Positions 1 through 64,000 of a stretch of DNA of 64,000 bases are shown here, piece by piece. A program made the position numbers and the translations under genes. Numbering within the stretch: position 1 is the stretch's first letter; each line of letters begins with the position of its first letter. This DNA comes from Lepidodermella squamata (lineage: Eukaryota > Animalia > Gastrotricha): NCBI GenBank assembly GCA_047495785.1, contig JBLDXI010000019.1, positions 3,348,001 to 3,412,000 of the forward strand, in the 5' to 3' direction. A model generated the notes under the pieces. That model searched no databases. It was given only the letters and a program-made list of their open reading frames with translations, and was not told the DNA's origin.

Positions 1-459
1 AGAAAATCACGCCGTACCCCTCTTTTATAGTAGACAATCGCGTTCAATGTGCTGGCAACTGATGCCATTAACGCTGCGAATGAGTACAGGAGGAACATTG
101 GCAACCTCTGTTCGATGGTTGTTTTCCCGAGATCGTGGTACCAGCCGATGAAGTAGGGTCTTGGTGCCGTATCGCCATTTTCACTAAAATTAGCGACAAT
201 CCATGATTTTCCGATGTTTTCCGAGGCTGAATAATTCATTCCGGTCAAATTAGTTCAAAAATTATTTGTGAGACGTTTCTAGTACTCTTTTTGTGCTACT
301 TTGAACCAAACTCTTAGAGGACCCCTGTGTCGTTCAAGCCTAAGACAGACCAAGTTCTGAGGGCGGTGGATCTATGACTAAATCAGCGACAGGGCCAGCC
401 TACAATTAGCTATATCATGCTGTTTCACACGTTACTCAAAAAAGCATGTGAACTTCTAA

Positions 460-2703
460 TCAGTGCTGACGATATTTATCTTCTAAATGTATAATTTGTC
501 CATCCGAGAACTGCGCTGCTATAGCCTGCAAGTTATGTCCTTCTGAATCAGCTATCAGCATTCATTCCAATAACTAATACAACAAAGCCAGATTCGCATT
601 AATCATCTCATCATTGATTGCCATTCGACCAGGGATGACTGCCAGGGTATCATCCTGCAATGGTGGTTTCAAAGATAACCCTTGATCACGGTTCATTTAT
701 TCATGAGTATAGCATTATCATAATGCATGCATTATTCATGATTAACCTCAGATAAAACATGTATCAACCGGAGCGTGATAGAACAATCAGAAATCTAACG
801 GGAATTTCTATAATTCAGCTTTCACCGAGCTGGGCGTCGAAGCAACAGGAAGACCATTTATTAGATTACTTGAAGTCGAGAAGGACAAATTACGCGTGCT
901 TGTACTTGCATGACTGTTGATAGGGCATCGTATGCTGATAATTTTACCGCCTGACGTTGTTCCAAAAGATTTCCCAAGCCCGGCCAGTACGATCATTTGA
1001 CCTTGGTGGAAAGGCGAAATTCGCATTGGTATCACAGTTTTGAGCTGCTCAAATAAGCCAAGCCGAACACTGATTGCGTCATCGGCTTGTAAATGCTGAC
1101 CTTCGGCATCTGCACTATATGATTTATGATTCCGGGGCATGGATTCGCCATGGCCAGCATAAAACTGAGGAATAAAAGTGAAATTAGATTTTGAGATGAT
1201 TGAGTTTTTCTTTGAATTTCGGCAAATATTAATTTGTTGGGAATTTTTGGGAATTTACCTGGATTCGCTGATTTCCGTTATCTGCTACCAGCAAATTTCC
1301 GACGCTATCGAAGCAGATTCCTTGAGGATTTTTGACATATCCTATCCTGTCACCAGAAACAGCCAACGATTGTGTTTTCACAACAGCAGCGCTCATTGCA
1401 GGACCAGGCAGGATTGGCGTGTAGTATTGAAGCGAAAATTTGACCATCTCAGAATTTCTTTTGTCTGTGACTATCAAGCTCGATCTTGCATTGCAGTGAG
1501 GGTCGGGAAGCAGGGCGCATTTGTATGGGACAGAAACGCGATTCACGGGGTTCATCGGGTTGAAAAGTGGCATGGTGATCTGGAGCAGAAGGACAGGATG
1601 ATGAGGGTAAGTCGACCAAACCGTCACGCCATCCTCACAACAGCAAAACAATAGGTACTTTGACGAATCGACTGATAACCCGTTGAAAGTGATCAAACTC
1701 GGGTAATCAAGCCTTGTCACATACGGCTTTATCACAGTGTACTCCTGGTTTCTGCTTCGACTTTCTAGCGACGCTTCGATGTTAGCTAGACGGGTGTAGA
1801 AGATACCTTCAAGCCGAATCGAGAAGAAAAACGTTCTCGTCAAGGTGTTTAAAGCGGCGTGGTTGATATTAGCGGGTACATATGGCAATGCCAGCTTAGG
1901 TTTTGAGAACTTTTCGCAAACAACTGGGCTTGGCGATTGGTTCGAGTTGAGGGAGGAGTAACTCGCCCCAACGTTATTGCCCAATTGATATCGTAAATTA
2001 CCTTGATAGGCCGATGCACTTGACGGTCTGCTTGATTCGTTGAAGGTTGGGGACGTGACTGTGGCGCTTGGGCTTGGCGGGCCTTCTAACGGGCTAACTA
2101 CTAGGCGAGTTTCCCAGACAACAAAAATGCGACTGCCGTCCTCGCTTACGTCCAACTTGAGCATTTCTCCGTCGTTGCAGATTGCGAAAGCTGCGGCGCG
2201 ATATGCGATAAGCTCCTTCACACGGGATTGAGTGACATAGATGGGTTCTTCGATAGGGGCCATCCATCGCCAATAGAAGAATGGATCGAATGATGAAAGC
2301 TCGTTCTACAGAAAGGGCAAATTATATCAGCTTTCATCATTTCCATCATGGGTGGGTAACCCTAAAGTCCATTAACCCTTGAAAATATTCCAGGACCCTT
2401 TGAAATCTGGAAATGATTGGGCCCAATGGAAAATCTTGGTCGGGTTTTTTCAGGATTCAATCATTCTGGATCAAGAATTCAAGTTCTAGGTGAAAGGATT
2501 AGCAAGGACAGGGAATCTTGTTTTGAACGATTATTTCTACAACGCAAATTATTTACCAGAATTTTCACGTGCCGCTCAGAAAGTGTAGCTTCAGTCGTTG
2601 ACCGGCGTTTCAATCGCTTCATTCCTCTGATGATTCGAGTCGTCCATGCTGTGAAATCTCGTTGCGTCTGTGCACTGTTCCGCCTCAAAGTAGTTGCATC
2701 CAT
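460..2703 (-). CDS. Multi-exon NHL-repeat (beta-propeller) protein; both ends uncertain, 3' part possibly disrupted
   Basis: ORF 1229-2263 contains the NHL motif PQGICFDSVGNLLVADNGNQRIQ. A GT-AG intron (~1166-1258) joins it to ORF 808-1140. A further NHL-like LIADSEGHNLQ ends at the stop at 460 but has an in-frame stop just upstream. ORF 2479-2703 is a possible first exon. Confidence 0.55.
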
Positions 2704-4981
2704 ATGGTGTTATTTTGTAAAAATCTCCGAGAGAAAAACTGTAATATGAGTGGAAAAGCGATCAAATTAATTCAGCAAAACAAACTCCGCCTCTATTCAT
2801 AGCTCTGCGAAAAAATTTGGCAAAAGCAAGCCATGGCACGAAAGCGTAATTTATGGTTGCCATAATGCAGTCGTGAAAGGCCTGAATCAGGGCCACGGGA
2901 GTTCGTTATATTTTTTGTCATTGAAAGAATGCGCGAACGCATCACCATGACACTACGCTTCTGTTTACGTCATTTTGAAAAGCAAAAAAGTGGGCGCTAC
3001 GGTGGGGCATGTCTTGAATAGAGTGCGCTTCAGCAAACATCTAATCGTTTTTGGCCCTTCACGTGGAAACGAGGATAAACAGTAACATCTAGCCTGGCTA
3101 CGAGATGCAGGAAACCTTTAAACATTTCAAGGTAGATTCAGTGATAACTGGATCAAAAAAGTTTTGCGGACAATTGAAAGTTTATGATTTTATGTATCCT
3201 TTGCTTGCTTGGATGATACTTTGACGCCTGCTGTAGTGAGCAACTCTGAGCCGCCGCACGCACGCACGAAATCGATAGACACGCAGGTGATTTCATAACG
3301 CGCGTGCAACTTTGCAGGCGTGTTGCAAGGCAACCGCACGTGTCTTACCCTTGTGCGGTTAATTAATATTTTAGCGCGTGTTTTTCTACTCACTCATTCA
3401 TAGTATTTTTGTTTCAATCGTAGGTATATCTGATCGCTTTACCTCGTGATGCCTTGCGTTACATCCGGCTTCTGGAAAACTCGGCTAATCCATTATTTAA
3501 AAGCTGATTGGGTGATTCATAAGCTGTTACAGGCTTGAGGCTTTGAAGGAAAGTCACTTCAAATAGCGCCTTGCTGAGAAGGTGAAATTGAATAAGCCTT
3601 TACTTCCAGATTTTGCGGTTCAAAGATTAGGCTTCGATAATTGATAAAACGGCCCTATTGCTGATGTATGGTCGATCAAGAACACATTTGCGTTAATTTG
3701 ACTTCCACTCTTTGAGAATATCAGTAATCGAGTTTCAATGTAATGAATAATATGAGAATAAAAGCATCAATCTCATGACGAGAATAGAATACGGATTGTT
3801 CTTTTCTTCGGAATTAATCAATTTCATCAATAAGAAAACTAATTACCAATTCCATGAGATATTGGAATTTTCAATTCAGTCGCTTAATATAGCAACGACT
3901 ATTTAGCATGTCTCTGAAGCCATGATAAACACTGACCCGTGAAATAACGATTGTCCCCTGGTTTCAGCAAGAGAAAGCCTGTCAGATATGCCACCCTGAA
4001 TCTGCTAAATTAGAATGCAAGGAATCACCTACGGAATCTCTCTAAAAAGTTGCTGGCCAAGGCTATCGAAGAGACGCGGCTGAGGTAGGGTTTCTAGAAA
4101 AACCCTGGCTATCTCTCATGAAGACTTACATTATACGCCGAGAAGACCTTGAAGCTGTTAATCTGTGACCTGATGTGCTACGCAAATGTGGAAATCCCTC
4201 CAAATTTACACCCATCCCACTTTTCTGTTCAAGAGATTCTGGATCAATAATACCGGCCTTATTATTGTTTTTGCACAGTGGTAGTATTGACTGGGTGCGC
4301 TTTTGCATATTGACCATAGCTATCGAAATTTCGCGAATATTCCATCTATTCAACGAATCTGCATTCAATAGCGCAATGAGAGTAAGATGCTCAACTTCGG
4401 AGCGCTGACAACCTTTTTAAATGTGGAACATCCATCCATAGGTTGCAATCGCACTCTGTAAATATCGCATCAATCATCTCACCTACGCGGAGATGTTTTT
4501 AATTAACTTGTTACGTATGCTCAATTATCGCTCTAATAGCCCGCTTTGCCGTCGACTTACACATTTCCCGACCGTTTCAGGTGTATGACTAATTTTCATT
4601 AGCATTATTACGTCCTTCCTCAGGTAACACAAGGCCCGGAAATTTACCGAAAATTTTCCAACCGCGATAAACAAACAAGAGCAGATTTGATGGAAATTTA
4701 CGCATGAATACTCTCGTTTTTTATTAAACGTATATAGTAAGGAACGTAGTAAGCTGACTAGACGTCAGGCTCTTCAAAAACGGGCACCAAATCATCACCT
4801 CATTTAGAATTTATTCAGTTTGAAACTGTTTTGTTTTATTGCGTTCGTCCAATTTTATTAGAACATTCCCACGCCTGTGATGCGCAAATTGAGATTGATG
4901 AGGCGAATCGAACGTCGTTCATTCTTTGGTTTTTAGGGTCCGCTGTTTAAAACTTTGATTTTACACGGCATTTCATTAAGA

Positions 4982-5501
4982 ATGTCGACGCCGTTTCACA
5001 CAACTTTCAACGATTTGGAAATGTTCTTCAAAAATCAAGTAACCAACTGTAAATCTATGATTGAAAAGGTGGGTCTACCTTGGTCTTTATTGGTCTACCT
5101 TGGTCTACATTGGTAAATTTTTATATTTTCTAGAATTTGGAGATTCCTCTCTTAGATGCTGAATACATGTATCTCCAACATATGAACAAGGTCGTCCGAC
5201 AGCGAAAAACTTACCTGAAGTACTACAAGCTGAAAAGAGAGCATAGGAAAGCGCTGCAGGAGGCTTACAAAGCTAACAAACTATCGCCATCAGATGGGCG
5301 TCTGCATACGTTTGCAGAGCAGCGATTCGAACAATTTCGTCAAATGAATAACCAAAAGTACCGCGGCCTTGTGCCTGTTTCACCTGCGAAATGCCAGTCC
5401 GAAGCTATTATTCGACTATTAAGGTCTTTGCACATGTGAGCTGATGTCATGTAACAATTTTCTTGAATGAAAAAGTTTGGTTTCCCTATTTTAGATGGTG
5501 A
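4982..5501 (+). CDS. Unnamed helical family, copy 1 (131 aa; exons 4982-5068, 5134-5435, 5495-5501)
   Basis: GT-AG introns keep the frame. Shares the family pattern AxxxYxxxM...Y(L/I/V)K..L...H...RL..FA..F....N.KY.G and the C-terminal IW*. Confidence 0.8.
5071..5114 (+). repeat. 10-bp tandem repeat (TGGTCTACCT-like, ~4 copies) in intron 1 of copy 1
   Basis: gggtctacct tggtctttat tggtctacct tggtctacat tggt. Confidence 0.85.
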
Positions 5502-6554
5502 CGCCCTTTTCAAATCTCGTCGAATCTTCTCTTCATTATCTTCCTTAATTTCGCGATTGGAACTTCAACTGGATGATTTATGATTTTATATTAAAGACAT
5601 GCGATTCTTCAAAAGTTATGGCGCATAATAACTTCATTGTTCCATTTTTAGCAAGTGGCTGAATATAATTTCCCCCGGTGAAATCATCCTGACGGTTCCT
5701 GTCCAAGTATTTTCTATAAAATAAATTTTCAGTTGATAAAGGATAAAGGCTCCATGATCCAGTCTCGCGTTATCGGGATTCACGAATTTGAAAAGCGTTT
5801 CTACGCTCATATTTTGATCTCAGCAGCATCTAGCATTAAATTTCTCCAAATCCTCTTTAAACTCTTGCAAAAATATATTCATCATCAATCATATTAGAGC
5901 ATCAATTCGATATGTCGCGGTTGATCAGATATTCTTTCCAACTTTGAATCAGGTTGATCCATTTTTGGCAAAATAACGCTGATTTTCAGCAATCAGGTTT
6001 CATCTGAATTACAAAAACTGAATTTCCTCGCATGTCTTTCGAAGTTCGTAGTGTGCGTCGGTTCTTACAACGGTTCTTGCAAATTGACGAATGCATAGAT
6101 ACAACCAGTCTGTTAGAGTGCAGCTGTACCATAAGGCAAGTCCGGGTCTCTGAGCCCATAATGTCGCGGCTATGAGCCTCTACACATATTTCCCTGGCTA
6201 AATAGACGAGGACGTAATTGGTGATTAAAATGTGTCGATGAGGAATTTAACCGAGAAATCTCTGCGCATGTAGAAATGTAGGCCCTCAAGAACCACAAAC
6301 CGGAAATCGAACTTCTGCAGATATGAGTCTTTTCGCTAATCCTTCAAAAAGCGATGCTATCAATTTGACCAATCTACATTGTATGGGCTCCAACTCGTCT
6401 CCGACCATCGTAATCCGGATAATGAGCCTCAACCCCGGGACAGTACTTCGTAATGAAGTCACTCATTGCCAGGTTATCGCATGTGGTTCAAAAACCTGCA
6501 GTAGGAACTAATACCTCACAAGCATCGACAAGTTCACTATAATAAAAATAGGAA

Positions 6555-7164
6555 ATGCCGAAAAATCGAGACTCAAAGCAGGGAGTCCAGTATATGGTCT
6601 CAAGTCTTATGGTTTTCGTCACTCGGCAGCTGTTCTTCACAAAATCTGACGACAGCGGCCTTTCAGCTCGGCTAATCCAAGCCGAGTCTTATTATTCGAA
6701 CCAAATGGATAATTACATGCGGCTAAAATCAAGATACATCAAGCATGCTAAGCTGGAACATGTTCATCGGAGATCGATCGCTGTTGCGAAACGGATATAT
6801 GACATTCCGATGGAGGACAATCGGTTAGAGACATTCGCGCAAAAGCAATTCACGTGCTACGAGTCGATGAATATTCAGCGGTATGGCGGTTGCTCGTTGA
6901 TGTTCGGCAGGCCCAACCAACAGCTTACAACTAAAACTAAAGTACTACGCAAACTTAGAATGTGAGTTCTTTTCGCTTCTCATCTATCAAGGGTCGGTGA
7001 ACAAAAATCAAGTATTTTCAAAATTTCAATAGATATTTAGCAGTAAGCTTTGTCTGAATCAAATTTCAGGAAATATTTACTTCGGGGGATGAGTGTATTT
7101 GTCTGCATTTTTACTAATGATCTATATATAAAGCTATTATCTCTTTAATACTTGCAGATGGTGA
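6555..7164 (+). CDS. Unnamed helical family, copy 2 (exons 6555-6961, 7158-7164)
   Basis: QAESYYSNQMDNY...YIKHAKLEHVH...RLETFAQKQF...NIQRYGG; the splice AT|gtgag...ttgcag|ATGGTGA gives RIW*. Confidence 0.8.
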
Positions 7165-7690
7165 GGAGGCTTCGACTCAGTCCACTGTCCGTTCTCTGCG
7201 ATAACATCTGGTTCCTGTTCATTCCTCTATAATAGCCGTCGTGTTCAATTTGCGAATAAAAATCTGAGAGTTATGAAAGTTCGCGGTTCTGATCTAAGAA
7301 AAGGCGGGCGGATATTGCGGGCTTGAAGTTCCGCTAATAAAGCATGTGACTTTTGGCTTGATCGCATTGATCTTGACAGAGTGAATACCTCCACTATATG
7401 CCTTCATATTCTCTCAAACAATGATACTTCGCAGCTGCTAAATTAATTCCATCCTCATCATTCCAGATTATCTTCACAATTCCATTGCATATACGCAAGA
7501 AGCCCTCGAATATGTCATCATTCAAGAAAATTAAATAAAAATCAGTAGGAATATACGCACTTACCTTTGCGTGAAACGTAAACACAGCATTGCGTATTAG
7601 GCCTTTAAAACTTTATATGCTTGTTCTGGAAATTTCGACCTTTTGCTTATTTCCAACTTTTTTCCAACCATGGGAAGGTTTTTTCAAGGA

Positions 7691-8348
7691 ATGTCTTTCC
7701 GGTCGACGAGATCGGTGAATTCTATTGTCAGCGGCAGCCTTCGAAAAACAGCTTCTGATTGTCAGTCTATGATAGCTAACCTCAGCAACAATGCCAATAA
7801 AAGTGTCCAGCGAAGCGAATCTTTAAATAAAGGCAAGAAAGAGGCGAAGGAAAATCTGACAAGCATAATGGCTGGTTTTGGCATGTTCATCAACCGACAA
7901 GTGGCCACAGCTAAAGCTCTCGCGATTAAAGGCTCGATCACCCCTCAAATGGAGGCTGAATTTCACTATCTCGACCGAATGAACGCCTCGCTGCAGGCCG
8001 CTAACGGTTACGTCAAGCATTCGAAACTGATAGAAATCCATCGATCGATAGTTCTTGAGTGCAAGTTGAATTACAGGTAAGCTTTTCATGATGATAATTA
8101 GTCATAATTAATCGATTTTTTCGATGACTCAGATTACCTAACCGCTGCCCTGAGTTTGACGTGTACTGTGCGCAGCAGTTCCCTTTCTATGAGCGTATGA
8201 ACGACTTGCGCTATAAGGGCCCGTTCGGTTCGCCAGCCCACGCTATACGTGCGAAGCGAAAACTTCTTCGCAAAGTTCACATGTATGAGAAAATTTATTG
8301 ATTTTTGTCAGCAAAAGCTTAGGTCATTTTCTTTCTTGTAGATGGTAA
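7691..8348 (+). CDS. Unnamed helical family, copy 3, N-terminally extended (exons 7691-8076, 8133-8282, 8342-8348; start may be 7670)
   Basis: EAEFHYLDRM...YVKHSKLIEIH; exon 2 reads FDVYCAQQFPFYERMNDLRYKGPFGSPA...LLRKVH; the terminal splice gives IW*. Confidence 0.8.
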
Positions 8349-8658
8349 CGAAGTCGAAGAGTCCGGTTCAGGTTTCAAGTAATCCAAGTTAATCCCTGTT
8401 GACTGATGATCAAACTATGTGTTTCAGTATTTTTGCGCTCGCAGGACAAAATAAAAAGACACTTTTTCGTGCTAAAATCTTAGACGGAAATTCTGAAGGA
8501 AACTGAACAATTTGAAAGCGTTTAGGACCTTGATGTTTGTCTTCTAAAAGTTCACGATAAGGAAGCAGTTCTAAGAATTTTACTTGTTCGAATACACCGG
8601 AAGAAAATTTCTAGCAAATCTATCACACGAATGTTTCTCGCATCAAGCGAATTCAAGT

Positions 8659-9471
8659 TCAAAGCCAATCTGGATGAATGATGAAATCCGTTGAGGTTCG
8701 GCGAACATTGTTGAAATGTGAGCCACGGCTCAGTGGTAAAATAGTCGAGACCTGCGGGTCCTCAAAATTCACGCCCTGCCTATCAGTCCAGACCCGCCCA
8801 TCCGGCAGGCGGCGGAAATCACCCAAATGATGCCAAGACGCGTACTGCCAGCGGTTTTTCCTCGTATTTGGGGTTAGCAGCCGTAGGAATTTCAACTTAG
8901 CAGCATCAGTGTTATCTTCCTTGCTCTCTTTTTCAGTTTTGTAGGTGTACGACTGATTTTCAATAGCTTTGGCCGCAGAGGGTTGCTTCTCCCGAGCCCA
9001 TTGCGGGTTTTGCAGTTTATCCATAAATTCTTTACCAGGCGCTGGCGTGGAGGGTGGACAGCCATTCCCGCCTAGCCAAGGCATTTTCGAGTCACTTGTG
9101 GGGGCGACTTGCTCCTTGGCCTTAGCTTGGTTTGTATACCATTTCAGCTCACGTTGCTGCTGTTGAGATTTCGGCGGAGTCTGTTGAGCGATTCTAGCCC
9201 CACATGTCGGACAGCATGCGTCTCCTGGCGGCCAGCAAATCGGTTGCTGCATTTGCTGGGTGAAGGAGTTAGGCCGTCTCCACGGGGCAGCAGCTGGTAT
9301 CTCCATTTTCTCGAATGTAACCGGGCAACTGCAAAATGCGCACTTCTTCCACTTCGCATATTGGGCTGATGAAAGAAAAATGCATTGTTGTATCGAATAA
9401 TGAACACAAATCAAACCATTTTTCAGCCGCTTGAGGTCTTTTTTAATGCCGGCTTCAAGAACTTCGTTCAT
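8659..9471 (-). CDS. Intronless hypothetical protein with CxxC motifs and Q/P-rich linker
   Basis: ~270-codon ORF from the first ATG (9471); motifs CAFCSC and CCPTCG; no family recognised. Confidence 0.55.
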   Translation of the reverse strand: MNEVLEAGIKKDLKRLKNGLICVHYSIQQCIFLSSAQYAKWKKCAFCSCPVTFEKMEIPAAAPWRRPNSFTQQMQQPICWPPGDACCPTCGARIAQQTPPKSQQQQRELKWYTNQAKAKEQVAPTSDSKMPWLGGNGCPPSTPAPGKEFMDKLQNPQWAREKQPSAAKAIENQSYTYKTEKESKEDNTDAAKLKFLRLLTPNTRKNRWQYASWHHLGDFRRLPDGRVWTDRQGVNFEDPQVSTILPLSRGSHFNNVRRTSTDFIIHPDWL

Positions 9472-11172
9472 GGTTAGTGGTCTGATAAAAAAATGAACTG
9501 GCTTATAATTCAAGCAGAATACAAGCAGAATCTTGTTTTCATCCGAACGTCTTTGAGAGCGTTTTCAGGGCGTGAAGTCTTGCCATGTCACCGTGGACAC
9601 GAGCGTTTTTGCTTTTCTATCTCAGAATTCTCAAAGGCGGCCTTTATGTCTTTATTTCTTTTGATGTTTATTTCTTTTTAATGGATAAATTTTTTTGCGG
9701 TAAGGTTTCGACACGCCCAACTGCGTCATAGTGCAGTTCAATAGGGTCGAGAAATCGTTTCACCTAATTAGCCACTGAAGCGAATAATGACGGCTTTCCT
9801 GAATTCTCAAGTAAATAAAGCAAATCTCGAATTATATCAAACTCATCGAATCCAAGTGAGCAATAATCCGAGCTAATGGCTGAGTTTCTCTAGGTTCTTC
9901 AATTTCGATTTTCAATGATATCGACTTCTAGCAAATGTCACCCTATTTCAGAGACGAGCATGTTGTAAAGATGAGTCTCCGTGACCTCGATACATTTTCA
10001 TTTCAGTGATTCAAAAAAATAATCCAAGCATAGCTTTTACTTTGATTAAAACTCCTACAAAATGTTCACTCACATGAGGCGAAAAGCCTATTAACCACGA
10101 ACCCGTGAATGAATATGGCGTCTGAAAGTAATAATTAATTAATTTAAACGAAGCATTAAATTCGCTTCGACAAATGAAGTTCCCAGCCAAATCCTGGATG
10201 ATCCGTCCTAATCTTCAAAAAATGCTTTATAAACAGCCCCGGGCGTGTGTAATCAACACATGCCACGTTTGCTAATCCCCAGAAAATTACAACAACCACA
10301 ATAGTAAGCTTTTGGCTCATTCACTATCGTGTCTGTTTATCTAAAAACGAAACATGTTTGATTTTCATCTGAAATGACATGGGTAGTGCACCAATTATTT
10401 ATATAAGTTTCCTAATAAATTAACCGTGACCAACTACACACAAGTTTCTGTCTCTTATAGTTTCATTCAACATACCAGAAGCTAATCTTCGTCGCACAAT
10501 TTTTTCCTCTAAATTTCTAGTTTTCCCTCGCTTGATGATTTCCAGAGTGTGAAGTAATCAGTAGGCGGCTGGAGAGGAAGGCGGAATTTAATAATTAGCA
10601 GGCAATTCAAGGATATCCAGGAAGTAAAGTGGCTGCGTTATTGCGTCAAAGTTCATCGAAAAGTGATATAACGTCTTGATTTTTCTAGACTAATAGCCTT
10701 TCGTAATTTTTTATTTCGCAAAAAACAACCGATAGTTACTAGAATGATCCCACTATTTCTTTCCGCCCATGATGCATTCGCTCTGCGGAGAGCGGCGGAA
10801 AATGTAGAGTCATATGATGTGATTTATCGCCGCTGCGGGCAATGTGAGTCATCATCAGAAGCTCCAGACGCTTCTATTTACCTTGCTCGTAGTGGCGGCC
10901 AGCGCAATTTGCTTCTGCGTCACCGGCCATCCGTGATCGCGAAGCAAATCGCATGATACTGGATTCGAGTGGCACATTAGTCGCGAGTAGGCTCTCTTAC
11001 TTCTGACACGGGGGGCAGGGCTTCCTGTTCGTGAGACAGGCGATATCCGCTGCGAATCAACGCTGATTGCCCATTAAAGAAAATCACTCGATTATGTTTT
11101 TCTCGCTCACATGATAATAATATACTTAACTTGATGATGTTTTTTCGCTCTAGATTTTTTTCCGAGAACAAA

Positions 11173-11626
11173 ATGACTAACGGGAGTCTGCACCAGGCTG
11201 TCAACGATTTGGCAGTGTTCCTATCTAAACAAATTCAGTCCTGCAAAACGCTGGTCGAGGACAACCTGGAATGGGAAGTTGTCCATGGCCAACAGCTTTA
11301 CAACCAGCGAATGACAGCCTATCTCACAGCGAATAAAGGGAAATACATCAAATACAGCGATTTAAAGGCCGAGCACCTTAGGGCGATCGCAGAGGCGAAG
11401 AAGCAAGCGAAAGTTGCGAACAACGACCAAAGGCTGAAAAAATTCGCCGACGAGCAATTCGTCGAATTTCGTAAGGCAAACGATGCGAAATATAAAGGAT
11501 TTTTCATGTCACCCGCCAAACCTTCGCCTCGCATCGTCGAACAAGCCTGTCACAAACTAAGAATGTTAGTTTTGAATTTTTTGAATTTTTCCTGGATTTA
11601 TTTGATTTTTTTCATCCAGATGGTGA
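11173..11626 (+). CDS. Unnamed helical family, copy 4 (exons 11173-11564, 11620-11626)
   Basis: LYNQRMTAY...YIKYSDLKAEH...RLKKFADEQF...NDAKYKGFFMSPA; the splice AT|gttag...ccag|ATGGTGA gives RIW*. Confidence 0.8.
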
Positions 11627-11968
11627 TTTTTGTTGATGGCATCTCTCACCTCACTCGTTTTGTCTCTCATTGAAACACCGGCTAAGTACGGCTCATATTG
11701 TGGATGAATAAACTCTGGTCAATTTATGTTGTCGCGTTTCTCACACCTACGAAACTTAATCCCGATGCCTTTTATCGTGTGTATGACATATCGTAAACCC
11801 GCCAACGCTTATTATTGAAATGTGTTAACAAAGCTGATGATTTTCTATTATATTTTGAAACTGAAAAATAAAACCTTACGGAAGAGACGCATGGCTAATT
11901 TTGGCTAATGAATCGCTCGAGTTGACAACAGCGTGAATTTCGGACATTTTTTATCTGTCTCAAATATT

Positions 11969-12247
11969 ATGCCGTATCTCCTAATCGAATCAACAGGGTT
12001 GAGATACCCACAGACACTGATTGGCGGCCATGAATCGGATGCAGCCTTGATGGCAGAATTAGGGGCCACTCGCGAGTCGACCTTCTTCGACGCGCCCTAT
12101 GTCTGCAATGAAGTCCCGGTTGTAGTTCTGGATAAATTGGAACAACTCGGCTACGTCGTTGTGTCACACAATGTTTGTCAATCGCTCGAAATTCCCGGAA
12201 AGCACCTATTTACGTGGACTCTTCATAAAAATCTGGACAAGAGCTAA
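11969..12247 (+). CDS. GCHFR: GTP cyclohydrolase I feedback regulatory protein (GFRP)-like, copy 1
   Basis: MPYLLI...TLIGGHESDAALMAELGA...PVVVLDKLEQLGYVVVS...WTLHK matches the GFRP pattern MPYLLIS...SDPELM..LGA...PRIVLDKLE..GFRVLS...WCLHK. Confidence 0.8.
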   Translation: MPYLLIESTGLRYPQTLIGGHESDAALMAELGATRESTFFDAPYVCNEVPVVVLDKLEQLGYVVVSHNVCQSLEIPGKHLFTWTLHKNLDKS

Positions 12248-12979
12248 TGATATTGTCACCGCTAATTGGAGGAAGCTGCATGTTGCAATTATATGTTTTG
12301 TCTTGACTGATGAGCGAATAAAATACATATCGACTTTTAATAGGGTGTGTTGTTATTCTTGCATTTTACTCCAATTCTTAGAGGAAGGCGGAATGAAAAA
12401 GGAAACATTGCGACTGAGAAAACTTCGAAATACCTAGGAATAAATTTATATAACACACCGAAAGAATTCTTCAATGGGGCTTTATAGACAAGTTCTTGTC
12501 ACTGCTTTCTCAGAAAAAATGAGCAGGTTTACGCAGGAAAATGACTAACATTCTATTTGCTTGTCACTATTCCAACGCTATGATGTTTTCACGTCAAAAT
12601 GGAACGCTATCTACCATCTGCCGCAACAAATTTGTGGAATATTTATCTTCGGGCCCAGCCCTTCAAGTTTGACCTCCTAATTGAGCTTATCATCCATCAT
12701 CCCTCTTCCTCTCATCAAATAACCAGGAAAAATGCGCAAGTGAAGCCCACACTGCGAACACAACGGAATTGTGTGGGTTGTGGGTTGTGTGGGTCTTTAC
12801 GATAAGATGCGATGCTAACTTTAACCTCAACTCGTTATCTCATGTATCGTATCTGAATACCTTTACAAATACCTTTGTTACACAACCCCATCCTACGACT
12901 CTCCCTCAAAAACCCCTTAAAAGGTCTATCACTTCACAATCAACTGCTGTGTTTTGCATTTTCTTCTTTGAAAGTTGAA

Positions 12980-13267
12980 ATGCCGCATCTGCTGGTCATT
13001 TGCTATACTGAGTCATCGATAATGCATGGGCCAACTACGATTACTGGTGGTGAAGGAACTAATTCAACATTAGGAATGGACCTTCGCAAAGTCGTAGGTG
13101 CGAAGCGGGACGATTGGCAATCAAAGGGAATCTATGAATCAACTGAACCGCCTGTTGTGATTTTAGACAAGCTCGAGAGCCTTGGCTACAACGTGACTTC
13201 ACAAACAAGTACGCAATATGCTGATGGCGGTTCTCGCTACATCTGGACGCTGCAGAAAAAGATCTGA
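12980..13267 (+). CDS. GFRP-like, copy 2
   Basis: MPHLLVI...GPTTITG...VGAKR...PPVVILDKLESLGYNVTS...WTLQK. Confidence 0.75.
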   Translation: MPHLLVICYTESSIMHGPTTITGGEGTNSTLGMDLRKVVGAKRDDWQSKGIYESTEPPVVILDKLESLGYNVTSQTSTQYADGGSRYIWTLQKKI

Positions 13268-13597
13268 GATTTTTGAAGAATTCGTAAACCTTGTTTGAAG
13301 CATTTCCTTCAATTCGCATGCATTGCGACAATGAAATAGTCGACGGAATTTTAGTATTGGAACATCGATTTAACATTCAACGCAATAAATGTCATTGTTT
13401 CGCATTTACTGCCAAATGATATAGTGCCGGGTGCCAGGTGGCGAGTAGCGAGTAAGACTAATTTAGCTGCGATAAGATTACAATATTTGGCAGCTTGATA
13501 TCGGGCAGAAATTTGTGAGATAAAGCGACGATGCCACGTTTTACTATGAAAGTCTAACTTACACAAGCAGAATTTAGTCCCCGAGTAATTCTTGCTG

Positions 13598-13857
13598 ATG
13601 CCTTACGTCGTTGTTAAAGCTTTTAGCTTGAATATCCTGAATTCACCTACGTCCAAGCTGAGCATCTAGTCGGGGATTTACTATACGACAACGACTTCCG
13701 CGAGGAAAGCGATGAATCGTTCATGAGTATGAACAACCCTGTAGCTGTTCTAAATAATTTGGAGAAATATGGTTATCGTGTAATATCTTATCAAATATGC
13801 CCAAATGCCAAGGCTGGACCGGGTCATTACCTATATACCTGGACTCTTCAGAAATGA
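13598..13857 (+). pseudogene. GFRP-like, copy 3, with a single -1 frameshift near 13627 (pseudogene or sequence error)
   Basis: MPYVVVKAFS in one frame continues as LEYPEFT...NNPVAVLNNLEKYGYRVISY...YTWTLQK* in the -1 frame; absent from the ORF track. Confidence 0.7.
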
Positions 13858-14760
13858 ATTCATAAATGAAATTTTGTTGTTTAAAGCTTTAAACAAGTTG
13901 TTCCGAATAAAATATGTACGCAGCTACACGAAGTTCATTATCAGTTGAACTTGGCTGATGAATATTTGATGGACCGAGGCTGGACATTACACACACCTAT
14001 ACTTGGCCTCTTCAGTAACGGCTGGATCTTCATAGTTGATTTTCTGTTAATTCGCGAATTAGATGTACTGGAAATCGTTCAATTTTCCTGTCTTAGGCAA
14101 GCCTAAAAGGAACTAAGACTAATTTGACGAGATGTTTGAAAGCATTTTTCAAGCTTTAGTCTGAAAAGTTGAAGTAGTATTGTCCGAAGTCCGGCGAAGC
14201 TAATTTCCTCACTTGAAAGAATTCATTTTTTACGAATCATCAATTCTCCGATCGCTCGACGCAACAGGATTTCGTCATTCTATTGACATCATCTTGCAGT
14301 CACATGACGAAACAAGCTGAATTTCCTGCAGAAGTTTGATCGTCAACAAAGAATGCTACTAAAAAGTACTAAAACTCTTGTGCAATATTCAATTCCCAGA
14401 TCGTAACATGAGTCGTATTTTACATTTTTTACGTGCGAGGTCCCATAGCTACAATAAATGTACGAGAAATAATGCGATATTATTACGGCTTGGGAATATA
14501 ATTAAGCGCGCCGGCCATTGCGCCATGCGAGAAAAATCCGATCGCCAGTGCTGCGACCGTCCATCTAGTGGATACTCAGTCGCATGCATTTTTTAATTGA
14601 ACGGAAGCCGACGCCATGGCAATACGGCCTTGTTTACACTGCCTTCTCGGTGCACGAATGGCGAGTTGAGACGGACCTACACCTTAGCAATCAATATATA
14701 CGTCAGTTGAAAAAATAACGCATCGCTAAGATGACTCATTGACTCGGCTACTCTACGGCT

Positions 14761-14769
14761 TATATAAAA
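14761..14769 (+). promoter_or_regulatory. TATA box upstream of family copy 5
   Basis: TATATAAAA ~60 nt before the ATG at 14824; a TGACTCA (AP-1-like) site lies at ~14732. Confidence 0.5.
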
Positions 14770-14823
14770 CCGGCGAATCAGCGACTTTTTCACAGATTAT
14801 TTCAAAACAATATCCGAGTGATT

Positions 14824-15331
14824 ATGGTCTCAACTCCGGCAGCTGCACTGGCTTTTAGCGAAATTTTTGATAACTTCTCGAATATCGGCCTCTTTTGGAC
14901 TAAGAAGGTCAACTGGGCCCGGCAAATGTGGCACACTGATTCCTCAACCCCAGCTGGAGCGCTAGCTCATGCTCAGTGTTATTACGCTAATAGAATGGAC
15001 GAATTTGTTGCGGAACGTTCGAAACAATGCAAGTACGTCAAGTACTACCGTTTGAAGGCTCAGCATAGGCAGACGATTAAGGAAGCATCATCCACCTACA
15101 ACTTGGGCACACCTGAGCGGTCGCGCTTCGATATGTTCGCGAAAAAGCTGTTTGCGTACTACCTTGCGGTCAACAACGCTCGTTACAACGGATTTTTCTT
15201 CAAACCCTCCGATAAAACCGGCCCAAGTGCGGATATCAAGATCAAGGTCGTTAGGCGTCTCAGAATGTAAGATTTTCCAAATATTTCCTCGAGCAAAAAT
15301 CTTACGCATTCATTTTTAATTCAGATTGTGA
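14824..15331 (+). CDS. Unnamed helical family, copy 5 (exons 14824-15266, 15325-15331)
   Basis: AQCYYANRMDEF...YVKYYRLKAQH...RFDMFAKKLF...NNARYNGFF; the splice AT|gtaag...ttcag|ATTGTGA gives RIL*. Confidence 0.8.
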
Positions 15332-16464
15332 TTGTTTTCCCGATAATTTGCCTCCAAAACTCGACTTGTTTTTCAATTTCGAACACCGGCAGCTCAGTGG
15401 GCTCGGTTCTTGCCTCTTTTTCTGGTTCAACTGCATCATCATTAATCCAAGCAATAAAAACGATATTTATCTTGACAGCTTTAATCCATTATTTATGACA
15501 ATTTTTGTACCATTGATGATTCCTCGGTCGCTAATCTCGTTTTTCATTATTAGGGACGAGAATAGCATTCGATATTTCAATAAAGTCCTTGAAATCATGT
15601 TTTTTCCACTTAAAAAGCTTATGAGTATCATTTTTGAAACGCGGAACCCTAAACTTCAGTGCTACCGTTCCTCACAGGCGATATCGTATAGTCCAAGAAA
15701 TTTGAACAAAAGCGAGCGGATAATCATTTTGTTGAACGCCGGAGCCCTTCGATTCATCTCTTCTCCGAATATCGAATCCCACTATCGGATATTATATTGG
15801 TAGAAAGTGTCTATTTCTGTTTCAGTTCCGACATTTTCTAGCTCTGGAAACATTTGGCCGAGTGAATTTTTCGAATATCATTTTCAGATACCCATTAGTG
15901 ATTCATCAAACGTGCCTCGGCAGCTTTCTACCCTATCGCAGATCCCAGGCCAGCTCGAAAAAATATCACTCCCCAGAGACAGGAGCTGATTAACACAGGT
16001 GACTAATGTATGCGTATGCCAATTCTCGACCAACCCTAGATCGATGATTGTGCACTGAGAGAGCGAGTGAGTGAGTAAGCATGCATGAGTAAACAATCGA
16101 GGGGCGCCGCGCCTGTAAATGCTACGGAAGTCAAGCCTAAATTTGAAAATAAATTTTTTCCACTTAACAGGCCGATACACCGGAAAACACACATTACGCC
16201 GTGTGACCATGAGAACCTAGACGCGATGAATAAATCATCAGTTGCCAGGGTTGCGCTAATAATAGCTGCGTGTTTACCTTACCATGCGTCATATCGCGGA
16301 TCGCTATTTCGCTTCTTGCCTTTGCTCAAGACGTAAAAAAACGCACTTGTAAATCTTGGTTTCTAAGAAACGACTACAAATCGATATTACGCTACATTTT
16401 CGATATTTACACACCCCGTTCGTACCTTGGCAACGGTAGTGGAAATGATTCACGGCCCTGAAGC

Positions 16465-16472
16465 TATATAAA
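16465..16472 (+). promoter_or_regulatory. TATA box upstream of family copy 6
   Basis: TATATAAA ~75 nt before the ATG at 16542. Confidence 0.45.
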
Positions 16473-16541
16473 GAGAGTCAAGAATAATTTATTTCAAAAA
16501 TCCAAGCATATTTTGCAATTTGCTCTGAAACACATTTTAAC

Positions 16542-16955
16542 ATGGAAACCGACCTACTTCTGTACAACAAGGCCGAAATCGAGCAGGCCGTTGCCCATCT
16601 AGCCAAACAGCTCGCCAACTGTCGTTCAATGCTGTCGAACTCTCGAGGAATCACAGCTCCTTTAATCGGCGCTGAAAATTTCTACCTAGACCGGATGGAA
16701 TGCTACGTCAAAGCCCATGATCGGTACTTGAAGTACCACAAGCTTCGGAAGGTTCACAAGGAAGCGATCAGCGATGCGAAACTGCTGTTCAGGATCGACC
16801 CTCTCGATCGTCGGCTGGATCTGTTTGCCGAGGAGCACTTTGACTACTACGCTTACATTAATAACTCAAAATATCAGGGAATTTTCGGCTCTCCAGCTCG
16901 CAGACGAACGTCTCCTGTCATTACCCGACTTCTCCGCACAACCCGAATTTGGTGA
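16542..16955 (+). CDS. Unnamed helical family, copy 6 (intronless, 137 aa)
   Basis: GAENFYLDRMECY...YLKYHKLRKVH...RLDLFAEEHF...NNSKYQGIFGSPA...TRIW*, encoded without the terminal intron. Confidence 0.85.
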   Translation: METDLLLYNKAEIEQAVAHLAKQLANCRSMLSNSRGITAPLIGAENFYLDRMECYVKAHDRYLKYHKLRKVHKEAISDAKLLFRIDPLDRRLDLFAEEHFDYYAYINNSKYQGIFGSPARRRTSPVITRLLRTTRIW

Positions 16956-18319
16956 AAATTTACCTTACTAAAATCAATGATCCTCCAATTCGTTTCGAGT
17001 CGAATGAAAGGCGCTATGTTCCACTGGAAAATAATGACTTTTTTACGCCGATGTTTTAAAAGCATCAAAAATTGTTATTTACAGCCAGCTATGCTTGTTC
17101 CGCTTCGCCTTATTTTATGTCTTTTGATACCCAGATATGTATAATAAAGAAATGGATTCTTGATTGATAATTGTTCATATTATGATCAAATTATGACCAA
17201 AGCTAAAAGTTTGGCACAGGGTAATTTGGGTAATCAAGAAGGTTTAAAACTAAATTTCAAGGGTGACGGTGCAATTTAAATCGTTGCTTTTCTTCTAAAT
17301 CGGACTAGCATTACACCATGGCGATGTCCAATAAATTTGTGAGCATATATTTATTACCATTATTCACTCACAAGTTAGTAAACAGTGTGACGTGCAACAT
17401 TTCTTTGTCTGATATTAGCACAAGTATTATCATATCTTGAACTTGTCGCACGAGATCAGGAAGTCGGAAATCGGAACGAGACGAGATGGGTGGAGATTAC
17501 TAAATCGAGTGCGTAGTATAGTGCGGTTCGTTTGTATTTGCCGTTTTATGCAGAAAAGGAAAAAAGGCGGTCTTAAGGAAAATGCGATATTTGCAATGAA
17601 TGAATCATGAATCATCGTCTCAGAATCGAAACAAATGAAGTTTTTGTGCATAATTGCAAGGAACATTCGAGAGAAATTGAAACTGAATCAACCATCAGCT
17701 TCAGCTGCAATATTAATCCAGCAGGATGCGCGATCTTTCTGCGGCTAAATTGTCATTTCTTTGTCCGGCCTGGCCGAGCTGGGGGGGATACGCCTGATAG
17801 TCGCACATTGCTTATCCAGGCACATTGTTTAAGGCGTATTTAGAAGTAAATACTGTACATTTTCCGGTAAATTTACCTGGTTAAAGATTGAGCGTTATCG
17901 TCTAGACACTAGATTCGGGACTTGTCCTTCGTCGAATAACATTTTGAATGACGGATTAAACAGAAAACGCCCACCTACAGCGCAATTATGAACCAGGCAA
18001 GGACATTTCGATATGTCATCATTATTCATGCATCGACAACCAAGAGGTTCATTCAGATTTAACGAGAAAGCGGAACGAAGCCAGTCGTCGCACTTTGGTT
18101 CAACATTGCCGCATCAAATTTCACCTAAACCACGCGTGGGATAAAAACTTGAAGCATGCTCAGCTGTACCTAACCTACGCCTCACGTACTAACACATCAA
18201 TGCATTTAGGCTAATTTTTAACGTTACTAGAAAATCGATTCTCTCTACATTTTAGATTAGACAGCGTAAATAAATGCGCATTTCACATCGCCGTTAATTC
18301 GAACAAGTCTAAAGTAAGC

Positions 18320-19697
18320 ATGAGATCTCACAACGAAGCTGGGCACCGGTGTAAAGTTTGCGACAAAGTTGTTACGCCACGCAAGAATTACCAACCCGGC
18401 ATCTGCGAGGCTTGTCAGAAGTTTTTCCGCCGCCACTGTGGAGCCCATGATAAGCTAGAATGCAACCACGTTGACGCAAGAACCAACCAAAAATTCGACC
18501 TCAGGTCATTCTGTCCGAAATGTCGATTTGACAAATGCCTTCATGTCGGCATGCAAAGTAACGAAAGGTCGAATTTATTGTTTATGATTGCTTAGTTTTG
18601 TTTTATTTCGCAGGCAAGTTTTTCAAATCCCCGGGTGAAGAATTCATACCACCCGATTCATCTACGAAAAACAAAGATCAGCCCGCTAAAAAGAAGGAAA
18701 AGTCGAATACGCGAAAGCGAAAAATTCAAGATCCTAACTTGGAGACTTCATTAGTTCCCGAGCCGATTTTGTACGATGGCGCGGTGGTTGAGAACGTGCT
18801 AAAAAACTCAATGCAAGCAATAACTATTCTTCATGATCTTCAATTCGTGAGTGAATTTTCGGGTTTTATATCAACGATGAATTTAGGTTTCTTTCAGTTG
18901 CCTATGACCACATTGAGCCAGACTTATGGCAACGATATTTCAGACGATATGTTCATGTTAGTTTCGATGATTCAGCTAAGAGAGCTTGAGCGAATTGCTA
19001 GTCATTTCACTGGTTTCATGATGAGTAAGCCCGGCAATTTTGTGCTCGTTTTCGCTATTGTACGTTCATTACATAGATTTATTTGACATCCCGCCCAATG
19101 AGATGCCGTCTCTAAGGGAAACGAGATGGCGGCAAATTACTTTGACCTACTGTGCCCTCCCAGGATCGAAATGCACCTTGACAGTGGATGATAAGTGCGA
19201 ATCGAGGTGGTTGAGCTTTTTCCCAGAAATGAAGGTAAAACCGCCTTTACATTCGATTTTACCGCTTTATTTTTCTTGTCTTTTACCAGGAAGCAAAAAT
19301 TGCCAATGACAAGCTGAAAGCTGCTGTCGAAAAGTGGTCACCTACTTTCATGGAAACAGCTCTATATTCTGCTCTTCTTTTCTTCAACGGTATAAAGTTT
19401 CAGCATGTTCAAACAGTGACCTTGATGTTTTTCTGCTTCTCCACAGCCAAAGTTGCTCAACCTCACAGTAAAGTGTTCAAAGTGAGGCAAGCCCTACTGA
19501 CAGCTTTCAATCTTGTATGCGCAAAATACTCGGATCGCGACAAGGAAAACACGCTCGCTCATTTGAAAACTATGGACCAATTGCTGAAGGAGAACATCGA
19601 AGCTGTGGCTACTGGCGGGGAAGCAGCTGCACGTCGCGTGGCTCACATGTACAATCGTCGTGAAGATTACTTGGTTGAATTAGCTTTTGATTCCTGA
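18320..19697 (+). CDS. Divergent nuclear hormone receptor (exons 18320-18557, 18614-18846, 18898-19024, 19077-19234, 19290-19389, 19447-19697)
   Basis: DNA-binding domain CKVCD...CEACQKFFRR...CPKCRFDKCLHVGM; ligand-binding-domain-like helix ETALYSALLFFNA; five GT-AG introns preserve the frame. Confidence 0.85.
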
Positions 19698-20419
19698 AAA
19701 GAGACTCGGCTCTAGCAATGAACACTTTCTTAATTTGTTTGAATTGATAACAGACGCGTATTGCGCGTGTCCAGATATCACTCGAATCGCTTTCAAATTT
19801 AATTTCGATGATGAGCAGGGATGAAGGTCTCCAATAATGAATGTTGTCAGCATTTCACATATCTATAGATTAGATTAGAGATTTGACTCGCACCTGGAAA
19901 ATATGAGATTGGAATTCGGGAAATTCACGACGAACATTATTTTCTAGAGGCTTTACTCAATCTAAAATAAAGAACCTGGTTTGTCAAACTACTACAGGAG
20001 AAAATTCGAGTCCCGAAAACCGCGGCATAGCAAAATCATAACAATTCAAATAAACCATACAAAATTTAAAGGGCAGTTTTAAATCGATTTAAATCCTTCG
20101 AACTGATCGAATCTTTCCGTGCCCTGTGAACCTTTTTGCAGCATGGAGAAGTATACGTGGAGTTTTTCGCGAATCTCGATTTAGCCATTGGCAATGCTTT
20201 TGAAAGATGAAATGCTATGCGAAATGCACTGATTATCTAGAGGCAAGCGATTTACTAGATCAACTGCCCTCAACTGAGTAGCCGGTGCTAATCATCCGGC
20301 TTTGTACACTTTCTCAAGCACTTCCCTTGATTAAATTTACAGTAGCCGCCCGAGCATTTTCGCTGATTAAGATATGTTTCATCTCTGAGTTCATCATTCA
20401 TCTGACATCCATCATCAAC

Positions 20420-22840
20420 ATGATTGAAAAGCGACAAGAGTGGCTCGATGCCGCTGTAGCTTTGCATGACTACCAACTCTCCAAATTCGCGAAAGACAAT
20501 TCGCTGGGCGATGTTGGCAGTTTCGAATCCGCCCCTTGGTTCGTCCTGGTTGGAGATGAGCTCAGCGAAAAAATCCGTCTCATCGAATCACTTGCTGAGA
20601 AGCCTACTGTGGACTCCCTAAAACTACAACAATGCAACGCCTTTATCGACACTACTCTACAACGACCAGCAGTGTTCATTTTAAGAAAGGGTGAACGTCA
20701 CTATGTATCGATCTGCGAAGAAGCCAAGTCGCTAGGCGACGAGATATCAGTAGCCAAAGCGTCGAGTTTTACGGATTTAATTGATAACCCAAAATTGAAT
20801 GTTCTCAGTGAGAAGCCTGTTTTCGTCAAAGTATCCGGGAAAGACTGCATTGGAGCGACTTTTGTCATAAATCCTCACTCTGAGATGCCGATATTAGAGG
20901 GCGGAACTTTTGAATCATGCATCGCTAGCAAATGCCCGATTCTCATGTTGAAATACCCGCCGACTGAATGGCAGGCGAGACGAATCGATTTCGAGCAGTA
21001 TCTCGAAGATTTGTTGTACGACTACTACGGCGAGATGAGGTCGATAGGCACTGAACGGGCTATTTTGGTCGTTCATGGACTAGAATCCGGAAAAACTTTC
21101 CTCAGGTCGAAACATCTCGACCATTTTCTTCATGTTGCTAAGACAGTAGGTTTAGACTCACGTCGAATCGTTTTCGCATCTTTGAAAGGTGATCCCGCCA
21201 CGGATTTGGCGAAAACAATGGAGATCACTCATCCGGAACGATATCACATAGGCATGGAAGCCTTAGTAGCCCTTCTTGAAAACGAATTAATTGAATCAAT
21301 TATGAAGTCTGTCAATGCTGTTTCAGCTATGGCTAACTCTCAATTCCGGAAACTGATAAAGGTTGACCCGGAGCGGTGTCCGGATTCGTTTGACAAGGAC
21401 GAGAGTTACTATGAAAGAATGGCCGAGGACTACCTTGAACTTATCTATGAGGCCGTTCAGGTTTGTGCTGAGAATGATAGATCGAGGCTTGAGCTTTGCT
21501 TAAAGCGATCCCCAACAGTTCGAGTCGATGAACATGGCGCGATTGAGGAAATCATGTCAGCGATTTGCTACAACTTCAGTGAAGAAATGTTCAATTTCCC
21601 GTCAAAAAGTTTGTTACTGACTACCCTTCTAGGAGATTTAGAGCAGAAAAAGCTTGAATTGGGGCCGTTTCAAGGCAGTAATCGACTGATTTCTCAGATG
21701 AGCAAGTATCTATCAGGGAAAGAAGCTGTTTCACGGCTCTTATCCCTATCTGGCTATAGCTTACTCGAAAACTTTCGACCGATCGACTTCTCATCGGATG
21801 AAATCTTGGCCATGGGAGAAATCGTACCCGGGAGAGGTTTCATCTGCTCGAAAGCTGTCGAAAAGATGATAGACCAACGCCGCCCTGACATTGAATATAT
21901 TGAAAGCCTGGTTCAATGGTGTGTTTGGCTATTTGTTCGACAGGCCCCGCTAATCTGTGAAAGGATCCGGTTGATCGCTAAGTTGGATATCGACTCTGAG
22001 TTTCCGAGACTGGCTGACAGATTTGATGATACAATTTCCGAGGTCTGTAAAGCCTTTTTCGAGCAGAAGGCGCAAAACTTGATAACCGAAGCCGCGAAAA
22101 TGATCAGATTTCGCTATGATATCGCTAGATTCGATGATTTAGTCCTAACGACACATCTTTTAGGCTATTCGTGCTTCAAACCTACAACTTACGATGCTCC
22201 CAGGCAGAAGCGGATGTTTAATAGGACTTTAAGTATCTCTGTCAACCTTTCCGACCAACCTTTTGACGCTTTTCAAATGGAATCACCGTCTAGTTCTTTT
22301 GAAGAGTGCGTTTTCTCATCAGCTGGCAAGTGCGATGTCAATTTCGATGCGGTAACTGCTAATCAAGTCGACCACTACAGAGAGGCGATCAATAGTGCCG
22401 CTGAGGCATTTGCTAGGTACAAATACGGCTCTGTGATCGCTGATATATGCGCACTGATTGAACACGAATTCTCCGCAGCTTCAATAGCTGATTCTTTCGC
22501 CGAAATCAGGCGTAGAGTCTCTGTTAAAAATGCCCTCTGCAGCTATGCAAAATGCATGTTCAAAGTTGCGAGGCTTCGTTACAACCGTTTGGCGCTGGAA
22601 AAATGCCGCTGGGCTGAAGTGACCCTCCGAAATCTTGTTGATTTAGTTCTGAAGCTGGAAAATTGCCGGAGCGGGCTTGGCTCTCCCGCACCGAAAAGCA
22701 GCAATGAAATGAAGCAAACGGCTCGAGCTGTTCTCAAGGAACTTCAGGAGGATGTGGGAATTCTAGAAGAATACGTGCAAGAGGACATTTTAATGGACGG
22801 CTGGGGCACGCAATACATAGCTATGACTCCGCATGAATGA
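20420..22840 (+). CDS. Intronless dynamin-superfamily-like protein with degenerate GTPase motifs (~806 aa)
   Basis: APWFVLVGDELSEKIRLIESL (G1 position), TTLQRPAVFIL (G2), SEKPVFVKVSGKDCIGATFVINP (G3) and HIGMEALVALLENEL (end of G domain), followed by a long helical stalk-like region. First ATG at 20420. Confidence 0.6.
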   Translation: MIEKRQEWLDAAVALHDYQLSKFAKDNSLGDVGSFESAPWFVLVGDELSEKIRLIESLAEKPTVDSLKLQQCNAFIDTTLQRPAVFILRKGERHYVSICEEAKSLGDEISVAKASSFTDLIDNPKLNVLSEKPVFVKVSGKDCIGATFVINPHSEMPILEGGTFESCIASKCPILMLKYPPTEWQARRIDFEQYLEDLLYDYYGEMRSIGTERAILVVHGLESGKTFLRSKHLDHFLHVAKTVGLDSRRIVFASLKGDPATDLAKTMEITHPERYHIGMEALVALLENELIESIMKSVNAVSAMANSQFRKLIKVDPERCPDSFDKDESYYERMAEDYLELIYEAVQVCAENDRSRLELCLKRSPTVRVDEHGAIEEIMSAICYNFSEEMFNFPSKSLLLTTLLGDLEQKKLELGPFQGSNRLISQMSKYLSGKEAVSRLLSLSGYSLLENFRPIDFSSDEILAMGEIVPGRGFICSKAVEKMIDQRRPDIEYIESLVQWCVWLFVRQAPLICERIRLIAKLDIDSEFPRLADRFDDTISEVCKAFFEQKAQNLITEAAKMIRFRYDIARFDDLVLTTHLLGYSCFKPTTYDAPRQKRMFNRTLSISVNLSDQPFDAFQMESPSSSFEECVFSSAGKCDVNFDAVTANQVDHYREAINSAAEAFARYKYGSVIADICALIEHEFSAASIADSFAEIRRRVSVKNALCSYAKCMFKVARLRYNRLALEKCRWAEVTLRNLVDLVLKLENCRSGLGSPAPKSSNEMKQTARAVLKELQEDVGILEEYVQEDILMDGWGTQYIAMTPHE

Positions 22841-23488
22841 ACTGCCGAAACCCACGAGACTATGCCAAACCCCATTTTCATTCATGTCGTACCTTTACGT
22901 TGAATAAATATGTATATATAAGCAGAAGTTTAAATACCTTGATATGATTACTTTGGAGACGCAGGAATATCGATAATTTTTTATTTTTTTCATTACGATC
23001 AGAAATGTTTCGTTCCGGTTTTTGCCAGTCCCCACGTCTATCTTGCCGAAATCATTTCTGTTAATCTCATTAGAACCCGATAAGCATGAGGTGCGTGGAC
23101 AAGTTATTTTGGGGGTATTTCGTGGTTTATAGTGGCTGGGATTTCAGTACATTGTATTATACGTAAATTAAGAGTGTTATGAGAAATGAGAATATTGCAT
23201 GATATGAGGGAGGCGGAAATGAGAGACGATGTTGCCTATTTACGCTTTTCATTGCGTGCTCGTATTTTCGTATGAGGCCCTTCGACATTACTAGATCATA
23301 AGTGATAAACAAAAGCTTTTCATGAAAAAAGAGAGAAGTCTTCCCGTCGCACGGAATTTCATCTCCAGATTTGTCTCTTCAGTTTGAAATTTATTACATC
23401 AATTGATCGATATTATTCACCATGATCTTTCCTATATTAATTTTTAACTAATCCGTATGTTAAGATACCAAGGTGTTTGTTTGATGTT

Positions 23489-23663
23489 AGAATGGCCGTC
23501 AAATTTTATTCTTCTTAGTTCTCATCTTCGATGAATGTTACCCGACTTCATTTCCCCAGCTTTATCACCATATACTTGCTGGGAATTCTATCTTTGGAAG
23601 TTTTCTCAATTTCAAGGGCTCCAAAAGAATCGGAAAATCTGTATGATATTGGTAATTGCTTAC
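23489..23663. repeat. 175-bp inverted repeat, left arm (partner 24985-25159)
   Basis: Reverse-complement match; ORFs 23535+ and 25113- share an identical N-terminal translation. Confidence 0.95.
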
Positions 23664-23907
23664 AATCAAAAGATCTTTTTCAGCAATCATGATAAATATT
23701 ATTTCAGAGGCCATGGTAAGGGCGATGATGGCCCAAAAGGACATAAAGAACCTGTATGGCTTGGTTGGAGCGATACTAAACGAGAAAAACCTGCGATGTA
23801 AAACCGACCAACAATGTGGCTTGAGCATGCCGCCGGTAATGCTGGATAGCAAACTCGGACGAAAATCTAGCCGAGTATACAGCATATCAAAATTCGGAAA
23901 TCCATGA
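23531..23907 (+). CDS. Small secreted protein / candidate neuropeptide precursor (exons 23531-23651, 23708-23907; 106 aa)
   Basis: Hydrophobic N-terminus MNVTRLHFPSFITIYLLGILSLEVFS; a phase-1 56-nt GT-AG intron joins in frame to ...NLR-CKTDQQCGLSMPPVMLDSKLGRKSSRVYSISKFGNP*; AATAAA at ~23955. Confidence 0.65.
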
Positions 23908-24432
23908 TCTCTAGATTTATATCGAATTCCGTGGACAAATGGTATATCATTTCTAATAAAGTGTAAAGTGTGACAAGTGTTGTGAATGATTTTTTTTTCT
24001 CGACTACAAGGGTAATTAATTCAGCGTCTTCGATATTGGACCTTGAATGACCTTGCTATATCTAACTAAGCCCGATAATTAAAATATCGGTTTGGCCTGA
24101 GAATTCGGTACATCCCGTATTTCATCTTTTTCGGAAGTTTTCGAAAATTTCAGTCTGTTTTATTGCCTGAAGAACGATTGTTAATTTAGATAATGTACGC
24201 CATGGTTATGCCTGACAGTTCATTACTGAAACTTTTATTTTGAAGTCAGCTATCTGACACTACCTACCTTTTTAATTTGCCTTTAATGATCTCGAATCAA
24301 TGTGTTATTAGCTTGATTACTCGCAAAGTCGTGTAATATAATCATTAAAATGGAATGAACATATACGTATGAAAGTGAATCAACCAACCGCTCCGGACTT
24401 CGGACGTTTGTTATTCCGTTAAAATTTGTAGA

Positions 24433-24984
24433 ACGAATACGAATACGAATACGAATACGAATGATTTTATTTGACTTCCACTCGACTAAGGCGTCTATAC
24501 CCTTTCGGGTTTTGTGGAAGGCGAAGGAAGGCAAAATTTAAGAAAAAACGCCCACCCCCGCAGTTAGCAATTTGCTTTTACCATAAAATTCATAATTTTC
24601 CAATTCTGAGACCGTTGTTTGCCATTCATCTCTATTTAATGCAGTTAATTCTGTGGCGTGCCAGTCCACGTCTTCTACTATTATCTCAATCGAGTTTGAC
24701 CCATCTTTCTTGGGTCGTCCTCGAGAGCCATCGGTTTTTTTCCTAATAGTTGTTTTTGATGTGAGGCCTACTTTAATTAGGCTTCTTTCTACGCATTTTA
24801 ACCAATAAATTTGAGGTTTTCCTACTGGCCTGACCCAACCTTCTGGAGTCTGCCATCTATATATGTCGTACACTGGGCCGGGTTCGAGAGGCTTTCCGTC
24901 TTTGTCTACATAGGTTTGCATTCTTATTATGTGACCAAGATAATTGAGGCGTTGTTTTTCTATTAATCTACTCACTTCTATCAC
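24433..24984 (-). mobile_element. 5'-truncated RTE-like non-LTR retrotransposon 3' end with (ATTCGT)5 tail
   Basis: RLNYLGHIIRM...RPVGKPQIYW...NRDEW is the typical RTE ORF C-terminus; microsatellite tail at 24433-24462. Confidence 0.8.
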
Positions 24985-25159
24985 GTAAGCAATTACCAAT
25001 ATCATACAGATTTTCCGATTCTTTTGGAGCCCTTGAAATTGAGAAAACTTCCAAAGATAGAATTCCCAGCAAGTATATGGTGATAAAGCTGGGGAAATGA
25101 AGTCGGGTAACATTCATCGAAGATGAGAACTAAGAAGAATAAAATTTGACGGCCATTCT
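24985..25159. repeat. 175-bp inverted repeat, right arm
   Basis: Inverted copy of 23489-23663, directly abutting the LINE 5' truncation point. Confidence 0.95.
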
Positions 25160-25257
25160 TTTTCCTCCTTTTTCCTCCTCGATTTTCCTCCTTAAAAAGA
25201 AAGCAAAGATCTCTCCGATCCCATTGTCTGCTTTTGCTGTCAACTCAATTCTCTCAG

Positions 25258-25859
25258 GTGCAGGATCAGCCACCCAAAGAGTAGCAGCGCCTCGTTCAAA
25301 TGAATCTCAATTCCGATTTCCAATGTATATTAAACTTACCTACGTCGCGTTAATTGTGTTCTGCCTCATCCTAACCATAGCTTGGATAGTTTCTGAGCAA
25401 TTCCTTGAATGGAATTCTACCTCGACTATTGTTTTCGATGAGTTGAATGACGTGTACTTCGATGTTACTATTACCCGATGCGGTAGCAAGCACCAGACTG
25501 AGTGGTCTTTAGCCCTCGTTTTGTTCAACGTCCTCGTCCTATTTTTCGCATGTTTCTGTACATTCGAATCTCGAACGTTGCGAATGTCATCCGTATCCAA
25601 ATTCGAGAAAAGAGTTGTCGTGGCGTCTGTTGCAAATCTCTCAACACTATTCCTCGGTTTCCTCCTGATTGTTGTCACGCAAGAATCTGAATTCAACCGC
25701 ATAACGGCCCTGGCAGTCGGAAATTTAATAATTTCTCTCTCAGATGCTCTGATAACTCATCTGCCAGCTTTGTGGAAATGGAAGGTGCACGCGGAACTTC
25801 GAAATAAGACAGCTTCAACTTTCAATGGAACGTCTGGCAATTCGGATGGACGATGGTGA
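25258..25859 (+). CDS. Class C GPCR (GABA-B-like) 7TM fragment, approximately TM4-TM7; upstream exons not found
   Basis: LILTIAWIVSE...TRCGSKHQTEW...LVLFFACFCTFESRTL...HLPAL resembles GABA-B TM4-ECL2-TM5-TM7 (W...C.S...W...LAWETR...FVPK); candidate acceptor ctctcag at 25257. Confidence 0.55.
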
Positions 25860-27452
25860 AAAAATCGAACAGGAGACGAGCGAAGGATGACTTGGCGAAA
25901 CTTCTTGAAGGGTTCTAATAGCTTCATATGTTTTATCGTTGCGAATATTTTAACAGAAAGTTGTTATATAATCAGAAAGCGAACTGAAGCATTGATTTAT
26001 GATATCTGATGAATTAAAATACCAATAAATGTATAGTAACTTCTTGATAATGAGCTTTTGCTTTTTCCCGCCTTGTACCTACGTACCGAACTCTATCTTA
26101 CTTTAAAATTGAGCCGCAATATTGTCAAATTCTGAAACGGCAATTTTCTCGATGGTGAAGCATGAAGCTGGACTGAAGCTTGTTTTTTTACGATGCATTC
26201 GACGATTCGATATGAAAGTGTTCAACCTTGCCTTACTTGAACTTCGTGCTTTGTGAATTATTTTTCATATGAAATTTTCCACAGCTGCAGGAGAAAAAAC
26301 TGCCAATCAGAACTAATCGAATTCGACCCCATGGTAACAACATAAGGTTGAGCTAATACTGTAGAAGTCATCAAATTAGGGCTACAACCTCGCGAACCTC
26401 GCGACATAATTTTCGAGACACGTGGTGTGCATCACTTTGCATCACCAAGCCGCATCACTTGGCGATGCGGCTAATCATTTTTTATTTTTGCATAATGTAC
26501 GCTACATGGGCGATTCAACCGGGAAGACAACTGTCTGCATTATGTTGAATAGCATGAAAATACTAGTTCAAAGTCAATTTGCTTAATTTTATTAGAAGCA
26601 AATTTGCTGTTATCCCTCATGTCGAGCTCTGAGGTGGCCTGCGTTGTGAAGAGAAGAGCGTCCACTAACCCACGCCTCTCGCCACCTGACCTTAAGTTAA
26701 CCAAGGAATTCGGGTCATTTGGAGATGAGACTATAAAACACTGGTTTGCACTGGTTAAGATTCATAATATCTATCTAGCAGACCGAGATCTCGCGACTTT
26801 TTAAAATAAATGCTCACTTCGCTTTTTCTAATCACGTTGGTATCCTTACTCGGAATCATGGCTAATCCCAAGTCGACCGATAAAGCAGCTCTACCCGTTG
26901 AGCAGTTAAGTAAGTTTTAGCCCAGCGAATAAACTCCATGAATGAAGATTCCCACATAGAGATTTTTGAGAACAAGAGTTCAGCTTCGCGTGATGTCAAA
27001 TCCCTTTTTGAGCTGATCAGAGCTCTGGAAAACGTAAGAGACGACCGCCTCAAAATACGCTGCAATATCGCTTTGGGCCGCGGGAATTCAAGACGCTGTC
27101 TGCGGGAATTCGGTCTCAGCATGAATGCTGGACCTCGAAATCATGGCCGACAAATATCTGACTTCGGCAATCTGCATTGAACATTTCTAGCATAGCTTGA
27201 AGAATGAAACAATTAAGTTGAGGTTCGCATGATCTATAAATTTGCTATCTCCGTAACAACAAATACCCATTTCGCCAAACAACTTTTCATTTGACTTTTT
27301 TAGGATGCAGCAAAAATAATGAAATATCAATAACAAATTTGAGAAAACGGGCAGGAATGTTTTTATTCATCTCATTTTCAAAGTTCGACGTGCAATAATT
27401 TGTCATAATTAATAAAATTTGAAACGGAAGCAGGTTAACTTAATAGAAGTTC

Positions 27453-30400
27453 TCAATTGAAAGAATTCATAGAGCAGAAAGAAGCGTCCCAGTGTTTCAA
27501 GAAACGAGCAACGTCTGAATGGCTCGTTTTGTCCAGCAAGGCCTGGCGGATCGGCGTGTTCTCCCGTTTGTTCTTAGCTCCAAACAGATCCGGCCTTTCA
27601 TCCAGCAATATCTTGACAACACCAATTTTGTTCGCAGCAACGGCCAAGTGAATCGCCATATCACCTGAGTTTGTCAACGCGTAAACATTAGCTCGGTTTT
27701 TGATGAGCAAGGCTACAAGTTCTGCTGCCCCCAAATGAGCTGCTTGATGTAACGGAGTCCAGCCACGATTGTCGCGCGTTTCAGTATTTGCCTTTTTGCT
27801 CAGAAGGAATTCGACAACGGCAATTGCCTTTGGGCTAGCTGAGATCGCGCAAAACAGCGGCGATTTCCCCAGGCTATCTTTCAACTCCAGGAGGCCGTCG
27901 TTAATCTCCAGGAGACACTTGATGACTTCAATTTGATGATTCTCAGCGGCATGGTGGATAGCTAAGGACGTTTTGCTGCCTGGTGTTGAAGGTTCAAGCT
28001 TGCTCGAATTAGCCGAGTCGTTACTTGATTTCAACTTCTGAGGATGCTCAGGCTGGGCATTGATAGCTCCGGGAGCAGCTCGACTGCTTTTGGCGTAAAT
28101 ATTCGCCCCACTTTTCAACAGCTAAAATATATTTCAGCGTTATTTCTGGAAGCCGAAATAAATGTTTACATACCAGTTTCAAGATCTCGACATATCCCAA
28201 ACTCGCTGCGTGGATCAGCGGTGTCTTGTTGAGATGATCCGTCGTCTCGGTATTTGCTTTGCGTTCCAGCAGAAACTTTACCAATCGGGTGTGGCCATTA
28301 CTAGCAGCTAAAGTCAGCACCGAGCAGCCCCTTGCGTTTTTGTCCTCCAAAAAGTCTTCATTCAACGTGAGAAGATACTGAACGACCTGAAGATGCCCGT
28401 GTTCGGCTGCAAAGTGAATTGGCAACGAGCCAGATTTCTTACTCAGAGTGATCCCACGGCTGCTTACAGATTTCGAACGGCGATTCGGGTCTGCTCCGTA
28501 TTTAATGAGTAATTTAACGACGTCAAGATGACCATAAGCACAGGCTTCGTGTAGAGGTGAGAAGCAGAAGGAGTCAGTACCACCCATAGGGGTTATAGTG
28601 GCAAAAGGGTCCACACTTGCTCCGAGTGAGATGATGAGGTTAACGACATCGGCATGACCACCGGCTGCAGCGCGGAACAGAGGAGTAGCACCGACTAGGT
28701 TTTTCTTGTCGATGAGATTAGGCAGGACGTTCAGAATGTACTGCACCACTTCCCCGCGTCCAAAATAGGCAGCGAGATGAATTGCCATGTCCTAAAACAG
28801 ACAATTGTTTACACAGCATTTGAAAGTTAGGTAAAACGAACAAAAATGATTGAAGGGCATGTTTGTTCTATAAATTCTGTTCAAGTGGCTTCAGAGATTT
28901 TCTTCAAATTGGACATCTACTTTAAAAACTACTCATGGAAGTATAGCACAGGGAGTTCCTGCTCCCTCTTTCGACTCGTGATATCCCAGTAATCGAGAAG
29001 TCAAATATTCAGGTGATTGCTGATTTTCTCACACTGTATCAATGGTGACCCGACAGCATATCGGGAAGGCCAATACTACACCCTTGCAGTAACTTAATTT
29101 CTGGTCCAGGGCTTCCAGTCCGTGGTGTGCTTCGGCATTGGATACTTTGCTAAACAGCGGATGATTGCAATACCGCTTGCTAAATAGAATTAGCACAATC
29201 GCTCAATGGGTAGTAACAACGATACGGAAGCTTGGAACGGAGCTGCCAACAAGCTTGTTAATACTCATCACACAACCTTCAAGGAGACCTTGCTCAAGTC
29301 AAAAAAGCGTCACCGGTATTTACTCAACGGTCTCGATGTTACGGCAAACATCCAAAAGCTATAACCGCTTCAGTAACTCAGGTCTCTAACTCACATGCTG
29401 CCTCCAAACGACGATCTTTAAATCTCAACCTACACACCTCAGCATTAATTTAGGTATGTAAGGTTGCAAGGTAGCCAATGCGAAGCTGGTGTGGCAGATA
29501 AGTCACGGGTGACGGATTTTCATATGATTACTCTTTAATATCTAATCAACGCTCCATTCTACCGGTGACGCCCCATTGCTGAGAACTTGGATAACAAACA
29601 TTCGCTGTAAAGATAAGCTGTGCAAAAAAAATCGCATAATAATTAGTCAAAGAGCGGCATTTCTTAGCAACTCGCTATCAAATGCTTCATTTTAGCAGAA
29701 AAATGTCACACCATGGGTGTGAATTGCCGTTCGTTATCAGCGAATTACGCGTAGCATTGCGCACTTTTACAAGAAGTTTGGGTGTAACTTGCGCGAATCT
29801 TTGAAGTTTTTTTATCTAGCAAATTCCGGCCGGATCTGAAGATGGCTATAAAAGCGGCCAGTATAATTTACCGGAGAGCAAACCAGCTTTCATATCAATA
29901 ATACATCTTCATAAACGATGAGCGTTCTCTCGGCAATCTTGCTAGCTTCAGCCGTTTTCATCGGCTCGATTTCGGCAAACTCGTGCAACAATTTCGGATT
30001 CGATGGGAAGGATCGTTCAGTCATGGGACATGAGCCCTTGATTTTCTATGGCGATTGTTTCAAAGAGTGCGATGCAAAGATTCTATGTACCTTCAACGAT
30101 GAAATTCGAGGTGAAGCTATCAAAGTAGAACGTGAGGGCAAGATTGACGCCTCTCTCTTCGCTCACCCGAGGGCCATCTGCTACCCGCCGTATTTGTTCA
30201 AACTAGGCCCGATGGACGTTCAAGTCGACCTTGTCAGGCCTAATGGCGAGAAAATCAATATCGACACTGTTCGCGTCAATATTGTGCAGTCAAGCCCAGA
30301 CGTTGAAGTTAATATCAAAGACGACGTCTTGGAAATTTCTCATGGCGATCTGACACCAGTCGCGGTTGTGTCTGAAGTAGCGACTGTTAATGTCACCCTC

Positions 30401-33400
30401 GTGTGGTTCAACGCTCGGCATCAGAATAAACGACGACTGGAAGACCTGTATACTATCGAAGTCAACGTGCCATATCGGCCGAACACTGTCTTCTCCGTGG
30501 CCAAGCCGAGCATGGCTGCACTCGCCGCGACTGGCGATAAAGTTGACGAGCGAAAACGGGCCATTTTAAGCACCTACCTGGTTGTATCTGTTAGGCCGAT
30601 GAAGCTCGCCCATGGCGGACAGCATCCTTTCCATCCCCAGGCCGCTGTTTTCTCCGCCTTCATCCCGGCACTGAAGATGTACCCTGAATTCCAGCCGACG
30701 CACGGGAATGGTGTCTGCAACGCTTGGTTCCAGATTACTCCGAAGGTCAGCGCCCCTGTCAGCTGTAGCCCAACCGTGGACAGAGTCGATCCGTCCATTT
30801 TCAAGTCGAAGCAAGAAGAGCGCTATTCTGGGGCCAACTCTCGCGCCGCTCTTAGCGAAGGTGCCTCGGCCGCGTTGAAGTACGAGAGCTATGTGCCAAT
30901 GGGGCCGGTCAACTTCCCAAATTCGAATTTCAAAATCACAGTCGGCCACGAGTGCTACTACGATAGGAATGGCCAGCTGGTTCAGGATTGGAAGCAGGGT
31001 GCTGGAAGTGCTCAGTTTTACAGCGCTTACGCCGATGAGCGGGAGCACTTTTATGAGAATGAAAACTCGTGGTTCGCCTGCTGCCACAACCAGGAGGACA
31101 GCACGTATTGCAGTAATTACTACGATGCTCGCCGTGTCTAGTCGTACTCGATAATCGACGCTTATGTGTTTATAACCAAGTAACTTGCAATGAAATAAAT
31201 CTGCAATGTGATTGACTCTGATTTTTTCGACTCTCTCGATTTAACACCAGATAGAACTAATCTTGGATTGATCATTCGATTTCGGAATAAAATCTGATTC
31301 TATGGCATTTTCTCGGTCCTATCAGTGGCAATACAGCTAGCAGGTTGAGAATGATAACAGGCGATTCTAGAAATCAATCGATAAATTGAGATTACCGTTT
31401 TATGAGCTATTTCGCGGTAAAGCTACTACAATATGCTCAAAGTAGAGAAGTAGAAACCCTGAAGCTAGGAGGAATTTCCAGACCGAAATTTCAAGCGTCG
31501 GAAGATTTCCGATTCAATGCCAACATAAAATCGAGGCAATCGAATGAATGTTCTGCAGTAATAAAACTAACTGGATCAGGAAATCGTTTAGCGGAACCAA
31601 ATCTGCATTTTATGGAACCTAATTTTTGTTAAGCAAAAGGTTGCTTTTCGAATATTTCTACGAAACAGGGACAATGTATGAATTCTGCAGTGAAGCACGA
31701 AGTTTTTTCCAGAATTTTACGCTGAATTTAATCAAATTTTATTTAATTATGCAGTTATAATCTGGCTAGTTTTCCATCTTCTTTTTACACTTAGCTTTGA
31801 TCGAGTCGTTTTGTTTGTTGAAATTGTAATAGAGCATGAATTTGATAGAAATTACCTCGCACCCCTCAGAGCCGACCGCCACAGGATTAGCACAGCGCCT
31901 CAGCAGCAACTGAACCGCATCGAGATGGCCCAGAGCCGCTGCTCGCATCAACGGCGTCCAGCCAAACTCGCCGCACTCCTCCAAAAGCCGCGAATCCTTA
32001 CCCAACAGGGTGTCCACAATGCGAACATGGTTGTTCGTGATCGCCTCATGAATAGCCATATTGCCGCATTTGTTACGCGTGAACATCGGCGCCTCAACGT
32101 CAGACAGCAGCAGGTACTCAACCACATCGATCTGGCCGTATTTAGCCGCTCGAATTAGGGGCGTATCCCCGTCGAAGGGCGCCCACACCGCCTCGTCCTG
32201 CATGGCCTTTTTCGCGCTGAAAAGCGACACCATTCGCTTGATTTGCGGCAGATCGCCTGTTTCGGCGGCTTTCAGCAGTCGGATCGGCTTCGAGCTGTGG
32301 GCGTCTTCTTCCTGCCACGCCTGAACAGCAAATTGCAGGCCCATTTCTGGGAACAGGGCTCTTATCTGGTCGTCGTTCATTTGAGCCAGCATGTCGGCTG
32401 ATAGCATTTCTGATTGCATAATTGAGCATATCGACGACTTGTGTTGTTCTGGAATTTCAGACGCTAAAATTCGCTCGAGGCCCAAGTCCTATAAAAAGTA
32501 AATTTACACTAAAAAAAAGTTGGCTATTCATACGCTAATTAACCGACTTTTACTCGGGTACAAAGGACCCTGAGAGCCTCCTATTTAGCCTAAATATTTG
32601 AATTGAGGCTTCTAATTACCAAAAAATGAAATTCGAGGCCATAAATACCAAGTGTTGGGTAAAACGTAGTAAAAGGCCGGTTTTCTGAGTCATTTGTTGA
32701 ACACCCTAAACCCCATAAAATCCTGAAATGAAATATAGTTCAGCGGAAGTTATTTTGACGAGATTTCAGAGAAACATTTGAAGTTTTCCCATTAATCGGA
32801 TCCCCAAAGTAATGCAGCGACCTAATATCCAATTTTTTCTGATGAATCTTTCTTCGAGTTTAAGATGAAAAAAATTTGAAAAAATTTGAAAAATGCGAAT
32901 ATTCTTTTCCCAAAGATTTTTCTGTTTTATTAAAAAATTGAAATACCTTTAATTTATTTCACAAAATTCGGAAAAATAATTTGGAAGAAATTCCACCGAT
33001 CTTATTAATTCAATTAATTCAATTTATATTTGGACGCCTCCGCTTGGGTGGTTTGCACCCAGAGGTAGGCCTCGAACCAGATGGATCAACGGAGTGCATA
33101 GAAGCCTAATTAAAGTAGGTCTCACTAAGGAAATTCGCCGGAAAAAGAAAGCCAATAAGAAAAATAAGGTCAAGGATAAGAAAAATAAAACCACAAAGAA
33201 ACGAGAAAATAGAAAAAATCCCGGCGAAAAGGATTTTGAGATCAAAATTATTCCCGATGTCCAACTAGCGGAATCGGTTTCTTTCGAAAAAGATGAATGG
33301 CGCATGGTTGTAAACTCGATTGAAATTTATGAATTCTATACAAAATTGCAGAATCCTCGACTGTGGGGGTGGGTGAGGATCATTCTTCGCCTGCCTTCGC

Positions 33401-35905
33401 CCTCTTCAAAACCGGAAACGGTACACGACACTCAGTCTCGAAGAGGCAAAATAAAACTATTATTATTATATTATAAAATAAAACTATTATTATTATTAAT
33501 TCAGGAGTAATTTTTGACGAAATTATTATTCTAATTAACGATAGTAATGCGCTGCTGGAATTCACAACTTGTCCCACAATATGCGCAACCATTTATTTAA
33601 TTTAGCAACTTTTTGTAGGAAATTCAACTGAGGAAATTTTAAATTCAAACCTTATCCTTTATCCGCGATTTAAACGTAAAAAATAAATTTACCGAAGAAA
33701 ACCCGGTAAACCCCGATGACAACTGGTTTGGTAATTTTCGGAATTTCACAGTTTCGACCAAATTTCTCCGAACTTTTTTAATCCCATTAACAATTGTCAT
33801 ACACGTAATTTTCTCTTCTCGTGATTTTTTTTGAATTTTTCTAAAAATTTACTGGCCAAGAGTTGTGGCTTCGTCCCTAATTTTAGACTTTCTGGACCCT
33901 TTTTTCCGTTTATTATCTTCGCTTACGCTACATATGCGACACACGCTGTATTAACTGATAGGTAATAATTTGCTTACCATATAAGCTTCACTAGCAACAG
34001 GCCGATTGAGAAATTTCGAATCGACCAAAATTTGCGACATGGTTGGCCGTTCGATTGGATTTTTGCGCAGTAAGGCCCTCACAAAATCACGAATTTCCGA
34101 ACTGTACCGCTTCGAAATCGGCACCGGGTTGCCGTTGATGACGTGGTCTTTGAAATGCCGGTCTTCTTGTTCGATGAACGGAAATTTGAACGTGGCGAGG
34201 CGATAGATGACCACGCCCAGCATCCACGAGTCGCTTTTACGCGACAATTTGTGATGCGTGAGCACTTCGGGCGGGCAGTACGGCAAAAGACGGCTTCGAT
34301 CACCTTGACCAACCCTGATATTTCAAAATAATTTTCAAATTTTTCGGAATAATTTTAGGAATTTTAGAAATTTTCAGGAATTTCGGAATTTATTTTAAAA
34401 TTTTCGGGACTAAATGAAAAATTATTTCTCCCATGACATAAGTTTCCTTCAACTTTGAGAATATCCAATATTGTAATAGTCGTAAAATTATTCTTAATTT
34501 ATTCTAATTAATTTTTCTCTAATGCCAAGCCGAAGTTCCAATATCAAAACTGAGTAACTCACTGATTCAAAGTTTCATAGCAGCCCAATTCGCCCAGTTT
34601 CACAAATCGGCGCTCTCCCAGCAGGAAAATATTCTTCAAAAAATGATAAAAATACTAGAAAATGTTTTCATTGGCTTCAATCGATTTTACCTGAGTTTTA
34701 ACGTCGCGATGAGCGATGCCGTGGCCGTGAAGAAATTGCAGGGCCATGACGATTTGACGGGCCCAGGCGCAGATTTGCGTCTCGGGAAAGGGCTTATTCT
34801 CTTGAACGGCCGCCTCCAGATCACCGGCGTGGCAATACTCGAGAACGACGTGGATAACGTCGTCGCCAACAAATTTTTCTAAAAATAAATTATAAGAGGA
34901 TTGAGGATTTATGATAGATACTCCGTTGATCGGGCTTCAATTTCTTTTTGGAAACACTTAAAGCCGATAACAGATAACATGTGAAGCCATTCAAATCAAA
35001 GCTTCGCAAGCAAAAAGTTAAATTTTTCACAGAAATTCTGAACTATCTACCATTCTTCCATTTCATGTCAAGCAATAAAATCGGCCACTTGGATTATTGC
35101 CAGTTGGGGCAAGTCAAACCAATATGGCTTCACAGATCACGTGCGACCTCAATTACTCATTATTAAAGCAATCCTAATCGGAATTTCACCTTAAATGCTT
35201 CGTAGTAAAAAAATGTCATATTCAAACGTTCAGCTTTGGAAAAAATTGCCCAATAAATTTGCTAGAATATTCATCAGCACAATCACGTCAATGTCATGAG
35301 GTAAAAAATGAAAGTTTCAGGTTTAAAATCAGCCTAAAATTAAAGAGAAACGGCAATGAAAAGTGCCAGCAATAAACCCTTCAAAGTACCGCTTCTTCGC
35401 TGAATTAATTTGAACCTCCTCAAAATCCAGAAATTATTAAAATTGTAAATTCTTCGAAGATTAGGGTTTTTTCGGGATGAGCTGACCCCCTTGGAAGAAG
35501 AGAAACGCGGTTCGAAAACTACGATGCTCAGTATAACTATTTATTGAGGGCTTCAAAAATAGTAATTTTCAAAAAATCTCACCTTCGAATGAGCTAAGAA
35601 CTCGAATTATACTCGAATGCTGCAAGCTCATCATCAATCCAGCCTATAAATCGCCATTTAATTACGAATTAAACGCGAAATAAATGACAATAATCAGGTT
35701 CACACACCTGAGCTCGAACTCGTTTATTGAGAAACGCTGATGTAGCTGCATCACCACTGAACTCGCCCTTGATAAGACCGGTGTTATACTGGCGAACGAC
35801 GAACAGCGAGCCGCACTTTTTCCGCTTGACGAGATCAACCTGGCCGTAGCAGCCCTGGCCGAGCTTGCGAATCACCTCGTAGTCACTTCGGCATGATATC
35901 GACAT
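27453..35905 (-). CDS. NEK-like pseudokinase-SAM-ankyrin repeat protein, 924 aa (exons 35905-35708, 35643-35583, 34878-34691, 34633-34563, 34314-33978, 32488-31856, 28791-28174, 28121-27453)
   Basis: Kinase motifs LGQGCYG, HRDVKTQNIF, YCPPE, KSDSWMLG, NPIERPT; SAM-like LSADMLAQMNDDQIRALFPEMG; many ankyrin repeats (TPLHQAA, TPLIRAA). All seven introns are GT-AG and phase compatible. Confidence 0.75.
29918..31141 (+). CDS. Secreted intronless IPT/TIG + AMOP domain protein (Mesh/SUSD2-like fragment), nested in an intron
   Basis: Signal peptide; GDCF...ILCTF...RAICYPP (IPT-like); CNAW...GHECYYDRNGQL...HF...ACC...CSNYYDARR (AMOP-like); TATAAAA at ~29847 and AATAAA at ~31194. Confidence 0.75.
   Translation: MSVLSAILLASAVFIGSISANSCNNFGFDGKDRSVMGHEPLIFYGDCFKECDAKILCTFNDEIRGEAIKVEREGKIDASLFAHPRAICYPPYLFKLGPMDVQVDLVRPNGEKINIDTVRVNIVQSSPDVEVNIKDDVLEISHGDLTPVAVVSEVATVNVTLVWFNARHQNKRRLEDLYTIEVNVPYRPNTVFSVAKPSMAALAATGDKVDERKRAILSTYLVVSVRPMKLAHGGQHPFHPQAAVFSAFIPALKMYPEFQPTHGNGVCNAWFQITPKVSAPVSCSPTVDRVDPSIFKSKQEERYSGANSRAALSEGASAALKYESYVPMGPVNFPNSNFKITVGHECYYDRNGQLVQDWKQGAGSAQFYSAYADEREHFYENENSWFACCHNQEDSTYCSNYYDARRV
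33024..33497 (+). mobile_element. RTE-like LINE 3' fragment with duplicated (TAT)n tail, intronic
   Basis: WTPPLGWFAPRGRPRTRW...RSLIKVGLT...DEW...YEFY aligns with the element at 24433-24984. Confidence 0.75.
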
Positions 35906-36171
35906 GTTTCAGCTTTCGAAATTATCGCCTACAATAGTTCATCTGCTTTCGATCAGAGTTTTTATTAGCTGTAGCTGTGAATTTCATTCATAACTTGAAA
36001 ATTGAAAAATTTTCGACGCACGCGTTTAAAATTCCGGCACGCGATATTTGTAACATTTATTTTATTTTTCGATTCGAATTTCAGAAATTTCTAGCATTGA
36101 ACAACAACATGGATTTCAAATGTTCATTCTAAGTCTAAGAAAATTCAACATTTTTTCCTGTAATTTGAATT

Positions 36172-36942
36172 TCAAGTCACCAGAGGTTCGATAACTCCAG
36201 TTGCCGATAAAACAACAACAACGACCAATGCGATGAGGGCGAGAACGACGAAAATTGCGACAAAACATCGAAATGTTTTACTAAAAATTAAAAATTAAAA
36301 ATATACAAAAAAATTCCAATGGTTAACATTAATTTTGAAAATGTCAAAGAATTTCATTAAAATTAGAAATTAAAGAATTTAAACTATTGAACTTGAATTC
36401 AAATTTTTTGAAATTGAAATTAAAATGGAAATAATTGAAATTTTTTCAAAATAGTTGTTGATGAACTTTTTTTCAAGTTTGGCAATTGCTAGTAACCTTT
36501 CAGCGTAGTATTTGAAGCAGCATGAGCAGATGCATTTGTCAGCAAGCCAATTGATGACCGCAATCGGTATGGTTATTGGAGCAGTTATAATGAGAACCAG
36601 AAGCGCCAGGGCCAAGCCTAAATACTCGCAACAGCATTCCGATATACTCGAGCGATGATTAGTGTTATCCTGTTTTTTGTCCTCAACAAAATTTTGAGCA
36701 AATTTAGCCGATCGATCAGCAGAGTGGCCTTGTTCGACGTCTTGTGGGACATTTGGGGAGTCGTTGTTTTCATTAGAAGTTGGTGATAGGGTGAAAAATG
36801 ATGAGAAGAAGCTGTAGGCTGCATTTTTAACAACATCAGCTGTTGAGCTGAGATCGACGGGCTGAGGCTCGGTAACTTCGAGAGTCTGTTGGTCGTCTTC
36901 ATTTATTACCGGTATTAAATCGTCCTCGGCAATAGTAGTCAT
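36172..36942 (-). CDS. Two-TM membrane protein with Cys-rich juxtamembrane segments (exons 36942-36497, 36280-36172)
   Basis: Acidic N-terminus, ECCCEYLGLALALLVLIITAPITIPIAVI; a phase-2 intron leads to FRCFVAIFVVLALIALVVVVVLSATGVIEP. Confidence 0.7.
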
Positions 36943-37060
36943 TTTAGAAGTAGTTCAGAATCCTAAAATTGAAATTTGAAATTTCAACTTTAAACTGAAA
37001 GTTTTTCGCTTTGTTGAAAAATCAGTGCGCGCGCGTAAAATTGGCGCGGGTCTCCTTATA

Positions 37061-37241
37061 CAGGGTGGCCAAAAAATTCCGCAGAGCGGGAATTCGCTGC
37101 GCATCATTTTAATGAGGAGTTTCAAGAAATTGAGGAGTTCCATTGGCAAAAGAATGCTTGAAATTCTTCAACTTCTTAAAATTCCTCATTAAATTGAAGC
37201 GCAGCGAATTCCCGCTCTGCGGAAATGTTTTGGCCACCCTG
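37061..37241. mobile_element. Tc1/mariner-type MITE (181 bp, near-palindromic)
   Basis: TA|CAGGGTGGCCAAAA...TTTTGGCCACCCTG|TA with long imperfect terminal inverted repeats (TIRs). Confidence 0.9.
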
Positions 37242-38328
37242 TATATGGGGTTCTCGTTCAAACAATGTATCTAATTGGGATATTTTTCTACTCTCACTGA
37301 AACTTTTCAGTTGAAATAAGTGCGATGACATTGCAACAACAACCCAACTCATTTTTTTACATTTTTAATTCAAATTTTCAGTTTTTCGGTTGAAAATTCG
37401 AAAAACCTAGAAACCTTAATTTTCCCAGGCTCCCAAAGAGCTGAGCCCATTTCCCAATTTGACAGAATTAGGGACCTAAATGTGAGGACTTTGGTGAACA
37501 ATATAATTTTTGCTGCGAAATATCAAAACTTAAGTTCAGATCTCCAGACCTTGATCAGCAGCCTCTTTTAACGGCCATCCAGACATGGCTTGCTTCATGA
37601 TTGAAGTGATAAAGCTTATTGTACCTACTGCTGTGAGTATCTTATCTCTCAAGTATAATTCTATCTCTAACTATTTATATTAAATATTATCAAGTAAAAT
37701 ATCTTTCACGATTACTATCACTTTAACGCTAATATCATTTGTCCGGTTCTGGACTACCGCATTCCGAGCAGGTCCGTTTGGGAGTAAAACGGAATGATGC
37801 TTGATTATTTCGGGAATTTTGTTAATTGTCGCCAATCGCATATTTGGGTGATGAAAGAGCGAAAATATGGTGCAAATCGTAAAGCGAAATTTCTTTCATA
37901 GCATTCTTTTATTGTCCATTCAAACTGAAAAGCAGAGAGAGTTGGAGCAGAGATCAGGCGAGCTAAAATGAGATTCACTGAAATTAGTACATTTTATGAT
38001 GCTATGAAAGGTGATTGCTAATCTCAGTTTAAGAAATCTAACTTTCTCACTTCTCACACATGAAATTCATCGAAAAATAAAGAGTGGAAATGTGAAGGAA
38101 TTGAAAAGTCTAACACTCACTCAACACGACTGGTAAATGTATCACGAGGAAAGTAATAGGAATTCTAACTTCAATGAATATTTTTCTACAATCTAGTCCC
38201 AGCAAAATCTACAATAGATGGCGACTTGGAGATCGAAACCGATGCCTGAACAAAACTGTGCGATTGCACTGTATAAGATCGCACTTCATTCGATTATTTG
38301 AGAGTTGCCTTGAGTAAGTAAATACCAA

Positions 38329-41300
38329 TTAAAAGACTCGCATTTCTGAGAAAATGACAGGAGATGAACCGATTTTCTCAACAGATACATAACGGCCTGA
38401 CATTGGCGGCGTGCAGTATAGTTCAAAATTTTGACCCGCAATCAAATTTGGGACTCGATATCCATCGTAAAAATCGCATATTGGATTTTGCGAGAATATA
38501 TCCGAATCGCCAACACGAACAACCAGCCTGAACCCCACAGGATACGCGTAGTTTATCCAGCCAGAGCTTGCAGACAGAATGAGCACGACTTTCGTAATGC
38601 TGGGCATTGTTTGGCCCATATCAACTTGAAAGTACAGCCCTGACGTCTCGGGCTCGGAACCAATGGGATCGGAAAGGGAACCATCGGTCAGTCCAGTGTT
38701 AACTGTCTCATTGGAATGAGAAGACGTTACTGTCTTCCAAGCAGCGTAGTTTGTTGAGGGATCATGGCTGACACTGACGTGGCACAGGAGAAGATCAATG
38801 TAATTCGCCGAAACAACAATATATCTACCGGATTTCACGGACTCGGATGACAGCAAGATTCTGGATCGAAACGGTGCAACTTCAACGTCAGGAGAAAATC
38901 TAGGCAGATTCGAAACTTCAGAGCTTGAAGTCGCAGATGTATTTGCCACACGAACTGATAAGCCTTTAGCTGCGAAACCAATATCTTCAACATAGCTGCA
39001 GCCTTTGAAGCCGAATCTTCCAGCGGTCTTATTGACGAATGCGTCAATGTAGAGCCGAACAGCCGCCGCCACAAGCACTGGGTTCAAAAAACTGACAACT
39101 GGCGTTTGCGTCGGGATGGTCGTTCCATCGAAAATTCTCAGGGTCGAACCGTTCCGCCAGACGTAACCGGCCCATTTACTAGCTGGATTCATTAGTCTGG
39201 AAAGAATATGGTACTTGGTGATTGCGCCCGTTGCGTTTCTACTCGACTGTACTGCGACGGCACTGATAAGTTTCGCCTCTTTGAATTCAATCTGGAAGTA
39301 TGGTTGCACGTCTGTTGCAAGTGGTATCCAATCTACCCCGTTAACGTCGTTTCTAGCAAAATCAGCTGGAGTAGTTGCACTAGAGGCACTTATCAAAGCT
39401 TCACCATCATACAGCTCAACATTGCACATAAAACCTGGGAACGATTTTAGAACTTAAATTCAGACAATCAATTTCGACTTACTGGGACACCCACGAACTA
39501 CCCATCGCAGGCAAATTTCATTCGACCACGCGTCAGGATACAGTCGCAGGTATCGAGCTGTTATGTGAGGTCTGATGAAATTCCAAATCAAATTTCCGGG
39601 ATCGTTGTTTGCTTTGAAATACTTCAAGTTAAACGTTCTTGCTCTATCCATGAATTTAGTGAAATAAACACCGATGTTGCTGTATTCGAGGTGGAACGTT
39701 TTGACGAAGCAATTTTTAAAGTCGTCACCTTGGGTAGCAACTTGAGTGATGGTTAATACCTCACCAAAATCAGCCTGAATGTACTCGGATATCGATGAGG
39801 TCAGAGGGCGCCAGCAACATGCGACAGAATTGTCAATACATGTCCCCATGGTAACGCATTTGTCGTAGGTGACATTATCGGGGCTTGGGGATGTGTAAAC
39901 CGAGCTGAATGTCACATTTGCACTTGCGGTTAGATCACTCTCGCAAACATGGCCCTGGAGCTTAGTTGCAGTTGGACATAGCGACCACAATTCCATCGCA
40001 AGGTACTGAGTGATATTGCCTTGGTAAACGAAGAGGCAAGCGAGAGAACCTTCGAAAAATTTGCTGGCATTATTGTAAGGATCCTGGGAATCAAATTTCG
40101 AAATTGTTCATTCAATTTATGCTATAATTTTCAACTCACGTAAGCTACAAAAAAGGTGTTCGTGTCCGCCAAAGTCGATCCACTGAAAGGCGTAGACCCT
40201 ACAAGACTGCCGTCAGCGTATGCCGTCATAATTTGATTGGTAATGTCAATAGACATCGAGTAGTGATAATAAGAGTTCGCCACCGTAGCATTTTCATGTT
40301 TCACAACGAGAGATTCTGAAGTTGAAATGGAATACTCGATATTGCCCTGGAAGAAGCGAATGCCATGTTGCGGGAGAGCGTTCATGTAGAACCGCACGAA
40401 CGGCCCGCCAACTGTCGGAGTGTTAGCAACGCTGTATGCCCAAATTCCAACGGAATAAGTGTTTGTTCCGTTGCCGCCCGGCTTTAAACTTAGTGGATAC
40501 GGGCACCCAATGTAACTCGCAGCGCCCGCCGAGAAACGATACGGATATGCACCACTGAACCACCCCGGCAAGCGCGCTGCGCCGTCGAATATCGCATCTT
40601 GCACAGCAGCGCTACTAGGCATAAGCGTGAAGGTGTCACCCCAGGGATAGACGTTCCGAACAGAGTAGCCGGTCGACTCAAAGTTGTTGTCCATCATCAG
40701 CATAGCCTTTGCTGTCATCTCGGAGGTTGATGTAAGTGGGCAACGTTTCAATGAGTACAACTGACGCCGATTCATGGCAACATTCGCGTAAATCTGAAGA
40801 CAAGCATAGTCCCCAACAACTGAGCCTGCGCCTCCGATTCGAAAAATGCGAGTATTAGTAGCAACCCCATCCGAGCAAGTGAACGGGAATCGATCAATCA
40901 CCTCACCCTCGTAGACTAGACCGACAAATGAGGTAGAATGATCGACAGTCACTCCAATATAAGCCCATCTATTCGCCTTCATTTCGATTTTCGAAGATAT
41001 GAAATCCATCTCTGAAAAGCCATCTCTGCACTTGTTTCGCCAAGATAGAGACCCATTTGAGTGGACGAAAAGACCAACTTCAGGGCTGGATGATGTTGCG
41101 GTTGTCACCCAGCTGAAAACAAATCCGAATCCCGCTGGTTTAACGTGGATTAGAACCGTGAATGAATAGCGTAGGTCCATCGCGTCTTGCGACAGCTGCA
41201 AGTAATCACTCTCTGTTGGCAAATTCCACGCCCTTGTGTTTATTTATTTAGCTAAATCAAGCAAAGAAATTATTCTGAGACAAACGTTTGGTGGAATGTA

Positions 41301-43831
41301 AGAATTGACGAGCAAACAGGGGAACCACTCGACGTTAACGTCCAGCCATTTCCTGTTGCCTCGTTCAGAGAACAAGCCAAGGGAAATATAGCGAGTGGCT
41401 GGCTCGCTGAAGACAACAGATTATTTTTTGATATACTTAGAGATGATGTCTTACTTTTCCAAGGACAGCGGCTAGCCTGATCGATGTCTGAGCTGTCTAG
41501 CGACCGAAAATAAATTTGAACACATGCAACTTTACCTTTCCATTTGCCCCTAATCTGGAAGTACGAGCTTGCTATCAAGCCTGACGTCGAATATTGGCAA
41601 GGCACGGGGAAAATTCCTCGTTCGATCTTGTCGATATACAGGCGGCCAGTGTAGCTTTTACAGTCGATCGATAGAGCTACAAAAGACCATCTCCCCATCG
41701 GGATTACAGCAATCGGGTCGCCAGCGGCTGTTGGGAGTGGGTACGTCCTGTTCCTCACGACTGTCGCTCCCATTGAGTTTTCGACATACAATTTACCGTC
41801 ACCTGCAATTCTTAATGACATGCCTCGCTTCCAGCTGGAAAAAACATCATGAAATGATGATAATACCAAATTTAGGACTGCGGAAACCCACATGTCGAAC
41901 AACGATGTAATGAGATAGACATCTGACACCAGTGAGGCGTAATACACCGAAAGCGCGTACGTCCCGCCATTTACGCGATCTATGTATTGCTGTTTCGTTG
42001 AAATCAACACAGCTCGAGTATCCGCATTTGATGTCCACTCAAGAGAGCCAGCCAGCCGGTCGTCGACTCCTAAACCGAAAGCTAAACCATCTGAAGCTAC
42101 AGCGTGATTTCCGTTGCCCGAGATGTCATCCAACCCATGTATCAAATCGAATAGCCATAGACCGTCAGGATTCAGCGTTGCGAAGGGAGGATAGTCTGGC
42201 GTGGTGATTTCGATATGGTTGAATGATTGACTATTTCCCAGGTCGATAATGGCGTATGGAAATCCCGCCGGCGGAACAGCAGTGAATCGGCTGCAGTTTT
42301 GAATATGCTGTGATCGAATTTGCCGTGTTTGGGTGATGACTTTCGGCTCGCTGCTGAAGCCATTGTACTCCTTTTTAGCCAGGGATGGCGTAGCAACATT
42401 CTTATCCCTCGCCAGGTTTTTCATCGTTCGCGGGTTTTCTTTTAAATAAATGATTCATCAAAGAAAAAGAAATATTGCATAACTACTCTTGCATCCCAGG
42501 AGTTCCACCTTGAAGCATTGTGAGCCTGAAACGGTGAAAGGGGCGATTCTAAAGAACCTCGCTGCAATTGGCTTCGGAAAAGTAGCGGCTGATATGTTAA
42601 CTGCATCCGTATTTCCTTCCCAAACCTCAGATCTGTCAGCTTTGAGTATTTTGCGCCAATAGTCATTTTCTCTGGATCGACTCTGAATTAGAAAGGTTTT
42701 CACCCATGAATTCAAGGAACTGCAACCCTGCATCTGAACTGCCATAACAATCGTTTGCTTCAGAAGATCGACTACAACGAAGTCGTCGACAATCGGTGAA
42801 GCGGCCATGCCCCAAGTGAGTCGCGAGTACCGCGGCAGAGAATAATTGAGCGCTGTAAGAATTTGAGAATCATCGATTTCCAGCGTCTGAATACCCAATG
42901 GTTCGTAGCACACCGCCGGAATGCCGTTAAGCTGCATCCTTCCCAACATCCAGGTTGTAGAATCAGTCACTATCGTCACTTTGAAATGCTTTGCGATGAC
43001 CGGCGGGTATATGTTGAACTTTGTTGTAGCGATATCCTGCGAGGGTTGCAGAATTTTTACATTGCCATTGATGGATCTGATAGACAACAGATGCGTATTG
43101 TCCAAGCCAGCTTCCATCAACATATCTTGCATACAGCGATTAGCCGCTAGGCACATGTATGAGAATCTGGCCAACCAAACAACGCGTTGCAAATCGATGG
43201 CCACCCATGTTCCAGCCGGTGGATTCAGTCCGAAGCCCATGTACCAGTTATGCAGTGCACTCAGTCTACCATAATGAGGCAATTCAATAACGATGTTTGG
43301 CGTAACACCTGTATCGATTTTAGTTGATGATGCTTGGTATCCAAGATCACTTATATAGCTGTTATCAATGTCAAGCTCGCCATTCGTGCAGTTTAGCAGT
43401 GGATCCGTCAAAGAGCACGGTGGCGGTGAAACAGCTTGGTAAATCGCATCGAAAATGCTCGATTTGCCCTGCGGAGATTTCAAAGCAAAGCTGTCTGGTG
43501 TGACAACAAACGATCTGTGAGTCTGACTTGCAACAAACATGACTTGAGAGCCATTAGGTGAGACAGAGTACAGGCTGCACGTTTGCTGATCCATGTCAAA
43601 CTCCCCCGACAGGCAGGCAGGTGCCAGGTTGCACTTGCTCATGCATTCGACGGGGAGTCTCGTAGAAGAATAGTTAGCAATTGTGAATTCAGACATATCT
43701 GTGAACCCGCTGTCTGGCATTGGCTGAATTTTGAAGCCAAGATAGTTATCGTAGTAGCTACCTCCGCCACCATCCGAAATAGCGATGATAAAACTTGAAA
43801 TGACGAAACAACTAAACGCTATTGCGAGCAT
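38329..43831 (-). CDS. Large secreted multidomain lectin-like protein, copy A: signal-PAN-2xF5/8C-[split F-type lectin containing 3xLamG-2xF5/8C]-F-type lectin
   Basis: ORFs 42458-43831, 41270-42424, 40131-41222, 39460-39996 and 38329-39429 linked by short introns. Motifs: ECMSKCNLAPAC (PAN), VATQG/ARYLRLYP (F5/8C), WSFVALS/ACVQIY (LamG), VRVGDS..NPIC..GRYVSV (F-type lectin). Confidence 0.85.
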
Positions 43832-44871
43832 TGGAATTGAAGAAACTTATAACAAAAAATTTACTGGTAAAACCGGAGTAAAACCAATTTATATAGCCTG
43901 AATTCACGATTTAATAAGTCATGATTTCCCTGGCGGTATCCATGGAAGCCTTACACTTGCGCAGATCACGCGGTTTGATCTGAAGGTGCGATGCATTTTC
44001 CAGCATCAACTGCGTCGTCGTGCGGTCTTTCTTCGGTGCAGTTTCCATCCAATTGCGCATGAAGGATTAGGAAAAATGAGCAAAATCGCATTATTTATTC
44101 TAGCATTTATAAAATAATCTGCTGTAAGTAATCTGCCTGTACATCTAAATGAATTATTACTTTTGTTTTTGCGCAGTCTTGTAAACCGAACTGGAAGTGT
44201 GAAAATTATTTGATAATCAAATCAAATTGACAAAGAATCCAGGCTCTGTTGCGCGTTTTGTGATCTAGGTTTTGTGATAGAAATCAACTGCGCTGTGAAA
44301 AAATATTCAGATTAAGAATGGCTCTCGTTTTGATGAAATCGATCCTGCTGGATTAGTTTAGCGATAGTTACCGCGTTCGCAACTCATCTTGCAGTTTAGC
44401 CTCATTTTACGATGCCGTCAATTCGATTTTATTTTCATTTTTTCATTTCAAACTAACGACATCCGCCCGTCACAAGGACACATCCAATTTTGTTTTCGCT
44501 TTGATTTTATAACCACCGCTGTCGTTATTTCGGTATCTGGAATCGCCGGAAGTTATTGATTGTGATTAAGCTCTCAACAACAATGAGCGTTCGAAAATCA
44601 CGTGATTTGTCTACTCCAACCAATCTCCAACCAATCGACGGCTAATTCATCACAACATCTGGCGCCCATGGCGTTTACAGGCTTAGTCAGTAGTAGGACT
44701 TCTATCTTAAAACTAGCTTTTTTGGCAGATTTCAAATATCATTACGCCATAGGCACGGGCCATAGAGTAATCACACTTTGCGCATTCCGTTTTGACTTTG
44801 GTTCTCGACATGCGCGTGATGGAAATACCGTTCTGAATCGATCTGAATCGCCAACACGAACAATCAGCCTG

Positions 44872-46330
44872 AACCCAACATGATACATGTAGTTAATCCA
44901 AGCTTTCGAAGATTCAAAGCTTCCAGACAGAATAAGCACGATTTTCGAAATGCTAGGCATTCTTCAGCCCATATAAACCTGGAAGTACAGCTCTGAGGTC
45001 TCGGGCTCAGAGCCGATGGGATCGGAAAGGGACCCATCGGTCAGTCCAGTGTTAACTGTCTCATTGAAATGAGAAGACGTGACTATTTTCCAAGCTGCGT
45101 AGTTCGTTGGGGGATCATGGCTGACACTGACGTGGCATAGGAGGAGGTCCATGTAATTCGCCGAAACAACAATATATCGACCAGATTTCACGGACTCGGA
45201 TGACAGCAAGATTCTGGATCGATAAGGGGCGGCTTCAACGCCGGGCGAAAATAGGGGGAGATTCGAAACGCCAGAAGCCGAAGCTGGAGGAGTGCTTGCT
45301 ACTCGAACGGAGAGACTATTCGCAGCGAAACCAATATCTTCAACACAGCTGCAGCCTTTGAAGCCAAACCTCCCAACGGGGTGGATGTAGTATCCGTCAA
45401 CAACGACTCTAATTGCCACATAGCAACAAGTGCTGGGTTCAAGGAGCTAACGAATGGCAGGGAGTCAGGCCCTTTAGGTGGCCCGTCGAAAATCCTCAGG
45501 TTTGAGCCGTTCTGCCACGTGTACCCAATCCATTTACTCAATGGATCAGCAAGTCGAGACAATAAATGGTACTTCGTGATTGAGGAGAATGCCTGTCTAC
45601 TCGATTGAACTGAAACTGCGTTGATGTGTAAACTGAGCTAAATGTCACATTTGCATTGGGACTTGCAGTTAAATCGCTCTCGCAAACATGACCCTGAAGC
45701 ATTGTTGCTGTTGGGCATTGGGACCAAAGCTCCATCGCCAGGTACAGAGTGATATTGCCTTGATACACGAAAAAGCATGCTTGGGAACCATTAAAAAATC
45801 TGGTCGTTGTCCCGTTGAAATCCTGGAGGGAAATAATGAAAGCGGGATCGCGTTGAAAGTGGAAAACTAACTATGGCCAAACGAAGTCCATCCGTGTCGG
45901 CTAGAGTTGAACCATCCAGGGATGTTGACCCTACTAAGCTGCCGTCGAGGTAGGCGACCATTTTGCGATTCGATATATCAATATTCCTAATGTATTGATA
46001 TCATATGTTTCCGGCGGCTCCATTAGCCGTCCTGACAACGCTGGATGTCGAGCTAGTCACAAAATATTCAACGTAGCCCGGATAGATGCTTATTATCCCA
46101 TGTTTCGCATAAGAGCTCATGGTATGCATTAATACCGGAAAGCCGGCCGTCGACGCACCAGCAGAAGTAGTTGCGAAAACTCCAGCGGAATAAGCAGCTG
46201 TTCCATTGCCACCTGGTTCCAAGCCAACAGTGTACACTGCAGCAATGTAATTCCCGGCTACTCCTGAGTAGAAGCGATACGCCATAGATCCCTCGAAACG
46301 AATTCCAGGAAATAATGAACTGAGAACTGA
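44872..46330 (-). pseudogene. Decayed lectin gene copy B, 3' fragments
   Basis: High similarity to the 3' exons of copies A/D with frameshifts, a stop and an internal deletion junction near 45620. Confidence 0.8.
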
Positions 46331-47340
46331 CACAAATTAGTTTCACTGAAACTAAAGCCACATGGACTTTTCGACTCAAAATTTCGCAGATGTTGCTGGA
46401 AATGTCATCAGTTGACATGTCCTCAATTATAAATCACTTCAACTTTAAATCGTATGGATCGTCACAAAAATCGCAATCGTAGGGCTTTTGTTTTCGCGTA
46501 GATTAAGCGAATATCTAGAAACTATGTTGCTCAGGCCTGATTGAGCGATTTTACCTCACAGCGCAGTTTTTTCGGCGCAATCGATACACGAAGTATAAGG
46601 CTTCATCAATTTTCACCGACCGTCGACACGCAGGCTCACATTAAGTTGGCTTTTCGTAAAACTCTGAAGTTAGGCGGAACTCTGAGCAACAATTTCGGGC
46701 AATTTTACTATGCTTGAATTAACTTTACTAAATACGTAGCTGCCCAGTTAATAAAAAAAGAATTTTCGCGGACCTTCCCTGCTTCTCTAATCACAGTCTA
46801 ATCACAGGGGGGGGGGGGGCCTTATACCCGGCCCCTGCGGAAAGCGATGTAAGGGGGACCGTTACCTATATCCCCCTTTCTTCTACACTGGAAAAAACTT
46901 TGAAGATTGTCGACATGCTAACACGCTCTAAAACCTCATGTCCCGTGAAAGTCGCTCACGAGTACTGAATACCATACGATAATTTCTGTGCGTGTTTTAA
47001 TAAAACCGTGCTGCTACAGCACTCCGCCATCAATTCGGCCATTTTTCGGGCCAGGTAACGTCAAAATAACGTCAAATTACTTTTCACGTCAAAATAAATC
47101 CTGCAATAAAATCGTGAATCTAGAAGCCGCGTCTTTGATTTTCAGTAAATTTTCCGTTCACGCCTCGCCATAAATTATGGAGAAAAATTGAACTGTTTGC
47201 CAATGGCGAGGTTGAGAAATCTAAAATCTGGCGGTTGACTTTGGTCGTACTTGCGAGCTTTCTTAGTGTTACAAATTCCAAGGCCATTTCAAGGCATACC
47301 GAATTTTGAAAGACCACGGCCAATACCAAAGACCAGACCT

Positions 47341-47625
47341 TTACGTCATTGAAACAATTTCATCCCTTGAACATATTGAGAACCATTTGGCGAGACAGAG
47401 TAGAGGCTGCACATTTTCTGAGTCATATCCAACTCCCCCGCTTGACAGGTTGGGGCGAGATTGCATTTGCTCGTGCATTCGACGGGCAGCCTGGTCAATG
47501 AGTAGCTTGCGATGGTGAATGTGCACATGTCTGAGAGGCCGGTGTCGGGCATTGGCTGGAACTTGGATCCCGGTTACTCGTTGTAGTAGCAACTACCGCC
47601 GCCGTTTGAAATAGCGATGATGAAG
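47341..47625 (-). pseudogene. Decayed lectin gene, 5' (PAN) fragment
   Basis: MPDTGLSDMCTFTIASYSLTRLPVECTSKCNLAPTC matches the copy A/D N-terminus; frameshifted and truncated. Confidence 0.8.
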
Positions 47626-48167
47626 CTTGGTCTTATCTGTCCTCTGCCTGTATCTAGTTATCTGCCTGTAAATCTGAATCAATTATTAACATTGTTTTTG
47701 CGCATAAAAGTGTGCAATTTATTTGTACGCCAATTCGATAATCGACAAGGAATCTAGGGTTATGTTACACATTATGAATACTTATATGCAAAAATTGAAC
47801 TCACTGCATTTTGATGAGATCGATCAGGTTGGATTCAATTAGGTAAACAGAAAAATCCCTTCTAATTTTCTCCTTCTACGAGCGATTCTGCAGCAACTAG
47901 ATTTCGATGATTTTGCGCTAAAGGCGATAAGAAGTACTACGCGCGCATAATATTATAAGATATACTTATAGCCCGCATTCTGTGTGAAAAAATGAATGTA
48001 CTGGACAAATGACCAACAAATATAATACGCTTTTGTGGATGTTACCATGAAATCTTCTGCTTACCTGGTAGAGGACTGTCGAAAGTATCAAGATATCGAT
48101 AGAAAAGCATGTGTAACCGTGGGTTTTTCACCGCTAGGCGACCCGAAAGCGATCTGAAAGCGCAAAA

Positions 48168-48915
48168 ACCTTGGAAAAATGCACCCACTGGCGTCTTTAG
48201 CGGCGTTTCTGCGAGGAATAAAATGGGTTCACCCACAGTTTTTTCACATTCCCCAGCCGAGCACATGGAGAGCTTATTAGGGAAGTAAGAAATAGCCAGT
48301 TAATATGGAGGTCATCCACGGCTTTTCAGTCTTTTCCCTCCCGGCTTGAAAACCGAGGAAAGAGCGAAAATTGTGTGTTTTTAGTCGCTCTTATCTCGAA
48401 AACACCCATGGTTGCACCATAGCTTTTGTAGTCAAATAGGAGAAGGCACTAGGAGGAAGGTTTTAACAGGGAAAACAGCAAGAACCACCCCAACTTATCC
48501 ACGACTTTTTCGTCCTGATTAGCACTCACTACGTCACGCCCAACACCTGGAAAAAGCATGGCCTGGCGTCTTTTGGGGCATTGCTGCAAGAAAAAGCATG
48601 GGTTCAACCACAGTTTTTTCGCGTCCTTCAGTAGAGCACAACAAGATCTTACTCAGGAAGTAAGAAATTGCCAGTAAATGCGGTGTTTATCCACGGTTTA
48701 AGAGTCTTTTCCCTCCACATCCGATTCAAGTCCGAATCGAAGAGAACGTGAGGATTTTTCATCTTTCATGGCACTTATCTTGAAAAAACCCATGGCTGCA
48801 CCATAAGTTTTTAAATTCAAACAGGAGAGGAGATTGAGAAGAAGGTTTTAAAAGAGAAAACAGCATGAACCACGACAACTTATCCGCGACTTTTTCGCCC
48901 TGATGGGCAATCACA
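48168..48915. repeat. Two imperfect tandem units of ~370-380 bp (about 48168-48530 and 48546-48915)
   Basis: Colinear shared blocks: ctggcgtcttt, atgggttca.ccacagtttttt, aggaagtaagaaat.gccagt, cccatgg.tgcaccata, aacttatcc.cgactttttcg. Confidence 0.8.
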
Positions 48916-48993
48916 TTTCAAGCTCAAAATCGAGTTTCAAAGCTGGGCTATTCCGAGACCTTACATAGCAGAGCCCTTATTTTTAGAACAGTT

Positions 48994-49134
48994 GGAACAG
49001 TTCTGTCATGTGTCATGTGAGCCATGGCCTAAAGTACTTGAAGACTCAAGGTCAGAATTGTACAGCGACGTTTCAACCGTGATGGCTAATGAGGTATCGA
49101 TTTGAAAGCTGCAGCTCTTCTATTTTGAATGATT
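48994..49134 (+). pseudogene. Duplicated fragment of SEA-gene exon 2 and following intron
   Basis: Near match to 51616-51750 (cagaattgtacagc...tttcaaccgtgatggctaatgaggtatc), with a small internal duplication. Confidence 0.8.
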
Positions 49135-49149
49135 GGTTCCAACCATAGA

Positions 49150-50617
49150 GAACAGAAGTAGCTTGTCTGTAGCTAGTGGTACCCAATCAAGCCGTAGAGG
49201 TCGTAGTAAGTACTAGAAGCACTTACTAAAGCATCACCGTCGTAAAGCTCGACATTGCACATCAGACCTTGAGATATATTTGAATTCATAATTTGGAAAG
49301 CATAAAAATGGGAGTCTTACTTGGGCATCCAGGAATAAGCCATCGCAAACAAACTTCATTCGACCATGAGTCGGGATACAATCGAAGATATCGAGCTATG
49401 ATGAATGGTCTTATGAAGTTCCAAGTCAGTGTTCCAGGATCAGTATTCGCCGTGAAAGATTTGACAACGCCAGGTCTGGCCCGGTCGTTGAATTTAGTGA
49501 AATAAACACCGATGTTGCTGAATTCGAGGTGGAAAGTGTTGACGAAGCAATTGTTCAGCTCATCACCCTGGGTAGCAACTTGAGTGATAGTTACTACTTC
49601 GCCAAAATCTGCCTGAATGTACTCGGCTATCAATGAGGTCAGAGGACGCCAGCAACATGCGACTGAATTGCCAATCCACGTTCCCATAGTGACCCATTTG
49701 TTGTAGGTGACATTATCGGGGCTTGGGAATGTGTAAACCGAACTGAATGTGACATTTGCACTTGCGGTCATATCACTCTCGCAAACATGACCCTGGAGCT
49801 TTGTTGCAGTTGGACATAGCGACCACAATTCCATTGCAAGGTACTGCGTAACGTAACCTGAAAAGAAGTAGTAGCAAGCAAGGGAGCCATTGAAGTATTT
49901 CGGACCACTTGATTCCTGCGAAACAATTCAGAGGTATTAGTACATCATAGCGAAACAATTCATATCTCACATAAGCTAAATAGAACGAGCTTGTATCAGA
50001 GATGTTCTCAGTCGTTTGATGCGTTGTCCGGCCAACAATGCTGCCATCGACATATGCCATCAGACTTTTGCTAGGTCCATCCACAGTCATGCTGTAGTGA
50101 CTCCATGAAGTCGAGACCGAGGAATTTTCAAGCCTCACTTTGAATTGGCCAACAACCGGGTACATGGAGTATTCAACGTAGTTAGGAAATAAGCGCACAG
50201 AGCCGCTAAAAGCCATCAGCAAAATAGGCGTGCCTGCGGTTGAAGTTGCCGCAGAGCTATGCGAAAACTCGAAGGGAGAACGAAGTTTTGCTGCGGGTGG
50301 GTAAATAAGTTGACGATGTGCACGATGATGGTACTGCGCATGAAACGTAATTTTGAAATTCACTTGAGAAACGGAACGCCGTCGAGCCCGGTCGCCACCA
50401 CGGCAGCCCAGCTAAGGACGTCAGTGTTAAATTCTGCACAGTAGCGTTATTTGGTTTAAGACCAAAACCAGTCGCCCAAGGATAAAAGGTACGTAAATTG
50501 TTGATAGTTGTCACAAATTGGATATTGCTGTCAAGCGTTAAGATCGACTTAGCTGTCATTGCAGTGCTTGATGTTAACGGGCAGCGTTTCAGCGAGTACA
50601 ACTGGCGCCGATTCATG
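49150..50617 (-). pseudogene. Truncated lectin gene copy C (third LamG + F5/8C region)
   Basis: ORFs 49286-49834, 49773-50363 and 50257-50730 match copies A/D; frameshift near 50340; abrupt loss of similarity at both ends. Confidence 0.8.
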
Positions 50618-51429
50618 GTCAACGAGCAAGGTGGCGTTGAAACAGTAAATCGCGTCGACTTGCCCTGTGGTGTTTTAGTCATCATACTTTCGACAGTGAC
50701 CACAAACGATTTTTTGGGCCTGACTCGCAAAAAATGTATATGTACTGTATATGGGGACTTGGGATTTATGCACTTAAATAAATAAAATAAATAAATAAAT
50801 AATGGATTAAAAATTGCATATCAGCGTGTATCACTTCGAATCGGAGAACGAAAATTATTATATCCAGCATGAAACCTCGCGCTCTTCTCATGAGCTCGAA
50901 ACATCTCCAATTTCCAATTGCACACCCCTGCGCACATTATCATGTCACCTTCCGCTATTTGGTTCATTGGATTTTTATTGGGGATTTGCCGTTAAGGAAA
51001 TTCTAAGCACACCGCTAAGATGTTAGTCATTTCTACCTTTAGAAAGCCAGTTGCTGAAGAATAGCTCGCAGGGGTAGAAGAAAATTGTCCGACCGATCTC
51101 CCATTATTTGAACAACTTGAAACTGGTTCTATGGCTAGTTGAATGCTTTGTTGTATTTTTATCTCAATTTTGATCCGGGGCTAAAGCGACAAGTTGATCG
51201 TTTTTATCTCCATGAATCGGAATTAAAGCCGGCAGCTTCGAGAGAAACATTTAGAGATTTTTAGAAAAAATGTGATTTTTTTATTGTTTTTTTTAATATA
51301 AACCTGTGTAAAGTTTTTCGATTTCCGGATGGTAGATTCAATATCCTCGAAATCGAAAGGTTGAAGGAAATGGGCCTATGCTCGATACCCATGTTAAAAA
51401 TTGAGTCATTCTGTTCGTATCTAATAAGA

Positions 51430-52162
51430 ATGGTGCAAGTAATACATTTTCTCCTATTCTCAAGTCTCTTGCTGTTCGTTACAAGTGGGCAAGTTGGGTC
51501 AAATTATTACAAGATCAGTGAGTTTATTAAGAGTTATCTTTACAAATATTTGTAATTCGCTCATATAGACGTCACAGGGATGATTAAAGTTGTGGGTAAC
51601 ATGACGCTGCTGGATGGAACAGTTCTGCCATGTGAGCCGTGGCCTAACGACCTGAACGACCCGAATTCAGAATTGTACAGCAGAGTTTCAACCGTGATGG
51701 CTAATGAGGTATCAATTGGAAAGCTGTAGCTCTTTTATTTTAAATGATTTTTTCCAACAGATCGTCCTGATATATTCGGAGACGGACGCAGCGAATGTGT
51801 CAGCGAAAATTACCAAAATTTACCGGGGCAGTGTTATTGCTGACTACATTGTGCTACTTAGTAGTCGTACGCAATTAACCGAAGAGGAAATAAGTGCTAG
51901 GGTGAAGCAAGCGATTATGAAGCGAGTAGCTACTGGGGCTTCAAGAGGGATTGGTCAGATTGTCTCAGCAGAAGTGCGACTTCAAACCATTTCGGCCATG
52001 ACGCAGGGATCTAGCGTTCTTGCTAGACAAGCCACCGATCCAAGCAATTCGATGACTACTAGAGCTAATAACGGTCGATCCAGTGCAGCTAATATTTGGC
52101 TGGATGAAATTCTTCAGATTTTGAATTTGTTCCTTTTTCTCTGTTTAGCCAATCAGGCATGA
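51430..52162 (+). CDS. Single SEA-domain protein with signal peptide and probable GPI signal (exons 51430-51517, 51569-51708, 51761-52162)
   Basis: PWPNDLNDPNSELYS and YRGSVIADY are SEA signatures; hydrophobic N- and C-termini; both introns in frame. Confidence 0.75.
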
Positions 52163-53119
52163 ATTCAGCAATCTTTGATTGCACTAAATACAGAAAGACT
52201 GTATGTGTTCGATTAGAGCGATCTTGAGTTTCCACTACTTCTCGTTCCGCTGAATTGTTTTTCCGTTTTGATTTGAAAAATGGTCAGATCTATATATACT
52301 TAAACATTTTCTTCAAAGCATCTCATATTAATGCATCTCATATTCGCTCTCCTATTAAAATGAATTATTCGCTCTCATATTCATCTGGAAGTACGGTAAC
52401 TGAAATGAAATTTGAAACTGTGTCACTAAAATCTGTTTATTAAATAATATTTTCGGTGTAACCTCCGGAGCTCACAAGACGCTCAACCCTTGCGGCTTCC
52501 ATCGAGGCTCGATGAGTTTTTGCTGTACCATCAATATTCAATATGTTTCGAATGTAGTTATTTTGTTCATGAGACGCACCAGGACGCTTTCTTCGATTCA
52601 ACCCGTTTTAACCTACCGTCATTTATTTGGGACGAACTTTTTTGATGCCGGATATAACTACGTTAAGCGCGAAAAGGCCTATTCCTGGGTTTTATAATCT
52701 TTGGGTATGATGTTGGGAAGCTACAGAAAAAAATGAAAATGACACCCATTGCTATTACCTAACCGGTAAAAATTTGACTGTCAGAAATGTGATTTTTTGA
52801 CCAAAAAATGATTTTTTAAACCAGAAAAAATATGAACACTAATGACATGTATATATGACGCCTAGAACAACTTTTGATGCCTGATTTTTGTGTTATTTTT
52901 AATGAGGTCCAAAGGTCGTTGCGGCTGACCTCATTACTCACAGCAAAAAAACTCATTCATGAAGATCACGTATTTACGCAAAGATCAGTTTTTTTGCAGT
53001 GCGGCCTGAAGATCTCGATCCTAAGGAAAACGGCGGGTCGCTTAAAGATCAGTTATTCTGTTTTCAATTTTAATTTTTATTATCGATGGCAATTTTATTT
53101 TTTAAATCGTAAGTAATTA

Positions 53120-53613
53120 CAGTAGAAGCTGTATTATCCGGACACCATCTCGGTCGCGGAAAATTTGTCCGCATTAGCGCTGTCCGCATTGGGCGATCCT
53201 CTAATTCCGAGGCTCCCCTTGAAACGGCCCCAGCGGACAGGATTAGGCCCCCTTTTACGCGCAGGTGCTGTTTGCTTTTCTAATTAGCGCGCTCTTTAAT
53301 TAGATTTGAGTAGCTTTTACAAATAATTTGCAACTTGAGGCTAAGTAAGCCAAGATTTGAAACAATATCCATAACCCACTCGGAGACATGGAGTTGAGGG
53401 GTGTCCGCATTGAAGAGCCTAAAATACCCACATGGATAGTGCGGCTGTAGCTAGAAAACTGGCCGTATTAGCATGCGTCCGCATTAAGAAGCTGTCCGCC
53501 TTAAAGAGCGCGATGTCCGCATGTTATAACGTAAACTCTGTCCGTCGCCCTAAAATCGTCCGGACTAGCCCGCTGTCCGCATTGCTGGGGTTCGGATTAT
53601 ACAGCTTCTACTG
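53120..53613. mobile_element. pogo/Tigger-like MITE (494 bp)
   Basis: TA|CAGTAGAAGCTGTATTATCCG...CGGATTATACAGCTTCTACTG|TA; internal repeated TGTCCGCATT motifs. Confidence 0.9.
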
Positions 53614-54188
53614 TATTATGCGCACTTATGCTAAACACGTCACGTGATTTTTTACTTAAACCCGGATAACGGGAGCTTCGAAGCCACTGCGGCCTGGTAC
53701 GTCTTGTTCTGTCTTGTTGTCTGGTACTGTCTGGTACTGAAGATAGTCTGGTCTGGCAAATGAAATTCCGGAATTAGCGAAAATTCCTCCAAACCACGAT
53801 GGCGTATATGAAACATGGTACGCTAATTATACCACTAAAATCGTGTTCTACCCATAAAGTAATCATAAAATTGCGAAATTCGTTAAGACGATACATTCCA
53901 GAATAGTTGAGTGAAAATTCTATTTTTAACAGAAGGCGAGAACAAAAAGGCTAGCGGCATATAATTGGTTATAGGTTAAGTGACGAGCCATATACGGTGT
54001 TTAACAATGTTCCGCGTTTAACAATATAAATTTGAACATAGACGAATACTACGATTAGTGAGGATTTCAGGAATGATTTTAGAAAATAAGCTATGCTATA
54101 AAAAAGGACAGGCAAACTCCACCGGATTATAGCGGATTATAGCTCAGCTCGCATAATAATTTGTTAGATAATATTTGATTTTCAAGCA

Positions 54189-57100
54189 TCAAAAAACTCG
54201 AATTTCAGAGAAAACTACAGAAAGCTGTCCGATTTTCTCAACGCTGATGTAGCGACCTGAAATTGGTGGCGTACAGTACATCTCTAAATTCTGACCAGCG
54301 ATCAGGCTTGGAACACGATAGCCGTCATGAATATCGCATATTGTATTTTGAGAGAAAACAGTCGAATCGCCAACGCGTGCAACAAGCCTGAACCCAACAG
54401 GACTCGCATAGTTTATCCAACCGCTATTCCCAGAGAGAACTAGTACGATTTTCGAGATGCTAGGCATCTTTTGACCCATGTCAACTTGGAAATACGATTC
54501 TGACGAGGGCTGAGGGCCGATCGGTTCAGTAATCGAACCATCCGTCAACCCAGCGTTGACAGTTTCATTGAAGTCTGACGAGGTAACTCCTTTCGAAGCA
54601 GCGTAGTTAGTTGAAGAATCATAGCTGACACTGACGTGACACATAAGCATATCCATGTAACTGCTGGAAACAACAACAAATTGACCGGCTTTTACAGAAT
54701 CCGATGACAACAAGATTCGAGATCGAAAGGGAGCAGCTTCAACATCAGAAGAAAATCGGGGCAAATTCAAAACCTCAGAGGTTGAAGCTGGGGCAGTACT
54801 TGCTACCCGAACAGATAGTCCTTTAGCAGCAAAACCGATGTCGTTAATGTAACTGCATCCTTTGAAGCCGAGTCTTCCAACAGGCTGACTGTTGAATTCG
54901 TCAACGTAAAGTCGGACAGCTACAGCCACAAGTGCCGGGTTCAAAAAGCTGGAGTATGGCGGGGAATCGGGCCCAGAAGGAGGACCTTCGAATATCCTAA
55001 GGGTCGAACCGTTACGCCAGACATACCCGACCCATTTGCTGGCAGAATTCGCTAATCTTGACAGCAGATGGTACTTCGTAATTGAAGCCGAAGTGCTCTT
55101 ACTCGACTGAACTGACACGTTGTTGATCAGTTTCGCCTCTTTGAATTCAATCTGAAAGTACGGCTGCTTGTCTGCTGCAATTGGTACCCAATCAACCCCG
55201 TTGAGGTCGTTTCGCGTGAAATCGGCAGGCGTTGTTGAGCTAGAAGCGCTGACTAGAGCATCACTATCATAGAGCTCAACATTGCACATCAAACCTTGGG
55301 ATATATAAATTCAAAGTTATGAAAGCACGAAACTGTCAGTCTTACTTGGGCATCCACGAACAAGCCATCGCAGACAAACTTCATTCGACCAAGCGTCGGG
55401 ATACAGTCGAAGGAACCTAGCTGTGATGAATGGTCGTATGAAGTTCCAAATCAATGTCCCAGGATCAGTATTAGCAGTGAATGATTTGACAACACCAGTT
55501 CTGGCCCTATCGTTGAATTTAGTGAAATAAACACCAATGTTGCTGTATTCGAGGTGGAATGTTCTGACGAAGCAATTATTAAGCTCATCGCCCTGGGTAG
55601 CTACTTGAGTGATCGTGACCTGCTCGCCAAAATCGGCTTGAATGTACTCGGTTTTCAATGAGGTCAGAGGACGCCAGCAGCAAGCGACTGAATTGCCAAT
55701 CCACGATCCCATAGTGACCCATTTGTTGTAGGGGACGTTACCAGGGCTTGGGGATGTGTAAATCGAGCTGAATGTTACATTCGCACTTGCGGTTAGATCA
55801 CTCTCGCAAACATGACCCTGAAGCATTGTAGTTGTTGGGCATTGAGACCAAAGTTCCATAGCCTGGTACTGTGTAACATTGCCCTGGTAGATGAAGAGGC
55901 AAGCTAGAGAGCCATTCATATACTTGGGAGACACGTCCTTTCAAATGAATTTTTAGGAGATTCACAAATGACGAAAATAATGAAGACTCACATAAGCTAA
56001 GTAAATTGTGCCGACATCAGCGACAGACAATGCAGGAAAATTCGTCGATCCTGCTATACTGCCGTCAGCATAAGCCACCATCATCTTGCTGGCCATGTCA
56101 ATAGTCATGCTGTAGTGATACCACGTGTTCGCGACGGTCACATTCTCCAGTTTCACCGTGTAGTTCTCGGACGTACTCATAGTACAGGTGTACTCAACGT
56201 AGCCGGGGAAAAGACGTATTCCATGCAGCGGAGTAGTGCTCGTATAAAATCGGACGATGGGTGTGCCAGCACTTGGAGGGCTTGCAGAGCTGAATGAGAA
56301 AATTCCCACAGAATATGCAGTTGTTCCGTTACCGCCTGGTTTTAGGGTTGAAGTGGCAGCTGATGCTATGTAATTGCCAGAAAAGCTATGTACTGAAAAA
56401 TGAAACGCCATCGATCCGGTGTGCCACCATGGCAAACCACGTGACGCAGTCAGTGAAAAGTTTAGCATTGCCTGGGTATTAGGCATCATCATGAAAGAGA
56501 GATCGCTCCAGGGGTACACGTTCCGGAAAACGAAAGTCGGACTCATTGGCAAATTGTTGTCGATAGGTACCATCGCACTAGCCGTCATCTCTAGGGTTGA
56601 AGTTAAAGGGCAGCGTTTCAAGGAGTACAACTGCCGCCGATTCATTGCAACATTCGCGTAAATCTGAAGACAAGCATAGTCCCCAACAACAGAGCTCGCA
56701 CCTCCGATACGAAAAATGCTGGTATTAGTAGCTAATCCGCTTGAACATGAGAAAACGAAACGTTCAATCACTTCACCCTCGTAGACTAGACCGATGAATG
56801 GAGAAGAGTGGTCGATAGTAACTCCGAGGTAAACCCATCTGTTCGTTTTCAGTTCTACTTTCGTGGAAATAAAATCCATCGAGGATGAGCCATCCCTACA
56901 CTTGTTTCGCCACGCAAGAGAGCCATTTGAATGAATGAAAAGTCCAACTTCAGGGCTTGAAGATGTTGCAATGGTAACCCAACTGAATATAAAGCCGAAT
57001 CCATCTGGCCTCACATGAATTAGGATCGTGAATGAATACTGAAGATCCATCGCCGCTTGTGACAATCGGAAAAAGTCATTCGCAGTCGGCAAGTTCCATG

Positions 57101-59702
57101 CCCTGATAATACAAGCAAAACGTAGGTGACACAAAAGCTACAATTCAAGCGAACGTGTTTGTGAAGCTCAAAATTGTGGAGCACACAGGATTTCCGCTTT
57201 TTGTTAGGGCCCAATTGCTTCCCGTAGCTTCCAATGGTGAGCAATTCAATGGAAATATTGCAAGTGGTGGGTTTGCTAAGCAATACGTGAGAAATCAAGC
57301 ATTTTCAGGCATTGAAAACAAAATATTCGTACTTTTCCATGGGCAGCGACTAGCTTGATCAATTTCAGCGTTGTCTAGCGAACGATAGTATAGCTGAACG
57401 CAAGCAACTTTTCCCCTCCATTGACCTCGAATTTGAAAGTAGGAACTCGAAATCCTCCCAGAGGTCGCTATTTGGCAAGGAACCGGAAATATTCCTCTCT
57501 CGACCTTGTCAATGAATATACGACCAGTGTAGCTTTTACAGTCGATTGATAGAGCTACAAAACTCCATTTGTTCAAGGGAATAACCGTTCTTGGACCGCC
57601 TAAACCTGTTGTTTTCGGGTAAGCGTTTGTCGTCGTGCTGGTTGACCCCATCGAGTTTTCGATAGTCACTAAACCGGATGCGATTTTTAGAGACATGCCA
57701 CTGACATAGCTGGGAAAATGAAGTCAATACAAAAGAATTCCCGAGAAATGATTAAGCATACTAATCGAAATACGAAGTAATAAGATAGACGTCACTATTG
57801 GGGGATGAGTAGTACACCCATAAAGCGTAGGTAAATCCATTGACACGGTCTATAAACGGCTGTTTGGTCGGAATCAGCACCGTTCGAGTCGACGTAGGAA
57901 TTGTCCATTCAAGCGACCCAAGGGGCCTACCATCAACACCACTGCCGAATACTACTCCATCAGAAACCACAGCATGATTCCCGTTGCCAGATAAATCGTC
58001 GTAACCATGGATTAAATCGAAGAGCCAAAGCCCGTCAGGATTCAGCGTTGCGAATGGCGGATAGTCAGGAAATGTGATTTCGATTTGGTTTAATGATTGA
58101 CTTGAGCCAAGATCGATAACGGCGAAAGGTAGCCCAGGCGGTACAGTGAAAAATCGACTGCAGTTTTGAATGTGCTGCGATCGAATTCGCCGTCTTTGCG
58201 TGATTGTTTTCAGCGCGTTGCTATAACCGTTGTACTCCGTTGTAACTAAGGCCGGGGTGGCTAGAACGTTCGCATCATTAGCTAAATTGAGCAGGGTTCG
58301 TGGGTTTCCTAATCAGATATATGTGAAAAAGTAACGCCAGCATAGGCAGCTTACTTTTGCATCCCAGAAGCTCGAGTTTGAAACATTGAGCGCCTGAATT
58401 AGTGATTGGGGTAATTCGGAAAAATCGCCCAACAACAGGGTTCGGGAAAGCAGCAGCTACGATTGAAGTGGCATCAACATTGCCTTCCCAACCTTCAGAC
58501 CTGTCAGCCTTGAGTATTTTTCGCCAGTAGTCATTTTCACTCGACCGGCTTTGAATTTGAAAGTATTTCACCCAAGAGTTCAAAAAACTACAGCCCTGCA
58601 TCTGAACTGCCGTGACTATGGTTTGCTTAAGAAGATCAATGATAACAAAATCGTCAACGATGGGGGAAGCAGCCATTCCCCAATTCAGCCGAGTGTAACG
58701 CGAGCTTGTGTAGTTGAGAGACGTCATGATTTGTGAATCATCAATTTCCGAGGTCTGGATGCCCAGAGGCTCGTAACACAGGGCTGGTATGCCATTAACT
58801 TGAAATTTAGCCACTCTCCAGCCGGTTGAATTCGTTAACATAGAGAACTTGAAATGCTTGGCGATGACTGGCTTGTATAAATCGAACTTCAATATTGCAC
58901 TGTTCAGTAGAGGTTGTAGAATTTTAACGGGTCCACCGACAGATCTGATCGGCGTGAGCTGATTGCTGGTAAGCCCAACTTCCAACATCATATCTTGCAT
59001 GCAGATGTTTGGATCGTGGCAAAAGTAGGAGAATCGAGCCAGCCATATTATCCTCTGCAAATCCAAAGTCACCCATGCTCCAGCTGGTGGAACATTGCCC
59101 ATATTGAAGAACCAGTTGTGCAAAGCAGCCAGTCTTCCATAGTGGACCATTTCGTATGGGACAGATGGGATAACATAGGTATCATTATTATTCGATAGAG
59201 CTTGGTATCCAAGATCACTTATATAGCTGTTATCAATGTCAACCTCGCCATCCGTGCAGTTGAGCAATGGATCCGTCAAAGAGCATGGCGGCATCGCAAC
59301 AGCTCTGAAAATCGCGTCGAAAATACCAGACTTGCCCTGTGTAGCTTTAGCGGTCAGACTATCGACTGTAACCACAAACGACCTATGGGCCTGGCTCGCT
59401 GCGAATGTCACCCAAGCAGAGCCATTCGGCGAAACTGAATACAAGGTGCAAATCTTTTGAGCCGAATCCAGCTCCCCCGACTGGCAGTTAGGGGCGAGGT
59501 TGCATTTGCTCATGCATTCGACAGGCAGCCTGGTCGAGGAGTAGCTTGCGATGGTAACGGCGGACATGTCTAAGAGGCCGGTGTTAGGCGCTGGCTGGAT
59601 TCTGAAGCCTTGGTACTCGTTGTAGTAGCTCCCACCGCCGCCGGCTGACGGTGTAAACAAGTAGCTTGATAGTATCAAGAACAACGACAGAATTAGCGGC
59701 AT
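54189..59702 (-). CDS. Large secreted multidomain lectin-like protein, copy D (same architecture as copy A)
   Basis: ORFs 58278-59702, 57761-57970, 57295-57696, 55962-57134, 55317-55934 and 54189-55292 are colinear with copy A, with matching intron positions. Confidence 0.85.
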
Positions 59703-60183
59703 TGCGTATCAAGATTTCATGCCTTGGTTCATACGTAGTGTTATGTATTCGATCTTCATGGGATCTAGCTGTTTTCCACCTGTATTTCGCATTAAAATAT
59801 TCATTAGTTATTTTGTCGTTGCCAGGCTTCCATGGCCGTAGCTTCAAGTCAATCCCGGCTTTCTCGCCTGTTTTTCATAACAAAAGCGTGATTTTTCCAC
59901 AATAATAACGGCTTTTGCTGTCTTTTGATCGATGAAGCAAAATCCAGGGACTTCACTGGATTTGGACATGCGCAAAACCAATAGTAAGAGAATTTTGCCT
60001 TAGTTCGAGAATATATTAGTTTTCCCAGCCGTGTATAGATAGTACTGCAGCTATAATTCATTTTATTTCAACAACATATATTCAGTAGAAGTTCAGTAGA
60101 ATTTTCAGCTGCGCAAAGAGGAATGAATGAATGATTTTATTTTACTTCCACGCGACCCTTTTATCCCTTTTTATCCCTTTTTT

Positions 60184-60390
60184 AGGGATAAAATCCGGAA
60201 TGAAAACATATGGCGCATTTGCGGCGTTGAGAGGCTCACTACTAAAATAGATAGACGCCAACTGCGCTGGTATGGTCATGTAGCTCGCATGGACTCGAGA
60301 AGGTTGACGAAACAAATGCGGTACTGGCAACCTCCGACAGATTGGATACGACCCCAAGGGCGACCAAAATTGAGATGGATACTGCGCTAG
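60184..60390 (+). mobile_element. RTE-like LINE internal/3' fragment
   Basis: RDKIRNENI...RRQLRWYGHVARM...RPQGRPKLRW. Confidence 0.8.
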
Positions 60391-60474
60391 ACGGGCTGGG
60401 TACACCGGGGTGAATTTTATTTTATAATTTTTCCTTCCTATTCGCTATTCCTTGTTGTTAATCTTTGTTCTGTA

Positions 60475-60957
60475 TTATATCGGTAAAAGAAGGAAAATAT
60501 AAAATAAAGATAATGTTATGTTGTGTATGTTATGTTCCACGCGACTACAGTGACAGTCAAAAGATCCGCACGGTGGAATTGAGGCGATGCTCGTTGAAAT
60601 TTCGGGCCATGCTGTAAGGATAGATCCAACGTTGGCTGAAACTGGCCGGAAAGGTTCGATTGAACCATCTTCTATCTTGAACAGGACTGAACTTGGAACG
60701 ACAATACAGAGTCGTCTCAAGATGCCACGCATCGATCTCAGCACTCCGTTTCGTTTGCTTGCCGACATTTCATAGAGTTTGCCCGGGTGGAAATGCCAGG
60801 ACGGGAATTCATCTCGCATCTTATCTAATAAAACCTCAAGCAGTTCGTTTTCCGATGTTGCGACGTTTGGGGATGGGGTGGAATTAGCTGGTGTAACATT
60901 GCTTTCAAAAGCTTCGTCGTCCTCAGAGCATGGATCATTTTCAAAACGCTGCATCAT
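60475..60957 (-). CDS. Hypothetical protein (160-codon ORF), possibly truncated by the adjacent LINE
   Basis: ATG-initiated, protein-like composition; no family recognised. Confidence 0.4.
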   Translation of the reverse strand: MMQRFENDPCSEDDEAFESNVTPANSTPSPNVATSENELLEVLLDKMRDEFPSWHFHPGKLYEMSASKRNGVLRSMRGILRRLCIVVPSSVLFKIEDGSIEPFRPVSANVGSILTAWPEISTSIASIPPCGSFDCHCSRVEHNIHNITLSLFYIFLLLPI

Positions 60958-61364
60958 CCGAGTTGAATTTTGAAATTGCGGTTTTCATTTTCTGAATGTT
61001 TCGCCAAGTTGGAAAAGTTTGCGTTCTCTGAATGAAATAAAAGACGGAACCATCGCTGGTTTATCCAGCTGTTGGTAATATTCAAATGCTAACTTGCGTA
61101 CGTATTATGATTCTGCTAATACGCAGTTGTAGACTCTAGCTTCCCTATGAGCTGAGTTAATCCGCAAGCTAACAAGCGCCAACAAGGAGTAGAGCTGGAA
61201 AGTTTTAAAATTGGAATATGAAATGAACCCATGCTATAGTGTACTACTATACCATCATGTGAACTACTAGAATTCAAACGTCCACGGGAATATTACCCCA
61301 CGAAACATTTTTTTACTGTGACGAAATTCGAATAAATCTCTAGCATAATATACGAAATGAGTTA

Positions 61365-61790
61365 TTAAGGAATGACATCTGCCAGAAAAAGAATAACAAC
61401 TGTCACAGCACCGGCTATGGTTAGTAGTCCAAGGACAAATAGAAAGCACTTGAGTTCCCTAAGAAATGAAGATGCCTTAGATGGATCTATCAATCATATT
61501 GCAGTTCAAGAAACTCACGGCGAATCTGAATTTGCCGCTTTGAATACTAGGTAGATCGGGACCGCTACTGGGAACAGCAGGATGACTACAATCCACATGA
61601 GAGCTCTAACCAGTTTGTCCCGACATTCGTGGCTTTCTTGTTCATCTTCGTGGCTTCTCTGAATTTTATCGATCCCGTTGATTGCTGTTGAAAAATTCGC
61701 GTTTTCGAAATCAGCCTTCCAATCGGCGCCAGAAGTCGACGCAATTGAAGTCGTGTCGGAATTCTCAAGGATTTCTTCACCGGTGTCCAT
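61365..61790 (-). CDS. Two-TM membrane protein, probable paralog of 36172-36942 (exons 61790-61519, 61458-61365)
   Basis: WIVVILLFPVAVPIYLV, then a phase-2 intron, then ELKCFLFVLGLLTIAGAVTVVILFLADVIP*. Confidence 0.7.
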
Positions 61791-62696
61791 TACTGTTCTA
61801 ACATGGCTTGACTTACTTATAACTTATTTTGAGGTTTGATTGTAGAGATAAGCTTGTTGCTATTATCTTATCTTTCAAAGTAAGGTGATTTCATGTTACG
61901 TGCATTGAAACTAATACATTGACATGTTATCTCGAAATTTGAAGATTTTTCCCGGATATATTTTGCAAATCCGTATTTGATGAACACCCTGAATAACAGG
62001 TGGCTGTATTGGACCTTTCTTGAGAAATTTGGATTCCAGCGATCAATACGTGATTCTTCACATTTTAATTTACTGCCTCGCTTTCTCAAAATTTCAGGGA
62101 TTTGCTGATTGAGTTGAAAATTCAAGCAAACACCTCAGACCTCATCAGGCCACGTTCGCTCCCGGCGAGAACATAGATAAATTATTTATCTGCGGGAGAA
62201 AAAATATTTGACGGCAGTTCTAGGGGTTTTAGAGGGCCCTGATCACGATTTTGAAAACCGCTGTACAAATGCTGTACAAAAACTGGCCGAAATCGTCCTA
62301 TCCGCCCAGCTGATTTCAGCAGATTTTTCGAACACCCTAATTTCTGTGTCAGGTGCCTCCAGCTTTGGAATTTTAGATTATAAATTACTCCCATGAATGT
62401 CCCCAAGATCCTCCCTCACTTAAATCGCCGAAAACATTCAGTATTCAGTTTAAAAAAGTTTCAGAGGCTCAGCATTCAGATCTGAATTCAGCTTTTCCAG
62501 TTTTTGCTCGCGACAGTTTTTGCAGCACAAAAACCACGCACTCCGCCTGTACGAGTCCTGGCGGATAGGACGATTTCGGCAGCGCTGAAAGTAGTGCCAG
62601 GTACGCGTACCTGGCAGGTTTGGGCTCCAGTTGTACCTGCCAGGGATTTCAATTTTCTGTGAATTTTCAAAGTCGAAATTCCGAAATCGTCCTTCC

Positions 62697-62713
62697 CGCC
62701 GTGAAAGGGTTAA
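62697..62713. mobile_element. Possible single piggyBac-like terminus
   Basis: ...GTGAAAGGG|TTAA at the end of a GC-richer non-coding block; no partner end seen. Confidence 0.3.
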
Positions 62714-63157
62714 GCACCACGCAGCCATAGGTATGCGAACATTATGTACTTTTTTATTTTATGAAAACCTCGCTAGAATAGCCAGAAGCTAGCGAAAGTT
62801 ACAGGCAACAGTGACTTGTGGAACTAAAGGGCAAGGTTAAGGTTCCAAATCAATATACAGGTACTACGCACTTAGGGATGAACATAATTATATCACATAT
62901 TCAGATGTGGATTACAATGGCCAATAGGGCAATATGTGCCTACCCAGGCCGGAAAAATCGCAAACAGCCATATAGGTACGAAGCATGAAGTTGGAAATTA
63001 GCCTATGAAAAGATGAATAGAGAAGTGATCACAGTAATAGTCGGAAAGAAATCAGAGTACAGCACTTCACACAGTTCGTAGAGCTACTTTAGCTAGTAGG
63101 AGTTGTTATCTTTATAAAGGAGATAATAAGTTTAATTGTCCAAGACGTTTTCAATAT

Positions 63158-64000
63158 TCAAAAAACTCGAATATCTGAGAATATAACTGCTACTTGGCCT
63201 ATTTTCTCCACGCTTATGTATCGACCCGACATTTGCGGCGTGCAGTAAAGCTCGAAATTTTGACCCGAGATCAAGTTCGGGGCTCGGTAGCCATCGTGAA
63301 TGTCACAAATCGGATTCTGAGAGAATAGATCCGAATCACCAACACGTGCAACAAGTCTGAACCCAACAGGACTCGCATAGTTTATCCAGCCATTATTCCC
63401 TGAGAGAACTAGCACGATTTTCGAGATGCTAGGCATTGTTTGACCCATATCAACTTGGAAATACGATCCTGACGTAGCGGGCTGAGGGCCTTTCGGTTCA
63501 GTAATTGAACCATCTGTTAATCCAGTGTTAACCGTTTGATTAAAATGTGACGAATTAACTGTTTTCCAAGCAGCATAGTTGGTTGAAGCATCATAGTTGA
63601 CACTGACGTAGCACAGGAGGAGGTCCACGGAGGACCCTGAAACAACGACGTATCTTCCGGATTTCTTAGACTCGGATGACTGTAAGATTCGCGATCGAAA
63701 GGGAGCAGCTTCAACATCAGGTGAAAATCTAGGCAGAGCCAATACTTCAGTTGTCGAGCCAGGCGGAGTATCAGTCACTCGAACAGATAGCCCTTTAGCA
63801 GCGAAGCCGATGTCGTCCACATAACTACAGCCTTTGAAGCTGAATCTACCAACAGGCTGTATATTGGACTCATCGGCATACAGCCGAACTGCCACTGCAA
63901 CAAGAGCTGGGTTCAAATAGCTTTCGACCGACTGGGCATCAGACCCAGTAGGGCCTTCGAATATCCTGAGGGTCGATCCGTTTCGCCAGACATAGCCAAC
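63158..64000 (-). CDS. Lectin-like gene copy E, last exon (continues beyond window)
   Basis: Open frame closely matching the last exons of copies A and D (F5/8C end + F-type lectin). Confidence 0.8.
   Translation of the reverse strand, partial: VGYVWRNGSTLRIFEGPTGSDAQSVESYLNPALVAVAVRLYADESNIQPVGRFSFKGCSYVDDIGFAAKGLSVRVTDTPPGSTTEVLALPRFSPDVEAAPFRSRILQSSESKKSGRYVVVSGSSVDLLLCYVSVNYDASTNYAAWKTVNSSHFNQTVNTGLTDGSITEPKGPQPATSGSYFQVDMGQTMPSISKIVLVLSGNNGWINYASPVGFRLVARVGDSDLFSQNPICDIHDGYRAPNLISGQNFELYCTPQMSGRYISVEKIGQVAVIFSDIRVF

Follow-up and report, generated by a model that had tools for sequence, protein, structure and literature searches.

Atlastin fuses ER membranes by swinging a three-helix bundle against its G domain, and mutations in this three-helix-bundle/G-domain region lead to hereditary spastic paraplegia. 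Three-helix bundles are in general common. RNF112 (ZNF179), Sey1p/RHD3 and the GBPs, whose helical domains correspond to Pfam GBP_C, belong to the same superfamily as atlastin. An engineered soluble form of atlastin made up of the G domain together with the three-helix bundle, cytATL, is a dominant-negative inhibitor of ER fusion that acts via G-domain dimerisation, the R232Q mutant being inert (PMC3857478). That soluble atlastin-derived proteins do evolve is seen in Bombyx mori, where BmAtlastin-n, a natural atlastin paralog without membrane segments, is cytoplasmic and has been linked to antiviral defence (PMC4926086). We found no description in the literature of a stand-alone natural form of the atlastin hinge and three-helix bundle.

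Here we describe six genes from the gastrotrich Lepidodermella squamata, within a stretch of 64,000 nucleotides (the window; contig JBLDXI010000019.1, positions 3,348,001 to 3,412,000), whose products are a stand-alone form of a known domain. Their best structural match is the middle domain (residues ~347-440) plus hinge of atlastin-1, atlastin-3 and Drosophila atlastin, with helices alike in order and length. The two agree in the conserved Y, M, (F/Y)L, L and H positions as well as in the hinge motif xKSM(L/I), and the family proteins end roughly where the atlastin membrane hairpin begins. Unlike atlastin, however, they lack a GTPase domain, a transmembrane hairpin and a recognisable atlastin C-terminal helix; their third helix falls short of that of atlastin by about 8 residues, they are far more basic and have their own conserved C-terminus, (I/V/L)W, and the similarity in sequence is below significance. 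As a soluble atlastin piece that has no membrane anchor and acts in trans on full-length atlastin, cytATL is the nearest precedent for the action we propose below, though it is a laboratory construct with a G domain whereas these are natural genes without one. BmAtlastin-n likewise keeps its GTPase domain, while this family keeps only hinge and bundle. The stalk bundles of RNF112, Sey1p/RHD3 and the GBPs are among the top structural matches, but at only 5-9% identity, and all of these proteins carry a G domain; with the Pfam GBP_C profile the family gives no match.

Results

Six genes with a shared terminal intron

The paralogs all lie on the + strand, starting at 4982, 6555, 7691, 11173, 14824 and 16542 in both the ORF listing and the raw sequence. 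Run over the window in all six reading frames, a family HMM detects the same six loci (E 1e-17 to 6e-54) and no seventh; there is a weak extra match to exon 1 of copy 1 (E 0.003). Copy 1 (4982..5501, 131 aa) has exons 4982-5068, 5134-5435 and 5495-5501 separated by GT..AG introns, with the last exon reading A TGG TGA and the second matching the HMM at E 4e-42. Copy 2 (6555..7164, 137 aa; HMM E 9e-53) has exons 6555-6961 and 7158-7164, the acceptor having been picked by family conservation at the sequence level; use of another acceptor, near 7069, would change the tail. Copy 3 (7691..8348, 180 aa) has exons 7691-8076, 8133-8282 and 8342-8348, the two main ones matching at E 5e-30 and 1e-17, and a possible ATG at 7670 would make it 7 aa longer. 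About 50 extra aa at its N-terminus contain a partial repeat of the N-terminal helix motif (DCQSMI). Copy 4 (11173..11626, 132 aa) has exons 11173-11564 and 11620-11626 and a transcript running to ~11871; with the in-frame ATGs at 11134 and 11137 as starts, the protein could be 13 aa longer. Copy 5 (14824..15331, 149 aa), with exons 14824-15266 and 15325-15331, ends in RIL, and the intronless copy 6 (16542..16955, 137 aa) ends in RIW. Upstream of the ATG there is a TATATAA, at 63 nt in copy 5 and at 77 nt in copy 6.

Copies 1-5 share a phase-2 terminal intron of 55-196 nt, longest in copy 2 (196 nt), with the junctions AT/GT...AG/A TGG TGA, which leaves 4 coding bases behind. The last residues and the stop (I-W/L-stop) are hence assembled by splicing in five of the six genes, copy 6 encoding RIW and its stop without an intron. 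The only further introns are one within the hinge-coding part of copy 1 (5069-5133) and one in copy 3 (8077-8132).

The cDNA contigs, which carry the SMART oligo and poly-T ends, join 11564 to 11620 in copy 4 (GT..AG, depth 209; coverage 11219-11871) and 15266 to 15325 in copy 5 (GT..AG, depth 40; contigs over 14846-15586), and a further contig covers 16674-16807 in copy 6. For the region of copies 1-3 (4950-8450), 32% of the sampled words are present in the cDNA run X1. Judged by the cDNA contigs, the family is expressed above the neighbouring genes. Outside the parts covered by these contigs the gene models come from the genomic sequence.

In the contigs of copies 4-6 only the predicted joints are seen and none leads to an upstream exon, GTPase-encoding or other. 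Every copy starts at an ATG of its own, preceded by an in-frame stop at 6-141 nt upstream, and no exon with a P-loop (G-x4-GK[ST]) occurs in any + strand frame from ~2.3 to 20 kb. Given these upstream stops, the TATA boxes and spacings of 0.5-1.2 kb between the genes, a G domain would not fit. No member has a transmembrane segment, the highest 19-residue Kyte-Doolittle means being 0.33-1.11. The reading frames are intact in all six paralogs and in four genes of a diverged relative; together with canonical splice sites, transcripts and constrained orthologs, this marks a functional protein-coding gene family, not chance ORFs or pseudogenes.

A basic protein family with a conserved tail

The products are soluble, strongly basic proteins of 125-180 aa with net charges from +7 to +16, and consist of an N-terminal helix, a short hinge, a three-helix bundle and a basic-hydrophobic tail ending in (I/V/L)W. 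Pairwise identity among the paralogs is 22-37%. The family alignments give the common pattern A-x3-Y-x3-M ... Y(I/L/V)K-x3-L-x3-H ... F-x6-N-x3-Y-x-G ... P. Over 11 alignment rows, conservation reaches at least 90% for its Y, M, Y, K, L, H, F, N, Y, G and P. The first-pass annotation had described six diverged same-strand paralogs with a shared motif, a basic tail ending in I(W/L) and neither GTPase nor transmembrane domain, and all of this is borne out by the ORFs and family HMM, the alignments, the spliced tails of copies 1-5 and the gene boundaries and cDNA joints described above. A Pfam hmmscan of all six proteins (E<=1) gave nothing relevant, neither GBP nor GBP_C (PF02841).

The tail is modelled as a helix (pLDDT ~60), but with a hydrophobic moment (0.17-0.50) that does not exceed the values for shuffled tails, which gives no support to an amphipathic tail helix. 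Its basic and hydrophobic composition might hint at membrane binding, though only weakly given an amphipathicity no greater than in the shuffles; the high positive charge could instead point to binding of nucleic acids or acidic lipids.

The predicted fold and the match to atlastin

The AF2 models of copy 6 (m99932e19d146) and copy 4 have a mean pLDDT of ~80 and a core above 90. The core is a three-helix bundle, as the first-pass annotation had supposed, with helices 39-58, 65-82 and 91-111 all at pLDDT >90. When these models are compared to the PDB by Foldseek, atlastin-1 and atlastin-3 take the first 4 places with copy 6 and the first 17 with copy 4 (probability up to 0.99, identity 17-24%, E-values 0.2-0.6). 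Re-alignment with VIA gives atlastin a Z of 8.2-9.9 (rmsd 2.3-2.9 over 69-85 residues, 22-24% identity), and all other candidates a Z of at most 5.8. In an exhaustive VIA search of 48,161 representatives, RNF112 ranks first (Z 7.8), atlastin-1 sixth and Sey1p 26th for copy 6, and atlastin-1 second and Sey1p tenth for copy 4. Among 50 VIA rows for copy 4 the highest identities are those of Drosophila atlastin (25%, rank 37) and atlastin-1 (21%). An ESM-Atlas shape search with copy 6 places an atlastin-1 cluster first (TM 0.59, 122/137 residues aligned) and a GBP_C-carrying cluster second (TM 0.51).

A different picture emerges from sequence. The family profile matches atlastin-1 and fly atlastin among PDB sequences with only ~12-13 bits (E 0.8-1.4), which is noise level, although the per-sequence p for atlastin is ~5e-6 once it has been nominated by structure. 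Enlarging the profile by three orthologs did not raise the atlastin score, and two clostridial toxin helices ranked higher. When the family is aligned to human and fly atlastin by HMMER, its invariant Y, M, L and H and the (Y/F)L pair match the corresponding residues, and the hinge motif (C/P)(K/R)SM(L/I) falls on its counterpart in both. The likeness to atlastin and GBP that the first-pass annotation had drawn by eye thus stands in part: the predicted structures favour it (Foldseek, VIA and, for copy 6, ESM-Atlas), whereas sequence alone (E ~1) and the missing Pfam GBP_C match do not. At the level of modelled structure the atlastin reading holds.

Few relatives, and an old set of paralogs

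A profile search of 1.84 billion proteins (E<=1e-3) returned family members only, in three clusters that all come from one diverged relative. Copy 6 had no match among 5.8 billion proteins in a word-indexed search. JGI metagenome contigs, scanned once with a single protein and once with a three-sequence alignment, yielded no relatives, and a language-model atlas search gave no usable match. By these searches the family appears to be extremely restricted and specific to its lineage.

The relative has orthologs of copy 4 (P0003, 45% identical and with the same terminal intron), copy 5 (P0001, 42%) and copy 6 (P0002, 52%). It also keeps the gene order NHL - copy 4 - GFRP, the flanking proteins being 64% (GFRP) and 31% (NHL) identical. 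In the tree, copy 4 pairs with its counterpart r4 (95/90) and copy 5 with r5 (98/95), and copy 1 is sister to the copy 4 pair (97/95). As part of the gene order is common to both species, the paralog lineages that are older than their split number at least three to four. For the ortholog pairs pN is 0.34-0.39 against a pS of 0.76-0.95, at which synonymous sites are saturated, so dN/dS is not quantifiable.

A neighbouring 851-aa ORF had earlier been read as a dead dynamin. It has no Pfam match and only chance-level matches among PDB sequences, and we could draw no connection between it and the family. The p38 kinase matches to this ORF illustrate that matches of ~13 bits arise by chance.

Discussion

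We propose that these are lineage-restricted genes derived from an atlastin-like GTPase, whose free hinge and bundle tune or block GTPases in trans; taken as a whole, we give this reading an even chance of being right. Its parts differ in strength. Common ancestry with atlastin is probable. Most likely, an atlastin-like GTPase gene would have lost its G domain and membrane hairpin and then been duplicated in tandem, before the split from the distant relative. The trans-regulatory function is more tentative, and we regard it as possible but somewhat unlikely; a dominant-negative or decoy role, as suggested in the first-pass annotation, is likewise conjectural. Here, the free hinge-plus-bundle module would bind atlastin/GBP-type GTPases in trans, either at that place on the G domain which receives the GTPase's own bundle, or bundle to bundle, as in the crossover dimer; either contact might modulate or block the conformational stroke behind membrane tethering and fusion. 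Because the family lacks a G domain, any inhibition would need a contact other than that used by cytATL. A retained atlastin-type contact is suggested by the coincidence of family-conserved with atlastin-conserved residues.

Separate paralogs may serve separate members of an expanded GTPase repertoire. Vertebrate IRG-type immune GTPases are controlled by dedicated regulator paralogs, and by analogy each paralog here could be paired with a particular atlastin/GBP-type, partly immune-like GTPase, either holding it off self membranes or timing its power stroke. We consider such pairing unlikely.

The atlastin-derived hinge and bundle might instead have become independent of GTPases, for example as a basic peripheral-membrane or scaffold protein with the (I/V/L)W C-terminus and the SP motif as functional handles. 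This would fit the strong positive charge of every member, the conserved basic-hydrophobic tail, the long retention of several paralog lineages and an expression above that of neighbouring genes, and the mechanism of the known atlastin inhibitor does require a G domain. The coincidence of conserved residues with those of atlastin nevertheless suggests that a contact was retained, and the tail is no more amphipathic than its shuffles, so we assign this alternative a rather low probability.

Similarly improbable, in our view, is that this is a lineage-specific orphan family whose bundle resembles that of atlastin by convergence, without common descent or any functional tie. Small bundles of helices occur widely, and many unrelated ones, designed bundles included, reach a Z of 6-7.8 in the exhaustive search. 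The Foldseek and sequence E-values are also weak, and the language-model atlas search, as well as an ESM-Atlas search with the copy 4 model, whose matches were AraC-type and phage proteins with a TM of at most 0.45, did not recover atlastin. Against this, atlastin comes out on top by three different methods and for two paralogs, although the two models share family-conserved residues and are not fully independent tests. On re-alignment it reaches a Z of 9.9 compared to at most 5.8, and its structural-alignment identity is 21-25% compared to typically 1-15% in other rows. The match moreover extends over 122 residues into the hinge and N-terminal helix, and the p-value for atlastin is low once structure has nominated it. 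Finally, that these are decayed fragments or the 3' exons of larger, overlooked atlastin/GBP genes, a reading left some room by models drawn from sequence and by unmapped 5' ends, is largely refuted and very improbable given intact frames in six copies and four in the relative, a pN well below pS, upstream stops, TATA boxes and short gaps that exclude a G domain, the absence of a P-loop exon, and cDNA contigs spliced only at the predicted joints.

If the family does bind atlastin/GBP-type GTPases as we propose, it would be a source of ready-made probes or inhibitors of the crossover step, already tested by evolution, and an example of regulation by domain escape. Should the paralogs in fact be paired with particular GTPases, they would represent a previously unknown control of membrane remodellers of the dynamin superfamily. 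The family has been retained across a deep divergence in a little-studied phylum, and even with another function it would be a case of an internal mechanical domain that has turned into an independent, duplicating gene family.

A family of six paralogous genes

The window is eukaryotic in character (about 42% GC, short GT..AG introns and a nuclear-receptor zinc finger), and listing ORFs in the raw sequence gives six paralogous genes on the plus strand between 4982 and 16955 (copies 1–6, starting at 4982, 6555, 7691, 11173, 14824 and 16542), with spliced products of 131, 137, 180, 132, 149 and 137 residues, respectively. When the window is searched in all six reading frames with an HMM of the family, these six loci are the only matches. 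Pairwise identity is 22–37%, with Y, M, Y, K, L, H, F, N, Y, G and P common to the paralogs at fixed positions, which bears out the first-pass annotation of six same-strand, diverged copies. Copy 3 has the longest branch in the family tree; its product is also extended by some 50 residues at the N-terminus (7691–7900), and this extension includes a second version of the N-terminal helix motif (DCQSMI; cf. NCKSMI and NCRSML), apparently by partial internal duplication.

In copies 1–5 a phase-2 intron splits the last two residues (...AT/GT...AG/A TGG TGA), leaving four coding bases in the final exon, which in copy 5 reads A TTG TGA and gives a C-terminal L. These introns lie on the plus strand at 5436–5494, 6962–7157, 8283–8341, 11565–11619 and 15267–15324, one per copy. 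Because the donor is AT/GTAA or AT/GTGA, a naive ORF call or intron retention would place M rather than I-W at the C-terminus. Three genes have lost the intron, namely copy 6 and, in a relative known from metagenome contigs, the orthologs of copies 5 and 6; that species' copy 4 ortholog retains it (contig L002, just after 4386).

Two paralogs of GTP cyclohydrolase I feedback regulatory protein (GFRP) lie between copies 4 and 5 on the plus strand, at 11933–12247 (Pfam GFRP, E 1e-12) and 12875–13267 (E 7e-8). Identity to the one GFRP of the relative is 64% for the first and only 36% for the second, which also has an N-terminal extension. Between copies 3 and 4, a minus-strand ORF of 284 residues (8659–9513), Cys-rich (CAFCSCP...CCPTCG) and Q/P-rich, has no Pfam match. 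Directly after the array comes a nuclear hormone receptor gene (18320–19086, plus strand; C4 zinc finger, Pfam zf-C4, E 4e-10), whose exon after the zinc finger is likely ligand-binding. An intronless plus-strand ORF of 851 residues (20285–22840), 3.3 kb downstream of copy 6, had been read as a dead dynamin; it has no Pfam match, and its matches among PDB sequences are at chance level (p38 kinase, E 0.3–1). We found no link between it and the family. Further on, a minus-strand ORF at 24538–25113 contains ...LNYLGHIIRM..., a motif characteristic of the C-terminal region in reverse transcriptases of non-LTR retrotransposons, and is probably a retroelement fragment.

Expression as stand-alone genes

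The sequencing run X1 is cDNA, since it has SMART oligo and poly-T loose ends. Its contigs extend over copy 4 as far as about 11871, over copy 5 and over some of copy 6. Two GT..AG joints in them, 11564/11620 at depth 209 and 15266/15325 at depth 40, equal the predicted splices of copies 4 and 5; 32% of sampled words from the stretch of copies 1–3 are also present in the run. A 2024 DNA run (X2), which covers 11100–17000 fully, diverges from this stretch by about 1.5% and by small, mostly intergenic indels; it represents a different strain or haplotype of this species.

Upstream GTPase-encoding exons would have made these genes fragments of longer ones, and several observations argue against them: an in-frame stop lies 6–141 nt 5′ of the ATG in each of the six genes, the P-loop pattern G-x4-GK[ST] is absent from every plus-strand frame over about 2.3–20 kb, X1 contigs of copies 4–6 show no joints entering from upstream, and intergenic gaps in the array are as short as 0.5–1.2 kb. 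TATATAA boxes are found 5′ of copies 5 and 6. None of the proteins contains a hydrophobic stretch of membrane-spanning length, in agreement with the first-pass annotation.

Probable relationship to atlastin

AlphaFold2 models of copies 6 and 4 (mean pLDDT 79.7 and 79.4) have the same layout: an N-terminal helix and a short hinge that is poorly determined are followed by three helices, each with pLDDT above 90, and then by a basic tail helix of low confidence. In Foldseek searches of the PDB, human atlastin-1 and -3 take the first 4 places with copy 6 and the first 17 with copy 4, with probabilities up to 0.99 over 81–108 columns at 17–24% identity and E of only 0.2–0.6. On re-alignment of these candidates the atlastin chains score Z 8.2–9.9 (rmsd 2.3–2.9, 69–85 residues, 22–24% identity), compared to 5.8 for the best non-atlastin. 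An exhaustive comparison by structure alone with 48,161 representative chains ranks RNF112 (an atlastin/GBP-like GTPase) first, atlastin-1 sixth and Sey1p 26th for copy 6, and atlastin-1 second (after a designed protein), Sey1p tenth and Drosophila atlastin 37th (25% identity) for copy 4, though many unrelated bundles lie within 1 Z unit of the atlastin-type matches. A shape search of the ESM-Atlas with copy 6 has an atlastin-1 cluster as its best match (TM 0.59, with 122 of the 137 residues in the alignment), followed by a GBP_C cluster; with copy 4, atlastin is not among the matches. The proposal of a stand-alone, atlastin-like three-helix bundle is supported at the structural level.

On its own, the sequence match to atlastin is noise. 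The family profile against 177,635 PDB sequences finds fly atlastin and human atlastin-1 at 12–13 bits (E about 1), matches of similar size arise by chance, for example for a neighbouring ORF, and enlarging the profile with orthologs did not improve the atlastin score and placed two clostridial toxin segments slightly above it. Given the structure-based nomination of atlastin, the per-sequence p is about 5e-6, and several family positions align with matching atlastin residues: the invariant Y, M, L and H, the (Y/F)L pair, and (C/P)(K/R)SM(L/I) in the hinge. We consider common ancestry with the atlastin hinge-plus-bundle quite probable. Lacking both the G domain and the membrane hairpin, the family does not qualify as an atlastin; it represents a known domain in a new, free-standing form.

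Distribution

Searched with the family profile, 1.84 billion representative proteins yield only three clusters (E 7e-29 to 9e-23), all of them from a handful of metagenome assemblies in ENA or Logan; a word-indexed protein search and two JGI metagenome contig scans found no family relatives. The clusters are orthologs of copies 4, 5 and 6 (45, 42 and 52% identity), and in the tree copies 4 and 5 pair with their orthologs (95/90 and 98/95), with copy 1 branching outside the copy 4 pair (97/95). The source species is a distant relative (GFRP 64% and an NHL-repeat neighbour 31% identical), in which the order NHL gene, copy 4 ortholog, GFRP is preserved; the adjacency of the last two is conserved in four contigs (L002–L005). 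Between orthologs pN is 0.34–0.39 and pS, which is saturated, 0.76–0.95. Paired orthologs, the kept gene order and intron, pN below pS and the few matches together indicate a family of long standing within its lineage, under constraint and of very limited distribution.

Possible mode of action

The proteins are unusually basic, with a conserved basic-hydrophobic C-terminus, (I/V/L)W. Helical amphipathicity of the tail is not above that of shuffled controls, so membrane binding by the tail is possible but unsupported. During GTP-driven crossover dimerisation, the bundle of atlastin pivots at the hinge and comes to dock onto the G domains. A free hinge-plus-bundle might occupy this docking site on the G domain of a GTPase or, alternatively, pair with the bundle of the full-length enzyme. 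The laboratory inhibitor cytATL requires G-domain dimerisation to act and inhibits through it (PMC3857478), whereas family members have no G domain and would therefore act through a different contact. Either contact, with the docking site or with the bundle, could tune or block tethering and fusion.

Follow-up and report, generated by a model that had tools for sequence, protein, structure and literature searches.

A putative pseudo-GTPase of the dynamin family, under purifying selection and with a live paralogue, in the gastrotrich Lepidodermella squamata

Dynamins are the textbook example of mechanochemical GTPases. Only lately have pseudo-GTPases been recognised in the family, the fungal protein Mmc1 being an example. 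Mmc1 (Mug99) is a pseudoenzyme with dynamin-like architecture that has lost the residues for binding and hydrolysing GTP. It is weakly conserved in sequence, carries a mitochondrial presequence and C-terminal transmembrane segments, resembles bacterial dynamin-like proteins and is proposed to be a scaffold that associates with itself (10.1101/2023.10.03.560745). The other point of reference for our work is class C of the dynamins, known from plants, stramenopiles, Amoebozoa and one giant virus, and not from animals (PMC11789081). In Dictyostelium, DlpA and DlpB are obligate hetero-oligomers of paralogues, and in DlpA-C the G domain is the only domain that libraries recognise (PMC8565484). In the literature we searched, we found no report of an animal dynamin-family pseudo-GTPase in an active/dead pair.

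The gene described here, which we call X, sits in a stretch of 64,000 nucleotides (the window). A sequence-only reading of the window had picked out an uninterrupted 2.4-kb ORF amid intron-bearing genes, and both parts of that description were borne out at the following positions.

19024/19077, 19232/19288 and 19388/19446: joints in the upstream neighbour gene, from RNA contigs
20420..22840, + strand: coding sequence of X, single exon, complete, 806 aa plus stop (91.5 kDa, pI 5.2)
22903..22908, + strand: AATAAA polyadenylation signal, 63 nt 3' of the X stop codon

The frame is open from 20285 to 22840 (+), and its first ATG, at 20420, gives 806 codons plus the stop. We read the stretch 5' of 20420 as noncoding because one allele, in run X2, has a 1-bp insertion at 20360. 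A stop-free frame of 2.4 kb is far too improbable to have arisen by chance at 44-46% GC. RNA contigs span 20472-22863 with no splice joint inside the ORF, in spliced-RNA run X1 the ORF is covered and its flanks are not, and RNA coverage stops within the bin 22864-23047. The gene upstream has several short introns, where GT..AG joints in the RNA contigs skip 52-57 bp. Selection, for which dN/dS had been suggested as a check, can be read from the variants: among those listed (40 of 94 places), all 23 of the 23 inside the ORF are synonymous (p = 7e-16), an independent confirmation of the coding frame. None of the listed variants lies within the first 225 codons, the synonymous-only ones beginning at codon 226; indels are frequent just outside the ORF and absent inside it. 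X is a real gene, transcribed and under purifying selection, and not a pseudogene.

What kind of gene it is becomes visible only through its relatives. X alone gave no match to Pfam up to E = 10, Dynamin_N included, none to NCBIfam, and chance-level MAP-kinase matches only among PDB sequences; neither a word search of 5.8 billion clusters nor an exhaustive phmmer search of 1.84 billion representatives returned a relative. Its own genome has one, within an open frame of 943 aa in which Dynamin_N is matched too. This sole paralogue (931 aa, single exon; G000:C43, L002:523-3315) has G1-G4 intact and aligns with X by BLASTP at 1e-21 over X residues 39-581 (about 540 residues), with a second segment joining X 639-681 to paralogue 729-771 at 2e-05; the own-genome match to the stalk takes in X residues 287-582. 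The paralogue matches Dynamin_N at 3e-12 and, among PDB sequences, Mx2, dynamin-1 and Drp1 at about 1e-8. A G-domain search of the 5.8 billion clusters added one relative from outside the genome, P0001 (ENA ERZ21831265, GC-rich), of 1034 aa, single-exon, with intact motifs and lying in a tandem intronless array. P0001 matches the paralogue at 2.7e-31, X at 2e-10 (BLASTP, X residues 273-582) and, through its G domain, classical dynamin PDB sequences at about 1e-6. A word search with the whole paralogue found no further relatives, and scans for the family in metagenome contigs (twice), viral contigs and prokaryotic genomes came back empty.

Dynamin_N is the only Pfam domain in either live relative, and X acquires that homology transitively, its residues 39-258 lying in register with the Dynamin_N of the paralogue. 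A profile of X plus paralogue reached plant DRP1A (1.6e-7) and Drp1 (2e-4) in the PDB, and the protein-language-model (ESM) features of X scored 0.96, with top clusters that are all dynamin. The alignments show that X and the paralogue derive from the same stock. The fold search that had been proposed succeeded for the paralogue and not for X itself: the AlphaFold model of X, built on a two-row alignment, has a pLDDT of 36, is unusable and was left out, whereas that of the paralogue reaches 70-89 in the G domain, where alone it is confident, and Foldseek with it returned Drp1, MxB, dynamin and OPA1 on top at about 1e-12, a dynamin fold. In both proteins the stalk is modelled at pLDDT below 50, and an Atlas shape search gave generic dynamin rows only, with TM below 0.4. 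The live relatives are about equidistant from Mx, Drp1, dynamin and OPA1, by PDB matches and by fold search, and a search of the own genome with the family profile gave OPA1 as the next-best match after the family. The suggested phylogeny was covered in part: in a G-domain tree confined to the own genome's Drp, OPA1 and Mx-like C2 genes, the family splits off with 99/100 support, outside Mx, Drp and OPA1. In that own-genome tree it does not nest with the Mx-like (class B) genes, nor does it match the Dynamin_M plus GED of that class.

The G domain is where X parts company with its relatives, as the following remnants show.

20534..21193, + strand: degenerate G (GTPase) domain, residues 39-258, aligned to Dynamin_N of the paralogue from the strand before G1 on
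20552..20575, + strand: G1/P-loop remnant GDELSEKI, residues 45-52 (live members GLQTAGKS, GMQSSGKT)
20648..20668, + strand: G2/switch I remnant DTTLQRP (live members NTGTRCP, KTGTRCP)
20855..20878, + strand: G3/switch II remnant ATFVINPH, INPH being residues 150-153 (live members DLPG)
21068..21088, + strand: G4 remnant VVHGLES, the SRLD of live members having become HGLE

The sequence-only reading of G1 as GDELSEKI and G3 as INPH was exact, and the two strings align on GLQTAGKS/GMQSSGKT and DLPG of the two live relatives, whose family consensus is GxQxxGK[ST] at G1, with TGTRCP, IDLPG and SRLD at the others. In G1 of X the second glycine is glutamate and the Mg-binding Ser/Thr is isoleucine, with Lys51 and the following arginine retained; the catalytic threonine of switch I is Leu80; the Asp and Gly of G3 are Ile and His; and the Asp of G4 is Glu. 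The set that marks an active GTPase (G1 GxxxxGK[ST], G2 Thr, G3 DxxG, G4 [TNS][KR]xD) is absent from X. Because G1-G4 are not intact, we file X, on its aligned residues, as a pseudo-GTPase derivative and no longer an active dynamin. We infer that it can neither bind nor hydrolyse Mg-GTP and that, for this reason, it would be incapable of mechanochemical work. The earlier proposal of a dynamin-family pseudo-GTPase kept as a functional gene is thereby upheld, by the bridge through the paralogue, the ESM features, transcription and purely synonymous variation.

Beyond the G domain, X residues 259-806 are predicted to be helical and fall into three parts.

21194..22174, + strand: middle/stalk-like region, all-helical, residues 259-585, where conservation within the family is highest
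22001-22012, + strand: F-P-R-L motif in the stalk, matching YPRL of classical dynamin middle domains
22175..22339, + strand: Ser-rich linker of variable length, poorly conserved, residues 586-640
22340..22837, + strand: C-terminal helical region, residues 641-806, GED-like by position

In the G domain the two live members are 38% identical to each other and X is 24% identical to them, whereas the stalk is 21-23% identical in all three pairs. By these alignments the extra conservation has been lost in X solely in the G domain, its stalk being conserved as it is between live members. The linker may be positioned like the PH domain, B-insert or paddle of other dynamins. The putative homology of the family stalk to that of dynamins draws on where the stalk lies, on its helicity and on two short motifs, [YF]PRL and a stretch resembling [DE]EI..G..F..A[FV]E, which occur at dynamin-like spacing in X. 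The basis is limited in this way because there is no significant match to a Dynamin_M profile: hhalign against classical Dynamin_M gave E = 0.35, and Smith-Waterman scores were not significant against shuffled sequences.

Set against its two live relatives, X is alike over its whole length in the strand before G1, the core of the G domain, the stalk, the variable linker and the C-terminal helices; all three genes are single-exon, and the stalk motifs W..WL and [YF]PR[LM].D are common to them. The live pair keeps G1-G4, a terminal coiled coil and an acidic tail, whereas X has lost them all. The family as a whole shares with Drp1/Dnm1, dynamin, Mx and OPA1 the order of N-terminal helix, G domain, long helical region, variable insert and C-terminal helices, and a G domain alike in sequence and, for the modelled paralogue, in fold. 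It differs from these classical proteins in that Pfam finds no Dynamin_M, GED, PH or OPA1_C in X, the paralogue or P0001, and in that X is, to judge from its motifs, catalytically dead. With Mmc1, X has in common a dynamin-like architecture and the loss of GTP-binding and hydrolysis residues; unlike Mmc1 it is of eukaryotic-type DRP origin and shares its genome with a live paralogue, and it has neither the presequence nor the transmembrane segments. The N terminus is not presequence-like (the first 30 residues are net acidic), and no segment of X qualifies as transmembrane, the maximum Kyte-Doolittle 19-residue mean being 1.32. The members of class C, DRP5A, DRP5B (ARC5) and DlpA-C, are active GTPases, whereas X is apparently dead; the paralogue and P0001 resemble DlpA-C in showing Dynamin_N only to domain libraries, a feature that is not specific to class C.

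Could X nevertheless be a class C dynamin, of the DRP5/ARC5/DlpA kind otherwise absent from animals, acquired by horizontal transfer? We think this unlikely, though several observations lean that way. Dynamin_N as the sole recognisable Pfam domain of the live relatives is what has been reported for DlpA-C (PMC8565484), and OPA1, the profile's next-best match at home, groups loosely with DRP5 and DrpC (PMC11789081). Some of the ESM clusters closest to X are from diatoms and plants and almost Dynamin_N-only, all three members lack introns, the organism behind P0001 is GC-rich and carries tandem intronless arrays of a protist-like kind, and the family is very rare, with that one outside relative. 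Yet all dynamins have the motifs cited for class C (the hydrophobic strand before G1, the strand before DxPG and the helix after the G domain), the PDB distances favour none of Mx, Drp1, dynamin and OPA1, and rarity is weak evidence while the sampling of gastrotrichs and related animals is so thin. X and the paralogue are old, strongly diverged copies, both host-like in GC and GC3 and both surrounded by host genes that are spliced and by LINE debris of the host; the viral, prokaryotic and metagenomic scans offered no relatives. The absence of introns, which the sequence-only reading had taken as a mark of transfer or retroposition, loses its force in this genome, where the same single-ORF structure is seen in four Mx-like genes and in the vertically inherited OPA1 orthologue (780 aa). 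The whole small family may or may not be of horizontal origin. The same facts make it very improbable that X is a retrogene copied from an intron-containing dynamin gene: its single exon beside a neighbour with several short introns would suit that origin, but its only relative in the genome is also intronless, no A-tract or poly(A) follows the polyadenylation signal, and OPA1 and the Mx-like genes are built likewise. The neighbours that X and the paralogue seem to have in common (a kinase, an ankyrin and one ORF without a Pfam match) were rejected as a sign of segmental duplication: the kinase exon belongs to a family with at least 150 matches, and the ORF is present in at least 150 copies and, by a motif in it, looks like the end of a LINE-type retrotransposon. 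X does not resemble the tandem family that neighbours it at 4982-16955.

The lost motifs and the lack of database relatives of its own might also be those of a decaying pseudogene or of a functionless chance ORF. That is scarcely credible for a frame intact over 806 codons whose RNA coverage ends at the gene borders and whose listed variants and indels are distributed as described above. Somewhat less improbable, though still doubtful, is a switch that binds a nucleotide or another ligand atypically and so is no passive scaffold. Lys51 and the arginine beside it speak for such a switch, as does a G-like domain kept at full length and still selected, given the listed synonymous-only variants from codon 226; against it stand the replacement of every other pocket position listed above (the glycine before the lysine, the Mg-binding residue, switch I Thr, G3 Asp/Gly and G4 Asp) and the failure of Dynamin_N to match even at E = 10. 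The reading we prefer, at a probability of roughly 0.6, is that X is a selected pseudo-GTPase from a small, hitherto unnamed lineage of eukaryotic dynamin-related proteins, acting through its stalk as a scaffold or modulator.

How might such a protein work? With G1-G4 destroyed, X would do no mechanochemical work, and its most likely role is that of a scaffold or regulator independent of nucleotide, not that of a motor that cuts membranes. It would act through the stalk, the oligomerising part of dynamins, either by assembling with itself into a static scaffold or by co-assembling with the live paralogue and modulating the polymer through capping, damping or recruitment. Precedents for such modes of action exist in the scaffold Mmc1 and in the DlpA/DlpB hetero-oligomers. 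Having lost the coiled coil and acidic tail, it probably does without the partner or targeting contact that the tail makes. It is possible, and we offer this more tentatively, that X, the paralogue and P0001 form an undescribed DRP lineage (G domain, private stalk and terminal coiled coil) in which an animal has evolved and kept a nucleotide-dead subunit that joins the live enzyme in its polymers and tunes it.

For the family at large, these genes indicate that dynamins include lineages visible to domain libraries through the G domain only. A dead member escapes all standard searches, and such genes are probably under-counted. A natural live/dead pair of paralogues that have their stalk in common would offer a clean way to ask what the stalk does without nucleotide turnover, be it scaffolding, capping or regulation of the polymer.

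X, the gene at window 20420-22840, finds no family in Pfam even at E = 10 and only chance-level matches among PDB sequences; a word search of 5.8 billion clusters and an exhaustive phmmer run against 1.84 billion representatives returned nothing. Its protein-language-model features group with dynamin clusters (score 0.96, 204 of 256 features shared), Dynamin_N being present in ten out of ten best family sets. When its own genome was searched in six frames, a single relative emerged (E = 1.4e-14), on contig C43; the 943-aa open frame that contains it also has Dynamin_N above the Pfam cut-off, and we take this paralogue to be the decisive evidence placing X among the dynamins. BLASTP joins the two at 1e-21 over X 39-581, the alignment starting right at the strand that precedes the P-loop; in the C-terminal helices a second segment aligns at X 639-681 (2e-05).

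Window 20420-22840, +: X, 806 codons and stop, within an ORF listed at 20285-22840
Window 22903-22908: AATAAA, 63 nt 3' of the X stop
L002:523-3318 (G000:C43:132428-135223), +: C43 paralogue, 931 aa (L002:523-3315), no intron, G1-G4 intact

The first ATG of the X frame is at 20420, with A at -3. In the public DNA run X2, one allele has a single extra base at 20360, within the upstream extension of the frame, which puts the start of translation at 20420 and no farther upstream.

The C43 paralogue is recognizably a dynamin (Dynamin_N 3e-12 in Pfam; PDB chains of Mx2, dynamin-1 and Drp1 at about 1e-8). The G domain of its model, built from a nine-row alignment, has a pLDDT of 70-89, and Foldseek ranks Drp1, MxB, dynamin and OPA1 best at about 1e-12. 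Outside the G domain it is no less an orphan than X. A search restricted to its G domain brought in one further relative, P0001 (1034 aa, 2.7e-31; ENA ERZ21831265), which has Dynamin_N as its sole domain and whose stalk X matches directly at 2e-10 over X 273-582. Met19 of the C43 paralogue aligns with the start of P0001, so its annotated start may lie too far upstream. P0001 sits on contig ctg71799c (L013:1-14247) in a tandem array of at least four intronless copies with a 3575-bp period; the two full-length copies compared are 99.9% identical, the spacers are pyrimidine-rich, and a third copy is apparently frameshifted, with products of 501 and 418 aa. Searched with a profile of the three proteins, the genome has X and the C43 paralogue as sole family genes, followed in rank by OPA1 and Drp, which match through their G domains.

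In P-loop GTPases the phosphates, Mg2+ and the guanine base are all bound by residues of motifs G1-G4. Both live members keep all four motifs and X has lost all four.

Nucleotide-binding motifs in a three-way alignment of X, the C43 paralogue and P0001
G1: live members GLQTAGKS and GMQSSGKT; X GDELSEKI
G2: live members TGTRCP; X TTLQRP, with Leu80 at the Thr position
G3: live members IDLPG; X VINPH
G4: live members SRLD; X HGLE

The sequence-only reading had the two key strings right, GDELSEKI being residues 45-52 and INPH residues 150-153. In G1, Glu replaces the Gly before the Lys and Ile replaces the Mg-binding Ser/Thr, the Lys itself being retained. From the joint loss of all four motifs we infer that X is very unlikely to bind Mg-GTP.

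In its stalk, X has changed much as its relatives have.

Pairwise identity by region
G domain: C43 paralogue vs P0001, 38%; X vs either live member, 24%
Helical stalk (X 259-585): C43 paralogue vs P0001, 21%; X vs either live member, 21-23%

These region-wise identities indicate that X shed only the extra conservation imposed by a working nucleotide pocket, its stalk evolving at the rate usual in the family. Here the family-invariant W..WL and [YF]PR[LM]xD are retained, the latter resembling the YPRL motif in the middle domain of classical dynamins and standing at a similar distance from an upstream stretch like [DE]EI..G..F..A[FV]E. Direct comparison with the classical middle domain is not significant (hhalign E = 0.35; shuffled Smith-Waterman z <= 2.4), neither Dynamin_M nor GED matches X, the C43 paralogue or P0001, and the AlphaFold models of X and the C43 paralogue are unreliable behind the G domain; from position and helicity, the family's stalk is likely a dynamin stalk. 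The C43 paralogue and P0001 share a C-terminal coiled coil and acidic tail, whereas X has neither. A sequence check of X gave no transmembrane segment and no presequence-like N terminus.

Is such a gene still in use? Of the two public runs containing the stretch, X1 (2015) has the character of RNA: three GT..AG introns of 52-57 bp in the gene directly upstream (joints 19024/19077, 19232/19288 and 19388/19446) are missing from its contigs, all of them retained in X2. X1 depth drops to zero in two intergenic bins (20104-20471 and 23048-23415), and coverage at 20472-22863 takes in the body of the ORF and a short 3' UTR without a splice joint; X is thus transcribed as a single exon. Among the best-supported 40 of 94 variant places, 23 fall in the X ORF, the first at codon 226, and every one is synonymous (binomial p = 7e-16, given 22% of sites synonymous): 21 change a third codon position, and the other 2 change the first base of a Leu or Arg codon. 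The indels among these 40 all lie outside the ORF, at 19737-20360 and 23937-24120. Together, these variants and indels rule out a decaying pseudogene. About a dozen "opposite strands" fold-back joints, some 100 nt apart, occur in X1 contigs within the ORF (window 20535-22723), most likely as artefacts of the assembly or the library in a transcriptome of low depth. At window 19808-19950, in the upstream gene's 3' region, an X2 contig has 28 other bases in place of 141 bp, at a depth of 48.8, about half the local total (about 107 at neighbouring places); an X1 RNA contig shows the same loose end at 19808.

The sequence-only reading also placed X in the DRP5/ARC5/DlpA class, perhaps transferred or retroposed. 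For the class there are weak hints: the Dynamin_N-only signature of the live relatives, the presence of almost Dynamin_N-only diatom and plant clusters among the nearest ESM neighbours of X, and the rank of OPA1 next after the family in the profile search, OPA1, DRP5 and DrpC being known to group loosely (PMC11789081). The motifs quoted in its favour, however, are common to all dynamins, and in PDB matches the live members are about equally distant from Mx, Drp1, dynamin and OPA1. In a G-domain tree of the three family members with Drp, OPA1 and Mx-like proteins of the same genome, the family splits off with 99/100 support and X lies outside the other clades; X itself sits on a saturated branch and pairs only weakly with the C43 paralogue (60/52). 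Transfer or retroposition had been argued from the lack of introns, an argument that fails in this genome, where the OPA1 orthologue and four tandem Mx-like genes are also single ORFs.

L005:421-2760 (G000:C19, about 950-952 kb), -: OPA1 orthologue, uninterrupted 780-codon ORF
L006-L009 (G000:C2, about 544-545 kb and 1053-1080 kb), -: four Mx-like/dynamin-like genes, single-exon, Dynamin_N + Dynamin_M, 616-673 aa

The OPA1 orthologue (780 aa) has Dynamin_N, OPA1_C and a presequence-like N terminus; three of the Mx-like genes are 97-99% identical and spaced 11-15 kb apart. Long single-exon genes are normal among vertically inherited genes here. No poly(A) remnant lies downstream of X, and searches of viral, prokaryotic and metagenomic sequence sets with the family found no relatives. 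A horizontal origin of the family is possible but unsupported: the sole outside relative does come from a contig of 58% GC (GC3 73%) bearing a tandem intronless array, but X (GC 46%, GC3 48%) and the C43 paralogue are host-like in composition, X stands between a spliced host gene and host retrotransposon debris (at least 150 copies in the genome), and poor sampling of gastrotrichs accounts equally well for the family's rarity.

That debris includes a 191-aa ORF at window 24538-25113 (-), which we take to resemble the C-terminal tail of a LINE-type retrotransposon. It has no Pfam match; across the genome it is matched at least 150 times, in some cases within ORFs about 1100 aa long. An inverted repeat of its first 44 residues occurs at 23535 (window 23535-23801, +), and the C43 paralogue has a related fragment immediately upstream (G000:C43:131181-131429). 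A 237-aa ORF at window 25146-25859 (+) contains several hydrophobic stretches and matches nothing in Pfam. Protein-kinase exons beside ankyrin repeats occur near both X and the C43 paralogue (L014:4010-4390 on C43; window 34185-34870, -). We rejected this shared neighbourhood as synteny because the kinase exon has at least 150 genome matches (443 candidates), many in local clusters, and belongs to a very large lineage-specific expansion.

The proposal of a dead dynamin kept as a functional protein is well supported by homology to the C43 paralogue, the lost motifs, transcription and the synonymous-only variants among those listed. X is transcribed and under purifying selection, has a live paralogue and combines a dead G domain with a conserved stalk; it would act through its oligomerisation surfaces, with no nucleotide-driven movement. 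It might be a static, self-assembling scaffold, for which fungal Mmc1, a self-associating DRP-like pseudoenzyme and proposed scaffold (10.1101/2023.10.03.560745), offers a precedent. Alternatively, as a subunit, it might enter, cap or recruit a polymer of the live C43 paralogue; the precedent here is Dictyostelium DlpA/DlpB, where hetero-oligomerisation is obligatory (PMC8565484). Either way, the case is well supported that this animal has a pseudo-GTPase from within a lineage of eukaryotic dynamins, together with its live paralogue.
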